This document shows positions 1 to 64,000 of a DNA stretch of 64,000 nt, piece by piece. How positions within the stretch are numbered: the first letter of the stretch is position 1; each line of letters begins with the position of its first letter. Below the pieces are notes generated by a model. That model made no database searches. It worked only from the letters and a program-made list of their open reading frames with translations, and was not told the origin of the DNA. The translations under genes and the position numbers were made by a program. The stretch spans positions 13,456 to 77,455 of the forward strand of contig CALRGH010000001.1 in NCBI GenBank assembly GCA_943357245.1. Direction: 5' to 3'. The DNA is from Candidatus Nomurabacteria bacterium (GTDB taxonomy: Bacteria; Patescibacteriota; Minisyncoccia; Phycocordibacterales; UBA9973).

Positions 1-409
1 ACGGATACATCGGCAAATCTTTATACGATTGTATGTATTGTTTCAACATGTTCGCATACGCTTCTTCATTCGTAAATGACAAGCCAATCTCTCCGCCATT
101 TTTTAATGCTGTTTTAAACCATACATCGACAACCTCGTCATCCCATCGATTTGATTTCTCCCATACTTCTTTATTTTGAAATGCCGTGGTTCTCATTTCC
201 ACACCACCAATCTGATTCATTTCTTCTCTGATGATAGTTTCTATCTTGTTTATCACCCGAAGTCCGAGTGGCAAAAACGAGTACACGCCGGCCATTTCTT
301 TATGAATAAAACCTCCTTTTATAAGGAGTTCTGCGTTCTTGGATATCTCGTCCGCAGGGCTTTCTTTTTGGGTCTTGGTGAACAATTGAGATTGCTTCAT
401 GTCCTTCAT
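1..409 (-). CDS. proS: prolyl-tRNA synthetase, N-terminal fragment (gene runs off the window start)
   Basis: Minus-strand frame absent from the ORF track because it has no stop inside the window. Translation from the ATG at 407-409 reads MKDMKQSQLFTKTQKESPADEISKNAELLIKGGFIHKEMAGVYSFLPLGLRVINKIETIIREEMN. This is collinear with the class II ProRS N-terminus ([45 protein letters not shown]). Confidence 0.8.
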   Translation of the reverse strand, partial: MKDMKQSQLFTKTQKESPADEISKNAELLIKGGFIHKEMAGVYSFLPLGLRVINKIETIIREEMNQIGGVEMRTTAFQNKEVWEKSNRWDDEVVDVWFKTALKNGGEIGLSFTNEEAYANMLKQYIQSYKDLPMYP

Positions 410-469
410 ACTACTCTAAAAATGCTAATAAAAAAAGCCCTCCCTGTTTAGGAAAGGCTTCAATAAAAA

Positions 470-979
470 TCATTCAGCGGCGGGAATAAGTGTAATAAGA
501 GATTCAATGTATTTTAGGTAGATAGTTATTATTTCTTCCCATGTACCATGAGCCCCCATTTCAGGAATTTCCCCATAAAAAGCTTTTTCATTTTTATGCT
601 TATCAATTGGCATTATAAAAATAAGAGCTTTATCTTTCACAGATAAATTCATATACCCAAAACAATCTGGTGACTTCTCGTTTCCAAAAAATGAATCAAC
701 GGTTATTGGGAAACGAACATATAATAAATCATCTGTTTTTATCCTGTGTCCAACATGAACCTCTTCCATTTCTCTTGGTATTGGATCGTGCTGTATTTGT
801 AGTCGTAATATTTCAAAATGTTGCATCCTTTTTGCTGTTGCTCTTATAAACAAAAGAAACGGCCGTTCGATTATTTTTACCCAATTTTCAAGGTTTTGCT
901 TATTTTTTGCATCTTCTACCAATTCATCAAGTAACGGCTGAGGCGGTTGTGGGATTGTTGGAAATTTTTGTAGTTTCAT
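470..979 (-). CDS. hypothetical protein (169 aa), no recognisable motif
   Basis: Clean ATG-initiated ORF that is divergent from rpsB and overlaps no better frame. Codon usage resembles its neighbours. Confidence 0.45.
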   Translation of the reverse strand: MKLQKFPTIPQPPQPLLDELVEDAKNKQNLENWVKIIERPFLLFIRATAKRMQHFEILRLQIQHDPIPREMEEVHVGHRIKTDDLLYVRFPITVDSFFGNEKSPDCFGYMNLSVKDKALIFIMPIDKHKNEKAFYGEIPEMGAHGTWEEIITIYLKYIESLITLIPAAE

Positions 980-1123
980 AACTATTAAGTTTTTGATTTT
1001 TGTAAATAGTGCTTTATTTTACCTGTTTTGTCAATCCTTCCCATTTCCCCTATTTTCTGCTATATTTTGACTGTTCCGTGAAGGGGCTTTTTTAATCTAA
1101 ACGAGAGGAAAAGCACCTTTTAT

Positions 1124-1155
1124 CCGGAGGGTTTGGCGTAAGCCAAACCCTCCGG
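1124..1155. repeat. perfect 14-bp-stem hairpin CCGGAGGGTTTGGC-GTAA-GCCAAACCCTCCGG (member of the TTTGGC/GCCAAA palindrome family)
   Basis: Read directly. It shares the 10-bp core AGGGTTTGGC/GCCAAACCCT with the hairpin at 27865-27906. Confidence 0.8.
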
Positions 1156-1307
1156 ATGGGCTGGAATGCCCTACCAACGGATTAAAACAGTGTTTAGTGG
1201 CTAGCTTTTAGCTTCTAGACAAACAAGCCTAGACGAGTACGGAGTGGCACTAAAAGCTAACCCCTAAAAACTAGAAGCTTGTCTTACTAATCTAATCACA
1301 TATTTAC

Positions 1308-1976
1308 ATGTCTACACACATTGAACCTATGTTTGAGGCAGGCGCACACTTGGGCTATACCAAGACTCGCCGCCATCCTAGTGTTGCGAAACACATCTTT
1401 ACGACCAAGAATAAAGTCGACATTATTGACCTTGATAAGACAAACGACCAGCTCGAAAAGGCTTGTGCGTTTTTGAAGGAATTGGCAACAGCCGGCAAAG
1501 CCGTGCTTTTTGTTGGTACCAAGCCTGAAGCGCGCAACCAAGTTCGCGATGCAGCTATGGCACTCGCACAACCTTACGTTGCAGAACGATGGGTTGGCGG
1601 TCTTTTGACCAATGGTCCGGAAATCAAGAAGCGCGTATCAAAGCTCGAAGACTATCGATCAAAGAAAGAAAAGAATGAATTCGATATGTACACCAAGAAA
1701 GAACGTCTCCTCATCGACAAAGAAATGGAAGACATGGAGCGGAATTTCTCTGGTATCGTTTCAATGAAGAAGCCGCCAGCAGCAATGCTTGTTATTGATC
1801 CTCGCAAAGAACACATCGCCGTTACTGAAGCACACAAGATGCACATTCCGGTTATTGCCCTCGGCAACACCGACTGCGATATGAGTACTATCGAATACCC
1901 TATCGTTGGTAACGATGGCGCACAGAAAAGCATTGCGTTTTTCTTGTCAGCGTTCAAAGATGCGTTCTCAATTTAA
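1308..1976 (+). CDS. rpsB: 30S ribosomal protein S2
   Basis: EAGAHLGYTKTRRHPSVAKHIFTTKNKVDIIDLDKT... and VLFVGTKPEA...AERWVGGLLTN are hallmark S2 segments. The conserved rpsB-tsf gene order is present. Confidence 0.93.
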   Translation: MSTHIEPMFEAGAHLGYTKTRRHPSVAKHIFTTKNKVDIIDLDKTNDQLEKACAFLKELATAGKAVLFVGTKPEARNQVRDAAMALAQPYVAERWVGGLLTNGPEIKKRVSKLEDYRSKKEKNEFDMYTKKERLLIDKEMEDMERNFSGIVSMKKPPAAMLVIDPRKEHIAVTEAHKMHIPVIALGNTDCDMSTIEYPIVGNDGAQKSIAFFLSAFKDAFSI

Positions 1977-2007
1977 TATTAGAAACTTTTAATTAAATCT
2001 GTTCATT

Positions 2008-2787
2008 ATGTCAACAATATCAATCGATCAAGTTAAAGAGCTCCGCGACCAAACTGGCGTTTCTATTATGCAATGCCGAAAAGCCCTCGAAGAAGCCGGC
2101 GGCGACATGGAAAAAGCAACGATCATCTTGAAAAAGAAATCAGGCGACATCGCAGCAAAGAAATCAGACCGCAGCGCACAAGACGGCATCATTGCGTTCA
2201 AACAAGCAGAAGGCAAAGCAGTAGCCGTAGTGCTTAACTGCGAAACAGACTTCGTTGCAAAGAATGATGAATTTATCGCGCTTGCAAATAAGATTGCGGA
2301 TATCGCGCTCGCAAGTGGCGAACAAGCAGCTCGCGACCAAGCAGTAACGTCTGTCAGTGAGCTCGTACAGAAGATTGGTGAAAATATCCAACTCGGCACT
2401 ATTACGATTGTCGAAGGTCCAGTTGTTGGTGGCTACATCCACAATCAGAAAGCAGGTGCGATTGTTGCCCTCTCTGCGGGAACTCCGGAACTTGCAAAAG
2501 ATGTCGCGATGCACGGCTCAGCAATGAAGCCTGCATTCGTCACAGGTGCTGATGTCCCCGCAGATGCTCGTGCAAAAGCGGAAGAACTCTTTAAAGAAGA
2601 AGTTGCTGCGTCCGGCAAGCCTGCGGATATTCAAGCAAAGATGCTCGAAGGAAAATTGAACACCTATTTCAAAGAACAAACACTCGTTGACCAGATGTTC
2701 ATCAAAGATCCAAGTCTCACGATTGATGCATATCTAAAGAAAAATGGAGCGTCCCTTGTTGCATACAAACCACTCAGTCTTATCTAA
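2008..2787 (+). CDS. tsf: elongation factor Ts
   Basis: The N-terminal UBA-like segment IDQVKELRDQTGVSIMQCRKALEEAGGDMEKA is typical of EF-Ts. The gene lies immediately downstream of rpsB. Confidence 0.92.
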   Translation: MSTISIDQVKELRDQTGVSIMQCRKALEEAGGDMEKATIILKKKSGDIAAKKSDRSAQDGIIAFKQAEGKAVAVVLNCETDFVAKNDEFIALANKIADIALASGEQAARDQAVTSVSELVQKIGENIQLGTITIVEGPVVGGYIHNQKAGAIVALSAGTPELAKDVAMHGSAMKPAFVTGADVPADARAKAEELFKEEVAASGKPADIQAKMLEGKLNTYFKEQTLVDQMFIKDPSLTIDAYLKKNGASLVAYKPLSLI

Positions 2788-2815
2788 ACCCGCCTTTTTG
2801 TTGTAAACTAATCTT

Positions 2816-3232
2816 ATGTACATACTCATTATCATCTTTGTCGCCCTCCTCTTGGGTAACATCATATTCATCCTCTACAAGACGACACAGGTGCGCGAAT
2901 ATCGTGCGCACGTGTTGCGCCATGAGGATTATGGCGACAAAGATCATTGGGTGTTGCATCAAGCGCGCACCATGACAAAACATGGTCACGTAATCATCAA
3001 ACATCATGCAAGCAAGTTTGTTATCTTTTTGGCAAAAAAATGGATAGCACTTGTCCATAAAGTAAACAAATATATTCGCAATAGATATCCTGAAATTGCC
3101 TATTTGATTGGTGATAAGGCACATATCAAACAGTCGAAGGATGTGGAGGCGTCGGCGTTTATGGAATCGATGAAAAACAGCAAACAAGACGCCGGGGCGC
3201 ACCGCATCGACGATACGCTGGACATCAAGTAG
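2816..3232 (+). CDS. hypothetical small membrane protein (138 aa, N-terminal TM helix, His-rich)
   Basis: Plus-strand ORF co-oriented with rpsB-tsf. It has an N-terminal hydrophobic helix ILIIIFVALLLGNIIFILY. The competing minus-strand ORF 2780-3406 has a low-complexity, junk-like translation and runs into the tRNA-upstream repeat. Confidence 0.45.
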   Translation: MYILIIIFVALLLGNIIFILYKTTQVREYRAHVLRHEDYGDKDHWVLHQARTMTKHGHVIIKHHASKFVIFLAKKWIALVHKVNKYIRNRYPEIAYLIGDKAHIKQSKDVEASAFMESMKNSKQDAGAHRIDDTLDIK

Positions 3233-3299
3233 ATTTTTGGTATAGTAGGGAGACCTTAGGGTGACTTTAAGAAGCCTTAGTGGTGAAATATCGTGTTCA

Positions 3300-3427
3300 G
3301 AAATTTTTTCACGCTTCGCGTAAAAAAACTTTCTGAACCGAATTTTGTGGGTCAAAATTATGGCCGGAAATTTTTTCACGCTTCGCGTAAAAAAACTTTC
3401 CGACACGATTTTTGTGGGTCAAAAATC
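3300..3427 (+). repeat. tandem direct duplication (67 + 61 bp) immediately upstream of tRNA-Thr; each copy contains the palindrome ACGCTTCGCGT
   Basis: GAAATTTTTTCACGCTTCGCGTAAAAAAACTTTC(T/C)GA(AC/CA)CGA(A)TTTTGTGGGTCAAAA is read twice in tandem. The second copy abuts the tRNA 5-prime end and is likely a duplicated promoter/leader. Confidence 0.8.
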
Positions 3428-3500
3428 GCCGCCTTAGCTCAGTTGGTAGAGCTACACTTTTGTAAAGTGAGGGTCCCCAGTTCGAGTCTGGGAGGCGGCT
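3428..3500 (+). tRNA. tRNA-Thr (anticodon TGT)
   Basis: 73-nt cloverleaf folded by hand, with no CCA encoded. Acceptor stem GCCGCCT/AGGCGGC. D-arm GCTC-AGTTGGTA-GAGC. Anticodon stem ACACT/AGTGA with loop TTTGTAA (U33, anticodon TGT, A37). 5-nt variable loop. T-arm CCCAG-TTCGAGT-CTGGG. Discriminator T. Confidence 0.88.
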
Positions 3501-3512
3501 CCCGAAACATAC

Positions 3513-3540
3513 AAAAGCCCCATTTAGGGGCTTTTGTGTT
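3513..3540. terminator. bidirectional rho-independent terminator AAAAGCCCC-ATTT-AGGGGCTTTT plus T-run
   Basis: Perfect 9-bp GC-containing stem flanked by an A-run and a T-run. It sits between the tRNA-Thr 3-prime end and the stop of minus-strand gene 3558-4262. Confidence 0.8.
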
Positions 3541-3557
3541 TAATCTATATGAATTAT

Positions 3558-4262
3558 TTACGGTAGTATCATGAAATAGTCGTCACTATTATCAGATGAA
3601 TCAAATGTTTCACTCATGCCTCCCTCTAAATAAAATTTATATTTTATATTAGAATTTCCAACATATGTTGGTTGAACAAGAACACTTTGACCATTTATAA
3701 ACTCATACGCATCACTTTGCATATTGCCACTTGAAGGAATTTTAACATCAAAACTACCATTATAACCATTACCAACATGTTGCTCTTGATAGTTTGATAG
3801 GTAATTATTATTGGAATTATTGTAAGAAAGATTTATTTTAATCCCATTCGGTCCGCCAGATGTAATATTCGAAGGATAATTGCCTTGCAAATCATACCTC
3901 TCAATTGCTATCCCTTCAAAATTTTGCAGCGGCATCGAAGCACATGATTTAAATTGAACGTGAATTGTATCTCCAAGATGATACGATTCTCCTCCGTTTG
4001 GTGAAGTTATTTGAAGTAATTTTTTGAAATTTGTTGAACAATTAAAAGACGTTGTTGCAGATGATTGAGGTTGTTGAGTTGCTGGAGGAGTTTGAGCGAA
4101 AGAATTATTATTTGTAGTTGGCGGAGTATAATTTAAATTATCTACTACTTCATTTTTCGGAGTAGAACTTTTTCCCGCAAAGTACACTACTCCGCCGACC
4201 GTCAAAACTCCGAGTATACTTAGTAAAACCACAAGTGCTACGAAACCTTTATTGTATTTCAT
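3558..4262 (-). CDS. hypothetical secreted/anchored protein, N-terminal TM anchor, N/S/G/Y/T-rich low-complexity ectodomain
   Basis: MKYNKGFVALVVLLSILGVLTVGGVVYFAG gives a signal-anchor. The remainder is low-complexity (TPPTTNNNSFAQTPPATQQPQSS, NNSNNNYLSNYQ). Confidence 0.6.
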   Translation of the reverse strand: MKYNKGFVALVVLLSILGVLTVGGVVYFAGKSSTPKNEVVDNLNYTPPTTNNNSFAQTPPATQQPQSSATTSFNCSTNFKKLLQITSPNGGESYHLGDTIHVQFKSCASMPLQNFEGIAIERYDLQGNYPSNITSGGPNGIKINLSYNNSNNNYLSNYQEQHVGNGYNGSFDVKIPSSGNMQSDAYEFINGQSVLVQPTYVGNSNIKYKFYLEGGMSETFDSSDNSDDYFMILP

Positions 4263-4343
4263 GATAGTTAAATTCTAACTTATTTACATTCAATTTACTA
4301 ACCAATAAAAACTCCTCGCTATCATTTCTAAAGATTAGGTCTT

Positions 4344-5024
4344 CTATTGAGTTTTTGTTGTTGTTTTCACCGCAGCTTCTTGTTTTGCTTTTTCTTTTGC
4401 AAGTTCAGGAAGTAGTTTTGTGAAATCTTCTAAACTCTGAAATCCTTCATAAGTTACGCCAGAAAAGACGATTGTCGGAGTGGTATCCACTCGAAACATT
4501 TGCTTGAGTGTACGTACAATAGGTGAATCCAAACTTACATCAAACGTATACACTCTGAGATTCGGAAATTTTTCTACCAAACCAGAAAGCGCATACGATT
4601 GCTTTGTACAATCATCACATTCTTCGTTGTTATAAAAATACAATATCGGTTGCAAAATATGCTTACACTTTTTGGAAAGTTCTTGAATCAATAAATATTC
4701 TTTTGATTCAAGTAATGTGTAATACTTTTTAAGCTGAATAACATCATTATTTTCAGAACCTAACTGATTTTCCATATAAGCCACTCGTTCACCAAGAGTA
4801 CCAAGCTCCTGTGAAAGAAGTGTTTCTGCACTGACGGAGTCACAAGAAGATTCTTTGAGGAGCGCAAACCGTGCTTCTGTAGAGAGAAGGTCAAGTGAAA
4901 GCGAATCTTGCAATAAGCGTAGATTTTCTACTTTTCTCACATTCAGAAAAGAACTCAAAATAAAAGCACTTATAAAAAGGACTGCAGTAATACCAAAGAC
5001 AAGAATATATTTTCCAAATTTCAT
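4344..5024 (-). CDS. membrane-anchored thioredoxin-fold protein (CxxC motif CDDC and cis-Pro TPT loop)
   Basis: N-terminal TM helix and a coiled segment. The C-terminal domain has ...FYNNEECDDCTKQ... and ...VDTTPTIVF..., the classic Trx/DsbA-like CxxC plus cis-proline arrangement. Confidence 0.55.
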   Translation of the reverse strand: MKFGKYILVFGITAVLFISAFILSSFLNVRKVENLRLLQDSLSLDLLSTEARFALLKESSCDSVSAETLLSQELGTLGERVAYMENQLGSENNDVIQLKKYYTLLESKEYLLIQELSKKCKHILQPILYFYNNEECDDCTKQSYALSGLVEKFPNLRVYTFDVSLDSPIVRTLKQMFRVDTTPTIVFSGVTYEGFQSLEDFTKLLPELAKEKAKQEAAVKTTTKTQ

Positions 5025-5046
5025 AAAATAATAAATTATCGGATAA

Positions 5047-6279
5047 TTAACGCCACGCCATCTGACGGGAGAACGCCACCTTATAAATCGCCTTCATGAT
5101 CCAGAATGGACTTACAACACTGTACACTACCACAAAGAGGATAAAGTTGTAAGAAAGGGGAAGTCGTTTTTCAACCATATAATAGCCAATCCCAATAGAA
5201 CAGAAGACAAGTGCGTATGCAAAAACAATGAGGAATATCGTTGGTGATCCGAAATAAAACAAATCAAAGTTCGGCGTAAAATACGTCGGGTGAAATCCTC
5301 CGAAATGAACCCGTGCGACAGCTTTAGTAATATACGAAATGATATTGTATATCGAGAAAAAGAATACGCCAATGACCGCAACAATAGAAATTATACTGGT
5401 CGGAAGTGTAAACCAAGAAAAATTTCCATGACTACCGAAAAGCATTTTTCGATAGTCAATAAGATTATTCAAAAACGCATAAATCCATCGTGTGCGCTGA
5501 CGAAAGAGCGTGCGGACGGTACGCGGAGGAATTGTGTACACGACGGCATCATGCACCTGATCGATCTTCATACGTGCCGCGTGCATACGAAATGCCATCT
5601 CCATATCTTCTCCTTGGTGACCGGGACGGAAATTGCCGATTTTTGCAAACACCTCACTGCGATAGAGCGGTAGCGTGCCAGGAGTAACATGAAGTCCATT
5701 AAGAATACTTAATATTTTTTTGAAAAAGACTGCCATTGTGTATTCTACTTTTTGTGCACGTTGAATCAGTGTCTCAGGATGTTCAAGTATCGCTGCCGGA
5801 ATGACTGCCATCACGGCAGGGTCAGTAAATCGCGGAAGCATTTTTTGAAATACATCCGGTTCGACACGTGAGTCAGCATCAAGACAAGCGACATACTCAC
5901 CTTTTATTTTTGTTAATCCAAGATTAAGTGCAGAAAATTTACCACCGTTTTCTTTGGTAAAAGCACAAATAGACGGATGCGTAATGTATTTTTGAACAAT
6001 CGCCCACGTACCATCAGTCGAACCATCATCGACAATGCAGATATCAAGTTTATCTTTTGGATAATCGAGTGCAAGCAGAGAAAGGATTGTCTTTTCGATA
6101 CCCTTCTCTTCATTCCAACATGGAATAATAATGCTTATAAGTGGAAAATGCGCGAGCCGCACAAGTATGTTTTTTACTATGATTGATTTGCGTTTCTCAA
6201 TAAACGTAAGGAGAAAGAAAATCTGAACATACATCGCAAGAAATATGACGACGTATATAAATATAAGTCCAGCTGACAT
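5047..6279 (-). CDS. processive family-2 glycosyltransferase (PgaC/IcaA/NodC/cellulose-synthase-like)
   Basis: GT-A core PCWNEE...DDGSTDGT...LDADSRV, then GEDMEM and the QRTRW motif, followed by multiple C-terminal TM helices. This is the signature of processive beta-glycan synthases. Confidence 0.85.
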   Translation of the reverse strand: MSAGLIFIYVVIFLAMYVQIFFLLTFIEKRKSIIVKNILVRLAHFPLISIIIPCWNEEKGIEKTILSLLALDYPKDKLDICIVDDGSTDGTWAIVQKYITHPSICAFTKENGGKFSALNLGLTKIKGEYVACLDADSRVEPDVFQKMLPRFTDPAVMAVIPAAILEHPETLIQRAQKVEYTMAVFFKKILSILNGLHVTPGTLPLYRSEVFAKIGNFRPGHQGEDMEMAFRMHAARMKIDQVHDAVVYTIPPRTVRTLFRQRTRWIYAFLNNLIDYRKMLFGSHGNFSWFTLPTSIISIVAVIGVFFFSIYNIISYITKAVARVHFGGFHPTYFTPNFDLFYFGSPTIFLIVFAYALVFCSIGIGYYMVEKRLPLSYNFILFVVVYSVVSPFWIMKAIYKVAFSRQMAWR

Positions 6280-6611
6280 CTCTTAATTATAGCAGAAATT
6301 GGCGGATTTGCAACCCTAACTACCAAAATAGGAATAGTATTTTTGTGTCATCCCAGGACTGTCTGTTTTGAGACAGAACCAGGGATCCAGACTTTTGTGT
6401 TCATCTCCCCCTTATCATAGGGGGAGTGGCGAGTCATCGAGGCGAGGGGGTTAGCAATCTCCCACCCCTCCACCTCACAAAGACTCGGTACCTTTCCTTA
6501 CAGGAACAGTACACCTTTTGGCTCCCCTAGACTCGAGCTCAAAAGGTTCTGAAGTTGGGTCCCAGCCCAACTTCAGCCTCAGGTAGGAGAGGAAAAAGCA
6601 AAAGACATTAA

Positions 6612-6640
6612 TTCGCATATTTGCATGTTGTGATATAATG
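6612..6640 (+). promoter_or_regulatory. putative sigma-70 promoter with extended -10 (TTCGCA-16 nt-TGaTATAAT) for the dsbA-like gene
   Basis: TGATATAAT at 6631-6639 is a textbook extended -10. A weak -35 TTCGCA lies 16 nt upstream, about 30 nt before the ATG at 6669. Confidence 0.5.
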
Positions 6641-6668
6641 AACAGACTTATTAAATAATAAAAATTCC

Positions 6669-7421
6669 ATGGAACACGAATCAACAAAAGATACGAAATT
6701 ATCAACACCGCAAGCAATTCTTATTGGCGCTGTCATTGTCGCAGCAGCAATTTTTCTTGTAAAAATGCCCGCACGACCAGCAACAACAAATACAGATCCA
6801 ACGACAACTGATACCACTAAAGGCCCAACTGCTGACAAGTACGCAAATATGATTTTGGCGACAAAAGCAAAAATCACCGTTCCAGAGGTTACGGCAACTG
6901 ATCACGTTCGTGGCGCATCAAATCCAAAAGTAACGATTATCGAATATTCTGATACTGAATGTCCATTCTGCCGAGTCTTCCATACAACCATGCAATCGGT
7001 CATGACAAAATACGATGGTAAGATCGCGTGGGTCTACCGCCACTACCCTATCGAAAGTCTGCACAAAAAAGCAATCAACGAATCCGCGGCAACAGAATGC
7101 GTTGCAAAGCTTGGTGGCGAAACAGCATTTTGGAATTATATTGATTTGCTCTATAAGACAACGCCATCAAATGATGGATTGGATGCTGCAAAATTGCCTG
7201 AAATGGCAAAAGCGGTCGGCGTCGATGTTGCAAAATTCAACACATGCTTGAGTGCAAAAGAAACACTTCCTACTATTACAAAGGCAATCTCTGATGCACA
7301 AGCGATCGGCATCAGCGGCACCCCACACAGCTTCATGCTCGTTGGTAATGACATGTACAAGATAGAAGGCGCAATGCCAATTGCATCCCTCACTGCGGCG
7401 ATTGACCAGATATTGAAGTAA
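6669..7421 (+). CDS. DsbA-family thiol:disulfide oxidoreductase (secreted/anchored)
   Basis: N-terminal hydrophobic anchor. The CPFC active site (TECPFCRVFH) and the GTPHSFMLVG cis-Pro loop are typical of DsbA/BdbD. Confidence 0.85.
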   Translation: MEHESTKDTKLSTPQAILIGAVIVAAAIFLVKMPARPATTNTDPTTTDTTKGPTADKYANMILATKAKITVPEVTATDHVRGASNPKVTIIEYSDTECPFCRVFHTTMQSVMTKYDGKIAWVYRHYPIESLHKKAINESAATECVAKLGGETAFWNYIDLLYKTTPSNDGLDAAKLPEMAKAVGVDVAKFNTCLSAKETLPTITKAISDAQAIGISGTPHSFMLVGNDMYKIEGAMPIASLTAAIDQILK

Positions 7422-8195
7422 ATGGAAAATAATATTCCCCAAAAAATAAATTGGAAATCCTTAGCGACAGTTATAGGATTAGCTCTCGTACAAATATTTC
7501 TGCTTTTTTTGGGTTTCGTAGGTATATTCGTGAACGGATTGGACACATATGTTCCTTCAATGACATACGGAGGGTTTGCTTTTATTTTTTTCGCCTTGAT
7601 ACTACCCTTTTCTGCGTGGAAGGATATGAAGCGTTCAAAATCTCTATGGATGTTAAGTTTAAATTTCTTGATTGGTATAGGATTTATTCTATTTTTCTTT
7701 GCCGGACCAATCGTGTTACGTGAAATACGGTTATACAAGCTGAACAAAATAAACCTCCCCGAACAATCAGATTCGTCCATGCAATCACCAAATAATCTAG
7801 CATTAAAAACGGTAATCCTCGATGCAAAAACTGCATACGAAAAAATAGTTTCTGAAAGAGAAGACGTAACAATCACTGGTATAAATAATCAAATTCTCTC
7901 AACTGATAAAGATTTTTCTATTGCACTAACAGTATTCATTCCTCCAAATGAAACATTAGGACCTTCATATACTCCTAAGTTTATAGATTACTTAAATAAA
8001 AATATTATTGGACATCAATTTACTGTTATTGTGCCTGCTTTTGACACTAAGATGGACGATCAGGACGGTAATACTTATACTGAGTATGCTCTGTATAATT
8101 CCAATTATGGAACTCCTCACTGGGTATGCCAATGTGACTTATTGGTAAATAAAAAATCATTTGTCTCAGAGTTAGGAAAATCCATTCCCTACTAA
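7422..8195 (+). CDS. hypothetical polytopic membrane protein (about 4 TM helices, C-terminal soluble domain)
   Basis: Start is translationally coupled to the dsbA-like stop (TAAATG). It has four hydrophobic helices. The competing minus-strand ORF 7151-7876 overlaps the confident dsbA-like gene and is rejected. Confidence 0.5.
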   Translation: MENNIPQKINWKSLATVIGLALVQIFLLFLGFVGIFVNGLDTYVPSMTYGGFAFIFFALILPFSAWKDMKRSKSLWMLSLNFLIGIGFILFFFAGPIVLREIRLYKLNKINLPEQSDSSMQSPNNLALKTVILDAKTAYEKIVSEREDVTITGINNQILSTDKDFSIALTVFIPPNETLGPSYTPKFIDYLNKNIIGHQFTVIVPAFDTKMDDQDGNTYTEYALYNSNYGTPHWVCQCDLLVNKKSFVSELGKSIPY

Positions 8196-8226
8196 CACAA
8201 AACCCGCCGTACGGCGGGTTTTGTTA

Positions 8227-9561
8227 TTAATCAAAATAGTTACGAAGTCTTGAAATTTTCTCATTATTGCGCAATTTCTCATGCACTTTTGCCTCGATCT
8301 GACGAATACGTTCACGAGTGACACCGAATTCAGTACCTACTTCTTCAAGCGTATGCTGTACCCCATCAGTCAATCCATAGCGAAGTTCCAAAATTTTGCG
8401 TTCTTTCGGAGACAGTTCGGAAAGCACTTCTTTGATTTGATCTTGCAATATGCGGCGTGAAGATTCTTGGTCAGGGCGAAGGATTTTGTCATCCGCGATA
8501 AATTCTCCACGAGTAGATTTGTCTTCATCATCCCCGATTGGTTGTTCGAGTGATACGGTTTCTTGGTTGATGCTTTCAATGATGTGCACCTTCTCAACTT
8601 CAATACCCATTTCTGTTGCAATCTCTTCTGCGAGCGGTTCACGACCCAAATCTTGAGACAATCGGCGCATCACTTGTTTGTATTTTGAAATCGTTTCCAC
8701 CATGTGCACTGGAATACGGATCGTGCGAGATTGGTCTGCGAGTGCACGTGTGATTGATTGGCGAATCCACCACGTCGCATACGTTGAGAATTTAAATCCT
8801 TTCGTCCAGTCGAACTTTTCAACCGCTTTAAACAAACCCAAATTTCCTTCTTGAATAAGATCAAGGAGTGTCAAATCAGAAGAGCGTCCAACATATTTCT
8901 TCGCAATAGAAACCACAAGACGAAGGTTTGCACGCGCGAGCAAATTCTTTGCTTCCATATCACCTGCTTGAATTCGCTTTGCAAGATCTTTTTCTTCTTG
9001 CGCATGGATCAACGGAAATTGTCCAATCTCTTTCAAATAAATCTGGATAGAGTCATAACTCGCTGCATCTTTGGTGCCATATTTGCCGAATGCTTTCGTA
9101 TCATCTTTTGCAGGCACATCGATATCGAGCAAATTACCACCTTCGAGCACATCCACCCCTGCAGTTTGAAATTTATCATAGAGCCCATCCAAGAAAAGCA
9201 CGTTACTTTCGATATCTGGAAACATGCGCAAAATTTCATCATACGTGATGAAGCCACGGCGCTTCCCTTTCTCCACCAAATCCCCCGCTAGTTTATCCCA
9301 AAGCACTGCTCGTTTTTCGGAGACCGTAGCTCGTTTTTTGTCGCCACCTTTTTTGCTCCGCCAGCTGGCGGATTTTTTAGGAGCAGCTTTTTTTACCACT
9401 TTTTTCTTGGCTCCGCCAGCTGGCGGATTTTTTTTCACTACTTTTTTAATTTGCTTTTTTGCAGGCTTTTTAGCTACCTTTTTCTTGGCTCCGCCAGCTG
9501 GCGGATTTTTTTTCACTACTTTTTTCTTTTTTGCTTTTGGCTTTGATTTTTTTGATGACAT
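8227..9561 (-). CDS. rpoD: RNA polymerase sigma-70 factor RpoD with a Lys-rich repetitive N-terminal extension
   Basis: Region 2 ([56 protein letters not shown]) and regions 3-4 are present. The N-terminal roughly 70 aa are [15 protein letters not shown] repeats. It lies downstream of dnaG, the macromolecular synthesis operon arrangement. Confidence 0.92.
9350..9510. repeat. three imperfect tandem repeats (spacing 55 and 78 bp) inside the rpoD 5-prime end, each containing the palindrome CCGCCAGCTGGCGG
   Basis: GCTCCGCCAGCTGGCGGATTTTTT is read at 9358-9371, 9413-9426 and 9491-9504. Copies 2 and 3 are in frame, while copy 1 is shifted by one nucleotide. Confidence 0.8.
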
Positions 9562-9567
9562 ATGGTA

Positions 9568-11292
9568 TTAAAAACGATTACTTTTAATGGTCTCTAGTTG
9601 CTTTGAAATGGTGGCTATAGTTTGTAAGTGATTGGCGACTCCAGTGTCATCTTTATTCGCTTCTGCTTTGCGGAGTTCTCGCATTGCTTCTTCAAGACGT
9701 TTACTCAATAATTTCGATTCAAACAGTGACAATAATTCAGTGAGTTCTTTTTTGTGTTCTCCATGTTCTCCGAATGTCGCCTCTGCAATAAATAACATTC
9801 GTTCGCGGGTGCTCTGATCAAGTGCGTCGGTCACTATATTTGGATCTTTACCCGTAATCCGCTCATACTCACGACATGCATGCTCATATTCTTCTTTGCC
9901 CAGATACGCCGTTTTTCCTAATAAAAAGTACGAGAGCAATCGTTCTTCCGTAAGATCAATAACTGGCGGAGATTCTCCAGATGATTTACTAACAGTTTCT
10001 ATCTTTACTGCAGGTGTAGCGAGGGTGATGCGAGTAACTTCATCGCGAATATCAGCTTCTTGTAATCCTGCACTGTTAGCAATCTTTGCAATAAAATGTC
10101 CTCGCTCAAGTGGACTGCGCACACGAGCGACATACGGCAACACTTCATCACGAATACGTTTTACCACTGTTCGCTCATCTGCGTGTTCTGCGAGCACGTT
10201 TTCAAGAAAAAAATCTACGACGTGCATGCGATTTGCTATTGCGGTCCGCCACAATTCTCCATCTTCTTTAATGAGGTCCGCTGGATCTTTCCCATGCCCA
10301 ATGCGTATCATCGTAACATCCATACCTTCTGTAAGTGCAAGTTCGATACTACGACGTGCCGCTTGCACCCCTGCTTTATCGGCATCAAATGAAAGTGCGA
10401 CATTTTGGGTAAACCGACGTATCAAATCGAGTTGCTCTTTCGTAAATGCTGTTCCTGAAACGGCAACCGTATTTTTTGTCCCTGCCTGATGCGCCATGAT
10501 TAAGTCCATCTGCCCTTCAACCACAATACAACAATCTTCACGCATGAGTGCCTGTTTTGCCATGTCATACCCAAACAAAATTTTCGATTTTGAATACAAA
10601 GTCGTCTCTGGAGAGTTTACATATTTGGCGACATTTGTATCTTTTGCCGCGTCTCCGAAAATTCTTCCAGAATATGCGACGACTCGCCCTTGCGTATCAC
10701 GAATCGGAAACATAATGCGCGAGCGAAATCGGTCATACGCACCTCGGTCGCTCATCGCCGTCATCCCTGTCGCTTTTAATTCTTCATCGGTGTACCCTTT
10801 TTGAATTAAATTCGCAGATACGGTGTTGCCATACGCTGGCGCAAATCCAATTTGAAATGCATCAATCGTATCTTGGGTAAGTCCTCGTCCCAATAAATAT
10901 GCACTTACTTCAGGAGATTCTCGGAGTGTATCTACAAAAAATGCAGTTGCGTCTGTAAGTAATGCCAAGAGCCGTTTATTTTTTTGTACTTGTTCGGTAA
11001 CGCCTTTGTATTCAGACAGTGGCACATGTGCGCGTTCTGCAAGAATTTTGAGTGTTTCCGAAAAATCAGTGCCTTCGATTTCTTCTACGAAAGTAAAAAT
11101 GTCGCCACCTTTACCACAACCGAAACAATGAAAGCTGTTGCGCCCTGGGGACACAAAAAACGATGCTGATTTTTCACTGTGAAAGGGACAACGTGCTTTG
11201 TAGTAGAGCCCTGATTTTTCAAGCTTGATGTACCCACCAACAACGTCGGTGATGGAGAGTTTTTCTTTGATGCGTTCAACAGGTGTAAGCAT
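9568..11292 (-). CDS. dnaG: DNA primase
   Basis: Zinc-ribbon CPFHSEKSASFFVSPGRNSFHCFGCGKGGD and a Toprim domain. The ORF-track start at 11301 is TTG, so the first ATG (MLTPVERIKEKL) at 11292 is used. Confidence 0.9.
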   Translation of the reverse strand: MLTPVERIKEKLSITDVVGGYIKLEKSGLYYKARCPFHSEKSASFFVSPGRNSFHCFGCGKGGDIFTFVEEIEGTDFSETLKILAERAHVPLSEYKGVTEQVQKNKRLLALLTDATAFFVDTLRESPEVSAYLLGRGLTQDTIDAFQIGFAPAYGNTVSANLIQKGYTDEELKATGMTAMSDRGAYDRFRSRIMFPIRDTQGRVVAYSGRIFGDAAKDTNVAKYVNSPETTLYSKSKILFGYDMAKQALMREDCCIVVEGQMDLIMAHQAGTKNTVAVSGTAFTKEQLDLIRRFTQNVALSFDADKAGVQAARRSIELALTEGMDVTMIRIGHGKDPADLIKEDGELWRTAIANRMHVVDFFLENVLAEHADERTVVKRIRDEVLPYVARVRSPLERGHFIAKIANSAGLQEADIRDEVTRITLATPAVKIETVSKSSGESPPVIDLTEERLLSYFLLGKTAYLGKEEYEHACREYERITGKDPNIVTDALDQSTRERMLFIAEATFGEHGEHKKELTELLSLFESKLLSKRLEEAMRELRKAEANKDDTGVANHLQTIATISKQLETIKSNRF

Positions 11293-11431
11293 ATATACCA
11301 ATATACGAATTATACTAATGATACGAATGTTGCGAATGGCACCTCGTTATTTTCTTTATATCGAGAAGGTAGATCTTGAATGCGTTATTCGTAGTATTCG
11401 TATATTCGCACTCATTTGTATGTTTGTATGT

Positions 11432-14400
11432 CTACTCTGCCACTTGTCGAGCAAGTTCTGGTGCTTCATTTTCAATACGAGATTCGTGATGCATATCAGT
11501 ATCTGATGGTATATCTTCAGGATCGATACCAGCAAATCCAAATCCAGTACCTGCAGGAATCAATCGGCCAATGATAACATTTTCTTTAAGACCACGGAGT
11601 CGGTCAACACCACCTTTGATTGCATTGTTGATGAGCACACGGTTTGTGTTTTGGAATGATGCTGCGGACATCCAACTTTTTGTGTTAAGTGACGTTTCAG
11701 TAATACCCAAGACGATAGTGTCTGCTTTTGCAACTTCACCACCACTTGCCTTTGTTCGTTCATTTTCTTCGATGAGTTCAATATTTTCAACCATTTCACC
11801 CGGAGAAAACATTGTTGTACCTGGATCTTTAACGCGCTTTCGAGAGAACATTTGGCGAATAATAATTTCGATGTGTTTGCGCGCGATAGATGCACCTTGC
11901 AATTCGTACACTTTGTTGATTTCTGTAATGATGTAATCTTCTGCTTTTCCTTGACTGCCGTATTTGAAGATGAGTGCAATATCTGCAGAACCATCCGTAA
12001 GGAGATCGCCTTTCGCTACCTTGTGACCAACTTTGACAATCGGTGTTCGGCGAGGAAGGACCACATATTCCATACTATTTGATCCGTCTGCTGTTTTCTC
12101 ATCAGAAGCAACGACGATAATTTTTTCAGTTCCGTTTTGTCGGATTTCCAATACTTCGCCATCATGCTGAGCAACAATAGCAGGATTTTTGATATTTGAA
12201 CGACGTTCAAAAATTTCTTCGATACGTGGAAGACCTTGCGTAATGTCGACTCCAGCGAGACCGCCGGCGTGGAAAGTACGAAGCGTGAGCTGGGTACCTG
12301 GTTCACCGATAGCTTGTGCAGCGACGATACCGACCGCTTCACCGAGATTAACCAAGTGATTGCGTCCAAGATCAAGACCGTAACACGCTCGGCAGATGCC
12401 GTGCACTGTTTTACAGGTAAGCGGTGAGCGAACAAATGCTTCTGTGATACCTGCTTTTTCCATTTTCATTGCTTCTTCTTTCGTAACCAAGAAACCGCGT
12501 TTGTAGAGTGATTTACCATCAGCGTCTTTGATATCACTTGCAAGTACGCGACCACGCATCACTTTTGCAAATGGAATCGTAACACCGGAAATAGTTTCTG
12601 CACGTGCGGCTTTGCCTTCTTTGGTACCACAATCTTCTTCAGTGATAACCATATCTTGCGCAACATCAACGAGACGTCGAGTAAGGTACCCAGCTTTCGC
12701 AGTGTTAAGCGCAGTATCGGCAAGACCTTTACGTGAACCGTGCGTTGTAATGAAGTATTCAAGTGGAGAGAGTCCTTCTTTGTAGGAAGAAATAATTGGG
12801 AAGTCGATAGTGTCCCCAGCAGTGTTCTGGATCAAACCTTTCATACCTGCCATTTGTGTCACCTGTGCAATCGAACCGCGGGCACCAGAGGTAACCATGT
12901 CATATACAGATCCTGATTTATCAAGTGTATCTGGAATGTGTTTTTCAATTTCACTTTTCTTGTGTTCCCAAATTTCAATAACTTTTTGTTTCTTTTCTTC
13001 GACAGACAAGAGACCATCGTTGTATTGTTCGATAACTTTTGCTTCTTCTTTACGTCCTTCTGCAACAATACCTGCTTTTGCCTCTGGTGTTTTCACACTT
13101 TGGAATCCAAAGGTACCACCAGATTGTGTCGCGTACAAATAGCCGAAGTGTTTAATTTTGTCGATGATTGGTGGGGTGTTGTCGATACCAATGTGCACGA
13201 TCATTTCGTCGATGAGTGATGAAAGTGTTTTCTTAGTGACTTCTTGGTTTAGATACGGAAAATCATTTGGAAGCACACTGTTGAAAAGCAATCGTCCTAC
13301 GGTTGTATCAAATGGCTTACCATCGTACGCTTTGTATTTTGTGTGTTCAGAAGGCATGACTTTGATTTTTGCATGGAAGGATACTTCGCCGTAATCGTAT
13401 ACCGTAATCGCTTCATTTGGACTTGAGAAAATTTTACCTTCACCCTTTTGGTTTGGCATTTCTTTCGTCATCCAGAAACAACCAAGCACAATGTCTTGTG
13501 ATGGAAGGATAATAGGCTCACCGTTTTGTGGCTTGAGTAAGTTTCTATTTGCTGCCATCAAATTCTTTGCTTCAGCTTGCGCTTTATCAGAAAGTGGTAA
13601 GTAGACAGCCATCTGGTCTCCATCGAAGTCAGCGTTGAATGCAGTACACACGAGTGGGTGCAATTGAATAGCATTTCCTTCGATGAGAATCGGATTGAAA
13701 GCTTGAATACCAAGACGGTGCAATGTCGGTGCGCGGTTTAGAAGCACGTATTTACCCTTGATCGCTTCTTCGAGAATTGCCCACACTTCTGGGACGCGTT
13801 CTTCGATGAGTTTGTTTGAACCGCGAATGTTGTGCGCGAGTTCTTGTTTGATCAATTTTGAAATAATAAAGGGGCGGAACAATTCAAGTGCCATGTGTTT
13901 CGGAAGTCCGCATTGATTCAACTTTAAGTTTGGACCAACAACGATAACAGAACGAGCAGAATAGTCTACGCGCTTACCGAGCAAGTTTTGACGGAAGAGA
14001 CCTTGTTTTGATTTCAAGTTATCCGAAAGAGACTTGAGTGCTCGCTTTTGTGATTGAGAAACAGCTTGTGAATCATTTTGACGCGCGATTGAGTTGTCGA
14101 TAAGCGCATCAACTGCTTCTTGAAGAATACGTTTTTCGTTACGCAAAATAACATCTGGCGCACCGATTTCTTTCAACTTTTTCAAACGGTTGTTGCGGTT
14201 GATAACACGACGATAGAGGTCGTTGATATCACTCGTTGCATGTCGTCCACCTTCAAGAGCCACCATAGGACGGAGTGCTGGTGGGATAACAGGTAAACGA
14301 GTGAGAAACATCCATTCAGGACGCACTTTTGCATGAATCATCGAACGGATAACTGCCATGCGGCGTTCCATTTTTTCTTTTTCGAGCGCACCTGCTTTAT

Positions 14401-15115
14401 CAATCAAGCGCTGTGTCTCCACGCGGAGTTTTTCAAGATCAAGATTTTTGAAGATCGTGTAGATTGCTTCTGCGCCAATCCCTGCTTCAAAACAAGTTCC
14501 GTATCGCAAACTGAAATTGTGATATGCGAGCTCGCCCAAGACTTTTCCTGGCACAATTTCGCCGACTTCTTTTTTGGTACTCGTAAGAAGTGCTTTTAAT
14601 TTTTCTTTTGTATCTTCGTCTTCGGTACTTTTTACTTTTGATTTGTATTCACTTTCAATATCTTTCAAGATATTCGCTTTTTCTTCATCATTTACTTTTG
14701 TAATGATGTAGCCAGCGAAATAAATAACTTTTTCAAGATCAGTAACGGTTGTATTAAAGAGGATCGACATGCGAGATGGCACGCCACGAAGGAACCAAAT
14801 GTGGGCAACGGGAGATGCAAGTTCGATGTGGCCCATGCGTTCACGACGAACGATAGATTTGGTAACTTCAACGCCACACTTTTCACAGACGATATCCTTG
14901 TAACGAATACGTCGGTATTTTCCACAGTAACACTCATAGTCTTTTTCTGGACCAAAGATTCGTTCATCAAAGAGACCGCCGCGTTCTGAGCGACCAGTTC
15001 GGTAGTTGATTGTTTCTGGCTTTGTGATTTCACCATAACTCCATGACAAAATATCTTCAGGAGAAGCGAGCTTGATTGCGATGTTGTTAAAATTTGTTGT
15101 GTCTAATGTTTTCAT
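11432..15115 (-). CDS. rpoC: DNA-directed RNA polymerase subunit beta-prime
   Basis: NADFDGDQMAVYLPLS catalytic motif. Zinc-binding CCGKYRRIRYKDIVCEKCGVEV. 1227 aa. Confidence 0.95.
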   Translation of the reverse strand: MKTLDTTNFNNIAIKLASPEDILSWSYGEITKPETINYRTGRSERGGLFDERIFGPEKDYECYCGKYRRIRYKDIVCEKCGVEVTKSIVRRERMGHIELASPVAHIWFLRGVPSRMSILFNTTVTDLEKVIYFAGYIITKVNDEEKANILKDIESEYKSKVKSTEDEDTKEKLKALLTSTKKEVGEIVPGKVLGELAYHNFSLRYGTCFEAGIGAEAIYTIFKNLDLEKLRVETQRLIDKAGALEKEKMERRMAVIRSMIHAKVRPEWMFLTRLPVIPPALRPMVALEGGRHATSDINDLYRRVINRNNRLKKLKEIGAPDVILRNEKRILQEAVDALIDNSIARQNDSQAVSQSQKRALKSLSDNLKSKQGLFRQNLLGKRVDYSARSVIVVGPNLKLNQCGLPKHMALELFRPFIISKLIKQELAHNIRGSNKLIEERVPEVWAILEEAIKGKYVLLNRAPTLHRLGIQAFNPILIEGNAIQLHPLVCTAFNADFDGDQMAVYLPLSDKAQAEAKNLMAANRNLLKPQNGEPIILPSQDIVLGCFWMTKEMPNQKGEGKIFSSPNEAITVYDYGEVSFHAKIKVMPSEHTKYKAYDGKPFDTTVGRLLFNSVLPNDFPYLNQEVTKKTLSSLIDEMIVHIGIDNTPPIIDKIKHFGYLYATQSGGTFGFQSVKTPEAKAGIVAEGRKEEAKVIEQYNDGLLSVEEKKQKVIEIWEHKKSEIEKHIPDTLDKSGSVYDMVTSGARGSIAQVTQMAGMKGLIQNTAGDTIDFPIISSYKEGLSPLEYFITTHGSRKGLADTALNTAKAGYLTRRLVDVAQDMVITEEDCGTKEGKAARAETISGVTIPFAKVMRGRVLASDIKDADGKSLYKRGFLVTKEEAMKMEKAGITEAFVRSPLTCKTVHGICRACYGLDLGRNHLVNLGEAVGIVAAQAIGEPGTQLTLRTFHAGGLAGVDITQGLPRIEEIFERRSNIKNPAIVAQHDGEVLEIRQNGTEKIIVVASDEKTADGSNSMEYVVLPRRTPIVKVGHKVAKGDLLTDGSADIALIFKYGSQGKAEDYIITEINKVYELQGASIARKHIEIIIRQMFSRKRVKDPGTTMFSPGEMVENIELIEENERTKASGGEVAKADTIVLGITETSLNTKSWMSAASFQNTNRVLINNAIKGGVDRLRGLKENVIIGRLIPAGTGFGFAGIDPEDIPSDTDMHHESRIENEAPELARQVAE

Positions 15116-15122
15116 AGGTTTT

Positions 15123-15185
15123 GTAAATAGTTAGTCCGACCTTCGTCGGACTCCGACATAGGTCGGAGTAGTTAGTAATAAATAG
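15123..15185. repeat. double-hairpin repeat element (GTCCGAC-CTTC-GTCGGAC then CTCCGAC-ATAG-GTCGGAG) in the rpoC-rpoB intergenic spacer; inverted second copy at 40634-40700
   Basis: The 48-bp core 15123-15170 is identical to the reverse complement of 40649-40696. Confidence 0.85.
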
Positions 15186-15210
15186 TTTTTTATCTAATCT
15201 ACGAGGCTAA

Positions 15211-18200
15211 CTAGTTTTCAAGATTATCGTTCTTCAATATGACATCAAGTGCAAGACCGCGAAGGTAATTTAACATCACCTTAAACGATGCTGGTGCATT
15301 TGGTTGTCTAATTGGTTCACCTTTGATAATAGAATCAAATGTCTGCGAACGACCTAAAATATCGTCAGACTTAATCGTTAACATTTCACGAAGAATGTGG
15401 GATGCGCCGTATCCTTCAAGTGCCCACACTTCCATTTCTCCGAAGCGTTGACCTCCTCCTTGTGCCTTACCGCCGAGTGGCTGTTGCGTAATGAGTGAGT
15501 AGGGTCCAATTGAACGCATGTGAATCTTGTCTTCCACCATGTGGTGCAGTTTCAAGACATACATATAGCCGATAGCAATATCTTGTTCGAATGCATCACC
15601 GGTGCGTCCATCAAAAAGTTTGATGCGACCGTGTTCTGGGAATCCTCCGGCTACTAATTCTTTCTTAATTTCGTTTTCATTTGCACCAGAGAACGGTGGC
15701 ACGATAGCTTGATAACCAAGCGCATTTGCCGCAAGTCCTAAGTGCATTTCCAAAATCTGTCCAAGGTTCATACGTGATGGGACACCGAGCGGCGTAAGTG
15801 CAATATCAACAGGTGTTCCATCTGCCATGTATGGCATATCTTCTTCAGGTAAGATGATTGAAATAACACCCTTGTTACCGTGGCGACCAGCGAGTTTATC
15901 ACCCACTGAAATGTTGCGGATCTGTGCGACTTCAACAATTACTTTTTTGATGATACCGGATTCCAAATTGTGTCCTTTGTCGCGAGAGAAAATTTTCACG
16001 CCGATAACACGACCACGTTTGCCGTGTTCCATACGAGTTGAGGTATCTTTCACATCGCGTGCTTTTTCTGAGAAGATCGAGCGGAGCAAGCGTTCTTCTG
16101 GCGTGAGTTCTGTTTCGCCTTTTGGAGTAATTTTACCAACCAAAATATCATTTTCGCGCACTTCTGCACCAACACGAATGATGCCTTCTTCATCGAGATC
16201 CTTCAATTTTGTTTCGCCGACGTTTGGAATATCGCGTGTTGTTTGTTCAGGTCCAAGTTTTGTATCGCGAACGGTACAAATAAATTCTTCAATATAAATA
16301 GATGTGAATTTTGAATTCTTTACGAGACGCTCTGAGAGAATGATCGCGTCTTCATAGTTTTGTCCACTCCATGACATGAATGCAACGAGGACGTTTTGTC
16401 CAAGTGCAATTTGTCCATGATCTGTTGTCGAAGTATCTCCGAGCACTTGTCCTTTTTTGACTTTCTCACCTACTGCAACAATTGGACGTTGGTGAAATGA
16501 ACCGAAGTTGTTGGTTCGAGAGAAGTTGACGAGCGGATAATTTATTTTTGTTTTTCCATCAACCACAATGTGCTGTGCATCTACTGCGGTAATAACGCCA
16601 TCTTCTTTTGAAATAATAAGTCGTCCTGAATATCGTGCGGCCAATTCTTCCATACCAGTAGCTACGAGTGGTGCTTCTGGGCGAACCACCGCCATCGCCT
16701 GCTTTTGCATGTTTGATCCCATGAGTGATCGGTTTGCATCATCGTGTTCGAGGAATGGAATCATAGATGTTGCAATAGAAAATGCTTGGTTTGATGCGAC
16801 GTCGATAAAATCCACTTCATCTTTTGCAACAAGACCTGGTTCTGTTTTTACGCGAGCTTCGACGAATGGTGCGGTAATGGTACCTTTATCGTCATATGGG
16901 ATTTGCGCGTGCGCAATGTTGTACTGTTCTTCTTCAAGCGCATTTAAATACACCACTTCGCCGGTGATTTTTCCTTTCTTTACTTTAATATATGGAGATT
17001 CGATGATACCGAAATCGTTCACACGAGCATAGGTTGCCAAGTGCAAGATAAGACCGATGTTCGGACCTTCTGGAGTGTGAATAGGACACACGCGACCATA
17101 GTGGGAGGTGTGTACGTCACGAACTTCAAGAGAAGCGCGTTCACGTGTCAAACCGCCGGGACCGAGTGCTGAGAGGGTTCGCAAGTGCTCGATTTCTGCC
17201 AAGACATTTTCTTGGTTCATAAATTGTGAGAGCTGGTTTGTCGTGAAAAATTCCTTAATACGAGCTTGGAGGGGACGTTGGTTGACGATAGCAATAGGAA
17301 GCGCTGTCGTAATATCGATAGTCGACATACGATCTTGAATGTTGCGCTTGATTTGCGTCATACCGATACGCACTTTTTGCTGGAGCAATTCTCCGACATA
17401 ACGAACTCGGCGTTGTGCCAAGTTGTCGATATCATCTGCTTTTGCATCCGGTGTCGTGATAAGCGTCATGATGTGATCAATGATTGTTGCCAAGTCATCG
17501 ATTGAAAGCGTGCGTCGTGCAAGTTCTTTGTCGCCCATGTCTTTTTCGAATCGTTTGTTGAAACGGAAACGACCGACAGGAGAAAGATCGTAGCGTTCCG
17601 GAGAGAACATATTTTTGATAAATTCGCGAGCATTATCTGCAGTTGCAAGGTCGCCATCGCGAAGACGCTTATAGATTTCAATGTTTGCTGATTGGATATC
17701 TTTTGCAGTATCTTTTTCAATCGCAACAGAAAGCATGTGCTTTGATGCATCAGATTTTACCAATTTTTGCATCGCCGCTAAATCTGTAAGACCAAAAACA
17801 CGCAAAAGAGACGTAATTGGGAATTTACGTTTTTTGTCGATACGGACATAGAGAATACCATCTGCATCGGCTTCAATTTCCATCCACACACCACGTGCCG
17901 GAATGATTTTTGCGCCGAAGAACGTCTTCCCTTTCACTTCATTTTCAATAAAGAACACGCCGAATGAGCGTGCGAGCTGTGGCACAATAACGCGTTCAAC
18001 GCCGTTGATCACAAACGTACCGTGGCCGGTCATCATCGGCACATCTGCCATGAAAATTTCCTGCTCCTTCGCATCGCCCGCCATTGTCTTATTAATAAGC
18101 TTCACGCGCGCTTTCAAAGGCGCTTCGTAGGAGAGCTTATTTGCACGAGCAAAATGTTCGTCATGTTTTGGTTCACCGATATAAAAAGAGACAAATTCAA

Positions 18201-18381
18201 GATCGAACTTTTTTCCTGAATAATCAGAAATTGGCGAAAATTCTTTGAACACTTCTTTCAAACCGCTCTCGATGAGCCAGTCGAATGAAGATATTTGTGT
18301 TTCCAAAAGGTTCGGAAACGGGACAAGAGGCGTCTTATACTTTGAGAAAAATTTCTTTTCTCGGGTGGTGTGTTTCGGCAT
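15211..18381 (-). CDS. rpoB: DNA-directed RNA polymerase subunit beta
   Basis: 1056 aa. Conserved beta-subunit blocks are present, for example GRHGNKGVISIILPEEDMPY and the rifampicin-cluster region. Confidence 0.95.
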   Translation of the reverse strand: MPKHTTREKKFFSKYKTPLVPFPNLLETQISSFDWLIESGLKEVFKEFSPISDYSGKKFDLEFVSFYIGEPKHDEHFARANKLSYEAPLKARVKLINKTMAGDAKEQEIFMADVPMMTGHGTFVINGVERVIVPQLARSFGVFFIENEVKGKTFFGAKIIPARGVWMEIEADADGILYVRIDKKRKFPITSLLRVFGLTDLAAMQKLVKSDASKHMLSVAIEKDTAKDIQSANIEIYKRLRDGDLATADNAREFIKNMFSPERYDLSPVGRFRFNKRFEKDMGDKELARRTLSIDDLATIIDHIMTLITTPDAKADDIDNLAQRRVRYVGELLQQKVRIGMTQIKRNIQDRMSTIDITTALPIAIVNQRPLQARIKEFFTTNQLSQFMNQENVLAEIEHLRTLSALGPGGLTRERASLEVRDVHTSHYGRVCPIHTPEGPNIGLILHLATYARVNDFGIIESPYIKVKKGKITGEVVYLNALEEEQYNIAHAQIPYDDKGTITAPFVEARVKTEPGLVAKDEVDFIDVASNQAFSIATSMIPFLEHDDANRSLMGSNMQKQAMAVVRPEAPLVATGMEELAARYSGRLIISKEDGVITAVDAQHIVVDGKTKINYPLVNFSRTNNFGSFHQRPIVAVGEKVKKGQVLGDTSTTDHGQIALGQNVLVAFMSWSGQNYEDAIILSERLVKNSKFTSIYIEEFICTVRDTKLGPEQTTRDIPNVGETKLKDLDEEGIIRVGAEVRENDILVGKITPKGETELTPEERLLRSIFSEKARDVKDTSTRMEHGKRGRVIGVKIFSRDKGHNLESGIIKKVIVEVAQIRNISVGDKLAGRHGNKGVISIILPEEDMPYMADGTPVDIALTPLGVPSRMNLGQILEMHLGLAANALGYQAIVPPFSGANENEIKKELVAGGFPEHGRIKLFDGRTGDAFEQDIAIGYMYVLKLHHMVEDKIHMRSIGPYSLITQQPLGGKAQGGGQRFGEMEVWALEGYGASHILREMLTIKSDDILGRSQTFDSIIKGEPIRQPNAPASFKVMLNYLRGLALDVILKNDNLEN

Positions 18382-18621
18382 ATATATGCTGTTGTCGACA
18401 CAAGCACAGAGAGACGCAAAAAACCAAAAACAAGCGCGATGGCGCTTCTTTGATTATTATGCTGCTATCTTTGCCGATGTGAACAAAATTAAGGAGAAAA
18501 AGGTTGATAATCGGCGTGCCCCCAAAACTCAATCTAGTGAAAAGAGCATATCAAAATTCCAATCAAAAGTCAAGGATAAGGTCAAGGGGATAACTTTTTA
18601 GTAACTGTCAGAACGGTCCTG

Positions 18622-19302
18622 TTAGTTTTTAGATTGCTTCCACTCTTCAATTTTCTTGTGATCACCGGAGAGAAGTACTTTTGGAGTTTTGTATTTTTTA
18701 CCTTTATATTCCAAAATTTCAGGACGGGTATAGATTTCAGAACTTGAGACACGTTCTTCTTCGAGTGATTCGAATTTGCCGAGGACACCGGGAATTTGGC
18801 GAGCGAGGCAGTCGAGCACGATCATTGCCGGCAATTCCCCGCCCGTGAGCACATAATCGCCGATCGAGACATGATCTGCTTTCAAAATTTTCGCAACGCG
18901 CGCATCGACACCTTCATAACGGCCACAGATTAATATAATATCAGTATATTTTTTTGCGGTTTGTTTTGCGTATATGGTGTTAAATGATTTTCCGCTCGGT
19001 GAGAAGAAAATAATTTTTGCTTTTCCTTTTTTCTTTGCAATTACTGCAAGCGCTTTATCACAAGCTTTCAACACAGGCTCCGCACGCATCACCATACCCG
19101 GACCACCACCAAACGGTCGATCATCTACGATGCGTGATATGTTGCCGTCAGGCCACACTTTTTTGTGCTTACCGGTGACGAAATCGCGCGGATTATAGTA
19201 CGCGATACTTATTTTCTTTTCTTTAATGGCACGCGCCACAATAGACGCCTCAGTGTACGAGGTAAAACTTTCGGGGAATAAGGTTATGATATGAAATCGC
19301 AT
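18622..19302 (-). CDS. trmD: tRNA (guanine37-N1)-methyltransferase
   Basis: MRFHIITLFPESF...DDRPFGGGPGMVMRAEPV... are TrmD SPOUT motifs. The ORF-track start at 19317 is TTG, so the ATG at 19302 is used. Confidence 0.9.
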   Translation of the reverse strand: MRFHIITLFPESFTSYTEASIVARAIKEKKISIAYYNPRDFVTGKHKKVWPDGNISRIVDDRPFGGGPGMVMRAEPVLKACDKALAVIAKKKGKAKIIFFSPSGKSFNTIYAKQTAKKYTDIILICGRYEGVDARVAKILKADHVSIGDYVLTGGELPAMIVLDCLARQIPGVLGKFESLEEERVSSSEIYTRPEILEYKGKKYKTPKVLLSGDHKKIEEWKQSKN

Positions 19303-19400
19303 GGAGAGACTATACAATAAAAAGTACGTTGTGTCACTAAAACAGCAAAGCAGCGCCGACGTAGTCGGCGCTGCTTTGCTGTTTTAGTTTATTGTGTGTT

Positions 19401-19430
19401 CCCTGCTACTTGCTACCAGTCCCTTGCTAC
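19401..19430 (+). repeat. 30-bp element CCCTGCTACTTGCTACCAGTCCCTTGCTAC (copy a), abutting the stop codon of the KH-domain gene
   Basis: Read directly. Near-identical copies are at 19888-19917 and 22350-22384, with an inverted partial copy at 22270-22294. Confidence 0.85.
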
Positions 19431-19762
19431 TAAATGCCTTTAAGGTCTTCCATTGCCTGATCAACTGTCGATGCACTCATACCTGCGCCACCTGGTGCAG
19501 CGGGAGGTACCAAACGTCCACCTTCTGGCTCGTTGATTTTCAAATTTACTCGAGCGTTGTTTTTCATACCAATGACACGGAGCAATGTTCGGATCGCTTT
19601 TGCGGTATTGCCTTGGCGACCGATAATCTTTCCCATATCAGCTTGATTGACGGACAAGGTAACCAATACTCCCATTTCATCTACCGTTCGATCAATTTTT
19701 ACATCATTCGGATTGTCTACTAATGCTTTCACTACGTACTCTAGAAATTGCTTGTCTTCCAT
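19430..19762 (-). CDS. KH-domain RNA-binding protein (YlqC/UPF0109-like)
   Basis: VGMKNNARVNLKI and IGRQGNTAKAIRTLL (GxxG KH loop). It sits in the conserved rpsP-KH-trmD position. Confidence 0.8.
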   Translation of the reverse strand: MEDKQFLEYVVKALVDNPNDVKIDRTVDEMGVLVTLSVNQADMGKIIGRQGNTAKAIRTLLRVIGMKNNARVNLKINEPEGGRLVPPAAPGGAGMSASTVDQAMEDLKGI

Positions 19763-19839
19763 ATCTTTTATGTTTGTACTAAATGAACAGACGCCTGACG
19801 AGGACGAATCTGTATTCTCTTATGATACCTTTTGTAAAA

Positions 19840-19866
19840 ACCTTCGTCAAACTGACGAAGGTTTTT
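19840..19866. terminator. hairpin ACCTTCGTCA-AAC-TGACGAAGGT with flanking A/T runs (bidirectional terminator or attenuator between rpsP and the KH gene)
   Basis: Perfect 10-bp stem, with GTAAAAA before it and TTTTT after it. Confidence 0.65.
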
Positions 19867-19887
19867 ATGTGGATTATTTTTTGTTTT

Positions 19888-19917
19888 CCCTGCTACTTGC
19901 TACCAGTTCCTTGCTAC
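19888..19917 (+). repeat. 30-bp element CCCTGCTACTTGCTACCAGTTCCTTGCTAC (copy b), overlapping the rpsP stop codon
   Basis: Read directly. It overlaps the rpsP stop (CTA at 19914-19916). Confidence 0.85.
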
Positions 19918-20222
19918 TTACTCGCTTTCATCAACTTTCGTTTCTGTGTTGGTGCTTTCTTCGAAAGGACGTTGCGCTTTTTTGCGGTAAGCACTCCTTC
20001 TTGTACCAAGAAATTATGTACCGTATCTGATACTTGCGCGCCTTCTTTAATGCGCTTCAAGATTGCTTCTTTCTTAAATTCTGGTTTACCAGCATGTGGG
20101 TTATACGCACCCAAAATTTCGATAAATTTACCACTCTTTGCGGCATTTTTTGAATCGGTCAACACGACGCGGAAATGCGCTTCGTTCTTGCGGCCTATTC
20201 GTTCTAATCTGATCTTTAACAT
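19914..20222 (-). CDS. rpsP: 30S ribosomal protein S16
   Basis: MLKIRLERIGRKNEAHFRVVLTDSKNAAKSGKFIEILGAYNP matches the S16 N-terminus. Confidence 0.92.
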   Translation of the reverse strand: MLKIRLERIGRKNEAHFRVVLTDSKNAAKSGKFIEILGAYNPHAGKPEFKKEAILKRIKEGAQVSDTVHNFLVQEGVLTAKKRNVLSKKAPTQKRKLMKASK

Positions 20223-20262
20223 GTGTTCCCTATCCTAACTAAAAACGAACAGAAAGTCAATA

Positions 20263-22269
20263 ATGTCACAAATACTGTATAAAAAACAGTCTTTCTGCTA
20301 TAGTGCCTTTGTAATGCCACACACAAAGAAAGATACGCAGGGTGCTCATGACAAAAAATCATCTGCTCACACACACAAATCGAAGCCGAAAAAAGACCCA
20401 ACAACATATCAAGGAATCATTCTCTTAAACCGTCGCGGGAACGGTTTTTTGCTACATGCCGGTGAGAAAATAACCGTAAGTGCAAAAGATCTCGCTACTG
20501 CACAGCATGGCGACACGGTGAAATTCACGATCTATACAACAAAATGGGGCAAAGGTGCTGATGTCCGTGAAATTATCTCTCGTCGCAAAACCGCCTTCAC
20601 GGGCGTCCTCCGCAAACAAAACGGCGCATACATAGTTCTCGCCGACGATACAAAATTCAACACGCCGATTTTGGTGCATGATGGCTTCCCTTCTGCAATA
20701 AAAGAAGGTGACAAAGTATATATAGACATCACTGATTGGACTGTGGGAAAATTGGGCGGTAGTATTCGAGAAATATTGGGCACACACGGTGAACACAAAA
20801 CAGAAATGGCAAGTATTCTCCGCGACCGTTCGCTTGTCGAAGGATTCCCTGACCACATAGAAAAAGCAGCTGAATCTTTATATGACAATTACGATCCTGA
20901 TCTTGAAGCAAAAACGCGCCGAGATTTTCGCGGTATCGCGACATTTACTATCGATCCTGTTGATGCAAAAGATTTCGACGATGCGCTTTCCTACGAAACA
21001 CTTCCTGACGGCTCGTACGAAGTCGGTGTGCACATTGCCGATGTCTCGCACTTTATCAGACCAAATGACACACTCGATCAACTCGCTCAAGAACGCGGCA
21101 CGTCTATTTATTTGGTTGATCGCGTTATTCCCATGCTTCCGGAAACACTATCAAACGACTTAGCGAGTTTGAAAGAAAAAGTAGACCGTCTCACCATGAG
21201 TGCGGTGTTCACGTTTAATAAAGAAGGGCAAATTATAAAAGAATGGTTTGGTAAGACCATTATTTATTCGCAAAAAAGATTTAGTTATGAATCTGCAGAA
21301 GCGATTCTCGACGGTGGCGAAGGCCCTTTTCAAAAAGAACTGCTCGCATTAAATACAATCGCAAAATCAAGAATAAAAGGTCGTGCAGTTCGCGGTGCAC
21401 TAGAGCTCGACAGCGATGAAGTAAAAGCGGATTTAAATGCAGACGGACTTATTGTCGGATTCCATCACAAAACACGCGGTCAAAGTCACCGACTTGTTGA
21501 AGAACTCATGCTTTTGGCAAATGAATACGTCGCAACATTTATCGAGAAGAAAACAAAAGTCATTGGCTTCTATCGCATTCACGACAATCCAGAACTCGGA
21601 CGCATCGAAGATTTGCGCGGATTTCTTGCAAAACTTGATTATAAATTAGAAGGCAAAGGTGGTGACCCGTTGCGCAAAAGTTTTCGTAAAATTTTAAAGT
21701 TAGCAGCGGATGACAAAGCACATGATGCAATTCAAGTGTCTATTATTCGCAGTATGGCAAAAGCGATTTACTCAACCACCAACAAAGGCCACTTTGGTTT
21801 GGCGCTCGGCACCTACACGCACTTCACCTCACCTATTCGCCGATATCCAGATGTCATCGTGCACCGCATTTTGCAAGCACTCCTCACAGGCGTAAACGAA
21901 CCCTACAATGTACAAACATTACATTCATTTGCGGACACAACATCTGCACAAGAGCGAAATGCGCAAGATGCAGAACGCTCATCTATCAAATTAAAACAAA
22001 TGGAATATTTACTCGCACGAAAAGAAAACATATTTACCGGACGTATCACCAATATCAATGGCTGGGGCGCATTCGTGGAAGAGCAAACATCTGCATGTGA
22101 AGGATTTATCAAAGTAGAATTATTTCCGAAAGAATGTGTCTTTGATGAGAAAAAATTGCAGATTGAAAATAAAACAACGAATCAAATCTGGCGCATCGGT
22201 GATGAACTTCCTATTAAAGTCGCAAACGTAGATATGGATAGAAAAGAGGTGGATTTCAAGCTGGCATAA
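20263..22269 (+). CDS. rnr: ribonuclease R / RNase II-family 3-prime to 5-prime exoribonuclease
   Basis: RNB catalytic motifs DFDDALS...IADVSHF and GHFGLALGTYTHFTSPIRRYPDVIVHR. A C-terminal S1-like segment is present. An alternative start at the internal Met (MPHTKK) is possible. Confidence 0.88.
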   Translation: MSQILYKKQSFCYSAFVMPHTKKDTQGAHDKKSSAHTHKSKPKKDPTTYQGIILLNRRGNGFLLHAGEKITVSAKDLATAQHGDTVKFTIYTTKWGKGADVREIISRRKTAFTGVLRKQNGAYIVLADDTKFNTPILVHDGFPSAIKEGDKVYIDITDWTVGKLGGSIREILGTHGEHKTEMASILRDRSLVEGFPDHIEKAAESLYDNYDPDLEAKTRRDFRGIATFTIDPVDAKDFDDALSYETLPDGSYEVGVHIADVSHFIRPNDTLDQLAQERGTSIYLVDRVIPMLPETLSNDLASLKEKVDRLTMSAVFTFNKEGQIIKEWFGKTIIYSQKRFSYESAEAILDGGEGPFQKELLALNTIAKSRIKGRAVRGALELDSDEVKADLNADGLIVGFHHKTRGQSHRLVEELMLLANEYVATFIEKKTKVIGFYRIHDNPELGRIEDLRGFLAKLDYKLEGKGGDPLRKSFRKILKLAADDKAHDAIQVSIIRSMAKAIYSTTNKGHFGLALGTYTHFTSPIRRYPDVIVHRILQALLTGVNEPYNVQTLHSFADTTSAQERNAQDAERSSIKLKQMEYLLARKENIFTGRITNINGWGAFVEEQTSACEGFIKVELFPKECVFDEKKLQIENKTTNQIWRIGDELPIKVANVDMDRKEVDFKLA

Positions 22270-22384
22270 GTTGGTAGCAAGTAGCAAGGGTTTCAAAACA
22301 ATATAAACACAAGTGCAGGATTTGGCGAAGCCAAATCCTGCACTTGTGTCTTCCCTGCTACTTGCTACCAGTACCTTGCTACAA
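22270..22384. repeat. composite MITE-like unit: inverted partial copy of the 30-bp element (22270-22294), 20-bp-stem perfect hairpin (22307-22349), direct copy of the element (22350-22384)
   Basis: GTTGGTAGCAAGTAGCAAGGG (reverse complement of CCCTTGCTACTTGCTACCAAC), then ACACAAGTGCAGGATTTGGC-GAA-GCCAAATCCTGCACTTGTGT, then CTTCCCTGCTACTTGCTACCAGTACCTTGCTACA. It lies between the rnr stop and the capA start. Confidence 0.8.
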
Positions 22385-22406
22385 GCAGTATGCTACCATA
22401 CTGCTT

Positions 22407-23441
22407 ATGCGTTACCTCATCCTCCCTATTTCCATCGCACTTTTCATTGCCGCTATCGGCTTTATTCCTGCGCGCGATTCTATTATTAGTGACGGCAAAA
22501 AAGAAACCCCGACAAAAATGATCGAACAACAAGAGCCTGTTCCAGAATTACCAAAAAGTACCAGTATTGTATTTGGTGGCGACATCATGCTTGCGCGAAG
22601 CGTGCGCACAAGCGTAGAGAAAAATTTTGGCGGCGACTACTCAAAACTATTTGATAATCTCACTGTATTCCGCGATGCAGATATCGCATTTGCAAATCTT
22701 GAAGGACCCATTTCCGAAAATGGTAAAAATGTCGGTAGTATTTATTCATTTCGATTTGATCCTAAAGTTGCGCCAGTCTTAGCTGATGCAGGATTTGATG
22801 TTGTCTCATTTGCAAATAATCATGTCGGCGATTGGACCAAGCGTGCATTTGATGACACGCTCGTGCATTTACAAAATGCGGGTATTGGATTTACTGGTGC
22901 AGGTATTAATAAACAACAAGCAGGGACGCCATATGTCATAGAAAAAAATGGCGTGCGGTATGGATTTCTTGCACTATCTGATGTTGGTCCAAACTGGCTC
23001 ATGGCAACAGACACAAGTGCTGGTATTTTAATTGCAGATTCTAAAACACTTCCACAAATCGTAACCGATGCAAAAACGTGGTGCGATTTTCTTATTGTGT
23101 CATTCCACTGGGGTACCGAATACAAACCGCACAATGCACGACAGACAACATTGGCACACACAGCGATAGATAATGGCGCCGACATGATTATTGGCGCACA
23201 TCCACATGTGGAGCAAGCGACGGAATGGTATAAAAATAAGTTTATCGCGTACAGTTTGGGTAATTTGATTTTCGACCAATATTTTTCTCCTGCAACCATG
23301 CAGGGACTTATCATCCGCGCAGATATTGATATCGACCACAATGTCACCATCAAAAAATACACCATGAAATTAAATACGATGTACCAGCCGGAATCTGTTA
23401 CTGAAAAAATAGAGGCTCCTGAAAATACTCCCCAAGAATAA
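22407..23441 (+). CDS. CapA/PgsA-family metallophosphatase-fold protein (poly-gamma-glutamate / capsule biosynthesis protein CapA-like)
   Basis: SIVFGGDIMLARSV...FANLEGPISENG...SFANNHVGDW...HWGTEYKPHN...GAHPHVEQ...GNLIFDQ are CapA/YwtB motifs. The annotated ORF start at 22344 translates the repeat element (MCLPCYLLPVPCY), so the ATG at 22407 (MRYLILPISIALF signal-anchor) is used. Confidence 0.82.
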   Translation: MRYLILPISIALFIAAIGFIPARDSIISDGKKETPTKMIEQQEPVPELPKSTSIVFGGDIMLARSVRTSVEKNFGGDYSKLFDNLTVFRDADIAFANLEGPISENGKNVGSIYSFRFDPKVAPVLADAGFDVVSFANNHVGDWTKRAFDDTLVHLQNAGIGFTGAGINKQQAGTPYVIEKNGVRYGFLALSDVGPNWLMATDTSAGILIADSKTLPQIVTDAKTWCDFLIVSFHWGTEYKPHNARQTTLAHTAIDNGADMIIGAHPHVEQATEWYKNKFIAYSLGNLIFDQYFSPATMQGLIIRADIDIDHNVTIKKYTMKLNTMYQPESVTEKIEAPENTPQE

Positions 23442-23448
23442 ATTGGTT

Positions 23449-23494
23449 ACAGTGTGCTCGAATTTGGCTTCGCCAAATTCGAGCACACTGTTTT
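23449..23494 (+). terminator. 20-bp perfect hairpin ACAGTGTGCTCGAATTTGGC-TTC-GCCAAATTCGAGCACACTGT followed by TTTT (capA terminator; TTTGGC/GCCAAA family)
   Basis: Read directly, 8 nt after the capA stop. Confidence 0.75.
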
Positions 23495-23593
23495 ACCCCT
23501 ATCCCCACGCATCACCTGTTCCACGGCACCTTTTCTGCTATACTTGTTAGAAGTAACACGCTCTCTTTTTATTATGCTAATTTCACCTATCCT

Positions 23594-23884
23594 ATGAAAA
23601 CCATAGACGACTTTGTCGATAAACTTATTGTCGAGAAGAATTTTGATACCAAAGACCCTGAAGTGGTGGCACAACTTAAGACTGACTTACTCACACGCAT
23701 AGACGACCGCATAAAAGCTATGATTATGAGTAATATGCGAGAAGACAAGCTTGCTGAATTTAAAAGTATGCTTGATGGGGGCGATGAAGCAAAAATAGGC
23801 CAGTACATCCGCGACCAAATTCCTGATATTGATGAAAAAACAGCGGCCGTGCTGCTGACATTTAAAACGATTTATCTTTCCTAA
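23594..23884 (+). CDS. hypothetical small acidic protein (96 aa)
   Basis: Clean ORF 5 nt upstream of the 1061-aa ORF and co-oriented with it. Confidence 0.45.
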   Translation: MKTIDDFVDKLIVEKNFDTKDPEVVAQLKTDLLTRIDDRIKAMIMSNMREDKLAEFKSMLDGGDEAKIGQYIRDQIPDIDEKTAAVLLTFKTIYLS

Positions 23885-23889
23885 CCACC

Positions 23890-26800
23890 ATGTCACCCGA
23901 AGTACCCGACGCAGATAAAATAGAGAAAAAAATATTCAAAGCGGCGATCATCAACACCGATGAACTTGTGAAATCCCAAGCACGGGATATTGGTGATGCA
24001 AAAATGACAGAATCGAAAGAAGACCGCGACGCAAATTGGTTTACCAGAAACGCAAAACGAATTTGGAAACACAATATTGCCCAAGAGTGGTATCGCCAGC
24101 GAGAAATTTCTCGAGCAAAGAAAGATATTTTAGAGAAACACGACCTTTATGTGGGAGAAAAAGGATTTAATCCGGATACCAACACTCCAGATGGGCAATC
24201 ACACACTGAGGCAATGCAAGCAATCATTGATCGTTTTACGAGCGAATACGAAGATGAAGAAGTGTTACATACAGGAGAAACGCGGAAGACGATCGAAGGC
24301 GCTGCAATCAACACAAATATCAAAGAGCTCATCAAGCGGTATGTAAAAGATAATCTGCCGGATGAAGAATTTGATGAACAGAAAAAACGTATCCTTTCTA
24401 AATATGACAAGAGAACTGCATCAGACAAAAGTTTGTACGCGGATAATTTACTTGCTATCGCCAATGAAGTAAAGAGTGCTGTCGCGCACGGGACAAAACT
24501 TGCAGAGCTTGATTTTGATGTTGAGATCACCCTCGGTAACGCGCGTGAAAGTTTGAGCACGGAGGCACATAACACCTTTGATAAAGCCATCGATGGATTG
24601 CAAAATACCAAAATCGGTAAATACCTCGCGAACGAACCAGCAGTGCTTGGTATCTTGGCTGGCGCATATGAATTAGGAAGAAACAGTATTCAAAGAACTG
24701 TTCGTTCAAAAGGGCTCCAGTGGGCAACGTTCGGCGGTGCAGCGCTTTTAGCTGGTGGTATCAGTGCAGTAAAAGAGCGCGCACGATTTACCCGAGAGCG
24801 CGCGCAGCATCAACGTGAACAAACAAAAGGCATGGAGTTCAAAGAACCTGATATGAAGCGCCGCAAAGAAATGGGTGAAACAGATTACGAAACAAAAAAG
24901 GCAGCAAGTATCATTGAGGATTTGGGCGCCGATCTTGCAAAAATGCATGAGGGAGACGCAACGAATGAAGAAATAAATGCGATCGTAGACCGCCTTGCTG
25001 AGCTTGAATCACGCATCAAGTTGAACGATCAAGAGAAAATTGATCTCATTACCTACGATAAATTTAATACCGTTGAAAAAGATCGCACCGCAATGGATCT
25101 TGGGCGCGCAGAGCTCAAAGTAGCGCTTCGTCGTGCAGGGCGGGAGTTTCAAAATGGAGAAGAAAAAGTTGATTTTGATACTGCATTACGCCTCCTTACC
25201 GAATCCAAAAAAACAGAGTTGCTTGGGGGCGAATCAGGTATTACTGCCCAGAACAAAGAATTTGCAAAACTAAGAAATAGCCGCGCATGGAAAGCCTTCG
25301 CGACAACGACATTGGCAAGTGCGACGGTTGGTGTCCTCTTCCAAGAAGGAAAAGCACTCCTTGATGCTTCACAAGACGGCATTATCGAAGGCACCATCAA
25401 ACATTTTAATAATAAAGAAGATTTGGTTAAACATGGTACTGGTCTTGAAGCACTGCGACGGTGGTTTACCGGGGATCATGCGATGATGCCACACAACGAC
25501 GCATCACTCTTGCATGAAGGTGTCGTTGCTGGCGGACACTTGCAATTGCCAAAAGGAATTAATTTGAAACCCGCCGATGGTACTAATAATTTTGATATTG
25601 TGCGCGATAACGGCAATGTTGTTGTTTCCGACGTGCATATGGAATTCGATGAGAACGGAGACCTCTCTGACGAAACAAAACAAGCGCTCGCGAAGAGTGG
25701 TGTCATAAGCGAGTTTGGAATAGTTGGAGAAAAAACAACAGAGACAGTTACCGAACCAGCGCAAGACTATCTAGACAACCACGCTGGTCTGACACAAAAA
25801 ATTCATCGCGAGCTCTGGTACGACAATGACACCCCACACCCATTTGATGGGAATGAATTGCGCACCGATTGGGGCGGCGACCGCAATACCGGTATCGATG
25901 CAAATGGCAATTATGTATTCAATGTGTCTCGTATGACAGAGGATGGCTCATTCCACAGTGCAAGCAGTGTTGATGCAAAAGAGGCAATAGGAAAAGGAAA
26001 TCTCAAAATGCTCTTTTCCCTCTCCCGCGATACGCAGCACCAAGTATTCGAAGTACAGATTGATGCAGATGGTAATGCGATCATTGATCCAAAAAGCGAA
26101 CTTGGCAAACTACTGTTTGAAAACCAAAACGGCCATGCGGTATTCACCGGCAAATTCGCCGAAGTAGCACAATCTATGGGCACGGCAGAAGACGGCGGAG
26201 AAAATGTACGTATTTTGGGTACGCATGTAGGCTTGGGTAAAGACACTGTTACCGACATCGTACCTACAGATACAACAGTCGGAAAAGTACTGCTCGATAT
26301 TCCAGAAGAAACCACGTACGACACATTAGTCGTTCCAATAGTAGGTCCTCGACGACCTCTTGAACGCGGCAAGTATGCAAAAGACGCAACCGTAGAATCG
26401 AATCGCGCACGAGAAGCTCAACACCGAGCTGAAGATGCAGAAAATAGAGCGGCAGCGGGCACCGCTGTAGCCGCGGAAACAGCATATATTGCAGGAGGTG
26501 TGTCCTACTCGCCAGATCGAGGAGTTACGGGTTTTGGAGAATATACCATAGGGATGAATACAGATCATGTGTATGGATTTGTGGGTCTTGATAGAAAAAC
26601 GACAGATGCAAGATTAAAGGACGTCAAAAAATACACCCACCCAGAAGTAATCGTGTTCGAGGAAGATACAACAAAACGAGACGCTGCGCTCAAACAAATA
26701 CAAGATCTCAAGAGATGGTATCCGAGAGTCAAATTCACCTATATTGCCCTTCCGACAAATATGGATAAAGTAGAGCCAAAGGAAGTAAAAAAATATACAG

Positions 26801-27075
26801 AGCAACGTTTCAAATATATTCTTGAATCTTCATCGCTTGATAAAAAAGTACGTCATGAACTTTACGTCGAGGAATCACTTGAAAAAGAATTGCTTGCTGA
26901 CGTTGAAAGTGCAGAATGGGAAGCATATGTACGGAGTAATTACAAAGCATCCGACGAGCGACTCTATACGATTGCATGGAAAGAAAAAAATAAACAATTA
27001 CTTTCCCACAAAGAACGTATTATTTACGAAGACAACAAAAAGGCCGTTGATAAGTTAATCGGGAAAATAAAATAA
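23890..27075 (+). CDS. large hypothetical protein (1061 aa), charged/coiled-coil-rich with two internal hydrophobic segments
   Basis: Long uninterrupted ORF. No Walker motifs or other recognisable catalytic signatures. Hydrophobic segments LQWATFGGAALLAGGISAV and AFATTTLASATVGVLF. Confidence 0.6.
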   Translation: MSPEVPDADKIEKKIFKAAIINTDELVKSQARDIGDAKMTESKEDRDANWFTRNAKRIWKHNIAQEWYRQREISRAKKDILEKHDLYVGEKGFNPDTNTPDGQSHTEAMQAIIDRFTSEYEDEEVLHTGETRKTIEGAAINTNIKELIKRYVKDNLPDEEFDEQKKRILSKYDKRTASDKSLYADNLLAIANEVKSAVAHGTKLAELDFDVEITLGNARESLSTEAHNTFDKAIDGLQNTKIGKYLANEPAVLGILAGAYELGRNSIQRTVRSKGLQWATFGGAALLAGGISAVKERARFTRERAQHQREQTKGMEFKEPDMKRRKEMGETDYETKKAASIIEDLGADLAKMHEGDATNEEINAIVDRLAELESRIKLNDQEKIDLITYDKFNTVEKDRTAMDLGRAELKVALRRAGREFQNGEEKVDFDTALRLLTESKKTELLGGESGITAQNKEFAKLRNSRAWKAFATTTLASATVGVLFQEGKALLDASQDGIIEGTIKHFNNKEDLVKHGTGLEALRRWFTGDHAMMPHNDASLLHEGVVAGGHLQLPKGINLKPADGTNNFDIVRDNGNVVVSDVHMEFDENGDLSDETKQALAKSGVISEFGIVGEKTTETVTEPAQDYLDNHAGLTQKIHRELWYDNDTPHPFDGNELRTDWGGDRNTGIDANGNYVFNVSRMTEDGSFHSASSVDAKEAIGKGNLKMLFSLSRDTQHQVFEVQIDADGNAIIDPKSELGKLLFENQNGHAVFTGKFAEVAQSMGTAEDGGENVRILGTHVGLGKDTVTDIVPTDTTVGKVLLDIPEETTYDTLVVPIVGPRRPLERGKYAKDATVESNRAREAQHRAEDAENRAAAGTAVAAETAYIAGGVSYSPDRGVTGFGEYTIGMNTDHVYGFVGLDRKTTDARLKDVKKYTHPEVIVFEEDTTKRDAALKQIQDLKRWYPRVKFTYIALPTNMDKVEPKEVKKYTEQRFKYILESSSLDKKVRHELYVEESLEKELLADVESAEWEAYVRSNYKASDERLYTIAWKEKNKQLLSHKERIIYEDNKKAVDKLIGKIK

Positions 27076-27079
27076 AAAA

Positions 27080-27100
27080 GCCCCCCGATAATCGGGGAGC
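27080..27100. terminator. GC-rich hairpin GCCCCCCGAT-AA-TCGGGGAGC with a T-run on the minus strand (terminator of 27128-27742, also follows the 1061-aa gene)
   Basis: Stem CCCCGA/TCGGGG plus outer GC/GC pairs, with an A-run at 27071-27079. Confidence 0.6.
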
Positions 27101-27127
27101 TTGAGAAAAGATAATTCAATAATTTAA

Positions 27128-27742
27128 TTAGGTTGGCTGCTGGTTCGCTTGCTGAGGTTGCACTTGCTGTTGGCGGGGAAGTTTTGCCAATTCAAGGCTG
27201 TTGATAGTAGTGCCGAACATCTCTATTTCAACATTCGGATTGCCATTCATGTCATGGTTCATCTTCATTCTGCCTCCACCACCATTAGTGATTGTGGTTA
27301 TCACTTGTTCTCCATAATAAGGAAATAAATTCCTTCTTCTGTTGGTAATCATATACACAATCCCGGCAATGAGTAATCCAGCAATAATGATAGCAAGGAT
27401 AGTGTAGAGGAGGTCCTGAGTACTCATCCCGTTTCCGCCGTCTTTCTTTGCAGCATCGCCACCAATAGTTATTGTATTGATATTTTGCGGATTGGTATTG
27501 GCATTTGCGGACGGAATCTGCACATGCACATTTGCAATCGTTGTATCAACACTTACCAATCTGTTACCGGTTACTTTGCCTGTTGTGCAGGAAGTAATCG
27601 GAGAAGTGTGGTAATTGGTAACCGGAAATGAGAAGTCAACAGTAACTTTGTCAGAGCTCGGTTGAGCAGTAACACTTGGGCAATTGAGGTTCAAAAGTGC
27701 AATTGCGAACACTGTAGACAAAAGAATGGTTATCTTTTTCAT
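27128..27742 (-). CDS. hypothetical type-I membrane protein: signal peptide, ectodomain, single TM helix, Q/N-rich cytoplasmic tail
   Basis: MKKITILLSTVFAIALLNLNCPSVTAQP signal peptide (start taken at the ATG at 27742; the upstream extension begins with TTG). TM helix LLYTILAIIIAGLLIAGIVYMI. Confidence 0.55.
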   Translation of the reverse strand: MKKITILLSTVFAIALLNLNCPSVTAQPSSDKVTVDFSFPVTNYHTSPITSCTTGKVTGNRLVSVDTTIANVHVQIPSANANTNPQNINTITIGGDAAKKDGGNGMSTQDLLYTILAIIIAGLLIAGIVYMITNRRRNLFPYYGEQVITTITNGGGGRMKMNHDMNGNPNVEIEMFGTTINSLELAKLPRQQQVQPQQANQQPT

Positions 27743-27864
27743 GGGTCGTGGGTTTTTATTTTTAGTTAAACTTGAATACATTGTAGCATACCCTATTATA
27801 AAAGTCAAGTACCTTCCCGTACGCCCTAAAAAAGCCCCTATTTAAAGCGTTTTACCAAGGTAGC

Positions 27865-27906
27865 CCAAAAGCAGGGTTTGGCCTATAAGCCAAACCCTGC
27901 TTTTGG
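27865..27906. repeat. 18-bp-stem perfect hairpin CCAAAAGCAGGGTTTGGC-CTATAA-GCCAAACCCTGCTTTTGG (TTTGGC/GCCAAA family, same 10-bp core as 1124-1155)
   Basis: Read directly, between the SMC-like stop and the next gene. Confidence 0.8.
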
Positions 27907-27952
27907 TATTTTGTCGCTCATTACCCCCTAAAACCTAACCCCCCTACCCTGT

Positions 27953-30223
27953 CTATTTGGCATACTGCCCTGCCTCATCAAGCTTGATGGAAAGGACTTT
28001 TGAGACACTGTCGGAGCCAATGGTGACACCGTAGAGCACGCCAGCACGAGACATTGTTTCGCGATTGTGGGTGACGACAACGAGTTCTGATATGTGCGAG
28101 AGTCGCTCAATCATACTGCCGTATTTGCGAGAGTTCGCTTCATCGAGCGCAGCGTCAGTCTCATCGAGCACCAAAAATGGCGGCGGGTTTACTTGTGATA
28201 TTGCAAAGAGAAGCGCGATAGACGTAAGACTACGTTCCCCACCGGAGAGCATTGCGAGATCGCGCACTTTTTTCTGTGGCAGAGATACATGGACTTCGAC
28301 ACCACGTTCAAATCCTTCTTCGGCTTCTTCTGGTGAATCCGAAATGGACAAGTCCTCTTCGTCATCAGTTATTTTCGGCTTGCGCTTATGCATCATCGTC
28401 ACTTCGAGAAATGCGTCTCCCCCACCAAACATCACTTTGAAAAAATCTTTGAATTGCGTATTGATTTTGTGAATACCGCTTTTAAATTCTGCTTCGAGCT
28501 TCTCGCGCAGATCCATAATGAGCTCTTCTAAATTTTTGATTGCATCCGTTACATCAGCGAGTTCTTTTATTAAAAATGTATCGCGCTCTTGCGCTTCTTG
28601 ATATTCTTTTATGGTATCAATACCTGAACCGCCGCCGATTTCCTCGAGTTTTATTTTTGCACGTTCAAGTGTGTGTTTTAATGTTGCGCGTTCTTCGACA
28701 CTCAATACTTCCGGCGCATTGCGCGCAAGTTGGCCAATTTCTGGACCGATGAGCACACCACCTTCGCGAAGTTCTAAATCAAAGGCTTCGTTGTCGCGAG
28801 TATGTCTCTCTTCAACAAGCGTCAGCGCACGAAGCTCTGAAAGTGTTCGCTCGAACGCTTGGCGTGCTTCGTAATACGCACGTTCTTCTTCTCGAGCATT
28901 CGTGGTTTCGTACTTTATTTTTTCTTCTAAGACCTCAATCTCTTTTGTAATGTGTGCTTCTTGTTGTTGTAACTCTGTATACGTTGTTTGCGCAGCAGCT
29001 AGCTCTTGTTCGATGCGCGCAATATCGTCATGCGTTTTTTCTTCGTGCGCGGATTCTGCAATACTAGATTTAAATTGCGCAACCGCATGACGAATTGCGG
29101 TCAAGCGTTCCAATATTTCTTCTTTTGTAGATTCTGTAAATGCACGGTCTGCGTCTTCTAAAATGACGTCGCACAAGTTTGATACTTTTTCGTAGGATAT
29201 TGGTGCATGTTCATGATATGCCGTATGTACTGGCTTTTTGACAAGCTCGAGCGCACCTTCCAAACGACCAAGTACGCGAAGTAATGCATCTCGCTCTTCA
29301 GTTATTTTTCGGCGCTTTGCAATGAGCTCGATGCGTTCTTTCTGTTCAGCACTTTCAACACTGCCACCGTGCGACATTTTTTGTTCGTGCTCTGCGACAC
29401 TTTTTTCATGGAGTCGTTTTGCATCAAGCAGAGATTTTTTCTGCTCACCAATCGTTGCTTGTTCTTGTATGAGATATGCATGCACCGATGGCAAATATCT
29501 GCCGTACATTTCTTTTACTTCTTCGCGAAGTGATTTTGTGCGTTCTATTTTCTCAACTTGTTTTTTGAGGAACGTAATGTGCGGTGCGATTTCTCGGCGA
29601 AGACTTTGTGCCTCGCGCATATTCTCGCGAGATTTTTCTAATTTACGTTCGCTCTCACGAATACGATATTGATAGACTTTGAGCCCAAGCGCATCTTCGA
29701 TCATCTCTCGGCGATCTTTGGCACGTGCCGTAAGAATATGATCTGCCTCGCCTTGAGAGATAATGTGGTGACCGGATGCGCCAATGTGTACCGACGAGAG
29801 AAGTTCGACAATATCTTTGAGGCGCACATCCGTGCCATTTATTTTGTACGCTGATGAACCATCGGCGTACACTTCGCGAGTAATGGATATTTCATCAAAA
29901 TCTACGGAGAGTGCTCCGTCAGCTGACGGATCGCCCGCACTTGCGAATTGGAATTTGCGATTGTGATTATCAAAGACAATCGTGACTGATGCGCGTGACG
30001 GTGCGACGGTTCCCTTGCCTCCTTTGAAGATAAGATCAGTGCCACCTTTTCCGCGCAGCGATTTCATCGACTGTTCACCGAGCACGAAACGAATAGCTTC
30101 GACAACGTTTGATTTGCCCGAACCATTGGGACCAACAATGCCCGTGACCGGAGACGTAAAAATAAACTCGGTCTTCTTGCCGAATGATTTGAAACCGTTA
30201 AGTTCAAGGCGCTTGAGCGTCAT
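27953..30223 (-). CDS. SMC-family ATPase, short (756 aa) and apparently hinge-less
   Basis: N-terminal head MTLKRLELNGFKSFGKKTEFIFTSPVTGIVGPNGSGKSNVVEAIRFVLGEQS (Walker A). About 400 aa of coiled coil. C-terminal ABC signature LSGGERSLTSIALLFAI and Walker B FLVLDETDAALD. The ending VTHNRETMSRAGVLYGVTIGSDSVSKVLSIKL is typical of SMC. No hinge-like domain was found. Confidence 0.75.
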   Translation of the reverse strand: MTLKRLELNGFKSFGKKTEFIFTSPVTGIVGPNGSGKSNVVEAIRFVLGEQSMKSLRGKGGTDLIFKGGKGTVAPSRASVTIVFDNHNRKFQFASAGDPSADGALSVDFDEISITREVYADGSSAYKINGTDVRLKDIVELLSSVHIGASGHHIISQGEADHILTARAKDRREMIEDALGLKVYQYRIRESERKLEKSRENMREAQSLRREIAPHITFLKKQVEKIERTKSLREEVKEMYGRYLPSVHAYLIQEQATIGEQKKSLLDAKRLHEKSVAEHEQKMSHGGSVESAEQKERIELIAKRRKITEERDALLRVLGRLEGALELVKKPVHTAYHEHAPISYEKVSNLCDVILEDADRAFTESTKEEILERLTAIRHAVAQFKSSIAESAHEEKTHDDIARIEQELAAAQTTYTELQQQEAHITKEIEVLEEKIKYETTNAREEERAYYEARQAFERTLSELRALTLVEERHTRDNEAFDLELREGGVLIGPEIGQLARNAPEVLSVEERATLKHTLERAKIKLEEIGGGSGIDTIKEYQEAQERDTFLIKELADVTDAIKNLEELIMDLREKLEAEFKSGIHKINTQFKDFFKVMFGGGDAFLEVTMMHKRKPKITDDEEDLSISDSPEEAEEGFERGVEVHVSLPQKKVRDLAMLSGGERSLTSIALLFAISQVNPPPFLVLDETDAALDEANSRKYGSMIERLSHISELVVVTHNRETMSRAGVLYGVTIGSDSVSKVLSIKLDEAGQYAK

Positions 30224-30262
30224 AATATGCTTTTAATTATAACGTTAATTTGGTTATTTTGA

Positions 30263-30577
30263 ATGCTTGACAAATATATTTTAATATGCTATTATACCAA
30301 TAAACCATACAGTATGAAAAAGATAAAAATAGGAATGAATTCTTTGCTTTACTTTGCAAAAAAAGTTACCGAAACCGTTTCATTTATGAAGGAAAAAACA
30401 TTGATTAAAGCAGGTACCACATGGGAAATCGTTGAACCAGGCCCCGGTCATCTTGACAGCGGAGTGAGTTTAAAAAATATTGAAACCGGAAAAAGAATTT
30501 ATATTCATACACAAAGAGAATTTGCGGCGATACTATTAGATGAGAGCCATGAAATTTATGTTATAGAAAAACAATAA
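30263..30577 (+). CDS. hypothetical small protein (104 aa)
   Basis: ORF followed by three successive hairpins. Confidence 0.4.
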   Translation: MLDKYILICYYTNKPYSMKKIKIGMNSLLYFAKKVTETVSFMKEKTLIKAGTTWEIVEPGPGHLDSGVSLKNIETGKRIYIHTQREFAAILLDESHEIYVIEKQ

Positions 30578-30595
30578 AATTATTTCAAGTATTAC

Positions 30596-30623
30596 ATCAG
30601 CTCCTACGGGGCTGATTTTTTTA
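30596..30623 (+). terminator. hairpin ATCAGC-TCCTACGGG-GCTGAT plus T7 run
   Basis: Read directly downstream of 30263-30577. Confidence 0.55.
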
Positions 30624-30683
30624 TTTCGCGTTGGCCTGGGTCCCGATTTTCATCGGGGTGACACAGAGAACAATAACAAAAAA

Positions 30684-30718
30684 GGATTGGATTTGCTTCG
30701 CAAATCCAATCCTTTTTT
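30684..30718. terminator. bidirectional terminator GGATTGGATTTGC-TTC-GCAAATCCAATCC flanked by A5 and T6
   Basis: Perfect 13-bp stem. It serves the convergent genes 30263-30577 (+) and rnc (-). Confidence 0.8.
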
Positions 30719-30762
30719 GTGTGTTCACTAAACCCTAAGCCCTAAACGCTATACCCTATTTC

Positions 30763-31455
30763 CTAACTCCACTTCTTTGCCACAAGCGCAGCCTTAGCCG
30801 CTTCTTGTTCTGCCTCCTGTTTTGATTTCCCTTTTGCACTACCGAGCAATTCTTTGCCGACATAGACACCGATAGAAAATTGCTTATCGTGATCAGGACC
30901 AGATTGCGACAATACTTTGTACACCGGCGTGATGCCCATGTGTTCTTGTGCTTTTTCTTGGATCAAACTTTTTGGATCTTGCCACAATTTTTCTGCAACG
31001 ATTTGCTCGGTGAGTGGCAATAAATTTTGTGCAATAAAATCACTCGCCGCATCATAGCCGCGATCAAGATAAATCGCGCCGATAACTGCTTCAAAGGTAT
31101 TCGCAAGAATATAGTGACGCGCCTTGCCCAAATCTTTTGATTCACCGCGAGAGAGCATGAGATGCTCGTTCATATTTAATTTGCGCGCAACATCTGCGAT
31201 AGTATGTGAGTTCACAAGGGCAGCGCGATATGCGGTGAGTTCGCCTTCATTTTTCGTCGGATATTTTTTGTATAAAAACGACGTGACGACAAGTTCAAGA
31301 ACCGCATCGCCCAAAAATTCTAAGCGCTCGTTGTGGGAAAATCCAGTCTTCGGATTTTCATTGATATAGGACCGGTGCACAAATGCTTGCAAGAGTAAGT
31401 CTTTATTTGCAAAATGTACACCTATTGATTGCTCAAATGGAGTTAGATCTTTCAT
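30763..31455 (-). CDS. rnc: ribonuclease III
   Basis: RNase III signature ERLEFLGDAVLELVVTSFLY and a C-terminal dsRBD (KQEAEQEAAKAAL). Confidence 0.92.
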   Translation of the reverse strand: MKDLTPFEQSIGVHFANKDLLLQAFVHRSYINENPKTGFSHNERLEFLGDAVLELVVTSFLYKKYPTKNEGELTAYRAALVNSHTIADVARKLNMNEHLMLSRGESKDLGKARHYILANTFEAVIGAIYLDRGYDAASDFIAQNLLPLTEQIVAEKLWQDPKSLIQEKAQEHMGITPVYKVLSQSGPDHDKQFSIGVYVGKELLGSAKGKSKQEAEQEAAKAALVAKKWS

Positions 31456-31466
31456 GAGATTAGGTG

Positions 31467-31491
31467 CTAGGTTCTAGTTGCTAGGGTCTAG
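31467..31491. repeat. four tandem 7-bp units each carrying CTAG (CTAGGTT CTAGTTG CTAGGGT CTAG) 12-36 nt upstream of the rnc start codon
   Basis: CTAG is at 31467, 31474, 31481 and 31488. AGATCT palindromes flank the cluster at 31445 and 31516. Confidence 0.7.
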
Positions 31492-31546
31492 AGAAACTCT
31501 AAAACCGAAAAACTAAGATCTAGAAATAATTAATAAGGTCACATTT

Positions 31547-31587
31547 GCTCGCTTTTTCCAGATACCCGGTATCTGGAAAAAGCGAGC
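31547..31587. terminator. 19-bp perfect hairpin GCTCGCTTTTTCCAGATAC-CCG-GTATCTGGAAAAAGCGAGC immediately downstream of the nusB-nudix stop
   Basis: Read directly. No clear T-run follows. Confidence 0.6.
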
Positions 31588-31592
31588 TTGGT

Positions 31593-32501
31593 TTATACCA
31601 CAGGTTCGAGTGTGGTGATTTTTTCAATAGCTTGCGCGAGAATTGGGACGATATCGTCATATGTCTTGATTTCGCCAATATCCGACAACGGGAACCAGTC
31701 TGCCCCGTCCAAACCGCCTGAAGAGTGTAATTTGAGCTCTTGGTAAGGCGCTTCAGCTAGGAAGTAGTGTACTTCCTTCCGAATCTTACCTTTTTCTGGG
31801 TGAGATGCAACATAGTCGTTGAAACCGAGTTTTTCAACCACCGTAATCGACAATTCGAGTTCGTCTTTGATTTCGCGCTTCACGCCTTCAAATTCGTCTT
31901 CATCTGTCTCTACTCCACCTTTCGAAAGCGTCCAGTAACCGAAGACATCGTGCACAAGCGCAAGCAATGTCTGGCCATTATGCTTTGCAAAAATAACGGC
32001 GCCGACTTTTTTCTCAACAGGAAATTTTGCAGGGTCTGTTTCTTCGAATACTTTTTTCTTCTTGCTCACTTCGTCTTTGCCTGGCTCGCCGATTTCTTTG
32101 TAGACCGCGCCCAACACGCCGTTCACGAAACGGCCAGATGTCTCGCCACCAAAACTTTTTGCAAGTTCGATTGATTCATTGATAGCAACTTTTGGCGGGA
32201 CTTGTGTGCGATCACCAAAGAGAAGTTCTGCTAAACCAAGACGCAAAATATTTCGGTCAATGACATTGATTTTATCGATTGGCCATTCCGGTGCAGCTTT
32301 TTCAATAATTTCATCAATGATGGATTTCTTTTTAATCACCAAATCAACAAGCGATGCGATAAATGTTGAGTCATCAAGTCCTGGACCAAATTCAGCTTCG
32401 TTGCGTGCAAGCACGGTTGGAATATCACTTGCATACGCATTAAAATCCCACTCAAAGAGTGTTTGTAATGCTATAGATCGGGACAAGTGTCTGTTAGCCA
32501 T
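31593..32501 (-). CDS. nusB: transcription antitermination factor NusB fused to a C-terminal Nudix hydrolase domain
   Basis: The N-terminal roughly 150 aa are NusB-like (SRSIALQTLFEWDF...ELAKSFGGETSGRFVNGVLGAV). The C-terminal roughly 150 aa carry a Nudix box GGVETDEDEFEGVKREIKDELEL (G-x5-E-x7-REUxEExGU). Confidence 0.78.
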   Translation of the reverse strand: MANRHLSRSIALQTLFEWDFNAYASDIPTVLARNEAEFGPGLDDSTFIASLVDLVIKKKSIIDEIIEKAAPEWPIDKINVIDRNILRLGLAELLFGDRTQVPPKVAINESIELAKSFGGETSGRFVNGVLGAVYKEIGEPGKDEVSKKKKVFEETDPAKFPVEKKVGAVIFAKHNGQTLLALVHDVFGYWTLSKGGVETDEDEFEGVKREIKDELELSITVVEKLGFNDYVASHPEKGKIRKEVHYFLAEAPYQELKLHSSGGLDGADWFPLSDIGEIKTYDDIVPILAQAIEKITTLEPVV

Positions 32502-32540
32502 GGTATTGATTAAAGAGCGAAAGAACAGATTGAATAATAA

Positions 32541-32747
32541 TTACTTCTTTTTAGTGACTTTTTTAGCAACCTTTGCAAGAGTGTCGATGACTTTGCGTCC
32601 ACGGTACATGCCTGTCTTCATATCTACTCGATGACGAAGATGCACAGAGCCGGAGCTTGTGTCTTTTGTAAGGGCTTTAGCGGTCAAGCCGTGATGCGAG
32701 CGGCGATTTGCCGTATGTGCTCGCGTATGTCTCATGCGTACTACCAT
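32541..32747 (-). CDS. rpmF: 50S ribosomal protein L32
   Basis: 68 aa with RRSHHGLTA...GSVHLRHRVD...YRGRKVI, as in L32 (E. coli RRSHDALT...GEKHLRHH...YYRGRKVI). Confidence 0.85.
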   Translation of the reverse strand: MVVRMRHTRAHTANRRSHHGLTAKALTKDTSSGSVHLRHRVDMKTGMYRGRKVIDTLAKVAKKVTKKK

Positions 32748-32764
32748 GGGAAGACTATAGCATA

Positions 32765-33376
32765 TTATTGTTTTCTTGAAAAGTTCTTCAGAAATGAGCG
32801 CCGGTGGATTTCAGTAACACCATGTTTTTTAATGGCGGCATAGTGCGCGCGAGTGCCGTAGCCGACATGACGCTCAAATCCATATTCCGGATATTTTTTT
32901 GCTATTTTTTGCATATGGCCGTCGCGCATTACTTTTGCACAGATAGACGCGAGCGAAATAACGGGTATTTTTTCATCCCCTTTTATAATTGTCTGTTGAT
33001 TTTTATACTCAACTGGCGCTTTAAGTCCGCCGTCGAGGAAAATAAGTTGATAGCTTTTAGTGTTTAGCTTATAGAGAGAACGCGCAAGAGCAAAACGAAT
33101 CGCAGGCGCAATACCGATCTTGTCTATTTTTTGTGCGCTCACCATCGAGACAACAAAATCACACTTTCCTTCTTTTTGTAATTTTTTGATTTCGGCAAAC
33201 CATAATTCGCGTTGTAATTTTGAAAGTTTTTTGGAGTCGCGAAGGGGTAATTTGCCGAGCGATTTTTGCAGCAAAAATCGCTCGACTCCTTTTTCAGTAA
33301 TCATAAACGCACAAACCGCCACCGGTCCTGCCAGCGGTCCACGTCCCACTTCATCAATACCAACGATGTATTTCAT
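32765..33376 (-). CDS. rnhB: ribonuclease HII
   Basis: MKYIVGIDEVGRGPLAGPVAVCAF...RDSKKLS are RNase HII motifs. The start is taken at MKYIVGIDE; the longer annotated ORF adds 10 uncertain residues. Confidence 0.85.
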   Translation of the reverse strand: MKYIVGIDEVGRGPLAGPVAVCAFMITEKGVERFLLQKSLGKLPLRDSKKLSKLQRELWFAEIKKLQKEGKCDFVVSMVSAQKIDKIGIAPAIRFALARSLYKLNTKSYQLIFLDGGLKAPVEYKNQQTIIKGDEKIPVISLASICAKVMRDGHMQKIAKKYPEYGFERHVGYGTRAHYAAIKKHGVTEIHRRSFLKNFSRKQ

Positions 33377-33417
33377 GTCCCCATCATAGCAAAACCTCCC
33401 ATACATTGTAGGGGAGG

Positions 33418-33768
33418 TTATGATTTATCCATTTCTTTACTGAGATATAACTTTTCAAATTCAATTTTAGTAAGTTGCATTTGAAAAGGAAGAATATTGG
33501 TGGATATTTTCTTGTATCTGCGAATCACTTGTCTGCTTTTTATGTATCCGTATACAAAAGAAAAAACAAAACAAAAACCACCCGCACAAAAAAAGAAATA
33601 CCCAATTGTTGACAATTTTTTCGTAAGAAAAAAAATTCCTAAAAAAATAAGCCCACACCCAATAAGTCCTGTGTACAATACTTGCCAACTCGTACTTATT
33701 TCTTCTAATCGTGTTTCTTGTAAAGAATGAATTCTGCTTTTGATTTCTCCTGCTTCTTCATCTGTCAT
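33418..33768 (-). CDS. hypothetical small membrane protein (116 aa, 2 TM helices)
   Basis: Hydrophobic helices GLIGCGLIFLGIFFL and IGYFFFCAGGFCFVFSFVYGYI. It no longer overlaps dnaE once the dnaE start is corrected. Confidence 0.45.
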   Translation of the reverse strand: MTDEEAGEIKSRIHSLQETRLEEISTSWQVLYTGLIGCGLIFLGIFFLTKKLSTIGYFFFCAGGFCFVFSFVYGYIKSRQVIRRYKKISTNILPFQMQLTKIEFEKLYLSKEMDKS

Positions 33769-33843
33769 AAAACTGGGGTTTGTATGAGTATGTCATTATT
33801 TCTTTCTTTGTCAAGAATTCATCGTGTGCTGTATACTGTCACC

Positions 33844-36800
33844 ATGTCGGAAAAAAAGTTCGTCCACTTGCATACTCACTCTCACTATTCCCTCTTGGAC
33901 GGGCTTAATAAAATAGATAAACTCGTAAAAACTGCCAAAGAATCTGGCATGAATGCGCTTGCGCTCACCGATCACGGCACGATGTATGGCGCTATTGAAT
34001 TTTATCAAGCGTGTAAAAAAGCGGAAATCAAACCAATCATCGGCGTCGAAGCGTACATGGCAACGCGCTCGCGTTTTGATAAAGACGCAAATGTAGATAA
34101 TAAACGCTACCATCTCACCCTTCTCGCAAAAAATAATCAGGGCTATAAAAACTTAATGAAGCTCGTGACCCTCGCACATACCGAAGGCTACTATTACAAG
34201 CCACGCATGGATAAAGAAATCTTGCGACAGTACCACGAAGGACTCATCTGTCTTTCTGGGTGTCCAGGATCCGAACTCGGGCGAACGTTACGAGATAATG
34301 ATTTGGAAAGAGGACGAGCAATTGTCAAAGAATATTTGGATATATTCGGCAAGGAAAACTATTTTCTTGAATTCATGAACCATCCGGAAGTTGAAGGTAC
34401 GGAAGATTGGAAAAAGCACATCATCACCCTCGCACAAGAATTTGATTTAAAAATTGTCGGCACGTGGGATTCGCACTATTTACATATTGACGATGCAGAA
34501 GCACAAGATACACTCGTCGCTATCAATACCGGAAGCGAAGTCGGTAATGCAAAAATGTCGATGAAGTCGGGAAATTATTCGTTCATCAATGTCGATCAAG
34601 CGCATGAGGCATTTAAAGATGTCCCCGACGCAGCAAACAATACGCAATTTGTTGCAGATCTTATCGATGTCGAAATAGAACTCGGTAAATTATATTTTCC
34701 AGAATACAAATTAGAGAATAACGAAGACCCGAATGACGCGCTTAAGAAAATGTCGTACGACGGATTTGCACGTCTTGAACTTGCGCAAACTGATGAACTT
34801 ACGAAACGTCTCGAATATGAACTGGATATTATTAAAATAAAAGGATACCCGTCGTACTTTTTGGTCGTGGCAGACCTCATGCGATTTGCGCGCGAAAACG
34901 GCATTCTCACCAACACTCGAGGATCAGCTGCTGGTTCACTCACCTCATATCTCTGCGGTATTACCAACATCAATCCTGTTGAATACAATCTTCCTTTCGA
35001 GCGTTTTTTAAACCCACATCGTCCAAGTCCACCTGATGTGGATATGGATATTGCTGATACACGTCGTGATGAACTTATTGAATACGCACGTCATAAATAC
35101 GGTGAAGATCATGTAGCGCAGATTGGTACATTCGGTACGATGATGGCGCGCGGTGCGGTACGCGACGTGGCGCGAGCTCTCGGATATCCATACAACACCG
35201 GCGATACTATTTCAAAAATGATACCGATGGGTTCGCAGGGTTTTCCGATGACACTTGATCACGCAATGGAACTTGTTCCTGAACTTAAAGAAAAATACGA
35301 TACCGACCGAAGTGCAAAAGAAATTATTGATCTCGCCAAAAAAATAGAAGGGTCAGCACGACATATTTCGGTGCACGCAGCAGGTGTGGTTATTGCACCA
35401 AAACCAATTACCGAATTTACGCCAATACAGTTTGATCCGAAGGGGGGTAAATTAATTACCCAATACGATATGTATTCGATCGAAGATGCAGGATTGCCGA
35501 AATTTGATTTCCTTGGTATTCGCAACTTATCATTCTTGGCAGAATCACTCGAACTCGTGCGAACGCTCTACAACACACCCATCCAACTTGAGAAAATCCC
35601 TCTTGATGATAAAAAAACATTTGAGATGCTCGCTCGTGGCGAAACAGAAGGAGTGTTTCAATTAAACGGTGGCGGTATGACACAAAAATTAGTGCGACTG
35701 AAGCCAACAACTATTCATGACATCAATGTGATGGTTGCGCTCTATCGTCCAGGTCCGATGCAGACGATTGATGAATATATCGAACGAAAACAAGGCAAAC
35801 ACCCAGTGATATTTTATCATCCAAAAATGGCAAGTTATCTCCAGACAACATTCGGATTGCTTGTGTACCAAGACGATCTCCTCTTTACCGCTATCGAACT
35901 CGCTGGATACGACTGGGGCGAAGTTGATAAATTTCGAAAAGCCGTCGGTAAAAAAATTCCTGAAGAAATGGCGAAGCAACACGTAAAATTCGTCGAAGGA
36001 TGTCAGAAACATTCTGCAATGACAAAAGCTGAATCAGAAAAAATTTGGGAACTGTTCGAACCGTTCCAAGGATATGGTTTCAATAAAGCGCATGCGGCAA
36101 GTTATGGAAAATTGTCGTACCAGACGGCGTACATGAAAGCAAACTTCCCTGTCGCATACATGGCCGCGATGATGACGGCAGAATCTGGCGACATAGACAC
36201 TATCGGTATCTATGTGCGTGAAGCTGAACGTATGGGGATTAATGTATTACCTCCTGCGGTCAATGAAAGTTTTGGTGGATTTACCGTGATCCAAGAAGAA
36301 AATAAGACACTTATTGATAGTCGCGTGATACGTTTCGGATTGTATACGATTAAAAATCTGGGTACCGATATTGCGGATGCAATAATTGCAGAACGAAACA
36401 ATCCGCCAGCTGGCGGAGGCAAGTTTACCTCGCTTGAAAATTTCTTGGAACGAATCACGCACAAAAATTTGACGAAGAAATCAATGGAAGCACTCGCAAA
36501 AAGTGGAGCCTTCGATTCATTTGGTATTCCTCGTGCGACCATTGTTAACAATATGGAACTATTACTCACCTTTAATAAAGAGCACGCAAAAGCATCATCG
36601 CAAGTATCACTATTCGCAGATATTGGGCATACATTTTCGACTAATCTAACGCTTACCCAAGTGCCCGATAATGATAAAGAAAAATTAGCATGGGAAAAAG
36701 AGTTGCTTGGATTGTATATTTCCGGACACCCACTTGATCCTATTCGCGACAAAATAGAAGCAAATGGTATGACGATTAAAAAAATAAAAGAAGACGTCGC

Positions 36801-37056
36801 AAATGGCATGCCGGTCACGTTTGCGGCACTTGTGGAGCAATCAAAAACAGTTATGACAAAAAAAGGAGATCGCATGGCATTTATTACCATTTCTGATTTT
36901 ACCGGCAGTATTGAAGCGGTGGTATTCTCAAAATTATTTAAAGAACACTACGCCGCATTTGAAATAGATAAGTGCATTGCAATACAAGGTCATGTAACAT
37001 TGCGGAATGAAGAAAAAAGTATTGCGATAGATACCGTAAAAATTATTTCCGGATAA
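33844..37056 (+). CDS. dnaE: DNA polymerase III alpha subunit
   Basis: PHP domain MSEKKFVHLHTHSHYSLLDGL. The polymerase core and OB-fold are present. The start is moved from 33727 to the ATG at 33844 (MSEKKF), which removes the overlap with 33418-33768. Confidence 0.92.
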   Translation: MSEKKFVHLHTHSHYSLLDGLNKIDKLVKTAKESGMNALALTDHGTMYGAIEFYQACKKAEIKPIIGVEAYMATRSRFDKDANVDNKRYHLTLLAKNNQGYKNLMKLVTLAHTEGYYYKPRMDKEILRQYHEGLICLSGCPGSELGRTLRDNDLERGRAIVKEYLDIFGKENYFLEFMNHPEVEGTEDWKKHIITLAQEFDLKIVGTWDSHYLHIDDAEAQDTLVAINTGSEVGNAKMSMKSGNYSFINVDQAHEAFKDVPDAANNTQFVADLIDVEIELGKLYFPEYKLENNEDPNDALKKMSYDGFARLELAQTDELTKRLEYELDIIKIKGYPSYFLVVADLMRFARENGILTNTRGSAAGSLTSYLCGITNINPVEYNLPFERFLNPHRPSPPDVDMDIADTRRDELIEYARHKYGEDHVAQIGTFGTMMARGAVRDVARALGYPYNTGDTISKMIPMGSQGFPMTLDHAMELVPELKEKYDTDRSAKEIIDLAKKIEGSARHISVHAAGVVIAPKPITEFTPIQFDPKGGKLITQYDMYSIEDAGLPKFDFLGIRNLSFLAESLELVRTLYNTPIQLEKIPLDDKKTFEMLARGETEGVFQLNGGGMTQKLVRLKPTTIHDINVMVALYRPGPMQTIDEYIERKQGKHPVIFYHPKMASYLQTTFGLLVYQDDLLFTAIELAGYDWGEVDKFRKAVGKKIPEEMAKQHVKFVEGCQKHSAMTKAESEKIWELFEPFQGYGFNKAHAASYGKLSYQTAYMKANFPVAYMAAMMTAESGDIDTIGIYVREAERMGINVLPPAVNESFGGFTVIQEENKTLIDSRVIRFGLYTIKNLGTDIADAIIAERNNPPAGGGKFTSLENFLERITHKNLTKKSMEALAKSGAFDSFGIPRATIVNNMELLLTFNKEHAKASSQVSLFADIGHTFSTNLTLTQVPDNDKEKLAWEKELLGLYISGHPLDPIRDKIEANGMTIKKIKEDVANGMPVTFAALVEQSKTVMTKKGDRMAFITISDFTGSIEAVVFSKLFKEHYAAFEIDKCIAIQGHVTLRNEEKSIAIDTVKIISG

Positions 37057-37211
37057 CATCTTTTTCAAAGCACACATAAATTTTTGCTAAAATTTTGCTC
37101 TGCTCGATTCGTCAATCTGTGCAAGGCTTTAAAAAAGAAGTTATCCTCCACAGAGAGTCCTTAGCCCGCACATTTCTAAAGAAATGTGCTCCCTGTAATA
37201 AAAAAATAAAA

Positions 37212-37241
37212 ATATAGCCGAACAAATTTGTTCGGCTATAT
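37212..37241. terminator. perfect 15-bp-arm palindrome ATATAGCCGAACAAA/TTTGTTCGGCTATAT overlapping the stop of 37236-37790
   Basis: Read directly, preceded by an A-rich run. Confidence 0.6.
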
Positions 37242-37790
37242 GACTTCTTCTTTCTCTCTTTTCCTGTTTTTAACAAGTGAATACAATTCAATGACTTCAT
37301 CTTGATATGTCGTCTTTGATAAAGTACCGTCCTCTTTTTCTCGTGCAAATGGTCTACTAGGTCTTCCAAGTGCACTGTCTAAATAAGAAACTCCGGACAT
37401 AACTCGTTCAAAAAAAATCTCTTCAGGAAATTGCTGCAACACTGTAATTAATTGTTCAACATCATTCCGTACGACACCTTCATGATTTTCACTCCAATAA
37501 CCAAGAAGAGCTTGTAAGTGTGTTTGTGAAAACCAAAATGGATTGAGCACATATTGCGCGTATGTTTCTCGTGCTTGTTCTTTGTGGATAAGTCTTCGTG
37601 ACCACTCTTTTGCTTGAGTTCCACCTCCAGAATAATAAAAAATACAGCCGCAGGCAAAAGGAAATACGACAAGCATATAGTAACCGTACCCGAGCATGTT
37701 TGTAGAAAAGACGATAGCAAACACAACAGCCGCAACGAAACAAAACACTGAAATGAGAAAAAGGAGGTTATTATTTTCTTTTTTATTCAT
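37236..37790 (-). CDS. hypothetical membrane protein (184 aa, 3 TM helices)
   Basis: TM helices LLFLISVFCFVAAVVFAIVF and YYMLVVFPFACGCIFYY. Co-linear ORF. Confidence 0.5.
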   Translation of the reverse strand: MNKKENNNLLFLISVFCFVAAVVFAIVFSTNMLGYGYYMLVVFPFACGCIFYYSGGGTQAKEWSRRLIHKEQARETYAQYVLNPFWFSQTHLQALLGYWSENHEGVVRNDVEQLITVLQQFPEEIFFERVMSGVSYLDSALGRPSRPFAREKEDGTLSKTTYQDEVIELYSLVKNRKREKEEVI

Positions 37791-37875
37791 GTTAAAATTT
37801 TTTATTACTATACATTTGTCTTACAGAAATGACAAGCCCTTCGCCGGAAATATCCTTTGTGGTACAGTAGTACGT

Positions 37876-39630
37876 ATGACTCCCGAACAATTATCTCCAT
37901 TACGCCACACGCTCGCTCATTTACTCGCGGCCGCAGTCGGCAGTATCTATAAATTCGACAACATAAAGCTGACACTCGGTCCTGCGATCGACAACGGCTT
38001 TTATTATGACATCGACATGTGCGGACAAAAAATTGCCGACACCGACCTGCCAAAAATCGAGAAGAAAATGCGCGAACTGCTTCCGAAATGGACGGAATTC
38101 ACCCATGAGGAAATGAGCAAAGACGAAGCATTGGCATTCTTCAAAAATGAATACAAAGCCGAACTGATACACGAGATCGACGCACGGGGAGAAAAAATAA
38201 CGGTGTACACCTGCGGAGGTTTCAAGGATTTGTGTCGTGGCGGTCACGTAGAAAATCCTGCAGAGGAAATTGCGAACGCTGGATGGAAATTAGACCGCAT
38301 TGCAGGCGCGTACTGGCGCGGTAGTGAAGAAAACCCAATGCTCACGCGTATTTATGGGCTTGCCTTTGAATCGCAAGAAAAATTGGAAGAATACGCAAAC
38401 CAACAAGAAGAAGCAAAAAAGCGAGACCATCGCAAACTTGGTACCAACATGGAACTCTTTGCTTTTTCAGATCTTGTCGGCGCAGGTCTTCCCCTTTGGC
38501 TTCCAAACGGCACAGTGCTTGTGGAAGAATTAGAGAAACTCGCGAAAGAGTCTGAATTTCATGCTGGTTATGACCGCGTGCGCACACCGCACATAGCAAA
38601 AGAACAAATGTATATTACGAGTGGCCACTTACCTTACTATGCAGATTCTATGTACCCACCGATGGAATACGAAGGTGGCAAATATTATTTGAAGGCGATG
38701 AATTGCCCGCACCATCACCAAATCTTTGGCGCAACACCAAAATCATATAAAGACCTTCCCCTTCGTCTCGCTGAATACGGCACGTGTTATCGTCATGAAA
38801 AATCTGGCGAACTCTTTGGTCTGATGCGTGTACGTACCCTCCAAATGAACGATGCACATATTTATTGTACCGAAACACAATTTGCTGATGAATTTCGCGC
38901 GGTAAATGAATTGTATTTAAAATATTTTAAAATTTTCGGCATCGACAAATATATCATGCGTTTTTCAACACACGATCCAAAAAAGCGCGGAGAAAAATAT
39001 CTCAACGAACCAGAACTCTGGAAAAAGACAGAAGACATGGTACGCCAAGTACTTATTGATTCAAATATTCCGTATGTTGAAGTACAAGATGAAGCTGCAT
39101 TCTATGGACCAAAAATTGATGTGCAAGTCTGGAGTGCAATCGGTCGCGAATTTACACTTGCAACAAACCAAGTAGACTTCGGGGTACCTGCACGCTTCGG
39201 TCTTACCTATACTAATAAAGAAGGTAAACAAGAAACACCGCTCTGCATCCATCGCGCACCACTCGGTACGCATGAACGCTTCATTGGATTCTTGATTGAA
39301 CACTATGCAGGCGTATTTCCTACATGGCTTTCTCCATTTCAAGTTGCCATCGTTCCAGTCAAAGAATCTCATGATGCGAAAGCGAAAGAAATACAGCAGA
39401 TATTACGGGGTCATATGATTCGTGCAGAGCTCCACGTGGCTGGCGATAGTCTTGGTAAGCGAATCCATAAAGCAAAAGATATGCACACACCGTACATCAT
39501 CATCATTGGTGATACAGAAATCGAGAGTGGTAATCTCACTATCGAAAGACGAGACGGAACAAAACTAGAAAATATACCACTTGATACATTTCTTGCGGAT
39601 ATACAAAAAGAAATTTTTGATAGAAACTAG
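37876..39630 (+). CDS. thrS: threonyl-tRNA synthetase lacking the N-terminal TGS domain
   Basis: Editing-domain motif HTLAHLLAAAVGSIYKFDNIKLTLGPAIDNGFYYD. Class II core HRKLG...FRNE-type motifs. Anticodon-binding C-terminus. The start is set at the ATG at 37876 (MTPEQLSPLRH) because the upstream extension overlaps the convergent gene. Confidence 0.88.
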   Translation: MTPEQLSPLRHTLAHLLAAAVGSIYKFDNIKLTLGPAIDNGFYYDIDMCGQKIADTDLPKIEKKMRELLPKWTEFTHEEMSKDEALAFFKNEYKAELIHEIDARGEKITVYTCGGFKDLCRGGHVENPAEEIANAGWKLDRIAGAYWRGSEENPMLTRIYGLAFESQEKLEEYANQQEEAKKRDHRKLGTNMELFAFSDLVGAGLPLWLPNGTVLVEELEKLAKESEFHAGYDRVRTPHIAKEQMYITSGHLPYYADSMYPPMEYEGGKYYLKAMNCPHHHQIFGATPKSYKDLPLRLAEYGTCYRHEKSGELFGLMRVRTLQMNDAHIYCTETQFADEFRAVNELYLKYFKIFGIDKYIMRFSTHDPKKRGEKYLNEPELWKKTEDMVRQVLIDSNIPYVEVQDEAAFYGPKIDVQVWSAIGREFTLATNQVDFGVPARFGLTYTNKEGKQETPLCIHRAPLGTHERFIGFLIEHYAGVFPTWLSPFQVAIVPVKESHDAKAKEIQQILRGHMIRAELHVAGDSLGKRIHKAKDMHTPYIIIIGDTEIESGNLTIERRDGTKLENIPLDTFLADIQKEIFDRN

Positions 39631-39640
39631 TAAATAGAGC

Positions 39641-39698
39641 AAAAGCAACCGTAGTCAATTTTTCGCCATGGCGAAAAATTGACTACGGTTGCTTTTTT
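39641..39698. terminator. 25-27-bp-arm perfect palindrome centred on CCATGG followed by T6 (thrS terminator)
   Basis: AAAAGCAACCGTAGTCAATTTTTCGCC-AT-GGCGAAAAATTGACTACGGTTGCTTTT then TTTT. Confidence 0.8.
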
Positions 39699-39734
39699 AT
39701 TTAACCGTGGTACTATACTAATAAACGAAAAACC

Positions 39735-40430
39735 ATGATTTTACAATTTAATACTGACATTCCCTGCCCTACTTGTACCACAGAAACACTTGTTGAAAAT
39801 ATCGAATTTGAAGATAGAACTGACAAGTGGCGTTCATGGGGATACCTTTGTACAAGCTGTCACAAAAAATACAAACTCACGCAATTCAAAGAATCCCACG
39901 AAAAATTCAGACAAAAGATGACCGCTTTCTTGGAAAAAAATTACTTCATTGTTCTTGTGCGAGATCTTAATTTCAATGAAGTATGCCATCACGGAAGTAT
40001 TACCTCGTCAGATGTATCTTTGTTTAGAAAAGGAACAATATTTGCGCGAAGTTATTATGATGACAACGCAATGAGAGTAACTGACCCAGAAGTTGCAATA
40101 AAAAGTTTCGCGCATGGTCCGAAATATATCTTGCGCGGAAAGAACAAAAAATCTGTTCCTAAAATAAATCCGGCATTTTCTTTTCCTCGTGGATTTTCTA
40201 TGCAACAAATCAAGCATTACCCATTGCGTCGCCAAGGGAAAAAAGGGTCGGAATCATTCCATGTTCACCAATTACGACAAAAAGAATCTCTTGCTATAAC
40301 CTTGTATCCTTTTGATCACAAGAAGATATCACCTGACCAACTTACTCGTTACTACATTCCGCTTTATTTAGGGAAAGTAATAGGAAGAAAAAAACCAGCA
40401 TCCAACAAAAAACCTCTCACAAATACGTGA
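39735..40430 (+). CDS. hypothetical protein with N-terminal zinc-ribbon (CPTC...CTSC), basic C-terminus
   Basis: Two CxxC pairs in the first 45 residues. Terminator directly downstream. Confidence 0.5.
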   Translation: MILQFNTDIPCPTCTTETLVENIEFEDRTDKWRSWGYLCTSCHKKYKLTQFKESHEKFRQKMTAFLEKNYFIVLVRDLNFNEVCHHGSITSSDVSLFRKGTIFARSYYDDNAMRVTDPEVAIKSFAHGPKYILRGKNKKSVPKINPAFSFPRGFSMQQIKHYPLRRQGKKGSESFHVHQLRQKESLAITLYPFDHKKISPDQLTRYYIPLYLGKVIGRKKPASNKKPLTNT

Positions 40431-40440
40431 GAGGTTTTTT
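40413..40440. terminator. bidirectional terminator CCTCTCAC-AAATAC-GTGAGAGG flanked by A6 and T6
   Basis: Read directly. Confidence 0.75.
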
Positions 40441-40619
40441 TATAAAGAAATTTTATTTTTCCAATAGTCATTATTTTCACTATAGTATTTTTGAATATCC
40501 TGAAGATGTCTATTATAAAATTCTTTTTCAAATACATCTATTGCCATTCCTGAAACACTTTTCTCATCCAATACCCACATCTGTTTTAATATTTTATTTA
40601 ATTCCTGATCTTGTGCCAT
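40440..40619 (-). CDS. unannotated small ORF (59 aa, below the ORF-track cutoff), hypothetical
   Basis: MAQDQELNKILKQMWVLDEKSVSGMAIDVFEKEFYNRHLQDIQKYYSENNDYWKNKISL. AGAGGA Shine-Dalgarno sequence 9 nt upstream of the ATG at 40619. The stop abuts the bidirectional terminator. Confidence 0.4.
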   Translation of the reverse strand: MAQDQELNKILKQMWVLDEKSVSGMAIDVFEKEFYNRHLQDIQKYYSENNDYWKNKISL

Positions 40620-40633
40620 GTTTTTTGTATCCT

Positions 40634-40700
40634 CTATTTACTATTTACTACTCCGACCTATGTCGGAGTCCGACGAAGGTCGGACTAACTATTTACTAAT
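40634..40700. repeat. inverted copy of the double-hairpin element seen at 15123-15185, abutting the gyrB stop codon
   Basis: TACTCCGACCTATGTCGGAGTCCGACGAAGGTCGGACTAACTATTTAC at 40649-40696 is the exact reverse complement of 15123-15170. Confidence 0.85.
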
Positions 40701-42743
40701 TTATATATCAATCTCCGCTAACTTTGCATGTGTTTGGATAAATGATTTGCGAGGCGCAACATCCGAACCCATCAACATGTCAAACACTTTATTTGCTTCT
40801 TCGGCATCATCGACATTCACTTGTTTCAAAATACGTCGAGCAGGATCCATTGTTGTTTCCCATAATTCTTCTGCGTTCATTTCTCCGAGACCTTTATAGC
40901 GTTGGAGGTGGAATTTACTTGCCTTCACCTCTTTCTTTGCATCTGTTTCTTCATCAGTTACCACATCATCTCCACCCTCACTTTCGTCTGTCTCTTCGAT
41001 TTCTGCATTGTCGCCAGTAATCGCCATTTTTTCTTCATCAGTATACGCATACCACAGTTCTTTACCTCGCTTTATTTTATAAAGTGGTGGTTGCGCAATA
41101 TAAATATGTCCGGCATCAATGAGTGGTTTGAAGTGACGGTACAAGAGCGTCAAAATAAGCGTACGGATGTGTGCGCCGTCCACGTCGGCATCGGTTGCGA
41201 TAATGATTTTGTGATAACGCAATTTTGAAATATCAAACGTATCACCGATTGCGGTTCCCATCGCAATAACCAAGTTTTTAATTTGTTCAGAGGCGAGCAT
41301 TTTATCAAGACGCGCACGTTCGATATTTAGGATTTTGCCACGCAGTGGCAAAATCGCCTGCGTGCGACGATCGCGTCCCATTTTTGCCGTACCTCCAGCG
41401 GAATCTCCTTCCACAATAAAAATTTCAGATTCTTCTGCACTCTTTGAACCACAGTCTGCAAGCTTGCCCGGAAGCGTCATACCTTCAAGCGCACCTTTGC
41501 GGAGCACGGAATCCTTTGCTGCTTTTGCTGCTTTACGCGCGCGAACCGCCAAGATCACTTTGTTAATAATCATCTTTGCTTCGTCTGGATGCTCTTCGAG
41601 AAATGCTTCAAATGCTTCCCCGAAGACCGTTGTGGTTGCGCCTTGTGCTTCAGGAGAACCCAATTTCCCTTTTGTCTGTCCTTCAAATTGAATTTCACGA
41701 AGTTTTACCGAGACGACTGCGGTCAATCCTTCAAGGACATCATCGCCCGTAAATGCGCCATCAGATTCTTTGATGAAATTATTTTTTTTGCCGTAGGTAT
41801 TCAAAAGACGCGTAAGTGCTGTTTTAAAACCAATCACATGAGTACCTCCTTCTTGCGTATAAATATTGTTCGCAAATGGCAAGATGCGACAAGAAATGTC
41901 ATCGATATATTGGAGCGCAATTTCAACGCCAACATCATTCAATTCTTTGTCCACATAAAAAATAGTATCCTGTACTGTTTTTTGGTGCAGGTTTTGGTGG
42001 CGAATAAGCGATACCAATCCTCCTTCGAAATAAAAACTGTGCGATGGCGCTTCAATGCCTTGGTCTTTCAAATACACTTCATCATCAAGATTTATTTTAC
42101 CTTCGTAATTACGTGCATCGATAACCGTGATTAATAATCCTTTGACTAAATATGCTTGCTGACGCATGCGACTGACAATAATATTCCATTCAAATTCTGT
42201 TGTTGTTTTAAAAATTTCTTTATCAGGCTGGAAGGTCACAATGGTGCCGTGCAATTTCGAAGAACCGACTTTTTTGACGGCTGCTTTTTTCTTACCACAC
42301 GCATATTCTTGCATGTGCTTGCCACCATCACGATGCACTTCTACTTTTGTGTATGTGGAAAGTGCATTCACTACCGACGCACCAACGCCGTGCAAACCGC
42401 CAGAAACTTTGTAGCCGTCACCACCAAATTTACCACCGGCGTGGAGCGTCGTCATGACTGTTTCAAGTGCGGATACTTTTGTTTTGGAATGAATGTCCAC
42501 TGGAATACCGCGACCATTATCCGCAACGCGCACATGATTGTTTGGTAGGAGTGCAATCTCAACACGGTTTGCAAATCCGCCCATCGCTTCATCGCGAGAG
42601 TTATCAAAAATTTCCCATATCAAATGATGCAAGCCTTCAGAGCCTGTTCCTCCAATATACATACCGGGACGTTTTCGTACCGGTTCGAGTCCTTCAAGGA
42701 CTGAAATATCTTCTGCGGAATATGATCCTTTCTTATCTACCAT
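40701..42743 (-). CDS. gyrB: DNA gyrase subunit B (type IIA topoisomerase ATPase subunit)
   Basis: GHKL ATPase motifs EGLHHLIWEIFDNSRDEAMGG and GLHGVGASVVNALS. Toprim EGDSAGG. C-terminal tail. 680 aa. ParE cannot be excluded, but gyrB is more likely. Confidence 0.85.
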   Translation of the reverse strand: MVDKKGSYSAEDISVLEGLEPVRKRPGMYIGGTGSEGLHHLIWEIFDNSRDEAMGGFANRVEIALLPNNHVRVADNGRGIPVDIHSKTKVSALETVMTTLHAGGKFGGDGYKVSGGLHGVGASVVNALSTYTKVEVHRDGGKHMQEYACGKKKAAVKKVGSSKLHGTIVTFQPDKEIFKTTTEFEWNIIVSRMRQQAYLVKGLLITVIDARNYEGKINLDDEVYLKDQGIEAPSHSFYFEGGLVSLIRHQNLHQKTVQDTIFYVDKELNDVGVEIALQYIDDISCRILPFANNIYTQEGGTHVIGFKTALTRLLNTYGKKNNFIKESDGAFTGDDVLEGLTAVVSVKLREIQFEGQTKGKLGSPEAQGATTTVFGEAFEAFLEEHPDEAKMIINKVILAVRARKAAKAAKDSVLRKGALEGMTLPGKLADCGSKSAEESEIFIVEGDSAGGTAKMGRDRRTQAILPLRGKILNIERARLDKMLASEQIKNLVIAMGTAIGDTFDISKLRYHKIIIATDADVDGAHIRTLILTLLYRHFKPLIDAGHIYIAQPPLYKIKRGKELWYAYTDEEKMAITGDNAEIEETDESEGGDDVVTDEETDAKKEVKASKFHLQRYKGLGEMNAEELWETTMDPARRILKQVNVDDAEEANKVFDMLMGSDVAPRKSFIQTHAKLAEIDI

Positions 42744-42840
42744 AAATATTTTTTATACCTCTATTTTAGCATATTTTGATGTAAAAACCTAGCATTTTTT
42801 ACACAAAAAAAGCCTTATTTATAAGGCTTTTTTTGTGTAA

Positions 42841-45800
42841 TTAAGGTGTATCTGATGGTGGAGTATCAGTTGGAGGAGTTTGCTCTGCTGGAGGTGTCTC
42901 GCTTGGTGGATTCTCATCAGTTGGAGGGATATCGCTCGATGGGGTGTCTTGTGGAGGAGTGCCGGTTGGAGGAGTTTCTGATGGAGGCACTTCTTCGGTT
43001 GGCGGTGTCTCTCCTCCTCCAGATGGCGGAAGTGTCTGTCCTGCGTTTTCAATAAGCGCACGAAGTTGGTCTTTATTGATACACACATCTTCAACACACA
43101 ATTCTTTTGTCGTAATTTTATCGGAGAAAATATTTACCAGTCCATTCGTTGTAGATGCGAGCCATGCGCGAAGTGCACCAACCAGAGAATTATCTTCATT
43201 CGTAAGGTCTGCAATATTTGTAATCTTTATATCAAGTTGTTTTACTGCTGCCATCAAAATACCATTCACCGACACTTGATCAATCACATTGCCCCACATG
43301 AACGCCGGATTAACTTCGTCAGCGATATAGCCGATGCGTACTTTTGCAAGCGGAGAATCAGTGCCGTATCCTTCCACTTCATTTCGGTATCGGAATGTAT
43401 GTAATGGTGCATCCAAAATTAACTGCAACGCATTTGTATAATCAGTATAGTCTTCGATATTTTGTTTTGTATCACGAGTAGATGTTTGTGTACCGATAAC
43501 GGTACCTGCCGTATCATTTGCATTTGTTGGTGCTGCAGTATGGATGCGCATATTGCCCGAGTTGTCTTGCCACACGTATCCTGCGGTACCAGATTTTTTC
43601 TGGAAGTTGATCGACCCTGCACCAGTGTTTGTCGCATTTGTATTTCTACCAAGGGTAATATAATTTCCAGCTGCACCATCTCCTAGATCACGATTAGCAC
43701 CATTTAAATGTCCCTCTGCGGTAACACGCCATTTTTCAGTAAGTGTCTGGAGTGTTGTTCCTGATGCCCCTGCATCAGATGTTAGAAATGCAATAGCTCC
43801 TCCGACAGCATTCCCTGTTGCCTTACCACTAGCAAGATTAAGACCTGCGCCGTATTGGTTTGTTCCTGATCCACCACTTGCATTAATAATTATACCTTGA
43901 GGACTCGCCGATGTCACTCCGTTACCAAAGTATGCATCAATTGCAGTTCCACTTCCTGTACTTACCACCCATTGATCGTTCGCAGTTGCAACCGCAGTAG
44001 TACCACTACCAATAACAATCGATCGAGTAATACTATTAGAAGAAACATCTGCGCGGTCACCAATAAGAATATTATTACCACCCGTGGTAATAGTTGCACC
44101 TGCACTGTATCCAAGAAACGTATTTCCTGTAGCAGTTGTGTTCGCAACACCAGCTCCTTTACCAAAAAATGAGTTTGTTCCCCCTGTACTTACAAGTCCT
44201 GCATTCATACCAACAAATGTATTATCACCTGCTGTTGTGTTCGCATCTCCAGCAAGATAGCCGATAAAGGTATTATTGTTTCCTTCTGTGTTCAACCGAC
44301 CAGCACTTTTGCCGAAAAATGCATTGCCAGTACCAGTACTGTTTGTTTTACCCGCAATATCCCCAACAAATGTATTGCCGTCTGCGGTTGTATTTCCCAT
44401 CCCCGCACCCCCCCCAATAAATACATTACTATCTCCTGTTGTATTAACAGAACCCGCTGTGCTTCCTATAAATATATTTTCCGTACCTGTTGTATTAACC
44501 TCTCCAGCTCTATATCCAATAGCAGTATTATATGATGCAGTGGTAATAGCAGCTCCTGCTGATTTCCCAAGCAGTATATTACTTACACCCGTAGTGATTG
44601 AGTCACCAGTATTATCTCCAAATAAAATATTATCAACACCACCACCTGCGCCATTAAGCGCTGCACCTGCGCCAATAGTCCCTGTAAACACGTTATTATA
44701 AGCGTCTGCAGTCACATCTCCACTACCACTTACACCAACAGCCCCCCAGCTAACACCACTATATACTTGAAATTCACCATCATCTGTATTATAAATAAGC
44801 TCTCCTGCTACTGGAGTTACAATATCGTCACGTCTTGTCGTATTCATACGTGGCAGAAGCACTCCGGAAGTCGATGAAGTAATATCAAGCACTGCTTCTG
44901 GGGATGCTATACCGATGCCGAGTGACTCTGCTCCATCATCCCAAAAAAAGTTACCGTTTTTCGCGATTGTCGTTCCATTAGAAAAGAGTACAGAACCTGT
45001 GTCAAGGGATGGTAACGTTAATTTTCCATTGAATGTATTCCAATCAGTGGACGTGAGAAATCCTTTTGCACCAGTTGCCGCCGCTTGGCCGTTTGTATAA
45101 TCAATAGCAATAAGACCACTTGTTGCATTAAAGTCAGCAGCGGTAAAAGTTGCCGCACCTTTTGTGGAGCCGTCAGCTGCGGCATTCGTAATTGAAATAG
45201 TACCCGAACTATTAGAAAGTGGCGAAGAGAATGTAAGCGAACTCTGCTTACTGTTAAACGTCGTCCAATCGGTTGCTGAAAGATAGCCGGAGACACTTCC
45301 TGTTGCTTGTGAAATTGTCATGATGCCAGTCGAGTTGCTATATGAAAGTGGTATGCTACCTGCGACACTAATAGCACTTCGTGCACGAGCATCAGTGAAA
45401 TACTGATTCGAACCTTCGGTAATATTCGATGTGGTGAGTGTCACCGAACCAGTTGAACCATTGACACTCGTAACGGATGCACCGTTTAGAATTTCCACCC
45501 AATTGGCAAGAACTGTCGCATCGGTGTCTGCAAGTACGTATGTTTTGCTTTGATCAGTACGAATAGCAAGGTCGCCTTGAGTTGCAGAAAGTGCGAGCAT
45601 GGCGACTTGTGATGCGACAACGTACGTATCTGAAAATGAAAGCGACGCAAGTTGAGATGTCGGCACTTTGCCGTTGCCATCAAGTGTCGCAATCCCATCC
45701 GCAACACCTTTCTGTAAACTAATTCGCGCATCGGCACGACTATTTGTATAGTAGAGATTCGTACCTTCATCAATTTCAGTCGTTGAGAGATTAATCGCGC

Positions 45801-47124
45801 CAACTTCGCCGTTAACGGAAAGCACCGAATCTGTAGGGGTAAGTATTTGGACCCAGTTGGAGACGTTTGAATAATCAACAGCTGAGAGTACATAGGTTGT
45901 GTTCGTGTCAGTACGAATTGCAAGATCCCCAATACCAGCGCTTGAAAGCGCAAGCATCGCGGCTTGTGATGCAACGACGAAGATATCACTAATTGCAAGT
46001 GATGAAAGTTGCGACATTGGCACTTTACCGCTCGAATCAAGTGTTGCAACACCACTTACCGCGCCCATGTAGGAAGTCGGTACAAAATCAAGCGTCTGCC
46101 ACGAAAGCGTACCTGATCCGTTGTTTTTTAAATACGATGATGACGCGCCTTGTGATGACGGAAACGAGTACACGACATTATTTAATTTCACAATATTTCC
46201 ACTTGAATCTACTTGAAATTTATCCCCAGAACCAACTGTGAAAAGCGATGCAGGTGACGTATCTCCAACACCAACATATCCTGTCGAAGAAATGCGCATT
46301 CGTTCATTTGCATTTGCATCACCACCAGTGAAAAACTTGAGTGATTCTGTTGCTCCGGCAGTTCCTATTACCAAATCAGAATCACTTGTATATAAATATG
46401 CAGTGTGTGGACCTCCATAAATAAGCGATAAATCATTGTACCCAGAACTATTGATACCAAGATCAACGTAATATGAATCATCATCACCATCATCAGCGGT
46501 TGCAACGAAATCAGACGATGCACTGTCGCCGTCATTCAAGTTTTGAATGTTTACTTGCAAATAACTATCCGTGTTGCCAGAAAAATTTCCCACCACGTTT
46601 GGAAAAATCGTACCGCCGCCGGCTGCGAATGATCGCGCTGCAGTGACATTGCCTTCACTATCAATATTGAGCTTGCTTGCGCCGTCAACTTGAAAATCGG
46701 CGAGGTAATGCGTGCCGGAACCTGTCGCACCTTCGGTGACATTAACGAGTAAACCAATGTACGCAGCGGTGCCAGATTGTGAGACTGTCGGATGAATATA
46801 GTGACCGTACGCAGAACCGGAACTTCCGGATACCGTAGACGTAAACGTTTTTATTCCTGCAAAACTTTGTGCAGATGTATTAACAAGACCTGTGTCTGTA
46901 ATTGACGCATCAGGAATTTCAACAAAACATTCTGCGTCTCCGGGCGCACATGTTGGATCTAATGTTTCATTTTGAAGATAGGGAGATGTAGGCGGTGTTG
47001 CAAAAGCAACAATTCCTCCAGAAAACGCAACAAGAAAAAGCACCGATAAAATTAGTGTTCGATTTGTCCCTTGTTTTATTTTTTTGAGAACAGATTCTTT
47101 AATTGTGCGAATGAGTCTACGCAC
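42841..47124 (-). CDS. giant secreted tail-fibre-like surface protein (1427 aa): signal anchor, duplicated phage-tail-fibre repeats, NxTxG repeat array, peptidase-S74 intramolecular chaperone domain, Pro/Thr-rich C-terminal tail
   Basis: N-terminal anchor TLILSVLFLVAFSGGIVAFA. Two roughly 95-aa internal copies (ATLDSSGKVPMSQLSSLAISDIFVVASQAAMLALS...NWVQI and ATLDGNGKVPTSQLASLSFSDTYVVASQVAMLALS...NWVEI). More than 12 tandem units of the NTTGxxNxFxGxxAG type. C-terminal STRDTKQNIEDY...HTFRYRNE...IGYIADEV matches the S74 chaperone motifs (SDxRLKxNI, GFIAQEV). The final 60 aa are PPT/PPS repeats. Confidence 0.8.
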   Translation of the reverse strand: MRRLIRTIKESVLKKIKQGTNRTLILSVLFLVAFSGGIVAFATPPTSPYLQNETLDPTCAPGDAECFVEIPDASITDTGLVNTSAQSFAGIKTFTSTVSGSSGSAYGHYIHPTVSQSGTAAYIGLLVNVTEGATGSGTHYLADFQVDGASKLNIDSEGNVTAARSFAAGGGTIFPNVVGNFSGNTDSYLQVNIQNLNDGDSASSDFVATADDGDDDSYYVDLGINSSGYNDLSLIYGGPHTAYLYTSDSDLVIGTAGATESLKFFTGGDANANERMRISSTGYVGVGDTSPASLFTVGSGDKFQVDSSGNIVKLNNVVYSFPSSQGASSSYLKNNGSGTLSWQTLDFVPTSYMGAVSGVATLDSSGKVPMSQLSSLAISDIFVVASQAAMLALSSAGIGDLAIRTDTNTTYVLSAVDYSNVSNWVQILTPTDSVLSVNGEVGAINLSTTEIDEGTNLYYTNSRADARISLQKGVADGIATLDGNGKVPTSQLASLSFSDTYVVASQVAMLALSATQGDLAIRTDQSKTYVLADTDATVLANWVEILNGASVTSVNGSTGSVTLTTSNITEGSNQYFTDARARSAISVAGSIPLSYSNSTGIMTISQATGSVSGYLSATDWTTFNSKQSSLTFSSPLSNSSGTISITNAAADGSTKGAATFTAADFNATSGLIAIDYTNGQAAATGAKGFLTSTDWNTFNGKLTLPSLDTGSVLFSNGTTIAKNGNFFWDDGAESLGIGIASPEAVLDITSSTSGVLLPRMNTTRRDDIVTPVAGELIYNTDDGEFQVYSGVSWGAVGVSGSGDVTADAYNNVFTGTIGAGAALNGAGGGVDNILFGDNTGDSITTGVSNILLGKSAGAAITTASYNTAIGYRAGEVNTTGTENIFIGSTAGSVNTTGDSNVFIGGGAGMGNTTADGNTFVGDIAGKTNSTGTGNAFFGKSAGRLNTEGNNNTFIGYLAGDANTTAGDNTFVGMNAGLVSTGGTNSFFGKGAGVANTTATGNTFLGYSAGATITTGGNNILIGDRADVSSNSITRSIVIGSGTTAVATANDQWVVSTGSGTAIDAYFGNGVTSASPQGIIINASGGSGTNQYGAGLNLASGKATGNAVGGAIAFLTSDAGASGTTLQTLTEKWRVTAEGHLNGANRDLGDGAAGNYITLGRNTNATNTGAGSINFQKKSGTAGYVWQDNSGNMRIHTAAPTNANDTAGTVIGTQTSTRDTKQNIEDYTDYTNALQLILDAPLHTFRYRNEVEGYGTDSPLAKVRIGYIADEVNPAFMWGNVIDQVSVNGILMAAVKQLDIKITNIADLTNEDNSLVGALRAWLASTTNGLVNIFSDKITTKELCVEDVCINKDQLRALIENAGQTLPPSGGGETPPTEEVPPSETPPTGTPPQDTPSSDIPPTDENPPSETPPAEQTPPTDTPPSDTP

Positions 47125-47195
47125 TTAAAAAGTATACCACTTTTTAAGTGCTAAAAAGGTATAAAGATGTTGATAACGTTGGCAAGGATAGTTAT

Positions 47196-47226
47196 CAAGT
47201 TTATAAAGTTATAAGGTTATAAAGTT
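47196..47226. repeat. left inverted repeat (CAAGTTTATAAAGTTATAAGGTTATAAAGTT) of the four-helix-bundle gene cassette
   Basis: Its partner at 47564-47593 reads CAAGTTATAAAGTTTGTAAAGTTATAAAGG in reverse complement. Confidence 0.7.
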
Positions 47227-47561
47227 TTAATAAATCCTGAGATTATCCTAGATATTTCAGTTGAAAGAATTTCAAGTTTAGCAGCTTGGTCTTTTCGAAA
47301 ATATCGCAACTCAACACCGAGAATAAGCATTGAACGGACTTCCCCACATGACCCCTTTGCAATATATAAAAAATTCTTAAATTCTTTATTTGTTTGACGT
47401 TCAAATCCTTCCGCAATATTGTTCATAATAGAAACAGATGCTCGTTCAATCTGATTTTTAAAAGAGAAATCTTTGCAAACTGAAACATCCTTATAAATCT
47501 GTAACGTTAATTCTTTTGCTTTTTGCCATGCAATAATCTCTTCAAACCTCGTAATTTTCAT
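47217..47561 (-). CDS. four-helix-bundle protein of the 23S-rRNA-intervening-sequence / DGR-Avd-like family
   Basis: 114 aa: EEIIAWQKAKELTLQIYK...NQIERASVSIMNNIAEGFERQTNKEFKNFLYIAKGSCGEVRSMLILG is the characteristic pattern of this family. Confidence 0.8.
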   Translation of the reverse strand: MKITRFEEIIAWQKAKELTLQIYKDVSVCKDFSFKNQIERASVSIMNNIAEGFERQTNKEFKNFLYIAKGSCGEVRSMLILGVELRYFRKDQAAKLEILSTEISRIISGFIKTL

Positions 47562-47563
47562 GT

Positions 47564-47593
47564 CCTTTATAACTTTACAAACTTTATAACTTG
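47564..47593. repeat. right inverted repeat of the four-helix-bundle gene cassette
   Basis: See the entry for 47196-47226. Confidence 0.7.
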
Positions 47594-47599
47594 ATGAAC

Positions 47600-48739
47600 T
47601 TAGCGGACAGTGGCCTTAACCACGTCCGCTGTTTCCTGCTCTAATTTTTTATGAATCGCATTCACTTCCACATCCGTCAGCGTGCGATCAAGTGCACGGT
47701 ACGTGATTCGATATGCATAACTTTTTTTACCAGCACCAAATTTGTCTGCATTTTCGTATTCATCGACGAGCGCCATTTCTTCTGCCATATCACCAACCAC
47801 ATCGCGCACCACGTCAAAATAATTATTCGGCATAAATATTGCGCTGTCGACAATGAAAGAAATGTCGCGCACGATTGCTGGGTACTTACTTACCTCTTTA
47901 AACTTAGTGCCGAGTTTTAATTGCTTTTTTACACGTTCGTCATCACTCCAAAGCAATCGGATATCCGGAAGTTCGGTGCTGATGATTGCTAATCGTTCAA
48001 GTCCAAGTCCAAACGCCCAACCCGTCCATTTTGAGGAATCAACACCAAGTTTATCAAGCACACTTCCCTTCACGACACCTGCACCATTAACTTCAACCCA
48101 CGCACCATTAATTTCCACCTCCATTTCAAGTGACGGATCCGTATACGGAAACGTATCGGGATTAAAACGATATTTAATATCATTACCGAACACTGCCTTT
48201 GCCGTATCTTCCAATACTTTTTCTAAATCAGCGCGCGTGATTTCTCCTTGTTCTTTTGGTATTAAATACCAACCATCGAGCTGATGAAAGACATTCATGT
48301 GACGGCGATCTATTTCATCTTTGCGATACACTTTGCCAAATGCGAACGCGCCAACAGGCTCGTTGTTTGCGATGCGTGCCTTGATTTTTTCATCGTGCAA
48401 ATAGTAATACCACATCACCGTCATTTGCGTACGCAAAATATGATTGTCATCTGCATAGTACGTATCAGATTTTGAACGTGCCGGATGATCCATCGGAAAA
48501 TCAAATAAATCAAATCCAATGTCAGTTGAAATAATTTGTGGCACTTCGATAGTATCAAATGTTGTAAATGCGGGTAGCGCCAAAATTCGCTTCACCATCT
48601 CTCCAATCGGACTGCCGTCTGTCCGCGACAGATCCGGCATGTCCAAATATCGCTTCATGCGAAGCGCTTCTGCGTCTGTCCGCTTGTCCAATTCCGCGAG
48701 TAATCGTGTTTCTTCAGCTGTATCTACCTTAATTTCCAT
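47600..48739 (-). CDS. pheS: phenylalanyl-tRNA synthetase alpha-type catalytic domain fused to a C-terminal FDX-ACB anticodon-binding domain (monomeric, mitochondrial-type architecture)
   Basis: Class II motifs HPARS...FRNE-like and GWAFGLGLERLAIISTELPDIRL. The C-terminal roughly 100 aa (SKYPAIVRDISFIVDSAIF...KKSYAYRITYRALDRTLTDVEVNAIHKKL) match the FDX-ACB domain that normally sits at the PheT C-terminus. The long PheS N-terminal coiled coil is absent. The start is taken at the ATG at 48739 (the ORF-track start at 48748 is TTG). Confidence 0.75.
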   Translation of the reverse strand: MEIKVDTAEETRLLAELDKRTDAEALRMKRYLDMPDLSRTDGSPIGEMVKRILALPAFTTFDTIEVPQIISTDIGFDLFDFPMDHPARSKSDTYYADDNHILRTQMTVMWYYYLHDEKIKARIANNEPVGAFAFGKVYRKDEIDRRHMNVFHQLDGWYLIPKEQGEITRADLEKVLEDTAKAVFGNDIKYRFNPDTFPYTDPSLEMEVEINGAWVEVNGAGVVKGSVLDKLGVDSSKWTGWAFGLGLERLAIISTELPDIRLLWSDDERVKKQLKLGTKFKEVSKYPAIVRDISFIVDSAIFMPNNYFDVVRDVVGDMAEEMALVDEYENADKFGAGKKSYAYRITYRALDRTLTDVEVNAIHKKLEQETADVVKATVR

Positions 48740-48777
48740 ATTGGGCAACTATAGCAAAAATATGAGGTATTTTCCAC

Positions 48778-48812
48778 TCTGTGTCACCCTGAATTTATTT
48801 CAGGGTCCAGGC
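48778..48812. repeat. left terminal inverted repeat / hairpin of the GIY-YIG cassette (TCTGTGTCACCCTGAATTTATTTCAGGGTCCAGGC)
   Basis: The reverse complement of 49106-49140 is CTTGTGTCATCCTGAATTTATTTCAGGATCCAGGC. There are three mismatches, two of which are compensatory within the internal hairpin. Confidence 0.8.
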
Positions 48813-49096
48813 TAAATTTCTAAGTCCTCCCACTGAGGATTATTTGCTTCAATAAAATTTAATTTCCATTTTCTATGCCAATTTTTTAATTGTTTTTCTC
48901 GGACAATAGCAATTTGCACATCATTTGTCTCTTCAAAATAGACAAGTTTGTGCACATTATATTTTTCAGTAAATCCTTCGACAAGATTATTTTTATGTTC
49001 AGATATTCTTCGCCGTAAATTATTTGTTACGCCAATATAAATAGTGCCATTTCTATCTGTTGCTAAAATATATACATAATATTTCTTGTATAGCAT
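48812..49096 (-). CDS. GIY-YIG nuclease-family protein (94 aa)
   Basis: YVYILATDRNGTIYIGVTNNLRRRISEH...KLVYFE is the GIY-YIG motif set (GIY..YIG..R..E). Confidence 0.8.
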   Translation of the reverse strand: MLYKKYYVYILATDRNGTIYIGVTNNLRRRISEHKNNLVEGFTEKYNVHKLVYFEETNDVQIAIVREKQLKNWHRKWKLNFIEANNPQWEDLEI

Positions 49097-49105
49097 AAGT
49101 ATTCC

Positions 49106-49140
49106 GCCTGGATCCTGAAATAAATTCAGGATGACACAAG
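49106..49140. repeat. right terminal inverted repeat / hairpin of the GIY-YIG cassette
   Basis: See the entry for 48778-48812. Confidence 0.8.
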
Positions 49141-49186
49141 ACTAAATATAACATGACATTTCGTCCAAAATAGCTATAATCCTTGT

Positions 49187-50248
49187 ATGTCTCCATTTAG
49201 AAAATCACTCGTATTCATAGGCGACTGTATCATGCTCGCAGCATCATTTTATCTGATGCTTTTTATCCGATTTGGGGCAATACAGGCAGATGTTGTCGCT
49301 GTACACAAAACACCCTTCCTTGTGCTCTTTGGTATTTGGATTCTCTTATTGTATGTATTTGATATGTACGAGCCGAAGTTTTTAAACGTCTCTATTTTTT
49401 CTCTTCGTCACATTGCTATTGTACTCGCAACGCAAACCATAGCCGGCTTCTCTCTTTTTTATCTCGTTCCTTCATTCGGCATCGCACCAAAAACAAATCT
49501 GCTGTTAACGGTCGCCATCTTCGGCATCTTGTTTATTATTTGGCGCCAAATACTTGCAAAGCGAATCGGTATCATCAGAAGCAGTGACCTAGACCAGACA
49601 CACACCCAAGCAATTCCAATCGCAACAATGACAGATGCACTAGCACAAACGTTGTCCGCAAAAAAACAAAGTAATCTCTATGCACTGCCAATGCGCATTA
49701 TTGAAATACTTTTTGCAATCACCATTCTTATCATCACCCTTCCAATTACTCTTGTGGTGATGATTGCCATCAAATTAGAAGACGGCGGAAGTGTGTTCTA
49801 TAAAAATGATCGCGTGGGAAAAAACGATAAGGTTTTTTATTTGTATAAATTTCGATCAATGATCCCAAATGCAGAAACAAATGGCGCAGTATGGGCGCAA
49901 GTAGCTGATACACGCATCACGCGCGTCGGCAGATTCACCCGAAAATTACACATCGATGAAATCCCCCAAATGTGGAATATTTTGCGTGGTGATTTGGCAC
50001 TCGTTGGCCCACGACCAGAACGACCAGAAATAGTGAAAGAATTAGCTGAAAAAATCCCGTATTATGATGTCCGCCACAGTATCAAACCAGGATTTACTGG
50101 CTGGGCACAGATCAAATTCCGCTACGCGCGCTCAGTTTCCGATTCACAGAAAAAATTAGAGTACGATCTCTTCTATATCAAAAATAGAAACTTCTTCATG
50201 GATATCGGCATCATTTTGAAAACGGTGCAGATTATTTTTACGCACTAA
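49187..50248 (+). CDS. polyprenyl-phosphate sugar phosphotransferase (WbaP/EpsL bacterial sugar transferase family), initiating enzyme
   Basis: C-terminal catalytic domain PMRIIEILFAITILIITLPITLVVMIAIKLEDGGSVFYKNDRVGKNDKVFYLYKFRSM...DEIPQMWNILRGDLALVGPRPERPE. Confidence 0.85.
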   Translation: MSPFRKSLVFIGDCIMLAASFYLMLFIRFGAIQADVVAVHKTPFLVLFGIWILLLYVFDMYEPKFLNVSIFSLRHIAIVLATQTIAGFSLFYLVPSFGIAPKTNLLLTVAIFGILFIIWRQILAKRIGIIRSSDLDQTHTQAIPIATMTDALAQTLSAKKQSNLYALPMRIIEILFAITILIITLPITLVVMIAIKLEDGGSVFYKNDRVGKNDKVFYLYKFRSMIPNAETNGAVWAQVADTRITRVGRFTRKLHIDEIPQMWNILRGDLALVGPRPERPEIVKELAEKIPYYDVRHSIKPGFTGWAQIKFRYARSVSDSQKKLEYDLFYIKNRNFFMDIGIILKTVQIIFTH

Positions 50249-50249
50249 T

Positions 50250-51098
50250 ATGTTGTGGAAATCGCTCGTTAAAAAATTGAGCAATGTTGCATACGTATTT
50301 TTGCGACTACACGCATATTTGCCAGCACGGCACACTTCGCGTACCGTACCAAAAACGAATTTCCTCATCGTCACTATTGCCTTCAACAACAAAGATATTT
50401 TGGAAACACAATATTCATACTTACAAGAAAATCTGGAAGATACATTTGATTATTGTATTGCGGACAATTCGAGCGACAAAAATAAAGCCGAGGGAATAAA
50501 ACAGTTCTGCACGAAAAACAATATTTCGTATATCAAAATCCCTGCAAATCCCCTCACTGGAGTTCGCGCAAGCGGTTCGCATGGTGTGGCGCTGAATTGG
50601 GTGTATCGCAACATCATCAAAAAATATAAACCTACGTATTTTGGATTTTTAGATCACGATATATTCCCTCTCGAGAAAACAAATATTATTAGAAAAATGC
50701 GCGGCGGCTACTACGGCATCATTCGCATGCGGCACGCTCCCTACTGGTATTTTTGGCCGGGATTTTCTTTTTTTGAATATGACAAATTTAAAAAATACTG
50801 TTTTGATTTTGCTCCGTACCATGCAGGAAAAAACGGTCTGACATTTTTAGATACAGGTGGCGCAAATTATTACACGATTTCGCGCAAGATAGACCGGAGC
50901 GTGCTCGCGGAGGCCGCGAGCACGCTTATCGATCTTTCAACCGGAAAAGAATGGATTCGCGGCACCGACACGCGTCGCACCTTTGAACTCATCGACAAAT
51001 CATGGCTCCACATGCGCCAAATTTCCTGGCGCGAAGAAAGCTCTGATAAAATGGATGACTACCAAGAAATGTTACGGATTGCGAAAGAATACAAATAA
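50250..51098 (+). CDS. hypothetical protein, possible GT-A-like nucleotide-sugar transferase (DxD-like FLDHD)
   Basis: IADNSSD and FLDHDIF are reminiscent of GT-A DxD motifs. No confident family assignment. Confidence 0.4.
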   Translation: MLWKSLVKKLSNVAYVFLRLHAYLPARHTSRTVPKTNFLIVTIAFNNKDILETQYSYLQENLEDTFDYCIADNSSDKNKAEGIKQFCTKNNISYIKIPANPLTGVRASGSHGVALNWVYRNIIKKYKPTYFGFLDHDIFPLEKTNIIRKMRGGYYGIIRMRHAPYWYFWPGFSFFEYDKFKKYCFDFAPYHAGKNGLTFLDTGGANYYTISRKIDRSVLAEAASTLIDLSTGKEWIRGTDTRRTFELIDKSWLHMRQISWREESSDKMDDYQEMLRIAKEYK

Positions 51099-51143
51099 AA
51101 ACAGAAAACCCACCGAAGCAGATTTTCTGCTGGTGGGTTTTAA

Positions 51144-51401
51144 TTATTTAATACCATCTTTAAAATTCTGATATTTCCATTTTACATCTGATAACTCATT
51201 CTCAAGAAATTCTTGCCGTATGGGGTTCTTTGAGTACATCCTCACCCACTCAGTATATTGTTTTTCAACATATTGTTGACCGTAACCGCTTTTTTCAAGT
51301 TCGTATCTAACTGTTTTATGCACATCATCTTGAAGATATTTGTAATCTTGGGATTTGACCCCTAATTCACTCTTTTTATCTTCAATTGCTTGCATGAACA
51401 T
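51144..51401 (-). CDS. hypothetical small protein
   Basis: The ORF-track start (51422) is TTG. The ATG at 51401 has an AAGGA Shine-Dalgarno sequence 11 nt upstream. Confidence 0.35.
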   Translation of the reverse strand: MFMQAIEDKKSELGVKSQDYKYLQDDVHKTVRYELEKSGYGQQYVEKQYTEWVRMYSKNPIRQEFLENELSDVKWKYQNFKDGIK

Positions 51402-51769
51402 ATCATGATGATCCTTATTCAAACTGTCCCTGAATCTCTTTCTTTCGGAAAAAGGAAGGAGGGAATCAATGGTTTTAGTTAATGAAGCAATTTTTATTTG
51501 ATAAGCATTATCAGTTTTAATACTGTCTTGAATAAAGCTTACTCTTTCTTGTTTTTTTGCTGTTGATTTTTACCGCAAGAACAAATAAAAAATATAGCTA
51601 CAATAGCAACAACGGAAACAAATGTATTTTTCATTTTTAGTTTTATTTGGTGACCACAAAAGACAATTTCTTGTCTCCTCTGGTCACCAATAAAACCTTG
51701 TGTTTCAAAGAATCATTATTAAGTATATTATAGTATGAAAGTCAAGTACCCTTTTAACCCAAAAACCCA

Positions 51770-53050
51770 ATGGCTACAAGGGTAAATTCATGGTATAAAC
51801 AAGCATATATGTTTGCCGCGATTACGAACAGATTGGATTCTTTTTTCCATCTCGACACCAAAAAATTGCTCGGTAGAGCATCGTATTTGCTCGGCAGTCA
51901 GGCAGTAAGTAATCTGTTCTCTTTTGCTGTCGCTCTTGCCGCGGCGTATTTTATCAGCAAAGAGACCTACGGCACCTACCGCTATATTCTTTCAACACTC
52001 TCGTTCATTGGTGCATTCTCACTCACAGGATTAGGCACGCCCATCATCCGAAGTGTGGCACGTGGATATGATCATCTCTTTGCAACGTCTATCCTTCGCT
52101 CTCTTTTGTGGTCTATCCCTGCAATCCTCGTCGGTGCAGGTATTGGTGTGTGGTATCTCGTGCATCAAAATACAGTGCTCGGATTCTCAATTCTACTTGG
52201 TGCGATCGCATTCCCTACCATACAAGCATTCCTCTGGTACCGCTCATATTTAAACGGTAAAAAATATTTCCGTGCGCTCATGAAGACCAACATCGCGTAT
52301 TCGGTACTGACGTCAGGTGCGATCATTGTGACATTACTCATGCGTCCGTCTGCAATCACCCTCGTTGTCGTGTACTGCGTCGCAAATGTACTAACGCTCG
52401 TCGTCCTTACTACTATCATCCGAAAAAAATTTCGTCCAAACAATCTACAAGATCCGGAAGCAGGAAAACTGGAGCACCACATGAGTCTTATGAATGTTTT
52501 GGATATCGGCGCAACGCAATTAGATAAAATAATTCTTTTCCAAGTTGCAGGCCCTATAGAAGTTGCGCGATACACATTTGCGACACTCTTACCAGAGCAA
52601 TTGCGCAATGTGCTCAAATATATTCCGCAACTTTCCATGCCTATTTTTGCAAGCCTTCCAACAGATACCGCAAAATCAAAGGGGTTGTTTTTGGTGAAGA
52701 AATTATTCCTCGTCACTATTCCGATTGTCATCGTGTACATACTCGTTGCACCACTTGCCTATAAACTTCTTTTTCCAAATTACACAGAGGTTATTATGTA
52801 TTCACAAGTATTTGCGCTCATGCTCATCTTTGATGGCGGGATCAGTGGTACTATTTTAAAAGCGAAAAATAAAGTACAAAGTTTGTATATAGTGACAGTG
52901 ACTTCTAATATTGTCCGAATTATACTTCTTGTTGTCTTTGGATTCTTGTGGGGCATTTGGGGAGTAATCGGATCAAGAATAATAAGTCGCATTATTAGTT
53001 TTGTTGTTGCATATATAGCAGTACGAAAAATCCCTGTACAAGCAGTATGA
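51770..53050 (+). CDS. polysaccharide flippase-like MOP-superfamily membrane protein (Wzx-like)
   Basis: 426 aa with about 12 predicted TM helices. The N-terminal pattern is typical of oligosaccharide-unit flippases. Confidence 0.65.
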   Translation: MATRVNSWYKQAYMFAAITNRLDSFFHLDTKKLLGRASYLLGSQAVSNLFSFAVALAAAYFISKETYGTYRYILSTLSFIGAFSLTGLGTPIIRSVARGYDHLFATSILRSLLWSIPAILVGAGIGVWYLVHQNTVLGFSILLGAIAFPTIQAFLWYRSYLNGKKYFRALMKTNIAYSVLTSGAIIVTLLMRPSAITLVVVYCVANVLTLVVLTTIIRKKFRPNNLQDPEAGKLEHHMSLMNVLDIGATQLDKIILFQVAGPIEVARYTFATLLPEQLRNVLKYIPQLSMPIFASLPTDTAKSKGLFLVKKLFLVTIPIVIVYILVAPLAYKLLFPNYTEVIMYSQVFALMLIFDGGISGTILKAKNKVQSLYIVTVTSNIVRIILLVVFGFLWGIWGVIGSRIISRIISFVVAYIAVRKIPVQAV

Positions 53051-54255
53051 AATTCTCCTCGCTAAAAATAAATACCATCGTTATCTCCATACTTGCCGTC
53101 CTTGCGCTTGCAGTGAGCATATTCTTCGCATATTCTTTTCCAAAACTCCCTGTCATTTCTGATTCTGCAGATTACCACGAAATTGCGTCACGTATACTCA
53201 CCGACAAAACATATGTAACTATTTCAAGCGATAAAATTCTCTATCCGCCAATGTATCCCATATTCTTATCTGTCGTGTATGCGTTCACCCATATTGGTTC
53301 ATTTACATCAGTCTACTTTGTACAATATCTGCTCGTGGGTCTGATGGCTGTTCTTGTTTTTTTAATACTGCGAAGATTTGCAAAAGTATCGATCGGACTT
53401 TGTGTACTTGCTTCACTTGCAACTCTTTTCTGGCCGTATTTTATTTTGTATTCACAGTTAGTGAGTTCAGAAATTGTATATTCATTTTTATTGTTACTTT
53501 TCTTTTATTTATTTTTACATATCAAAAAAGAATCTTCCAACAAACTCGTTGTCGCTTCCGGAATAATCTTGGGTCTCGCACTCATTACCCGCCCTGTCGC
53601 ACTCCTTATGTTGCCATGGATATTGATTGGATTTTTTATACTCGGAAAAATGCCGAAAATATTTGGTGTATTTTCTGTGCCGTGGAAAAAATATCTTCTT
53701 ATTCTTCTTGTCACAACAATCGTCCTCGTGCCATGGATCACCTACGTAAAAATAAAATATGATAGATTTATTCCTATCGCATCGAATTTGTCATTTGTCT
53801 TCAAAAAAGCAAATAGTACGTTCGCATATTTGCCAGATACTGCGCCACGGGAACAAGAAAGTAAATTTGTTTCTCTGCTCAAAGTCAAAGCAAAAAATAT
53901 CTACTTATTCTGGGATCCGGGCGCGTCTGGCTACCATCTCGACATCATCAAAACAACATACCCTGTCGCGGGTTTCGCAGTATCATTTTATAAAATCTTT
54001 TTCTTTCTCGTACTTTTCTTGGCGGGCTTTGGTGCGGTGTTACTCCGCAAAAATCCTCTCGTACAAATCTGCGTCCTGCTTATCACCTATTTCTGGGCAC
54101 TCCACACTGTCCTTTTTCCCTTCCCTCGCTACACATTGCCAATTATCCCGTATGTCGTTATAGTTGCTGTAGTCGCATTTTCTTATGGAACAACATACTT
54201 CAAAACCGCGCGTATTCATCGCCTTACCGGCAAAGAACGAGAGTCACGCAATTAA
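53047..54255 (+). CDS. GT-C-fold membrane glycosyltransferase (ArnT/PMT-like, family 39/83-like)
   Basis: 402 aa, polytopic, with the first extracytoplasmic loop carrying acidic residues (ISDSADYHE). Its genomic context with GtrB-like and GtrA-like genes supports the call. Confidence 0.55.
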   Translation: MKFSSLKINTIVISILAVLALAVSIFFAYSFPKLPVISDSADYHEIASRILTDKTYVTISSDKILYPPMYPIFLSVVYAFTHIGSFTSVYFVQYLLVGLMAVLVFLILRRFAKVSIGLCVLASLATLFWPYFILYSQLVSSEIVYSFLLLLFFYLFLHIKKESSNKLVVASGIILGLALITRPVALLMLPWILIGFFILGKMPKIFGVFSVPWKKYLLILLVTTIVLVPWITYVKIKYDRFIPIASNLSFVFKKANSTFAYLPDTAPREQESKFVSLLKVKAKNIYLFWDPGASGYHLDIIKTTYPVAGFAVSFYKIFFFLVLFLAGFGAVLLRKNPLVQICVLLITYFWALHTVLFPFPRYTLPIIPYVVIVAVVAFSYGTTYFKTARIHRLTGKERESRN

Positions 54256-55150
54256 ACAAACGCTTGCAAATATACAGCAAATGGTCGCACACACAAGTGA
54301 CTATGATTTTTCTATTACTGTTTTTGATGATGCTTCGACTGATGACACGGGAGCAATCGCGCTTGCCAATAGTTGTGCCGTCGAGCGAATTCATAAAAGT
54401 CGTGGACTTGGCTACGTCTTCACACAAATTACCTCTGCCTTCTTGAAAAGCGGTGCAGATTTTTTGGTAACAATTGACGCCGATAATCAGTTTGACCCAA
54501 ACGAAATTCCTCTGTTACTTGCACCACTTACAGATGGTCGCGCAGATTTTGTGACCGGCTCACGATTTTTAAAACAATCAAACACCTCTGGTATTAGTGC
54601 TATTAAAAAAATAGGCAACAAAGTGGGCGCGCGATATATTAGTTCAATTTTAGGAGAACAATTTTCCGATGTCACCTGCGGCTTCCGCGCATCTTCTCGC
54701 GAAGCAATATTGCAATTACATACATTTGCCGATTTTACCTACACGCAAGAAGTATTTTTAAATTTGGGAATCAAAAAAATTTCTATTGTCGAAATACCTA
54801 TCACGACTATTTATCACAAAGAAAGAAAATCAAAAATAGTTACCAGTGTGTGTTCATATATTGCAAAATCGCTCAAAATTATTTTGAAATTTACGATTGT
54901 CTACGCACCAATGCGACTCTTTGGAACACTCGGCAATCTCTCTTTTTTACTCGCGATTGCATCTAGTATATTTGTTTTTTTCTGGAATCAGGCAACCGGA
55001 AGTGTAACACCGTACAAATGGCTCGCTGTCGTGGGAGTCTCTGCTGGCGGCGCAGGATTACTCTTTTATTCTGTGGGTATCCTGCTCCAAATCACCAGTC
55101 GAATCCAATTAACCATAGAAAAAGTATTATATGAATCAAGAAAAAGATAA
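54185..55150 (+). CDS. family-2 glycosyltransferase, polyprenyl-phosphate glycosyltransferase type (GtrB/ArnC/DPM1-like) with C-terminal TM helices
   Basis: VFIALPAKNESHAIKQTL...ITVFDDASTDDT...LVTIDADNQFDPNEIP...GSRF, and two C-terminal TM helices. The annotated start overlaps the preceding gene by 71 nt, so the true start is uncertain. Confidence 0.8.
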   Translation: MEQHTSKPRVFIALPAKNESHAIKQTLANIQQMVAHTSDYDFSITVFDDASTDDTGAIALANSCAVERIHKSRGLGYVFTQITSAFLKSGADFLVTIDADNQFDPNEIPLLLAPLTDGRADFVTGSRFLKQSNTSGISAIKKIGNKVGARYISSILGEQFSDVTCGFRASSREAILQLHTFADFTYTQEVFLNLGIKKISIVEIPITTIYHKERKSKIVTSVCSYIAKSLKIILKFTIVYAPMRLFGTLGNLSFLLAIASSIFVFFWNQATGSVTPYKWLAVVGVSAGGAGLLFYSVGILLQITSRIQLTIEKVLYESRKR

Positions 55151-55751
55151 TATCACCATTACGCAATTTACGGACAAATACACAAAGACGGGCAAGGTCG
55201 GTAATTTTTTGGTGCGCAACTTTTTTAAGACTATTCGCAAACTCTCGCCCACCGACGCAACAAGTGTCCTTGAAGTTGGTTGTGGTGCTGGATATTCGAT
55301 GGAAGAACTCCGCACTTTTTTCAAAGAAGGCACGACATTTACCGCATGCGATATTGACCCAGAACTAGTCCGTCTCACAAAAGAAAAAAATCCCTCTGTC
55401 GATTGTCAGACTGCGTCCATCTATGCACTTCCCTACGCCGATCATTCATTTGACTGTGTCTTTTGTTTGGAAGTATTAGAACATTTAGAAGAACCAGAAA
55501 AAGCCCTTGCGGAGCTTGCGCGTGTATCAAAAAAATATATCATCGCAAGTACACCACGCGAACCGATTTGGCGAGCGCTTAATATGGCACGGGGCAAATA
55601 TTTGCGCGATTTCGGCAATACGCACGGTCACATCAATCACTGGTCGTCACGCGCCCTCCGCACGCTTGTTGCGCGTTATTTTGATATCGCTAAAGTAAAA
55701 AAACCACTTCCGTGGACAATGATATATGGAAAAATTAAAAGCACACGCTAA
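55131..55751 (+). CDS. class I SAM-dependent methyltransferase
   Basis: Motif I VLEVGCGAGYS. FDCVFCLEVLEHLEEPEKAL. Confidence 0.8.
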   Translation: MNQEKDNITITQFTDKYTKTGKVGNFLVRNFFKTIRKLSPTDATSVLEVGCGAGYSMEELRTFFKEGTTFTACDIDPELVRLTKEKNPSVDCQTASIYALPYADHSFDCVFCLEVLEHLEEPEKALAELARVSKKYIIASTPREPIWRALNMARGKYLRDFGNTHGHINHWSSRALRTLVARYFDIAKVKKPLPWTMIYGKIKSTR

Positions 55752-56136
55752 AAAAATAATTACCTGGCATACATTTTGGCAGATGTTCCGTTATGGGCTC
55801 ATCACACTTTCGAGCTACTTCTTTATTATCGCGGTTGTATTTTTACTCAAGAAGATACCCATAGACGAAAAAATTGCGTACGCAATTGCACTCTCCGTTG
55901 CCTATGTGGGTGTCTATATCGGCTATAACAAATTTGTATTTAAAACTGCGCACAACACCAAAATGTTGCACCGATTTTTGGTTGTCCTTGCACTTTCATG
56001 GATTGGCAATAATATACTCTTCGCATTTTGGACAAGTATTCTCTTTATTTCTTATCCGATTGCAACAGCACTTAATACACTCGTATTAGGAGTAGCTCGT
56101 TTCTTTGCACAAAAATTTTATGTCCGTAAATCCTAA
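55726..56136 (+). CDS. GtrA-family small membrane protein (putative polyprenyl-P-sugar flippase component)
   Basis: 136 aa with 4 TM helices. The conserved N-terminal WQMFRYGLITLSSYFF and mid-protein VFK pattern match the GtrA family. Confidence 0.6.
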   Translation: MEKLKAHAKKIITWHTFWQMFRYGLITLSSYFFIIAVVFLLKKIPIDEKIAYAIALSVAYVGVYIGYNKFVFKTAHNTKMLHRFLVVLALSWIGNNILFAFWTSILFISYPIATALNTLVLGVARFFAQKFYVRKS

Positions 56137-56959
56137 ACCAACAATTGCACTCACGTTTGATGTTGAACTCTGGAGCGAAGGCGCGTGGCTCAAACCGCAT
56201 ATCACAGAAGATATGCTCGCCCACGATCCGTTTCCGAAATCTATGGAACGAGTCTTAAACGCACTCAAAAAATACAGCGCGCACGCGACATTTTTTGTGA
56301 CGCTCGACGTTACCGAAAAATATCCGCACATTTTGAAACAGATTGCTGATGACGGCCACGAAATTGGGATTCATGGTCCGAGACACATTCGCCTTTCCGA
56401 ATATACTCCGGAAACTTTCAAACAAGATTGTGAAAAACAAATTACACTTATTGAAACGGCAACTGACGCGAAAGTCAAAAATAATAATTTAGGCTTTCGC
56501 GCCGCACACTTCTCACTCGATAAAAAAACTGAATGGATTTTGCCTATTTTAAAAGATCTCGGCTTCACCTATGACTCAAGCATCTTTCCTATGAACATGG
56601 GTGAATACGGTGTTGCAGACGCACAGCTTGATCGTTACGAAATTATTCCCGGTCTTACCGAAATCCCAACATCAGTCGCAACTATATTTGGATTTCGTAT
56701 TCCCTTTGCCGGCGGTATTTACTTCCGCTTCCTTCCTCTTTTCATATTCAAATGGTTTGTACATTCTGTTGCAAAAACGCGCACTCCCATTATTTATTTT
56801 CATCCGCACGAACTCGACTCCTCAACTCCTCAAATAAAATCCGGTCCCTACATCCGAAGACTCTTAAAGTATTGGAATACAAAAAATAGTTTCAAAAAGT
56901 TTGAAAAGCTACTTAATTGTTATATATTTGATTCAATCAAACATATCAATCATCTATGA
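56105..56959 (+). CDS. polysaccharide deacetylase (NodB-homology, CE4)
   Basis: TFDVELWSEGAW (TFDD-like motif 1) and GHEIGIHGPRH (motif 2 His pair). Confidence 0.8.
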   Translation: MHKNFMSVNPKPTIALTFDVELWSEGAWLKPHITEDMLAHDPFPKSMERVLNALKKYSAHATFFVTLDVTEKYPHILKQIADDGHEIGIHGPRHIRLSEYTPETFKQDCEKQITLIETATDAKVKNNNLGFRAAHFSLDKKTEWILPILKDLGFTYDSSIFPMNMGEYGVADAQLDRYEIIPGLTEIPTSVATIFGFRIPFAGGIYFRFLPLFIFKWFVHSVAKTRTPIIYFHPHELDSSTPQIKSGPYIRRLLKYWNTKNSFKKFEKLLNCYIFDSIKHINHL

Positions 56960-57663
56960 CAGGACTCATCTTAGCCGGTGGGCGAGGCACCAGACTTCGT
57001 CCTCATACAGAGGAAATACCAAAGCCGTTACTCGAAGTGAATGGTAAGGCAATTTTGGGCTACCAGATCGAAATGTTAGCCAAAGAGCAGGTTTCCCCTA
57101 TCGTCATCGTGACGGGTTTTTTGGCGCATAAAATCGAAGAGTATGTGCAAACTCACTACTCTGATCAAAAAATTATTTTTGTAAACAATCCGGCATTTGA
57201 GGATTCCAGACCAGCATTTGGCGTCATTGCCGCACTTCCCCAATTGCATAGCGACGTCCTTTATCTGAATGGTGATGTGCATTGCGATCTTAAAGTACTT
57301 GCTGATGTCATTCACTCCCCACATGAATCTGTCACCGCTATCCAAAAAATTACATGGGAAGAGGAGCAAGTAAACGTCGTCACAGATGAAGATATGCGCA
57401 TTCACCATATCGGCAAACATATTACGGAACACGATAGCGATGGCGAATTTATCGGCGTCACCAAACTTTCAAACGATTTTATCGATACAATAAAAAAAAC
57501 AGTCGCCACAGAAGGCGCTGAAACATTCAGATATTCATTTGCTGTAGATTTGATTAATCACGTCGTCAATGTGCATAAAAAAGAGCTCCACGCCGTCGAT
57601 GTTACTGCCTCTCATGCAATCGAAATAGACACCGCAGAAGATTTGGCGCGGGCACAAAACTAA
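56956..57663 (+). CDS. sugar-/alcohol-phosphate nucleotidyltransferase (NTP-transferase fold, LicC/IspD-like)
   Basis: GLILAGGRGTRLRPHTEEIPKPLLEVNGKAIL is the G-x-G-T-R-L nucleotide-binding signature. Confidence 0.78.
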   Translation: MTGLILAGGRGTRLRPHTEEIPKPLLEVNGKAILGYQIEMLAKEQVSPIVIVTGFLAHKIEEYVQTHYSDQKIIFVNNPAFEDSRPAFGVIAALPQLHSDVLYLNGDVHCDLKVLADVIHSPHESVTAIQKITWEEEQVNVVTDEDMRIHHIGKHITEHDSDGEFIGVTKLSNDFIDTIKKTVATEGAETFRYSFAVDLINHVVNVHKKELHAVDVTASHAIEIDTAEDLARAQN

Positions 57664-57664
57664 C

Positions 57665-58741
57665 ATGTTATTTCGCAATAAAAATCTGTGGGTATTCATA
57701 GGCTGGCACAGCTCGAATCAGGGCGAGATTTTTTCTGATAATGCAAAACATTTTTTATTGTATGTGCACAAAGAGCATCCGGAAATTAAAAGCATCTGGC
57801 TCGCAAAAGATAGAGCACTTGCGCGACGATTGCGGAGTGAAGGATTTCGTTCCTACTATCAAAAAAGCCTTCTTGGTATCTGGTACGCGCTTCGCGCGGA
57901 CTATGTCGTCATCGATGCATTTTTACAAAAATATAATGTGCTTTTTTCGCATGGCGTAAAAATCGTCCAATTGCTCCACGGCAAAGGACTTAAGAAAAAA
58001 GGCTATGCGCAGACACCATTGCAGAAAAACGATTTTATATTTGGCACCTCTCCGTTCACTAATTCCCTACTCCCTGCCGAATTCACTGCCGGTGCGCAGA
58101 TGTGCGTAGCTGGCTATTCGCGCAATGATCAATTATTTAGTCGCGAGAAAAGTTATTTTTCCGCCGAAGAAGAAAAATTAGTTGACATTCTAGAGTCGCA
58201 CAGAAACAATAGTAAAAAAATAATCATGTACGCGCCGACATTCCGCCGTGGCAATGCGCATTTTAATCCGGAAGATCATTTCAATAGAGAAACAGCAGAG
58301 GCTTTTGCGCAAAAAAATAATGTTGTATTCCTCGTATCTATGCACGCTAAGTATCGGGCACGAAAAATCTTGTCTGTAGGCGATATTATTATCGATATGC
58401 CCGAATGCGATATTAATTCCATTATGCCTTTTATCGACATTCTTATTACTGACTACTCTTCGTCTTATGTAGACTATCTCCTGCTCGACAGACCGATCAT
58501 CTTTTATATCTACGATATCGATGCGTATCACGCAAAAGAAGGACTGATCGACGACTACGAAAGCCATATGCCCGGCGCAAAAATAAAAAGCGAACAAAAC
58601 TTGTTCGGTGAAATCACGAATCTTCTCGCAGGTAACGACACGTGTCGTGACGAACGCAAAAAAGTGCGTGATCTATATCACACCTATCAAGACGGCAACT
58701 CGTCAGAGCGAATCTTTGCCACGATACGTCCGAAGAAATAA
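57665..58741 (+). CDS. CDP-glycerol/CDP-alcohol poly(glycerophosphate) glycerophosphotransferase (TagB/TagF family)
   Basis: YAPTFRRGN...HAKY...LITDYSSSYVDYLLLDRPIIFYIYD are TagF-family catalytic motifs. Confidence 0.78.
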   Translation: MLFRNKNLWVFIGWHSSNQGEIFSDNAKHFLLYVHKEHPEIKSIWLAKDRALARRLRSEGFRSYYQKSLLGIWYALRADYVVIDAFLQKYNVLFSHGVKIVQLLHGKGLKKKGYAQTPLQKNDFIFGTSPFTNSLLPAEFTAGAQMCVAGYSRNDQLFSREKSYFSAEEEKLVDILESHRNNSKKIIMYAPTFRRGNAHFNPEDHFNRETAEAFAQKNNVVFLVSMHAKYRARKILSVGDIIIDMPECDINSIMPFIDILITDYSSSYVDYLLLDRPIIFYIYDIDAYHAKEGLIDDYESHMPGAKIKSEQNLFGEITNLLAGNDTCRDERKKVRDLYHTYQDGNSSERIFATIRPKK

Positions 58742-59860
58742 ATCGTTGTATTTGTTAATATAGGTGTCTGTACCAAATAATTGTGCGCTTTCGACTGCAG
58801 TATGTTTGTATTTTTCAAGTGTCGTAGTATCTAAAGAAAGTATTACTTCCAATTTCGACGCCATGGCGACCGAATCATTGCCCAAGAAAAGACCATTCTG
58901 CCCATCTTTCAAATATTCGCTGACACCAGAAACGCGGGTCGAAAGAAGTGGCAAACCAAAGGCAAGGCCATTCATTGCCGCAATACAGAATCCTTCACGA
59001 ACGGAGGTGAGTAAGAAAAAATCCGAGACAGCATAAAATCGGTAAATGTCTTTTCGCTCACCGAGTAAAATGACATTTTTCTCCACGTGGAGATTTTTGA
59101 TTTGCTCTTCTAATTTTTCTCGCAATGGACCATCACCAATAATCACCAATTTTGCATCAGGATAGTTTGGAATAATGCGCGCAAAGGCATCGATCATCAG
59201 TGTATGATTTTTTTGAGTTGAAAGACGTGCGACATTAAGAAAAATTTTGTCATTTGACACAAGTCTTATTTCTTGTCGGATATCATTTTTTTGCGTCGAA
59301 TAAAGTGTTTGTGCTTTTCCTATTTCACCGAGCTCTACCCCGTTGTAAATGACGGTAAATTTTTCTTTTGCTATTCCTTCTGTTCTAGTGATATGCTCTA
59401 CCACCCCTTGCGAGTCCGCCACAATTGTATAGGCAAGTGGAGATAATAATTTATTCAAAAATCGCACATGATAAGGGCGTGCAATATCCGTATTGTGCTC
59501 TGCGGTAATTACCTTATATCCAAAAAACGGTTTGAGTACAAGAGCTATGATATTACTGAAAAATAAACTTGCTTTAACGATATCTGGTTGTATTTGTCGC
59601 AATACACGAATCAAGGCAACCCATGCACGCACATCAAAAAATCTTCGGAAGTGTAGTTTGTAAATAGGTACGTCAGTCGGCACAAGATCATAAAAATCTC
59701 CCTTCCCTGGAAATTGTGAGAGTGAGATAATAGAAAGAGAAAAAATGTTCCGATCAAGCAAGGTGACCTGATCTAAAATTAATTTTTGTACACCGCCCAC
59801 CATAAAATCATTGGTGATGATGGCGACTTTTATTCTTGTCTTATTTTCGTTCGAGTACAT
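58703..59860 (-). CDS. GT4-family (GT-B fold) glycosyltransferase
   Basis: C-terminal EX7E region FLLTSVREGFCIAAMNGLAFGLPLLSTRVSGVSEYLKDGQNGLF. Confidence 0.85.
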   Translation of the reverse strand: MYSNENKTRIKVAIITNDFMVGGVQKLILDQVTLLDRNIFSLSIISLSQFPGKGDFYDLVPTDVPIYKLHFRRFFDVRAWVALIRVLRQIQPDIVKASLFFSNIIALVLKPFFGYKVITAEHNTDIARPYHVRFLNKLLSPLAYTIVADSQGVVEHITRTEGIAKEKFTVIYNGVELGEIGKAQTLYSTQKNDIRQEIRLVSNDKIFLNVARLSTQKNHTLMIDAFARIIPNYPDAKLVIIGDGPLREKLEEQIKNLHVEKNVILLGERKDIYRFYAVSDFFLLTSVREGFCIAAMNGLAFGLPLLSTRVSGVSEYLKDGQNGLFLGNDSVAMASKLEVILSLDTTTLEKYKHTAVESAQLFGTDTYINKYNDLFLRTYRGKDSL

Positions 59861-60491
59861 AAAATCGGTGATACTTATTCATCGGTGGTTGAAATTCTTT
59901 AAGAACAGTAAAATGTCGCTCAAATACCGTGCGTACTTTTTTACGGGAGGTTGTCCAAAAATCGATTTCCCAATAATGCTGACCCGACTCTTCGAATCCG
60001 ACAAATTTCACCGGAAATTGAATACTCCAATCGAAAAAATTTCTCTTAAACAGCGTATTAATAAACGGAATTCGTAAGACAAGCTCAAATGTCGTCGATC
60101 GATTTGGAAGTGAAATAATGACATATTTTTTGGTAATCTTCGCAAAATCATCCATTATTTTTTCAAAATCTGCAAATGGAATATGCTCCAATACTTGGCA
60201 CGCCATCACACAATCAAATTCACCTTCTTTAAATGGTAGCGTGCGCACATCAGCAACAACATCTGGAGTAACAGATGCATCAAAATCACAGGTCGTTACG
60301 CTATACCCCATCTTTTTTAATTCATCAGCGACTAATTTACTTCCCGGCCCAATTTCTAAAATAGAATGCACCCCCTCCAATTTCGCAATCGAATCTATTT
60401 GATAGAAAAATGAAATGAATCGCGAAAACGTCGTGTATTTCCACTTTTTATAATGCCCTTCTTTTACTTGGAGTTTATTTTCGTGCGACAT
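59841..60491 (-). CDS. class I SAM-dependent methyltransferase
   Basis: ILEIGPGSKLV motif I. FDCVMACQVLEHIPFADFEKIMDDF. Confidence 0.8.
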   Translation of the reverse strand: MSHENKLQVKEGHYKKWKYTTFSRFISFFYQIDSIAKLEGVHSILEIGPGSKLVADELKKMGYSVTTCDFDASVTPDVVADVRTLPFKEGEFDCVMACQVLEHIPFADFEKIMDDFAKITKKYVIISLPNRSTTFELVLRIPFINTLFKRNFFDWSIQFPVKFVGFEESGQHYWEIDFWTTSRKKVRTVFERHFTVLKEFQPPMNKYHRFYVLERK

Positions 60492-61110
60492 AAAAGTATC
60501 CTAATGGAAATGGGTGATTTTTTTTCATTCCTCGCGGGATTAGTGTATCACAAAGCAGTGCAATGGCATTACAGATCAACCGAATCGGCCAAACAAGGAA
60601 AAAGGCGTGGAGTGCATAGCTGATGACTGAAAATCTATCGCCAATTTGTCGCATGTGCACAATGTCAAAATGTGCTTCATGTACTATTTTCTCCAATCCT
60701 TCTTTGGTAAATCTGCCATAATCATGAGGCTCTGCCATTACATTTACCCCAAAAGGATTTGAAATAAGCAGATGCCCACCTTTTTTTAATACGCGATGCA
60801 CTTGTGCAAGCACATGCGCAGGATTTTCTGCAATGTATACATTGTGAAATAAAAATACCGTATCTATACTCGCATCAGCAAAGGGGAATGATTGATTAAA
60901 ATCTAATACCTGATCGACACCATTTTTCTGCACATAATCTGTTTTAATATACTCGATATTTTTTGGTAGATATTTTTCATAACTTGGTTTTCCTCCTGCA
61001 CCAATATCAAGCACTCGGCCGACAACGTATGGTTGCGCTCGAAACACTTCCTGCTGAAACAGGATTCTATAGAGCGTGCGTCCTCTTATTGTTTCCCAGA
61101 TGAAATCCAT
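60475..61110 (-). CDS. class I SAM-dependent methyltransferase
   Basis: VLDIGAGGKP motif I. LKKGGHLLISNP. Confidence 0.8.
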   Translation of the reverse strand: MDFIWETIRGRTLYRILFQQEVFRAQPYVVGRVLDIGAGGKPSYEKYLPKNIEYIKTDYVQKNGVDQVLDFNQSFPFADASIDTVFLFHNVYIAENPAHVLAQVHRVLKKGGHLLISNPFGVNVMAEPHDYGRFTKEGLEKIVHEAHFDIVHMRQIGDRFSVISYALHAFFLVWPIRLICNAIALLCDTLIPRGMKKNHPFPLGYFYVARK

Positions 61111-61850
61111 ACTCGTACACTAGCATAAAACCCAAACATCGTAGAGAGCTTTGCCCGAAAAGCGAGATGATTCGTCTCTCTGTCAATACTGATGCGCGGA
61201 AGGATAAAAGGGTCGTTCTTATGTCCTACAAAGCCTGATATAGTCGTCACAGCGCTCGTATACCCTGCTTTTTGGGCCTCACATATCTCACGGGAACCGA
61301 ATTTACCCCGCGGATAGGCAATGGAATATTCCCCATCACGTGCAAGTTCTACCGCCAACATTTCATCTGACACTGTTGGAAATTCTGCATGGGACACGCC
61401 ATGTGAACCAATTTCAATAAGTGGATTCTTTTTCAAATGCTCAATTTCTTCACGACTAATGAGTGGGCACGAAATCCCCGTTGATGTTACAAGAGTGTCC
61501 CTCGTCATACCTTTTGGGAAGTACAGCGTGACAGGAATATATCTTTTTATAAATTCCGGCAAGGCTGTTGTCAAAAAATCTCTATGTCCATCATCATACG
61601 TAATTGCAATAACGTTGCGCAACGATTCTTTATTATTCATTTTCTCAACCAATCGACTTACTGTCGCAAATCGATAGTCGTGACTCTGTAAATAGTCCAA
61701 CTGCCAGATTAATTGTTCTTTTGAAACATTAAAAAATACATTCGGAAGTTCGTGGGAGTGATACATCAAAATCCTTGCCTTACTGTCGTGCAATAAAAAA
61801 TCCCAAAAGGCGCATTTGAAATAAAAAATATTTTTCAAAAATTGCTTCAT
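61086..61850 (-). CDS. polysaccharide deacetylase (NodB-homology, CE4)
   Basis: AITYDDGHRDF (TFDDG motif) and EIGSHGVSH (His pair). Confidence 0.8.
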   Translation of the reverse strand: MKQFLKNIFYFKCAFWDFLLHDSKARILMYHSHELPNVFFNVSKEQLIWQLDYLQSHDYRFATVSRLVEKMNNKESLRNVIAITYDDGHRDFLTTALPEFIKRYIPVTLYFPKGMTRDTLVTSTGISCPLISREEIEHLKKNPLIEIGSHGVSHAEFPTVSDEMLAVELARDGEYSIAYPRGKFGSREICEAQKAGYTSAVTTISGFVGHKNDPFILPRISIDRETNHLAFRAKLSTMFGFYASVRVWISSGKQ

Positions 61851-62872
61851 AGGATTTTAGTGAGTTCATTCATTAGATTTTGCAAACCGTGTTTCTTCCC
61901 GATTTCTGTCAGATCTATCGTGGTATCTACTTGTTTTAATACTCGCGCAACTTCTTGTGCATCAAGCGATTCTACAGCAATTTTATTTCTCGCATCTGTC
62001 GGAATTTCATCCAAAAAACTCGTATTATGCACAATTGGCACACAGCCACAAAATACCGATTCCCAGATTGTTTTATCAAAACTACCTGATTCTGTAAGAT
62101 TGATGCAAAACTGATGCGAAGAATATAACTCCGGAAGCTGTGCCTGCGGCACAGCATTTTGAAATGTTATTCGAGAAGATAGATCTGCTTGTTCGATTTT
62201 CTGCAGTAATTCCCTCTTGTAATTTTTGTCGAGCTCAATGTCTGCAGGTCCGACTATATCAAAAGTAAAATTCGAAGCGCTATCTTCTTTTTTCCATGCA
62301 ATAAATCCATCAATCATTTTGTCGATATTTTTTATCGGCGAAATTCTACCAACATATACATACGAATTCGGTTTTCGTTCTATTCCCTGCACTGGATGAA
62401 AAAGAGTTTCGTCGATTCCCACTGGCATAACTACTGCATTTTTAAATGTCGCCGTATATGAACCGGTCGACGTATAACAAACGGTGTCTGCCAGCATGCC
62501 TGCAATACTTGTTTTCCATGAACCACTCTTGTGATTACGCCACATTACCGTTTTCTTTCCTAATAGTTTCCACAGCAGTCCGCCCAAGAGCATGTATTCA
62601 CCATTCATATGTACAAAGACACTGTCATATTGCTTGCGGAATTTCCATACATACTTGAAAAAGTTTTTTACATATTTCCATCGCGATATGCCAGTTTCCT
62701 TCCCGAGCGAATACACTTCTACATTTGCAGGAAGCTCATATTTCCCTTTTTCTAAACACACAACAATAACATTTGTATATTTTTTCGAAAATGCTTGTAT
62801 CCAACTGACAAAAAATCCGAGTATCGGATCGTTGCTATCCACTTTTTGGGTCAGGATGAGAAGATTTTTCAT
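61847..62872 (-). CDS. GT-B-fold glycosyltransferase (GT1/GT4-like)
   Basis: N-terminal Rossmann MKNLLILTQKVDSNDPILGF. The C-terminal domain matches GT4-like proteins. The start is taken at MKNLLIL, since the upstream 22 codons overlap the next gene. Confidence 0.65.
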   Translation of the reverse strand: MKNLLILTQKVDSNDPILGFFVSWIQAFSKKYTNVIVVCLEKGKYELPANVEVYSLGKETGISRWKYVKNFFKYVWKFRKQYDSVFVHMNGEYMLLGGLLWKLLGKKTVMWRNHKSGSWKTSIAGMLADTVCYTSTGSYTATFKNAVVMPVGIDETLFHPVQGIERKPNSYVYVGRISPIKNIDKMIDGFIAWKKEDSASNFTFDIVGPADIELDKNYKRELLQKIEQADLSSRITFQNAVPQAQLPELYSSHQFCINLTESGSFDKTIWESVFCGCVPIVHNTSFLDEIPTDARNKIAVESLDAQEVARVLKQVDTTIDLTEIGKKHGLQNLMNELTKIL

Positions 62873-62873
62873 A

Positions 62874-63971
62874 TTAGTACCAACGCGTTGTTTCTGTGTG
62901 CACACGAGACAGTCCCGCATCGCCAGCATACGTTTCAATTGCTTTCAACTCAATGAGTGGATCTCCTGCGCCGGGTTTGATATCTACCACAAGTAGTTTT
63001 GCTTGTTCATTCCCCTTCAACGCATGTGTAGTGTTTGGTTTGATAAACAATGAATCGTCTGTTTGTATTTCTGAACTTTTTCCATTCCCCCATTCTATTG
63101 TTATCGATTCAGATCCGACATTGTAAATCCATCTGTCAGATGAAACAGATTCTGAAATTGCTCCTTGTATAAAAGTAATCTCTCGCGTGCGTGTATCGGG
63201 CTGATAATCACACTGCACCAAATTGCCGTTTTGTGCATTCTCATGTTTTAGAATTGCAACACCTGCAACTACTTTTTCATCGATGGCAAACGGTAACTGC
63301 GCCAATTTTTCTTTCGTATGCTTCAAAAAATCTTCAACTGGCATTACGCCGATCTCTGCTTTGAATGTGGGATTTGCAATCGCGCCGCCATACGTCACTG
63401 CTAAGATAAGTCCTTTGTCTTCTTCTCGTGTCGTAAATGTGTGTGGCACAAATGGCGAAATATAATTGGTATCGCCGGTGTTCATCTGCGTCACATGGCG
63501 CACACCACTCTTATCAATCCAATAAAAATTTACCGGCCCGATAAAATACGTCATCTGGTGCTCAAAATGTCCTTTGTTAAATGCCCATTCTGGCAAATCT
63601 GCAGTCTCCCCATTATGCACAAATAATTCTTTGATCCATTCAGGGCGAAAGGTGGAAGTGTTCGACATCGCAGTATCGGCATAAATATAGTACGGAATAT
63701 TCGCAGGCCCGCGCGAAAGGATGCGCTCGCTCGCTTTCGTTTCTGCCGCGCGCACAATTCGCACCCCAAGATCAGTGTCATCAACAATAGGAAATTCGCC
63801 TGCAAATTCTGCGGGATACAAATCTTGCTGATTGAGACCTGCCACCGAAATTAATTTTTGTTCGATATCTGCCGTCAATTCCTGTTTGCCACCAATAATC
63901 TCCTCAATCACCTTTTGCTCCACACCAATAATCGGCGCGATTGTCTCCGGTGTATGTTTAAGTCCATTCAA
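62874..63971 (-). CDS. hypothetical protein with N-terminal XRE-type helix-turn-helix and cupin-like beta-barrel domains
   Basis: GVEQKVIEEIIGGKQELTADIEQKLISVAGLNQQDLY is an HTH_XRE pattern. The remainder has two beta-rich repeats with His/Glu clusters (HNGETADLPEW, HTFTTREEDKG). Confidence 0.45.
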   Translation of the reverse strand: MNGLKHTPETIAPIIGVEQKVIEEIIGGKQELTADIEQKLISVAGLNQQDLYPAEFAGEFPIVDDTDLGVRIVRAAETKASERILSRGPANIPYYIYADTAMSNTSTFRPEWIKELFVHNGETADLPEWAFNKGHFEHQMTYFIGPVNFYWIDKSGVRHVTQMNTGDTNYISPFVPHTFTTREEDKGLILAVTYGGAIANPTFKAEIGVMPVEDFLKHTKEKLAQLPFAIDEKVVAGVAILKHENAQNGNLVQCDYQPDTRTREITFIQGAISESVSSDRWIYNVGSESITIEWGNGKSSEIQTDDSLFIKPNTTHALKGNEQAKLLVVDIKPGAGDPLIELKAIETYAGDAGLSRVHTETTRWY

Positions 63972-64000
63972 TAATCCTCGTATAACCGCGCCTATGTTGT

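Follow-up and report, generated by a model that had tools for sequence, protein, structure and literature searches.

What are two adjacent GC-rich hairpins doing between rpoB and rpoC of a Candidatus Nomurabacteria bacterium, and what is the nature of the inverted copy that lies some 25 kb away, beside gyrB? The window, i.e., the whole stretch of 64,000 nucleotides that was analysed, carries an inverted repeat that is exact over 50 nt, with plus-strand positions 15123-15172 being the reverse complement of 40647-40696. The exact match reads GTAAATAGTTAG-TCCGACCTTCGTCGGACTCCGACATAGGTCGGA-GTAGT, and ungapped extension lengthens the repeat to 66 nt at 94% identity (Table 1). Its core, G-TCCGAC-CTTC-GTCGGA-C-TCCGAC-ATAG-GTCGGA-G, consists of two 7-bp-stem hairpins to which a central C is common, and has a G+C content of 63% as compared to 41.6% for the window. 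The half-pattern TCCGAC-N4-GTCGGA was found four times in the window, against 0.05 occurrences expected from shuffles. The AT-rich flanks, GTAAATAGTTAG on one side and GTAGT-A-TAAATAG on the other, are full of stop codons. A sequence-only reading of this DNA had described two 7-bp-stem hairpins in oppositely oriented copies, one of them in the rpoC-rpoB spacer; both observations were confirmed, with copy 1 lying inside the 95-nt spacer and the central C being shared by the two stems. The 48/48 identical core of that reading was correct as to identity and slightly short as to length, the exact match being 50 nt. Its placement of the other copy at the gyrB stop codon holds for the adjacency but not for a position on the stop itself, as the shared segment starts at 40699-40696, the stop codon occupies 40701-40703 and the exact segment begins 5 nt past it.

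Table 1. Positions in the 64,000-nt window of the double-hairpin copies, their neighbouring genes and other hairpin-bearing loci.
Feature	Coordinates	Strand	Remarks
Double-hairpin copy 1, 35-nt core	15134..15168	+	C-centre strand is the + strand, antisense to rpoB/rpoC
Layout of copy 1			G15134; TCCGAC 15135-15140; CTTC; GTCGGA 15145-15150; C15151; TCCGAC 15152-15157; ATAG; GTCGGA 15162-15167; G15168
Extended shared segment, copy 1	15120..15185	.	66 nt at 94%, 50 nt exact
Double-hairpin copy 2, 35-nt core	40651..40685	-	Equals copy 1 on the minus strand; C-centre strand is gyrB sense
Extended shared segment, copy 2	40634..40699	.	Between gyrB stop and Shine-Dalgarno + ATG of the 59-aa ORF
rpoC, 1227 aa	11432..15115	-	Start codon 18 nt downstream of copy 1 core
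rpoB-rpoC spacer, 95 nt	15116..15210	-	Holds copy 1
rpoB, 1056 aa	15211..18381	-	Stop TAG 15211-15213
59-aa ORF with good Shine-Dalgarno	40440..40619	-	Follows gyrB copy
gyrB, 680 aa	40701..42743	-	Stop TAA 40701-40703
Three single hairpins, A-TCCGCC-AGCT-GGCGGA-GC	9357..9505	-	In Lys-rich N-terminus of rpoD (8227-9561)
Related single hairpin in SMC-like gene	29915-29930		Arms TCCGTC/GACGGA, compensatory change; translated DPSADGA
Related single hairpin in dnaE	36402-36417		Translated NPPAGG
Ssn-like locus, not the double hairpin	48780..49138	-	94-aa single-domain GIY-YIG ORF 48812-49096 between 38-nt inverted repeats

The element is not confined to this window. A generalised double-hairpin pattern was matched in at least 120 metagenome contigs, many of which are from groundwater as judged by their record names (e.g., Hainich wells), while viral contigs gave no match to the pattern. 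A scan for the exact core found the 35-mer in a single further species representative; in this Ca. Nomurabacteria MAG it lies between a 217-aa ORF and an ORF with an N-terminus that is L11-like by eye, on a contig that has no other nucleotide similarity to the window. A mismatch-tolerant scan returned mostly register-shifted exact matches and about five truly imperfect copies. Three cores are identical, two in the window and one in locus L001, which points to a recently active subfamily. One NCBI protein shares 99% identity with the RpoC of the window; all other matches reach 76% at most, and are labelled Patescibacteria, Paceibacterota or Nomurabacteria. In the fetched loci, additional copies occurred at about 1 per 90 kb, and the 64-kb window has two; a genome of ~1 Mb would therefore probably carry about 10 copies, as compared to hundreds in classic REP and NTS families. 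A Logan contig with an identical GyrB stops inside the element, which is attributed to repeats breaking assemblers. No description of the element was found in the Patescibacteria/CPR literature. As judged from these sequence comparisons, the element is a Patescibacteria-wide family of ~35-nt (33-37 nt) double hairpins and not a local duplication.

Family members are also found inside genes. Of the 121 unique copies listed, 28 fall within ORFs that are 200 aa or longer and that extend for 40 aa or more to either side of the element. The genes that host an in-frame copy include those for GyrB, LeuRS and Pol I, and the element is translated, for example, as VRPESDSDTRSE. When the window GyrB was used as a tblastn query, single HSPs crossed the element in L060 and L080. 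In a GyrB alignment, four lineages have the element peptide VRPESDSD(T/S)(R/G)SE in the variable acidic linker ahead of KIHIQRFKGLGEMNPEELW; L031, L068 and the window lack it, and the gyrB of the window has the acidic linker without the element. The LeuRS copies, in five genes, directly follow the EELW motif, and the copy in one Pol I gene is in a loop. The reading frame is preserved whether the element measures 33, 34 or 35 nt from arm to arm, so that the coding copies are translated rather than spliced, and RNA splicing was ruled out on these grounds. The preferred length is 34-35 nt for coding and 33-34 nt for non-coding copies. The C-centre strand is the sense strand in 24 of the 28 coding copies, and this 24:4 orientation bias could reflect selection on the peptide or RNA rather than the mechanism of insertion.

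The four identical arms allow an RNA or single-stranded DNA to fold either as two side-by-side hairpins or as one long nested hairpin. The minimum-energy fold given by ViennaRNA is the nested hairpin, at -28.2 and -24.7 kcal/mol (z = -5.9 and -4.7), with z-scores ranging from -3.9 to -5.9 across all four strands tested. In the nested form, the first base of loop 1 would face the last base of loop 2, and in the 121 unique copies listed these are C..G in 108, G..C in 10 and T..A in one; this covariation extends the pairing between arm 1 and arm 4 and therefore supports the nested form. The flanking G's, kept in 115 and 116 of the 121 listed copies, can pair with the central C, which supports the side-by-side form, and the sole copy with a central T (L110) has an A on both flanks. 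In L126, hairpin 1 alone is changed, on both arms (CCCCGAC/GTCGGGG), and in sister forms all four arms are changed together, as TCCCGAC/GTCGGGA in L008 and L123 and as TCCGCC/GGCGGA in L023 and L079. The comparative data support both the nested and the side-by-side fold; the counts behind them were anchored by script rather than taken from a MAFFT alignment, and because the copies were collected with an exact stem pattern, their perfect stems are partly a search artefact. Loop lengths range from 3 to 6 nt among family members, a variation more in keeping with recognition of a folded single strand than with the reading of half-sites on a rigid duplex. TIGR arrays and CRISPR were set aside as candidates, given loops of just 3-6 nt and no array.

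A gene that could act on such a folded strand lies beside several copies. In loci selected by the repeat, all 14 of the 14 small GIY-YIG ORFs have the element upstream of the ATG, at a distance of 9-46 nt in 13 cases and as a degenerate copy 22 nt upstream in L117. As a control for bias, loci were fetched by protein identity alone, with one element-adjacent GIY-YIG protein as the query; an upstream double hairpin was present in all three distinct loci, as the TCCCGAC variant in P0244, a mixed variant in P0254 and the canonical form in P0248. The element lies only on the 5' side of the GIY-YIG gene. The adjacent ORFs encode 87-119 aa and share the motif GVYIL.S.KNG.YYIGST...R...HN...E.RLK.YKR.D; PF01541 is their sole above-threshold Pfam match (E down to 3e-16), and the nearest solved structures are UPF0213 and SLX1. 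The genes adjacent to copies are of the GIY-YIG type, and no Y1_Tnp gene was found beside a copy.

Small nucleases of this kind are known. Ssn nucleases are single-domain GIY-YIG proteins of ~94 aa (CDD cd10448), their genes are flanked by multi-copy hairpin repeats named NTS or SRM, and they bind and cut these repeats solely as single-stranded DNA, on one strand (Chenal et al. 2025; PMC11893778). The system described here resembles them in that a GIY-YIG gene of ~92-94 aa, probably for a single-domain protein, lies directly beside a hairpin repeat that is found elsewhere in the genome too, and in that the repeat and the protein co-vary between lineages. It differs in that the element consists of two hairpins in tandem and lacks the GTCWY and RNCYNB flanks, lies on one side of the gene, has a low copy number per genome, forms cassettes in tRNA genes and is intragenic in about a quarter of its copies, as compared to 2% for NTS. 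The published SRM consensus, HGTCWY..YYVSBRH..WNVSBRG..RNCYNB (PMC11893778), used as a regular expression, matched neither the element in either orientation nor any other site in the window. Because the published motif fails, the double hairpin is better seen as the repeat that accompanies an Ssn-like clade of its own than as a member of the known system. By its adjacency and by analogy, the partner of the element is probably an Ssn-like single-domain GIY-YIG nuclease of ~92 aa, and we infer that this nuclease recognises the element and that recognition drives its spread.

The window itself carries no GIY-YIG gene of the element-adjacent type. Its single GIY-YIG gene encodes the 94-aa protein of Table 1, to which the element-adjacent proteins are 35% identical, and is accompanied by different hairpins, each 38-nt repeat holding the hairpin GTCAY-CCTGAA..TTCAGG-RTCCAGG. 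This locus at 48.8-49.1 kb has the repeat-gene-repeat layout and NTS-like flanks (GTCAY...RTCCAGG), with an AT-rich stem that fails the published pattern. Single hairpins related to the element are present in three further genes of the window (Table 1), and those in rpoD are translated as NPPAGGA (two) and SASWRS (one).

About 25 of the listed copies have D-loop sequence of tRNA genes as flanks, the element being placed either between ..TAGCTCAGTGG and GTAGAGC.. or between GTAGCTC and CAG.., and these flanks are 5' fragments that lie upstream of an intact tRNA gene. The possibility of a tRNA intron was rejected, as 36 combinations of excision boundaries gave no tRNA across the junction. In four loci, the GIY-YIG ORF overlaps the next intact tRNA gene by exactly 10 nt, and its stop codon is therefore U8-A9-G10 of the tRNA; in the same four loci, the first 13-19 nt of the tRNA are repeated upstream of the element. 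A tentative explanation, which may well prove wrong in part or whole, is that the double hairpin and the ~92-aa GIY-YIG ORF together form an undescribed minimal mobile cassette of Patescibacteria, ~350 nt in length. Such a cassette would enter tRNA D-loops in a way that rebuilds the intact tRNA, leaves a direct repeat of nt 1 to ~13-19 and lets the ORF end on U8-A9-G10 as TAG. The solo hairpins, including the pair in the window, would then be its non-autonomous offspring, colonising essential genes in frame and passing between alleles by gene conversion. One Y1_Tnp gene was observed 9 kb from a cassette.

Signs of movement were seen in the flanks of some copies. Over the 8 nt that adjoin the outer arms (TCCGAC...GTCGGA), the two sides agree at 7 positions or more in 10 of 120 listed copies, perfectly in six; when flanks were paired at random, such copies averaged 0.6 and never exceeded 4. 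The signal is specific to a length of 8 nt, with none at 6, 7, 9 or 10 nt, and copy 1 of the window is among the ten (7/8 match between ATAGTTAG and GTAGTTAG). Several of the duplicated flanks are short tandem repeats, so that an 8-bp target duplication is only suggestive. To our knowledge, an 8-bp duplication is not a product of GIY-YIG or of ssDNA (IS200-type) mechanisms. Sites with and without the element provide a second line of evidence. In LeuRS homologues sampled with a query that did not contain the element peptide, the element was present in 1 of 102, and the closest relative of the L079 LeuRS (90% identity) is without it. In a DNA comparison of a filled with an empty site, a 42-nt stretch that contains the element takes the place of 18 nt; mismatches cluster from -57 to +15 and are sparse in the other flanks except for one divergent patch further upstream. 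This cluster looks like a tract of recombination or gene conversion by which the element was gained or lost. Orthologous copies have flanks that are 50-70% identical, intact stems and different loops, and the conservation of the stems is partly ascertainment because the search used exact stems.

Taken together, it is reasonably probable that the two window copies are solo members of a selfish, mobile or recombination-spread double-hairpin family with an Ssn-like GIY-YIG partner. Each element is built from 6-nt arms, four in number and identical in sequence (TCCGAC/GTCGGA), with loops of 3-6 nt whose sequence is free, a C in the middle and a flanking G at either end. Its core recurs at unrelated sites and in unrelated genomes, in spacers, at in-frame positions of essential genes and in copies of tRNA D-loops. 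The ~92-aa GIY-YIG nuclease, whose gene has an upstream double hairpin, would act as the partner in the way that Ssn acts on ssDNA hairpins, and the window copies would have settled in the stop-rich spacers of two operons, rpoB-rpoC and gyrB-small ORF.

The surroundings of the two window copies can be reconciled with such a passive role. No promoter-like or terminator-like site was called at either copy. The hairpins are followed by CUAACUAUUUACAAAACC on the rpoC side and by UAGUAAAUAGUAAAUAGAGG on the gyrB side, and the motif GTAAATAG of the flanks occurs 9 times in the window where 1.7 would be expected, one site being after the 644-aa ORF at 37696-39630, earlier called thrS. The copies seem to have landed in ordinary gene-end sequence rich in stop codons. 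They are probably passive solo copies that are transcribed through and are neutral or nearly so, and we infer that they lack a host function. The copies may influence the stability of the mRNA or the translation of rpoC, but nothing indicates this, and any such influence would be a by-product.

A host cis-regulatory RNA is one alternative. Stable hairpins in the rpoBC and gyrB transcripts would then be cut by RNase III or another processing enzyme, stabilise the mRNA or slow translation of the gene downstream. This is unlikely, though less so than the alternatives below. The folds are very stable as compared to shuffles, both copies lie between co-transcribed genes, and 18 nt separate the core of copy 1 from the rpoC ATG, for which no Shine-Dalgarno is visible; the 24:4 bias of the coding copies would likewise fit a constraint at the RNA or strand level. 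REP elements are known to stabilise upstream mRNA (PMC3733652). Because the genes around either copy are all encoded by the minus strand, however, the two window copies are oppositely oriented relative to transcription and would yield different RNAs, which makes a shared RNA function unlikely. Moreover, a single RNA role does not explain the coding, tRNA-fragment and nuclease-upstream sites, close LeuRS relatives lack the element, and no Rfam family matches it: at the gathering score, Rfam 15 found only a tRNA in the window, and the best E-values at the element were 0.3-0.9.

Still less probable is a site on double-stranded DNA to which gyrase, a nucleoid protein, a regulator or another host protein binds, the four half-sites being read by a dimer or tetramer. 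REP/BIME elements bind gyrase and IHF. The arm sequence of the present element is constant across very different genomes, the palindrome covaries at its seventh position, and nine of the copies sampled are within gyrB or next to it, at three distinct positions. This enrichment at gyrB is, however, largely due to the same orthologous sites being resampled, the copy number per genome is low, and loops of 3-6 nt alter the spacing and helical phase of the half-sites, a variation that suits hairpins better than the recognition of a rigid duplex. A recombination switch, in which homologous or site-specific exchange between the two copies inverts the 25-kb rpoB-gyrB segment, seems very improbable despite the 50 nt of perfect inverted identity and a GC skew that is near zero from ~12 to 40 kb and about -0.1 right of 40 kb. 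The left change in skew falls near 10-12 kb rather than at 15.1 kb and tracks gene orientation, no alternative junction came to light, the only further contig with this gyrB breaks off within the element, and among the matches listed the family mostly has one copy per locus. An identity of 50 bp is also marginal for RecA-type recombination. An ordinary intrinsic terminator that was duplicated locally, suggested by GC-rich hairpins after the gyrB stop in an AT-rich genome, is hardly credible, as no T/U run follows the hairpins of either window copy on either strand, a terminator ahead of rpoC or inside the GyrB, LeuRS and Pol I genes would be lethal, tolerance inside essential ORFs shows that family members are not efficient terminators, and the wide spread of the family excludes the scenario of only two copies.

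With the selfish, GIY-YIG-partnered family thus preferred, it can be compared to other repeat systems. The sequence-only reading had proposed a REP-like or MITE-like palindromic repeat; the core of that proposal stands, given the large family, the 8-bp flanks in a subset and the presence or absence at orthologous sites. The family is not confined to extragenic sites, and its gene neighbour is a small GIY-YIG nuclease rather than a RAYT or DDE transposase. As in REP/BIME (REPIN)-RAYT systems, the element is a short GC-rich palindrome, often paired, in operon spacers, read-through transcription is tolerated, and dispersal would depend on a nuclease encoded beside a copy. The neighbour of the element is, however, a GIY-YIG gene and not a Y1/HUH transposase, the family is without a conserved GTAG/CGTC head, many copies are intragenic (28 of the 121 listed are in long ORFs), and some have 8-bp flanking repeats, whereas ssDNA transposition leaves none. 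Bacterial MITEs (e.g., Correia/NEMIS) are non-autonomous, have inverted termini, generate target-site duplications and can be co-transcribed; in the element, the outer arms make up an inverted repeat of 7 bp, and the 8-bp flanking repeats may be comparable duplications. Known MITEs are, however, several times longer, the possible duplications are visible in only ~8% of listed copies, and no DDE transposase or parent IS was seen in an unsystematic look at 131 loci.

Two further systems share the sites or the shape of the element. Rickettsia palindromic elements are also in frame and translated, in variable loops of essential proteins including aminoacyl-tRNA synthetases, but they are 100-150 bp in length as compared to 33-37 bp, have no evident sequence similarity to the element and belong to another bacterial lineage (PMC1779305). 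The double-hairpin elements (DHE) of chytrid and fission yeast mitochondria are adjacent GC-rich hairpin pairs in an AT-rich genome (Paquin et al. 2000; PMC10085805, PMC2800124), and GC windows of 35 bp have served to detect them (PMC10085805). Like the element, DHE occur at intergenic sites and inside structural RNA genes, with identical copies across species, and they are suspected to be mobile, although no transposase is known for them. Work on Allomyces reportedly linked DHE to endonuclease ORFs. DHE differ from the element in being organellar and unrelated in sequence, and coding copies of the kind seen here are not reported for them (PMC10085805, PMC2800124).

Genomes of Patescibacteria are tiny and streamlined, and are thought to carry little selfish DNA. 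The 35-nt element is nonetheless found at the rpoB-rpoC junction and beside gyrB and, elsewhere, inside the genes for GyrB, LeuRS and DNA polymerase I. It has practical consequences, in that it breaks assemblies and that marker-gene callers and alignments will show unexplained inserts of 11-13 residues, such as VRPESDSDTRSE. It also marks tracts of recombination between strains. As compared to known systems of a nuclease plus a hairpin repeat, it stands out as a double hairpin that has colonised essential genes in frame and that forms cassettes in tRNA genes. Should the GIY-YIG protein encoded next to it prove to be its nuclease, the system would represent a new sequence specificity for Ssn-type ssDNA nucleases, which are being developed as tools, and a natural nuclease-hairpin pair that targets tRNA genes.

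At tRNA genes, the double hairpin was found as part of a cassette in which tRNA nucleotides 1 to approximately 13-19 are followed by the double hairpin, a short spacer and a GIY-YIG ORF of approximately 92 aa; the host tRNAs observed were those for Ile, Val, Thr, Gly, Ala and Phe. In four of the fetched genome and metagenome loci (L133, L123, L059 and L111), the cassette ORF and the intact tRNA gene that follows it share exactly 10 nt, and the TAG stop of the ORF therefore corresponds to U8-A9-G10 of the tRNA. Partial copies of tRNA-Ile were also observed in nests at two loci (L076 and L117), where 5' parts as well as 3' parts, comprising the T-arm and acceptor, are repeated and an inner intact tRNA lies between CCGAAATTTT and AAAATTTCGG. 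These nests resemble scars left by multiple rounds of insertion of the cassette, or of recombination, at a single tRNA locus.

The window itself encodes a single-domain GIY-YIG protein, and its ORF lies between two inverted repeats of 38 nt (89% complementary), both containing the hairpin GTCAY-CCTGAA..TTCAGG-RTCCAGG. This locus is similar in layout and flanks to the published NTS-ssnA-NTS arrangement, in which hairpin repeats adjoin the gene for an Ssn nuclease (PMC11893778); the strict SRM pattern had no match there.

Coordinates of hairpins, repeats and associated genes
Feature	Source	Positions	Strand or orientation
tRNA cassette	L133	1277-1672	
tRNA cassette	L123	9900-10342	
tRNA cassette	L059	1240-1654	
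tRNA cassette	L111	3810-4225	
Nest of partial tRNA-Ile copies	L076	300-950	
Nest of partial tRNA-Ile copies	L117	12100-12750	
Single-domain GIY-YIG ORF, 94 aa	window	48812-49096	-
Locus containing this ORF and its inverted repeats	window	48780-49138	
Element upstream of gyrB	L031	2687-2722	
Element upstream of gyrB	L068	3128-3163	
Element upstream of gyrB	L083	3918-3953	
Element at LeuRS	L079	3436-3469	
Second-family hairpins, rpoD	window	9357-9372, 9412-9427, 9490-9505	
Second-family hairpin, SMC-like gene	window	29915-29930	
Second-family hairpin, dnaE	window	36402-36417	
CCCTGCTACTTGCTACCAGTCCCTTGCTAC repeat	window	19392-19441, 19879-19928, 22344-22393	direct
CCCTGCTACTTGCTACCAGTCCCTTGCTAC repeat	window	22272-22312	inverted
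Tandem 67-nt units	window	3277-3410	
tRNA-Thr	window	3428-3502	
644-aa ORF	window	37696-39630	+
28+28-nt palindrome	window	39641-39696	
ORF after the palindrome	window	39735-40430	+

In another lineage (L031, L068 and L083), a G..C subfamily of the element with longer loops is located approximately 65-70 nt upstream of gyrB; the element can thus be found before, within or after gyrB, depending on the lineage. A Logan contig (L122, ERR5863119, 2440-2473) that encodes a GyrB identical to that of the window ends past the element's first hairpin; the assembly breaks here at the repeat. Elsewhere in the window, a loopless perfect palindrome directly follows the stop of the 644-aa ORF, assigned to thrS by the sequence-only reading, and separates it from the next ORF. 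This palindrome may be a terminator. The gene-end motif at this site, TAGTAAATAGAG, is similar to the right flank of the second element copy.

A second hairpin family, A-TCCGNC-AGCT-GNCGGA-GC, forms a perfect 16-nt palindrome, and every copy in the window lies in frame within an essential gene, encoding the peptides NPPAGGA, SASWRS and DPSADGA. The copy in the SMC-like gene shows a compensatory change in both arms, and TCCGCC-N4-GGCGGA is also present in eight other loci. Among other repeats in the window, the 30-50-nt CCCTGCTACTTGCTACCAGTCCCTTGCTAC sequence has all its copies within 3 kb, and two tandem 67-nt units (79% identical), each a long imperfect hairpin (GTTCAGAAATTTTTTCACGC-TTCG-CGTAAAAAAACTTTCTGAAC), are found directly upstream of tRNA-Thr.

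In LeuRS, the loop after the EELW motif, in which the element is also found, carries other, unrelated short inserts, such as TTNDRRLTT and SPCEVSPGRLGRLRGS, in homologues from different lineages (P0125, P0138, P0148, P0195, P0201, P0206 and P0240), and this loop is an apparent hot spot of small insertions. The LeuRS alleles of L079 and L132 share approximately 90% protein identity with mosaic differences; mismatches are dense in two patches, which span -344..-211 and, around the element, -57..+15 (positions counted from the element), and these patches alternate with stretches of sparse differences. The mosaic suggests that strains frequently recombine over short tracts.

Follow-up and report, generated by a model that had tools for sequence, protein, structure and literature searches.

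A four-unit, TAG-phased 7-nt array at gene ends in a Patescibacteria genome, possibly copied locally within a fast-changing (TAG-N4)n family

What is the 30-bp sequence that recurs within 3 kb at the ends of neighboring genes in this small Patescibacteria (Paceibacteria-like) genome? An earlier reading of the letters alone (the sequence-only reading) had described four copies of a conserved 3'-UTR element. In the window, by which we mean the whole 64-kb stretch analyzed out of an 84-kb contig, a degenerate 30-mer scan recovered three near-identical copies versus 0 expected by chance (0 copies in any of 100 dinucleotide-preserving shuffles); given that scope, there may be further copies elsewhere in the genome. 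A 15-nt core scan also picked up an inverted partial copy (22273-22287, - strand). The cluster is non-random, as had been claimed, and comprises three near-identical copies and one partial inverted copy. The 30-mer is spelled here on the + strand, antisense to the KH gene, rpsP and rnr, while the TAG-bearing, gene-sense reading of copies 1-3 is on the - strand; similarity reaches ~9 nt further left of the 30-mer, giving a repeated unit of ~40 nt. The copies and the hairpins beside them are:

19401-19430, - strand: element copy 1, 0 mismatches, reading TAGCAAG GGACTGG TAGCAAG TAGCAGG G
19888-19917, - strand: element copy 2, 0 mismatches, array as in copy 1 with GAACTGG as unit 2
22353-22382, TAG strand -: element copy 3, 1 mismatch
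22272-22290, + strand: partial inverted copy, 18 bp, TGGTAGCAAGTAGCAAGGG, pairing with the start of copy 3
19392-19400 (+ strand), 19879-19887 and 22344-22352: T/G-rich 9-nt head, TTGTGTGTT / TTTTGTTTT / TTGTGTCTT respectively, common to the three copies
19336-19388: perfect hairpin, 25-bp stem, between the KH gene and trmD, intrinsic-terminator-like on both strands
19835-19867: perfect hairpin, 15-bp stem, between rpsP and the KH gene, an A-run and a T-run flanking the stem
22307-22349: perfect hairpin, 20-bp stem, between rnr and the PGA_cap gene, bracketed by the inverted pair
22383-22406, + strand: small hairpin AAGCAGTATG-CTAC-CATACTGCTT, abutting the ATG of the PGA_cap gene

The coordinates bear out the claim that copies lie at stop codons, antisense, and 3' of rpsP, the KH gene and rnr on their mRNAs. 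The TAG stops of the KH (KhpA-like) gene (19430-19432) and of rpsP (19914-19916) are the first TAGs of copies 1 and 2, respectively, and the inverted partial copy begins 3 nt after the TAA stop of rnr (22267-22269); copy 3 sits 25 nt upstream, on the + strand, of the PGA_cap ATG at 22407. Copy 1 reads towards the hairpin at 19336-19388 and copy 2 towards that at 19835-19867. Both copies are unpaired in the fold, with strong hairpins downstream of each. The element lacks self-complementarity, as had been reported. The 20-bp stem at 22307-22349 and its flanking inverted pair were likewise found as described, the arms pairing around the hairpin in a fold of -82.8 kcal/mol overall (z = -11.8). The hairpins adjoining copies 1-3 match a terminator scan and are unrelated to one another in sequence. 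We rejected the element itself as an intrinsic terminator since it contains no stem and only the neighboring hairpins match that scan. Rfam 15 yielded just a tRNA at gathering score across the whole window and only sub-threshold chance matches in 19250-22450. The CYLLPVPCY peptides among the open reading frames are, as had been suspected, spurious translations of the element.

Read on the gene-sense strand, the element is TAGCAAG|GnACTGG|TAGCAAG|TAGCAGG, a TAG-phased array of four 7-nt units: register positions 1, 3 and 4 have UAG, and the degenerate second unit (GnACTGG) does not. The sequence-only reading had seen three TTGCTAC half-sites, but TTGCTAC alone is not enriched in the window (9 observed vs 6.9 expected), and the repeats are better described as TAG/CTA triplets that recur in register every 7 nt. 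It overlooked this phasing, which the whole family shares: many intergenic spacers of the window show it, whether they lie at gene ends or at gene starts. TAG-N4-TAG-N4-TAG occurs 17 times on the two strands of the 64-kb window versus 0.10 expected. When all 64 trinucleotides are compared at periods 4-12, this excess is the largest, and TAG at any other of these periods occurs 0-1 times. At period 7, every other non-homopolymer trinucleotide and every tetranucleotide reaches at most 2, so only TAG is kept in phase. Tandem Repeats Finder independently reported period 7 at 19891-19919, 22274-22288, 30728-30758 and 31461-31491. At least eight further loci in the window carry TAG arrays, with N4 differing between loci; these usually adjoin an ORF end and point to a long perfect hairpin, and the sister arrays contain 3-6 consecutive TAG units. 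The TAG-rich sites listed individually are:

30728-30765, - strand: TAGGAAA TAGGGTA TAGCGTT TAGGGCT TAGGGTT TAG, the first TAG being the RNase III stop, running into hairpin 30676-30720
31461-31491, + strand: TAGGTGC TAGGTTC TAGTTGC TAGGGTC TAG, 5 nt outside the RNase III start, towards hairpin 31547-31587
39621-39637, + strand: TAGAAAC TAGTAAA TAG, spanning the ThrRS stop, 3 nt before the 28-bp palindrome 39641-39696
27910-27955, - strand: TAG-/G-rich SMC trailer, TAGACAGGG TAGGGGGGT TAGGTTT TAGGGGG TAA, towards hairpin 27865-27906
1195-1273: facing four-unit TAG arrays, 1195-1218 (+) and 1250-1273 (-), in the spacer upstream of rpsB
40634-40698, - strand: TAG/TAA-rich flanks of a double-hairpin module, directly 3' of gyrB

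In this genome, long perfect palindromic hairpins separate transcription units, and the arrays lie between these hairpins and gene ends. They sit at ORF edges, often with the gene's own TAG stop as first unit, and point inwards to the hairpins: by our own reading, ~14 of about 17 arrays, including those in two other genomes (L031 and L005), point away from the ORF end closest to them and ~3 do not. TAG triplets within 45 nt of intergenic hairpins are oriented towards the hairpin in 34 cases and away from it in 18, while 36-nt gene trailers contain 28 TAGs in sense versus 9 in antisense. On an automatic ORF list, again read by us, ~7 of 9 ORFs with TAG stops have an array or other TAG-rich stretch after the stop. 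The rpsP-KH-trmD operon contains arrays, and others follow the rnr, RNase III, SMC and ThrRS genes; antisense arrays lie upstream of start codons at 22353, 31461 and 1250, at 7561 in L005 and at 1645 in L031.

Comparison with relatives shows that TAG arrays are hypervariable and turn over fast between genomes of ~96% protein identity. In such relatives the element is missing from the two spacers open to comparison, rpsP-KH and rnr-PGA_cap. The KH-trmD spacer and two further gene ends have arrays as well, but of different TAG or TAAG sequence. In L031 (96% RNase R identity), ~16 nt replace the window's ~46 nt in the rpsP-KH spacer, with the final rpsP codons also altered and no target-site duplication; four stem positions of the rpsP-KH hairpin differ, all compensated by changes in both arms together, and the KH-trmD spacer holds different TAG arrays arranged as an inverted pair. 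In L155 and L156 (96% SMC identity), the rnr-PGA_cap spacer is unrelated, and TAAG-rich arrays with spacings of 6 or 7 occupy the sites of the window's TAG arrays. Three genomes with 46% RNase R identity (L032, L033 and L034; 50 kb in the same gene order) contain no arrays, and their spacers are tight. Further afield, we scanned 185,579 species genomes (596 Gb, a species-representative collection that does not include the source genome), JGI metagenomes and IMG/VR with an 18-mer, which returned chance singletons or nothing, and no full copy. Among the chance matches, TAG arrays with other N4 appeared in unrelated genomes (L005, Daviesbacteria; L009, Peribacteraceae; L029; L004). In L006, a TGA-phased heptamer, CTTGATA x5, comes after a gene end.

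A conserved 3'-UTR element is not supported: the exact 30-bp sequence is confined to the 3-kb cluster, with no exact copy in the 61 kb that make up the rest of the window, and missing from the checkable spacers of the ~96% relatives. It is not a conserved regulatory site and probably has no conserved function. The sequence-only reading had itself named limitation to this single locus as a local duplication as the outcome that would count against it, and as a specific element it fails for that reason. Overall, its observation is confirmed and its interpretation is partly supported.

The closest known kind is the bacterial heptanucleotide simple-sequence repeats (STRR, GGGNATC and TAACTGA). Heptamers are the most abundant long simple-sequence repeats in bacteria according to an account that cites Mrazek 2007 (PMC4679880). 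In Xanthomonas and Nostoc, GGGNATC heptamers lie near an ORF on the repeat's 5' side, whatever the ORF's orientation, prefer four units, vary between close relatives and are of unknown function (PMC4692102). Like these, the related GGGGA(C/T)T repeats and cyanobacterial STRR, the TAG arrays have a 7-nt period, intergenic positions and around four units (PMC4692102), and the tendency of the arrays to read away from the nearest ORF end corresponds to the placement described there. Shared as well are a G-rich strand that is coding when within 50 bp of, or overlapping, a stop codon and non-coding when just upstream of a start, the occurrence of inverted pairs, the lack of association with insertion sequences, and length and sequence variation between close relatives. 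The element consists of head-to-tail 7-nt units with the stop codon in register, and 96% relatives lack, replace or change the array. Its units, however, are not one heptamer (63% unit matches in copy 2 by Tandem Repeats Finder, besides the aberrant unit 2): TAG arrays keep three of seven positions while four drift. They also differ in their coupling to long perfect hairpins and in their Patescibacteria host, and the G-tracts of the 30-bp element are too few for a regular quadruplex.

TAACTGA direct repeats, known from marine Beggiatoaceae, cyanobacteria and some Bacteroidetes, have been proposed as sites for a post-transcriptional binding protein that was never identified (PMC4679880). They resemble the TAG arrays in running to 2-6 units, in being stop-rich when read in one orientation, and in their intergenic positions, ribosomal-protein operons included, in genomes with rare Shine-Dalgarno sites; such sites are rare in the window too. 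TAACTGA is nonetheless one fixed heptamer, mostly 'forward' and just upstream of starts, whereas N4 is free in the TAG arrays, most of which follow stop codons and face hairpins.

The element belongs to a fast-changing, lineage-specific (TAG-N4)n family. To the full account, which adds slippage as the origin of arrays, local copying of the element and, as a guess, a spacer or insulator role, we would give an even chance. Replication slippage of heptamers probably gives birth to arrays and resizes them. The three near-identical copies within 3 kb would be recent local copies, which their identity suggests may have arisen by short-patch gene conversion or template switching at the neighboring palindromes, and the inverted arm at rnr may be a palindrome extension; transposition is an unlikely source. 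In mRNA, the array would form an unstructured purine-rich stretch with UAG in every frame, just upstream of an intrinsic-terminator hairpin. Our best guess, and the weakest step of the account, is that it may act as a spacer or insulator before the terminator, not as a sequence-specific site. Slippage alone would give identical units decaying evenly, and the invariant TAG with differing N4 counts against it; that TAG is strictly kept as N4 drifts implies that the triplet is under some selection or constraint. Gene trailers show no general demand for backup stop codons, which also counts against this account, as do the sole use of period 7, the antisense arrays upstream of start codons, and the two short-read contigs that end at or within the element.

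A rival explanation involves a protein. HutP, which acts beside the hut terminator, recognizes three UAG triplets with four spacer nucleotides of any sequence between them, with (UUUAGUU)3 as model RNA and contacts at U498, U505 and U512 in the natural RNA (PMC2425495). The (UAG-N4)n arrays might be an RNA operator for a ring-shaped or multimeric UAG-binding protein, HutP- or TRAP-like, whose binding would alter terminator folding and so determine how much transcription continues past rpsP to the KH gene and trmD, with similar control at other array genes. Their signature matches that of the operator of the Bacillus subtilis hut operon, with UAG alone conserved, a strict period of 7 and free N4: at least three UAG triplets with 4-nt spacing (positions 1, 3 and 4 in the element, 3-6 units in sister arrays), single-stranded and in sense orientation, with a terminator-like hairpin 3-24 nt downstream. 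Arrays mark only some of the genes, as expected of a regulon. We nevertheless consider this explanation unlikely. No HutP or TRAP Pfam match was found among 50 window proteins scanned, and HutP is known from Firmicutes. Inspection of the three stems beside the element found no in-register XAG series, and the 5' arms lack the second XAG-rich site of the HutP operator. The element's unit 2 is not UAG, and arrays also occur upstream of start codons in CTA orientation. The TAG arrays are many, lie on both hairpin sides and follow genes rather than occupying one 5' leader, and a conserved regulon is hard to reconcile with 96% relatives that have TAAG at spacing 6 or 7, or no arrays.

Equally improbable, in our judgment, is a three-frame translational backstop. 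A 7-nt period shifts the frame by one per unit, and three units place a stop in every frame, which could release read-through or frameshifted ribosomes before these unwind the terminator hairpin or run on into the following gene. The sense-strand arrays that start at or overlap natural stop codons and the sense bias of trailer TAGs fit this idea, as do the TAA-rich arrays at corresponding positions in L155, the TGA-phased heptamer 3' of a gene end in L006 and the likewise stop-rich TAACTGA repeats (PMC4679880). Yet trailers contain no excess of stop triplets (2.28 per 36 nt vs 2.27 in shuffles), and the share of trailers with stops in all three frames is 17% vs 12% in shuffles (p = 0.26). Periods of 4, 5 or 8 would also close three frames but are never used, arrays extend to six units where three would suffice, and unit 2 of the 30-bp element has no stop. 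Several antisense arrays face away from gene starts, and a stop-codon function makes no sense where antisense arrays lie upstream of start codons.

Less probable still is a dispersed mobile element, MITE- or REP-like, of which the 30-40-bp unit would be one end of a small non-autonomous element inserting by gene-end hairpins. Three near-identical copies plus an inverted partner bracketing a hairpin would fit this, as would the missing element in the orthologous rpsP-KH spacer of the 96% relative and other short dispersed repeats in the window (the double-hairpin module and a TGTGTCAYCC-hairpin-GGRTCCAGRC family); two short-read contigs terminate in or at the element, as they would at a repeat. 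Like REP/BIME/REPIN sequences and MITEs, the copies are short extragenic repeats at gene 3' ends, sometimes inverted around a hairpin, and the GTAG motif of REPs is present. Against this, the hairpins at the three copies share no common core, the comparison with the empty site reveals a replacement that rewrites the last rpsP codons, and full copies are absent both from the rest of the window and from the collections searched. The MITE-like unit proposed by the sequence-only reading is not supported: the two arms occur at the rnr locus only, the hairpin cores are unrelated and ~16 nt are exchanged for ~46 nt without target-site duplication; there are no terminal inverted repeats around a common core, and the window has no transposase or RAYT-type gene. 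A REP or REPIN does not fit either: in REPs the palindrome is the repeated unit, preceded by GTAG, whereas here the palindromes differ, the repeated part does not fold and all 3.5 copies lie within 3 kb.

Very improbable is a binding site for the KhpA-like KH protein, or pairing in trans of RNA from + strand copy 3 with the 3'-UTRs of rpsP and the KH gene to make an RNase III substrate. In its favor, copies 1 and 2 flank the KH-protein gene, copy 3 on the + strand is complementary to each - strand 3'-UTR sequence at 29/30 positions and the window encodes RNase III. Against it, the inverted partner ties up copy 3 in cis, and in relatives that share the KH protein the element is missing or the arrays are unrelated; arrays with other N4 adjoin unrelated genes, KH domains read ~4 nt, no periodic motif is known for KhpA, and nothing connects the element to the KH protein as had been proposed.

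The double-hairpin module beside gyrB has a second copy at 15123-15172 (+), between rpoB and rpoC, with an identical 50-nt core; the two loci are ~25 kb apart.

The 30-bp element at the ends of rpsP, the KhpA-type KH protein gene and rnr is best read as a hypervariable TAG-phased simple-sequence array, because backup stop codons, a protein operator and a mobile element, the other candidates, each met contrary evidence. A degenerate 30-mer (CCCTGCTACTTGCTACCAGYYCCTTGCTAC) matched the plus strand of the window three times and shuffled controls matched zero times, while a search with the 15-nt core added an inverted partial copy at 22273-22287. Gene order was taken from the ORF listing and Pfam scans.

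Element copies and neighboring genes
15211-18381, minus strand, rpoB
18622-19317, minus strand, trmD
19401-19430, plus-strand spelling, copy 1, no mismatches to the 30-mer
19430-19762, minus strand, KhpA-type KH protein gene
19888-19917, plus-strand spelling, copy 2, no mismatches to the 30-mer
19914-20222, minus strand, rpsP
20263-22269, plus strand, rnr
22353-22382, plus-strand spelling, copy 3, one mismatch to the 30-mer
starting at 22407, plus strand, PGA_cap gene

The TAG stop codons of the KH gene (19430-19432) and rpsP (19914-19916) lie inside copies 1 and 2, and the inverted copy begins 3 nt past the TAA stop of rnr. Because mapped copies, stop codons and inverted arm agree, the sequence-only reading was accurate as to the copies and their placement at gene ends. 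A repeat finder extended the unit leftward by about 9 nt (TTGTGTGTT / TTTTGTTTT / TTGTGTCTT), which yields a family of 50 nt at 86% and 80% identity to the reference copy, and the exact element had no further site anywhere in the 64-kb window. This confinement to one cluster was overlooked in the earlier description, as was the long perfect hairpin that each copy adjoins (19336-19388, 19835-19867 and 22307-22349, of unrelated sequence). In RNA folds, copies 1 and 2 are single-stranded, and the hairpins downstream of them are highly stable (-55 kcal/mol, z = -6.9, and -32 kcal/mol, respectively), and at the rnr locus both arms lengthen the hairpin to -82.8 kcal/mol (z = -11.8).

In the sense orientation of rpsP and the KH gene, the sequence of the element is TAG CAAG, GnA CTGG, TAG CAAG, TAG CAGG, G, a 7-nt TAG series in which the stop codon is the first unit and the second unit is degenerate. 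When all 64 trinucleotides were counted at periods 4-12 (three in-register occurrences, both strands) against order-2 Markov simulations, the top excess of any trinucleotide/period pair belonged to TAG at period 7 (17 observed versus 0.10 expected). TAG occurred 0-1 times at the remaining periods, and no other non-homopolymer trinucleotide, and no tetranucleotide, exceeded two at period 7. (TAG-N4)n arrays that keep nothing but TAG thus form a family in the window, and this family is statistically striking. Tandem Repeats Finder independently called period 7 at four array loci. Members were listed if they had at least three consecutive units or an equivalent TAG-rich stretch.

TAG-phased arrays elsewhere in the window
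1195-1218, plus strand, and 1250-1273, minus strand, facing pair of arrays upstream of rpsB
27910-27955, minus strand, TAG-rich stretch after the SMC stop codon
30728-30765, minus strand, six units, the first being the RNase III stop, running into the hairpin at 30676-30720
31461-31491, plus strand, five units, 5 nt outside the RNase III start codon
39621-39637, plus strand, array spanning the ThrRS stop, 3 nt short of the 28-bp palindrome at 39641-39696
40634-40698, minus strand, TAG-rich stretch after gyrB

In our reading of the arrays against gene ends, some 14 arrays, counting the ones in L031 (a locus from a ~96% relative) and L005 (from Daviesbacteria), point away from the ORF end closest to them, and some three do not. 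A hairpin usually lies ahead of an array in its reading direction. Of the TAG triplets less than 45 nt from an intergenic hairpin, 34 point towards the hairpin versus 18 away, and in 36-nt gene trailers TAG is found 28 times in sense versus 9 times in antisense. Roughly seven of the nine TAG-stop ORFs in the automatic list are, in our own reading, followed by an array or another TAG-rich stretch. A four-unit TAG-N4 run at 33051-33074 (plus strand) lies antisense within the RNase HII gene (32765-33406, minus strand); it is kept, with changes, as coding sequence in the 96% relatives and is probably a coincidence of coding sequence, although chance expectation for it is low.

By searches with RNase R and SMC, the window belongs to Patescibacteria (Paceibacteria / Nomurabacteria-like). 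These searches returned a few relatives whose proteins are 95-96% identical; after them, identity drops to 46% (RNase R) and 52% (SMC). Array turnover among the ~96% relatives is rapid. In L031, the rpsP-KH spacer lacks the element and measures 16 nt versus 46 nt in the window, rpsP ends in AAK-TAA versus ASK-TAG, and the KH-trmD spacer holds a different hairpin between an inverted pair of other TAG arrays (TAGAAAG TAGGTAG TAGTAAG TAGG). In L155 and L156, two further loci of such relatives, the rnr-PGA_cap spacer is unrelated to that of the window and carries a different hairpin element, while TAAG-rich arrays with spacings of 6 or 7 replace the TAG-N4 arrays in the RNase III and SMC trailers. 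The three loci from 46% relatives (50 kb in total) show the same gene order, with genes tight or overlapping, and contain no TAG arrays. Two Logan contigs, L157 and L010, come from the same strain; the sequence of L010 breaks off within copy 2 and that of L031 precisely at the stop codon of rnr, positions that fit disruption of short-read assembly by a short repeat or palindrome. For annotation, the arrays explain such contig breaks in assemblies of this lineage, as well as the unusual share of TAG stops at array-bearing genes and the spurious CYLLPVPCY-type ORFs, which had been correctly recognized from the sequence.

The exact element was equally local in wider searches. An 18-mer drawn from it had nine singleton matches among 185,579 species genomes and 20 in JGI metagenomes, none with the full 30-mer, and zero in IMG/VR; phage GenBank records did not match the element, Rfam gave nothing relevant at gathering or E-value thresholds, and exact-protein look-ups with the KH protein, trmD and the last window gene gave no match. 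Several of the chance 18-mer matches fall within CTAC/TAG heptamer arrays of unrelated bacteria. L005 contains three additional TAG arrays with other N4 sequences, and such arrays also occur in L009 (Peribacteraceae) and in two more loci from unrelated genomes, L029 and L004. A viral scan for six in-register TAGs, (TAG-N4)x6, found at least 120 stretches, mostly plain identical-unit heptamer repeats as judged by eye among the 70 arrays listed, which shows that TAG-containing heptamers are common but is no measure of enrichment.

The earlier proposal of a conserved 3'-UTR binding array, MITE or KH-protein target is only partly supported: the gene-end position stands, but the exact 30-mer is confined, within the window, to one 3-kb cluster and is missing from the two spacers compared in ~96% relatives. 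The 30-bp sequence was probably copied locally not long ago and plays no conserved role, and the practical message for the finding as submitted is negative, in that the sequence is no conserved 3'-UTR regulator.

Heptamers are the commonest unit length among bacterial long simple-sequence repeats, according to the passage of PMC4679880 that cites Mrazek 2007. The closest match to our arrays is the heptameric repeats of Xanthomonas and Nostoc, whose G-rich strand is the coding one where the repeat overlaps a stop codon or lies less than 50 bp from it, and the non-coding one where the repeat immediately precedes a start codon; four units are preferred, inverted pairs occur, close relatives vary, and the repeats are unlinked to insertion sequences (PMC4692102). 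The TAACTGA repeats (PMC4679880) are likewise stop-triplet-rich, lie in ribosomal-protein operons and belong to a Shine-Dalgarno-poor host genome. In the window, only about 6 of 50 genes have a Shine-Dalgarno-like motif in the 25 nt before the start codon. Leaders are G-poor (14.7% G versus 19.7% overall), and many have CCT-ATG or CTC-ATG at their end, which suggests that translation initiation in this lineage proceeds without Shine-Dalgarno pairing. Function has been established for none of the known heptamer repeats (STRR, GGGNATC, TAACTGA). Our arrays differ from them in conserving just the triplet and in being coupled to perfect palindromes. For Patescibacteria, a literature search on repeats of this type returned nothing on topic. 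The window offers an unusually clean heptamer case, one triplet in a 7-nt register with the remainder drifting, whose turnover can be seen between genomes ~96% identical in protein.

Such arrays are probably born and altered through slippage of the heptamer, the three near-identical copies could reflect recent local copying via gene conversion or template switching at palindromes, and the inverted arm at rnr would be an extension of its palindrome. Keeping TAG while N4 drifts nevertheless needs selection or constraint; together, the TAG register, the tie to ORF ends and terminator-like palindromes, and the turnover point to selection on a periodic triplet, and simple slippage debris is an unlikely account of them. 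For a hypervariable simple-sequence array, we would propose at most the role of a generic spacer or insulator before a terminator.

Alternatively, the (UAG-N4)n arrays could be a distinct selected intergenic signal, a landing pad for a multimeric RNA-binding protein with a 7-nt step, a reading we consider improbable. It draws on HutP, which recognizes (UAG-N4)3 by the hut terminator with sequence-independent spacers (PMC2425495). The protein could be HutP-like, or a chain of OB-fold or cold-shock-type proteins, and would modulate intrinsic termination or the stability of 3' ends in many housekeeping operons; its target signal would have originated repeatedly in Patescibacteria (this lineage, Daviesbacteria and Peribacteraceae) and other phyla, and the 30-bp element would be the latest local spread of that signal, over rpsP, the KH gene and rnr. 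However, the HutP and TRAP families had no match among the 50 proteins scanned from the window, the stems lack a second XAG site, and the arrays are not conserved in close relatives.

A 7-nt period also puts a stop in each reading frame, so that the arrays might serve as backup stop codons, consistent with arrays that overlap stop codons, with TAA arrays in L155 and with a TGA heptamer in L006, a further locus. Window-wide selection of this kind was rejected, however, because stop triplets are not enriched in trailers (2.28 per 36 nt versus 2.27 in shuffles) and closure of all three frames is similar (17% versus 12% in shuffles, p = 0.26); moreover, only period 7 is used, and several arrays lie antisense, upstream of start codons. 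A mobile element, including the MITE-like unit that had been suggested from the sequence, fails on unrelated hairpin cores, an absent target-site duplication and no transposase gene seen in the window. Lastly, we rejected a sigma-70-type promoter (no acceptable -35/-10 pair on either strand of the element, by scan and inspection), a DNA uptake sequence (no single motif, no window-wide density), primase CTA initiation sites (no strand bias of the arrays), transposon footprints (a 7-bp target duplication would not keep TAG) and a G-quadruplex (too few G-tracts in the 30-bp element).

Long perfect palindromes (14-28-bp stems, 0-6-nt loops) lie at most transcription-unit borders in the window.

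Border palindromes
1122-1157
8197-8224
19336-19388
19835-19867
22307-22349
23449-23491
27865-27906
30676-30720
31547-31587
39641-39696
40407-40440
42799-42840

The 96% relatives have other stems at the same sites, with both arms altered together; in the rpsP-KH hairpin of L031, for example, four stem positions are changed and all are compensated. This suggests that palindrome arms are homogenized against each other rather than changed by single mutations.

The window has further repeats. In a double-hairpin module, the 50-nt core (GTAAATAGTTAGTCCGACCTTCGTCGGACTCCGACATAGGTCGGAGTAGT) is the same at 15123-15172 (plus strand, rpoB-rpoC spacer) and 40639-40694 (minus strand, after gyrB), 25 kb apart and in opposite orientation; the module, whose flanks are TAG-rich, represents a second family of short dispersed repeats. 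A third family consists of TGTGTCAYCC, a short hairpin and GGRTCCAGRC.

Third repeat family
6344-6392, plus strand
30634-30665, minus strand
L155, rnr-PGA_cap spacer, which holds copy 3 in the window
L158, a further locus, 4183-4214, directly past a stop codon, with the contig ending within the repeat

Its head is similar to the TTGTGTsTTCCC head of the 30-bp element. The dnaG-rpoC spacer (11295-11408) has a non-heptamer array of five 9-nt units (ATACGAATG) with an inverted set (TATTCGTAG) 67 nt off, facing as in the TAG pairs. At 3277-3410, a 67-nt tandem duplication (79% identity, hairpin GAAATTTTTTCACGCTTCGCGTAAAAAAACTTTC in each copy) lies directly upstream of the sole tRNA gene in the window (3428-3500), and 78-nt coding repeats, each with the palindrome TCCGCCAGCTGGCGGA, occur at 9328-9538 in the sigma-70 gene (8227-9561), in the N-terminal region of this primary sigma factor.

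The ~390 nt between the glycosyltransferase and thioredoxin-like genes (6280-6668) lack a convincing gene, the single 80-aa ORF being judged spurious; the stretch has several G+C-rich hairpins (e.g., CCCCCTTATCATAGGGGGAG) and no Rfam match at the gathering threshold. A 114-aa "23S rRNA-intervening sequence protein" gene (PF05635; 47217-47561, minus strand) lies between inverted arrays of 8-9-nt tandem units (AGTTATAA / CTTTATAA; 47190-47230 and 47565-47601), and together these look like a small inserted cassette. A small GIY-YIG ORF is found at 48812-49096, and the RNase III-SMC spacer holds a small ORF without a Pfam match in the window (30263-30577) and a DUF559 endonuclease-type ORF instead in the 96% relatives (L155, 3566-3925); small selfish-looking genes appear to turn over within such spacers.

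Follow-up and report, generated by a model that had tools for sequence, protein, structure and literature searches.

A probable surface fibre of phage-tail-fibre type with an extended S74 chaperone cassette in a likely Patescibacteria bacterium

The mosaic adhesive trimer (MAT) fibres of Bdellovibrio bacteriovorus, a family defined by its own conserved N-terminal domain of ~130 aa, are cellular and not viral proteins of ~1000 aa or more that bear a signal peptide and form long mosaic phage-fibre-like trimers with a beta-helical tip and a self-cleaving S74 domain at the end (PMC10769870). For example, Bd3182 (922 aa, with 140 aa past the catalytic Ser782) self-cleaves at S782, and the S782A substitution blocks cleavage (Caulton et al. 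2024, PMC10769870). In the searched text of that paper's supplementary files, among them the table that lists MAT-like proteins from other taxa, neither Patescibacteria nor CPR was found as a term. The protein reported here, from a 64-kb window (the whole stretch of DNA that was analysed), shares this general architecture, its trimerisation and cleavage being predicted. Our analysis suggests, with a probability of about 0.65, that it is exported by the Sec route and forms a trimeric surface fibre resembling a phage tail fibre, probably an adhesin, in a bacterium that, by the taxonomy of the homologues, is likely to be one of the Patescibacteria (Paceibacteria-type).

The 1427-aa open reading frame that an earlier note on this DNA had placed at 42841-47124 is real, with a GTG start and a TAA stop, and its strand is to be given as minus; an identical protein is found in a public collection (P0001, on an 84-kb contig). 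Gly, Thr, Ser, and Ala are very abundant in the protein, which contains two conserved Cys pairs and no further Cys, and the G+C of the gene is unremarkable and like that of its surroundings. Its features are as follows, in order along the window.

42805..42834, minus strand: A-run, hairpin (AGCCTTA-TAAA-TAAGGCT), and T-run right after the stop codon, read directly from the sequence and absent from the pattern-scan list
42841..47124, minus strand: complete CDS of the mosaic phage-fibre-like predicted surface protein (ORF reading; exact match to P0001)
42844..43035, minus strand: acidic Pro/Thr tail, aa 1364-1427, predicted disordered, with a 15-nt DNA periodicity (composition; repeats; family-wide property)
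43036..43179, minus strand: folded extension, aa ~1316-1363, with a helix, an NG(I/L) motif, the beta-hairpin ELC1343VEDVC1348INKDQL, and a terminal helix (conservation; model)
43180..43479, minus strand: S74 intramolecular chaperone core, aa 1216-~1315, with a long helix (Pfam; AF2; Foldseek)
43465..43482, minus strand: putative catalytic dyad, Ser1215 (43480-43482) and Lys1220 (43465-43467) (conservation; Pfam profile alignment)
43480..44058, minus strand: tip region, aa 1023-1215, ending in LRIHTAAPTNANDTAGTVIGTQTS1215 (alignment; phage context of P0138 and P0150)
44059..44622, minus strand: ~11 copies of a 17-aa unit, NTTGxxNxFIGxxAGxx, aa ~835-1022 (DNA repeats spaced by 51/102 nt; register print; PHROG match)
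44845..45327, minus strand: shaft segment, aa ~600-760, with two TDWxTFN motifs (part common to Bdellovibrionota fibre loci)
45364..45711, minus strand: phage tail repeat copy 2, aa 472-587, beginning ATLDGNGKVPTSQL (internal repeat; PHROG matches)
45715..46068, minus strand: phage tail repeat copy 1, aa 353-470, beginning ATLDSSGKVPMSQL (internal repeat; PHROG matches)
46075..46857, minus strand: shaft module, aa ~90-350 (jackhmmer on retrieved proteins; precomputed PF26696 annotation)
46915..46998, minus strand: post-signal motif TPPTSPYxxxETLDPTC59APGDAEC66 (N-terminal comparison of 12 homologues)
46999..47124, minus strand: signal peptide or signal anchor, aa 1-42, with a basic n-region, hydrophobic aa 23-42, and A-F-A before the conserved TPP (hydropathy)
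47131..47139, minus strand: extended -10-like TGGTATACT, 6 nt 5' of the GTG (direct sequence reading)

The hairpin behind the stop codon is likely an intrinsic terminator between the fibre gene and gyrB. At the other end, the gene possibly has its own promoter from the extended -10-like element, a candidate that the consensus scan missed because it has no -35, and the transcript may be nearly leaderless.

The comparison of the C-terminal block with the self-cleaving chaperone of phage tail spikes and endosialidases has held up, and the data support the reading of this block as a true S74 intramolecular chaperone/protease domain in which the Ser-Lys dyad is conserved. Peptidase_S74 matches aa 1216-1275 above its curated cutoff of 22 bits (whole protein, 25.5; C-terminal fragment, 28.8), and this Pfam model, of 58 positions, spans only the first part of the chaperone domain. 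Every one of the 45 aligned homologues has Ser1215 and Lys1220, with S-x4-K spacing, T1216 aligns to position 2 of the profile, and the scissile bond is predicted to be S1215|T1216. The motif of the fibre, STRDTK, carries Thr after the catalytic Ser as opposed to the Asp of the SDxxxK consensus; in the family, Thr occupies this position in 15/45 members and Asp in 24/45. The proposed check by structure prediction also favored an S74 fold: the AF2 model, a monomer of the expected intertwined trimer, reaches a pLDDT of 94-96 over the core, and the best 11 Foldseek matches in the PDB are all solved S74 chaperone structures (7DC3, 3GUD, and 3GW6, the last of endoNF), at E-values of only ~2e-3, with the next match at E ~4. 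The best of them, the MyRF ICA domain (7DC3; probability 1.00, E 2e-3, TM 0.54 normalized by target), aligns over 137 of 138 target residues, and the best BFVD matches are phage S74, tail-fibre, and endosialidase proteins.

As had been noted, the chaperone is not at the extreme C terminus. The ~150 residues counted past it were too many because they were counted from the end of the short Pfam model; only the ~64-aa tail is clearly additional, whereas ~100 aa belong to the chaperone or to the folded extension (148 aa from Ser1215 to the end of the folded part, 212 aa to the C terminus). Set against the nearest phage relatives, both the tail and the ~50-aa extension with its Cys hairpin are strongly conserved and peculiar to this lineage. 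The secondary structure of the extension is taken from the AF2 model, with a consensus over 92 clusters, and among 50 homologues C1343 and C1348 are invariant (50/50) and N1327 is kept in 45. The PPT/PPS tail, put at ~60 aa, proved to be a 64-aa Pro/Thr/acidic segment with 22 Pro, 13 Thr, 12 Asp+Glu, and no Lys or Arg. At E<=1e-3, 698 clusters match the C-terminal cassette, and the combination of S74, Cys-hairpin extension, and acidic tail free of K/R is found again in no fewer than 92 protein clusters. In the 92 clusters analysed, i.e. those whose match covers the extension, the Cys motif is present in 86 and a low-complexity tail in 87 (median 71.5 aa), and where only the extension matched, a canonical S74 domain lies just upstream in 10/10 cases. 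The named members come from Patescibacteria genomes, and the cassette appears to be a family trait of this bacterial lineage only.

The strong conservation of the extension, with its invariant Cys, suggests a role more specific than that of a spacer, and a folded Bact_surface_Ig-like domain that follows the tail in some homologues (P0126, P0127, and P0265) is a poor fit with a purely disposable fragment. Such findings would be expected if S74 cleavage were a release or arming switch, in which extension and tail fasten the C terminus to wall, S-layer, or membrane or bear further functional domains, and autoproteolysis frees or activates the fibre by the logic of MyRF, where cleavage at an internal S74/ICA domain separates two functional halves. 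The internal ICA domain of MyRF being the top structural match and the occurrence of the same cassette on non-fibre passengers, e.g. the LVIVD propeller of P0268, point the same way. We nevertheless regard such a switch as unlikely: the C terminus has neither a TM segment nor a sorting motif, its last residues are not conserved, the tail is conserved across the family in composition but not in sequence, and the N-terminal leader, which is conserved, offers the more obvious point of attachment.

This leader consists of the signal and the motif behind it, is lineage-specific, and is found only in Patescibacteria-type loci. The signal anchor claimed earlier was confirmed as a signal-bearing N terminus: in a hydropathy scan of the whole protein, aa 21-46 form the sole strong hydrophobic segment, with no second TM-like stretch, and the ..FA|TPPxSPY motif is kept in diverged homologues. 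The segment is a putative signal peptide (cleaved) or anchor, and Cys59 and Cys66 putatively close a disulfide loop. The module at aa ~90-350, tandem repeats of which occur in many Bacteroidota and other fibre proteins, is probably Pfam PF26696 (PTL_trimer), a mapping that draws on co-occurrence. Two phage tail-fibre repeats follow, as had been seen, at ~118 aa each and not ~95; they are 56% identical to each other and match phage tail and virion PHROGs (E 1e-22 to 1e-33). The long NxTxG array was likewise recovered, as a 17-aa (51-nt) repeat that appears beta-helix-like and resembles YadA-head repeats, and a PHROG tail spike match (aa 809-975) overlaps it. From about aa 1150 the tip is homologous to the body of short siphophage tail fibres. 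Together with the PHROG tail matches, the position of P0138 and P0150 in siphophage tail modules suggests that the fibre modules are of phage ancestry.

In two orthologues (2139 and 2359 aa), aa 1-345 are kept at 87% identity and aa 783-1427 at 64-66%, and the shaft is swapped or lengthened, which suggests a mosaic in which both ends are kept and the shaft is exchanged among close relatives. Exchange of this kind is typically seen in proteins that interact with a host or a ligand, and the modules belong to the types that make up phage receptor-binding fibres and Bdellovibrio MAT adhesins; both points make it doubtful that the protein is instead a structural envelope component, an S-layer-like or surface-coat fibre with no specific ligand, although its Gly-, Thr-, Ser-, and Ala-rich composition, a stable syntenic position beside core genes, and the several giant paralogues with the same leader in related genomes (including a second giant gene in locus L001) would suit that role.

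The gene is flanked by gyrB, pheS, thrS, and dnaE, and in a relative with a 77% identical GyrB (locus L007) an S74 protein lies between pheT and gyrB. These housekeeping flanks, the locus kept in relatives, and the unremarkable G+C bear out the view of a chromosomal, phage-fibre-like surface protein and not a prophage. Homology of several modules and of the tip-plus-chaperone cassette to real phage tail fibres might also indicate a prophage or tailocin remnant, left by or serving a phage-derived particle. We consider this very improbable, since the 38 ORFs scanned across the window include no capsid, terminase, tube, sheath, baseplate, integrase, or lysis gene, in agreement with the earlier note's reading that no other phage genes are present, and the protein has an N-terminal secretion signal, which is unexpected on fibres assembled onto particles in the cytoplasm. 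The tailocin-fibre alternative raised there is disfavored on the same grounds.

The upstream gene (47217-47561, minus strand, 114 aa) had been described as Avd-like, and it is better read as a four-helix-bundle protein of the 23S_rRNA_IVP family (PF05635 / TIGR02436; E 6e-33) that matches the PHROG 'Avd of DGR' only weakly (E 9e-4). This neighbour, in an Avd-related family, would speak for a diversity-generating retroelement (DGR) of which the fibre gene would be the variable target, a reading we find scarcely credible and whose link through the IVP gene found no support. YxDD in long ORFs occurs only within pheS and gyrB, so that no reverse transcriptase was detected, and a search of all frames gave no motif of that enzyme. 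The suggested search for a template repeat of the gene's 3' end returned no match in the rest of the window, the protein lacks a C-type-lectin or any other known VR scaffold, and in the C-terminal 645 aa, 64-66% identical to those of the orthologues, no localized adenine-type hypervariability was noted. The pheS-IVP-fibre order is kept in two orthologous loci, and this association, restricted to close orthologous loci, does not extend to the more distant syntenic L007, which lacks the IVP gene.

Taken together, the single N-terminal hydrophobic segment, the two Cys pairs, a DsbA-like gene within the window, the flanks, and the synteny suggest an exported, cellular, and stably inherited gene, and the favored surface-fibre reading would work as follows. 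The N-terminal signal would carry the chain across the membrane, and the signal, or the TPPxSPY / Cys59-Cys66 module behind it, would hold the N terminus at the cell surface. The S74 chaperone would align three chains from the C-terminal end, and the register so set would drive folding of the beta-helical tip and shaft. The Ser1215/Lys1220 dyad would then cleave the chain, discarding a 22.9-kDa fragment of chaperone, disulfide-locked hairpin extension, and acidic tail, and leaving a mature fibre of ~118 kDa per chain with its distal tip exposed for ligand binding. Extension and tail would be a lineage-specific chaperone accessory removed with the chaperone, the tail perhaps a disordered K/R-free spacer or solubilizer, possibly O-glycosylated, for folding outside a monoderm-type cell.

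Among known systems, phage S74 proteins (endosialidase K1F, 3GW6; phi29 gp12, 3GUD; siphophage P0138/P0150) share Peptidase_S74, Ser-x4-Lys, and the fold by Foldseek, and both the chaperone core and the ~65 residues that lead up to the cleavage site (GRNTNA...LRIHTAAPTNANDTAGTVIGTQTS) align with them (29-39% identity over ~70% of the 211-aa query). The phage relatives, however, end 86-115 aa past the Ser in a coiled-coil helix, as against 212 aa here, begin with another N-terminal segment instead of the Patescibacteria leader, and sit in tail gene modules. Bacteroidota 'tail fiber domain-containing proteins', such as P0014 (Ohtaekwangia) and P0030 (Chryseolinea), have the same repeated PTL_trimer-type modules (aa ~100-350 of the window protein) and a terminal S74 domain but lack the leader, and end 96-133 aa past the SDxRLK Ser with a K/R-rich helix and no low-complexity tail. 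MyRF, a eukaryotic membrane-bound transcription factor, resembles the window protein in that its S74-type domain is internal, with more sequence C-terminal to it. After the ICA domain, MyRF has a TM anchor and a luminal domain, whereas the window protein has the hairpin and the acidic disordered tail. The closest functional analogue is the S74 subgroup of Bdellovibrio MAT fibres. The window protein differs from these in its Cys hairpin and acidic tail, its STRDTK motif, and its probable CPR host, and its leader and C-terminal cassette are undetectable by tblastn in Bdellovibrionota loci; on the other hand, the shaft (aa ~337-1041) is 29-52% identical to those loci, and, although 212 aa follow the catalytic Ser here and 140 in Bd3182, the folded part alone is of comparable length in the two proteins.

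An earlier note, made from the sequence alone, had placed a 1427-residue tail-fibre-like surface protein in this part of the window. Our analysis bears out the open reading frame and its length but corrects its strand to minus; the gene and its neighbors are listed here.

Fibre gene and neighboring genes (coordinates in the window, strand, description)
40701-42743, minus: gyrB, neighbor of the fibre gene on one side
42841-47124, minus: fibre gene, GTG start, 1427 codons, TAA stop
47217-47561, minus: 23S_rRNA_IVP / TIGR02436 four-helix-bundle gene (IVP), 114 aa, between pheS and the fibre gene
47600-48748, minus: PheS-type ligase, 382 aa, PheS catalytic core fused to an FDX-ACB anticodon-binding domain
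48812-49096, minus: free-standing GIY-YIG nuclease-domain gene, 94 aa, between pheS and a sugar-transferase gene

A public 84-kb contig encodes an identical protein (P0001), and the G+C content of the fibre gene, 0.43-0.44, resembles that of its surroundings (0.39-0.46). Because an A-run, a 7-bp hairpin, and a T-run lie directly 3' of the stop codon and an extended -10-like element (TGGTATACT) is found 6 bases upstream of the GTG, both seen by eye, the fibre gene looks like its own transcription unit; neither element was flagged by consensus promoter and terminator scans, and TRF was likewise of little yield. The encoded protein has a single strong hydrophobic segment by hydropathy (aa 21-46), in line with the signal segment described before, followed by A-F-A and then by TPPTSPY...TLDPTC59APGDAEC66, a motif retained in diverged homologues; we refer to the signal and this module as the leader. 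The shaft module at aa ~90-350 occurs in tandem copies in many Bacteroidota and other fibre proteins and probably corresponds to Pfam PF26696 "PTL_trimer" (precomputed annotation). Two phage tail repeats with the motif ATLDxxGKVPxSQL had been recognized in the earlier note, and both are present, at aa 353-470 and 472-587 (56% identical), although the unit measures ~118 aa rather than ~95 aa; both match phage tail and virion PHROGs, with E values of 1e-22 to 1e-33. The NxTxG array is also there, as about eleven 17-aa NTTGxxNxFIGxxAGxx units at aa ~835-1022, and aa 809-975 are matched by a PHROG tail spike family. The protein contains four cysteines only, C59/C66 on the N-terminal side and C1343/C1348 on the C-terminal side. 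A whole-protein phmmer search against PDB sequences gave no meaningful match, nor did a profile of the first homologue alignment searched against the same sequences, and no NCBIfam model matched the fibre protein.

The fibre as part of a prophage, tailocin, or eCIS was considered and rejected: the 38 ORFs scanned in the window, which spans all but about 20 kb of the 84-kb source contig, include no capsid, terminase, tube, sheath, or baseplate gene, the flanks are housekeeping genes, and synteny is kept with relatives. The earlier view that no other phage genes accompany the fibre and that the locus is not a prophage therefore holds, in a context of gyrB, pheS, thrS, dnaE, and rpoBC; rpoD, dnaG, smc, rnc, nusB, rpsB, tsf, and a polysaccharide cluster are also encoded elsewhere in the window. 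The PheS-type ligase scores 245.8 bits with pheS_mito (cutoff 258) and 244.6 bits with NF051887 (cutoff 300) and represents either a monomeric PheRS of the mitochondrial type or an "SrmL"-like ligase; no pheT is seen in the window, and a more distant relative (syntenic locus L007; GyrB 77% and DnaE 61% identical to the window) has canonical pheS and pheT in the same place. The pheS-IVP-fibre order is kept in two orthologous loci, with orthologues of 2359 and 2139 aa, and the IVP protein is 100% and 89% identical in the two closest orthologous loci; the window holds no second copy of the fibre or IVP gene. At L007, an S74 protein with the leader and tail of the fibre lies between pheT and gyrB, with thrS and dnaE nearby as in the window. 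The orthologues are 87% identical to the fibre over aa 1-345 and 64-66% over aa 783-1427, and their shafts are different and longer. The fibre locus is vertically inherited and chromosomal, and its protein is a fast-evolving mosaic. The fully identical IVP at L001 (the locus of orthologue P0002) does not indicate a recent transfer, the DNA identity being uniform at ~84% across the region. Further giant genes follow downstream on the L001 contig (14195-17864 and 10387-14076), with an IS200-type Y1 transposase and a Por_Secre_tail protein between them; because the 5' end of one giant gene matches the fibre leader region at 76% DNA identity, the leader is common to paralogous giant proteins. The N-terminal 114 aa gave no match in a word-index homology search, and the distribution of the leader rests on the retrieved proteins and loci; the named homologues and loci with both leader and cassette (the S74 chaperone with the C-terminal extension and tail described below) come from Paceibacterota / Patescibacteria MAGs, and the organism carrying the fibre is accordingly a probable member of the Patescibacteria.

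The gene between pheS and the fibre had been read as Avd-like, and a template repeat matching the 3' end of the fibre gene had been proposed as a check, which would make the fibre the target of a DGR. That neighbor is instead the IVP four-helix bundle, which is missing at L007. A six-frame scan of the window's long ORFs for YxDD returned pheS and gyrB only, none of the 38 ORFs scanned gave an RVT match, and the 64-kb window contains no repeat pairing with the 3' end of the fibre gene. The DGR reading fails because both the RT motif in the long ORFs and the repeat are absent from the window.

Four other features of the window are recorded here as separate observations.

Other features of the window (coordinates, strand where assigned, description)
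2780-3406, minus: unannotated 208-aa ORF, with a tandem 67-nt pair (3277-3410, 79% identical) at its 5' end
8227-9561, minus: rpoD-like sigma-70 gene, with three copies of a 78-nt repeat (9328-9538) inside its 5' part, encoding a Lys/Ala-rich repeated N-terminal extension
19392-19441, 19879-19928, and 22344-22393: three copies, 80-86% identical, of a ~50-nt element (..TTCCCTGCTACTTGCTACCAGTCCCTTGCTAC..), close to gene starts in the neighborhood of the RNase R gene
23890-27075, plus: 1061-aa Lys/Glu-rich ORF with no Pfam or NCBIfam match, N-terminus without a hydrophobic signal-like segment

In the C-terminal part of the fibre, Peptidase_S74 (PF13884) is matched at aa 1216-1275 with 25.5 bits for the whole protein and 28.8 bits for the C-terminal fragment (curated cutoff, 22 bits), and also by 13 of the 32 aligned homologues. 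Because position 2 of the Pfam profile aligns with T1216, Ser1215 occupies the catalytic position; S1215 and K1220 lie at the N-terminal edge of the domain, five residues apart, and neither varies among the 45 sequences of a 50-sequence alignment that cover both columns. The S74 consensus around the catalytic Ser is SDxxxK (PMC10769870), whereas the fibre reads STRDTK, with T1216 in place of the Asp; the residue following the Ser in the 45 homologues is Asp in 24, Thr in 15, and another in 6. A first AF2 model, built from a 32-sequence alignment (pLDDT 66), gave non-significant PDB matches, yet S74 structures ranked top, and a BFVD search returned phage S74, tail-fibre, and endosialidase proteins as top matches (E 2e-3, prob 0.95). 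The second model, from the 50-sequence alignment, reached a pLDDT of 94-96 over the chaperone core, and its best 11 of 350,542 PDB chains were solved S74 chaperones only (7DC3, 3GUD, and 3GW6; E 2e-3 to 0.17), the next match having an E value of ~4. The MyRF ICA structure (7DC3) aligned over 137/138 residues with prob 1.00, E 2e-3, and a TM-score of 0.54 normalized by target, and the others were phi29 gp12 (3GUD) and an endosialidase (3GW6); each model shows one chain of what is presumably an intertwined trimer, so the TM-scores are modest. The monomer model has the fold of the solved chaperones, and the S74 assignment of aa 1216 onward can be considered established at the level of sequence and predicted fold. 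This upholds the S74 call of the earlier note, and the structure prediction it had proposed returned the expected fold for the monomer. The fibre is a member of the S74/CIMCD (ICA) domain family, with three of its defining features present and the consensus Asp absent, and we infer that it undergoes autoproteolysis at the Ser/Lys dyad.

The same note had counted about 150 residues behind the chaperone, starting from the end of a Pfam model that has 58 positions only. The fibre has 212 residues after Ser1215, in three parts.

Parts of the fibre after the putative cleavage site (residues, description)
aa 1216 to about aa 1315: chaperone core with a long helix
aa ~1316-1363: folded extension, comprising a helix, an NG(I/L) motif, the beta-hairpin ELC1343VEDVC1348INKDQL, and a terminal helix
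aa 1364-1427: acidic tail of 64 aa (22 Pro, 13 Thr, 12 Asp+Glu, no Lys/Arg), predicted disordered

The Pro/Thr tail is indeed extra, but the remainder belongs to a folded part of 148 aa after Ser1215, which in size resembles the 140 residues following the catalytic Ser782 of Bd3182 (922 aa; PMC10769870); the tail alone is unambiguously additional on this count. Compared with the nearest relatives, both extension and tail are additions. Short homologues with the same pre-cleavage tip and chaperone core stop 86-115 aa past the Ser. Two of these, the siphophage fibres P0138 and P0150, are encoded in genuine siphophage tail modules, alongside a capsid gene, Minor_tail_Z, Sipho_tail, Sipho_Gp37, and an endolysin. 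In Bacteroidota S74 proteins the chain runs 96-133 aa beyond the Ser and finishes in a K/R-rich helix, and in proteins with a leader of the Patescibacteria type it extends 201-251 aa beyond the Ser, into a K/R-free low-complexity tail. The window also encodes a DsbA-like thioredoxin (6669-7421, plus) and a PMT_2 (GT-C) glycosyltransferase (53047-54255, plus, within a polysaccharide cluster from 49187 to ~58700), which could bear on the disulfides and on possible glycosylation of the C-terminal cassette. All 50 of the 50 aligned sequences have C1343 and C1348, and the model places each of these on one strand of a tight hairpin, which, together with the DsbA-like gene, suggests that they form an extracytoplasmic disulfide; the PMT_2-type gene provides a lead that the acidic tail may be O-glycosylated.

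When aa 1205-1363 were searched exhaustively with HMMER against 1.84 billion cluster representatives, 698 proteins matched at E<=1e-3, including 121 at E<=1e-10, and 140 of the matches listed were taken for analysis of the cassette. Among these listed matches, the extension was covered in 92/140, of which 87 carry a tail of low complexity that is 30 aa or longer (median 71.5 aa, range 33-176 aa) and 86 the Cys...Cys motif. The pooled tails of the matches listed contain T 16%, P 16%, E 13%, S 10%, D 8%, and K+R 0.5%, with a net charge of about -0.2 per residue, and no conserved terminal motif was found in them. Where a match covered the extension only, a canonical, higher-scoring S74 domain lay immediately upstream (10/10); the passengers of those ten vary and include YadA-head repeats and an LVIVD beta-propeller, and in one an Ig-like domain follows the tail. 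Because the LVIVD beta-propeller protein P0268 carries the S74-plus-extension cassette and three other cassette-bearing proteins (P0126, P0127, and P0265, two of them from the first alignment) have a Bact_surface_Ig-like domain after the low-complexity linker, the cassette also occurs outside fibres, and the fragment that would be released can comprise more than a tail.

We propose that the fibre would be exported via Sec and retained at the surface by its N-terminal module, that the S74 chaperone would nucleate C-to-N trimer folding, and that the Ser/Lys dyad would then cut S1215|T1216, freeing a 22.9-kDa fragment and baring the tip of a fibre of ~118 kDa per chain. This scheme would follow, by analogy, the behavior of the Bdellovibrio mosaic adhesive trimer (MAT) fibre Bd3182 and of phage tailspikes, for which autoproteolytic S74 maturation has been shown experimentally (PMC10769870), and the fibre likely serves to contact a partner cell or a surface. 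Our best guess is that extension and tail are accessory to extracellular folding and are discarded with the chaperone. Alternatively, cleavage may act as a release or arming switch, with the cassette as a tether, a possibility kept in play by the strong conservation of the cassette and by the homologues with domains after the tail. A broader proposal, which we regard as rather unlikely, is that the cassette is specific to Patescibacteria and serves to mature or target large surface proteins, as a transient wall/S-layer tether or an O-glycosylated handle that could time or position the autoproteolytic "arming" of host-contact fibres, and that it would be portable between fibre and non-fibre passengers. 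The role in extracellular folding remains our preferred reading.

Patescibacteria (CPR) are regarded as living in attachment to other microbes, by means that are largely unknown. If our reading is true, some of them possess fibres of phage-fibre origin that are inherited stably, diversify fast, and would be matured by a self-cleaving chaperone common to phages and the predator Bdellovibrio, which would provide concrete candidate host-contact proteins. The conserved cassette is a defined, testable feature that could reveal how trimeric fibres fold outside a cell without a periplasm, and the S74-plus-extension profile could serve as a sequence marker for such surface proteins in CPR metagenomes. 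Some relatives are already labeled "tail fiber domain-containing protein" by NCBI, and the fibre-plus-S74 design is already known; what appears not to have been described before is the Patescibacteria leader and the conserved cassette of hairpin plus acidic tail. A full-text search of incomplete coverage found no paper linking S74 or intramolecular chaperone domains with Patescibacteria/CPR, and the accessible portion of the MAT paper's supplementary files, including the table that lists MAT-like proteins of other taxa, has none of the Patescibacteria/CPR terms looked for (PMC10769870).

Among known systems, the MAT family is characterized by a signal peptide followed by a conserved ~130-aa beta-rich N-terminal domain (PMC10769870); the fibre has a signal-like segment but, at the sequence level, not this domain. 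Bdellovibrionota loci match aa ~337-1041 only, never the N-terminus, in tblastn searches of limited sensitivity, and because neither the MAT N-terminal domain nor the C-terminal end is shared in these comparisons, the fibre is not assigned to the MAT family. On the other hand, Bdellovibrionota loci share its shaft modules, and the fibre functionally resembles the Bdellovibrio MAT S74 subgroup in being a long mosaic of exchangeable modules with a terminal S74 domain, as reflected in the swapped shafts of its orthologues and in modules common across phyla.
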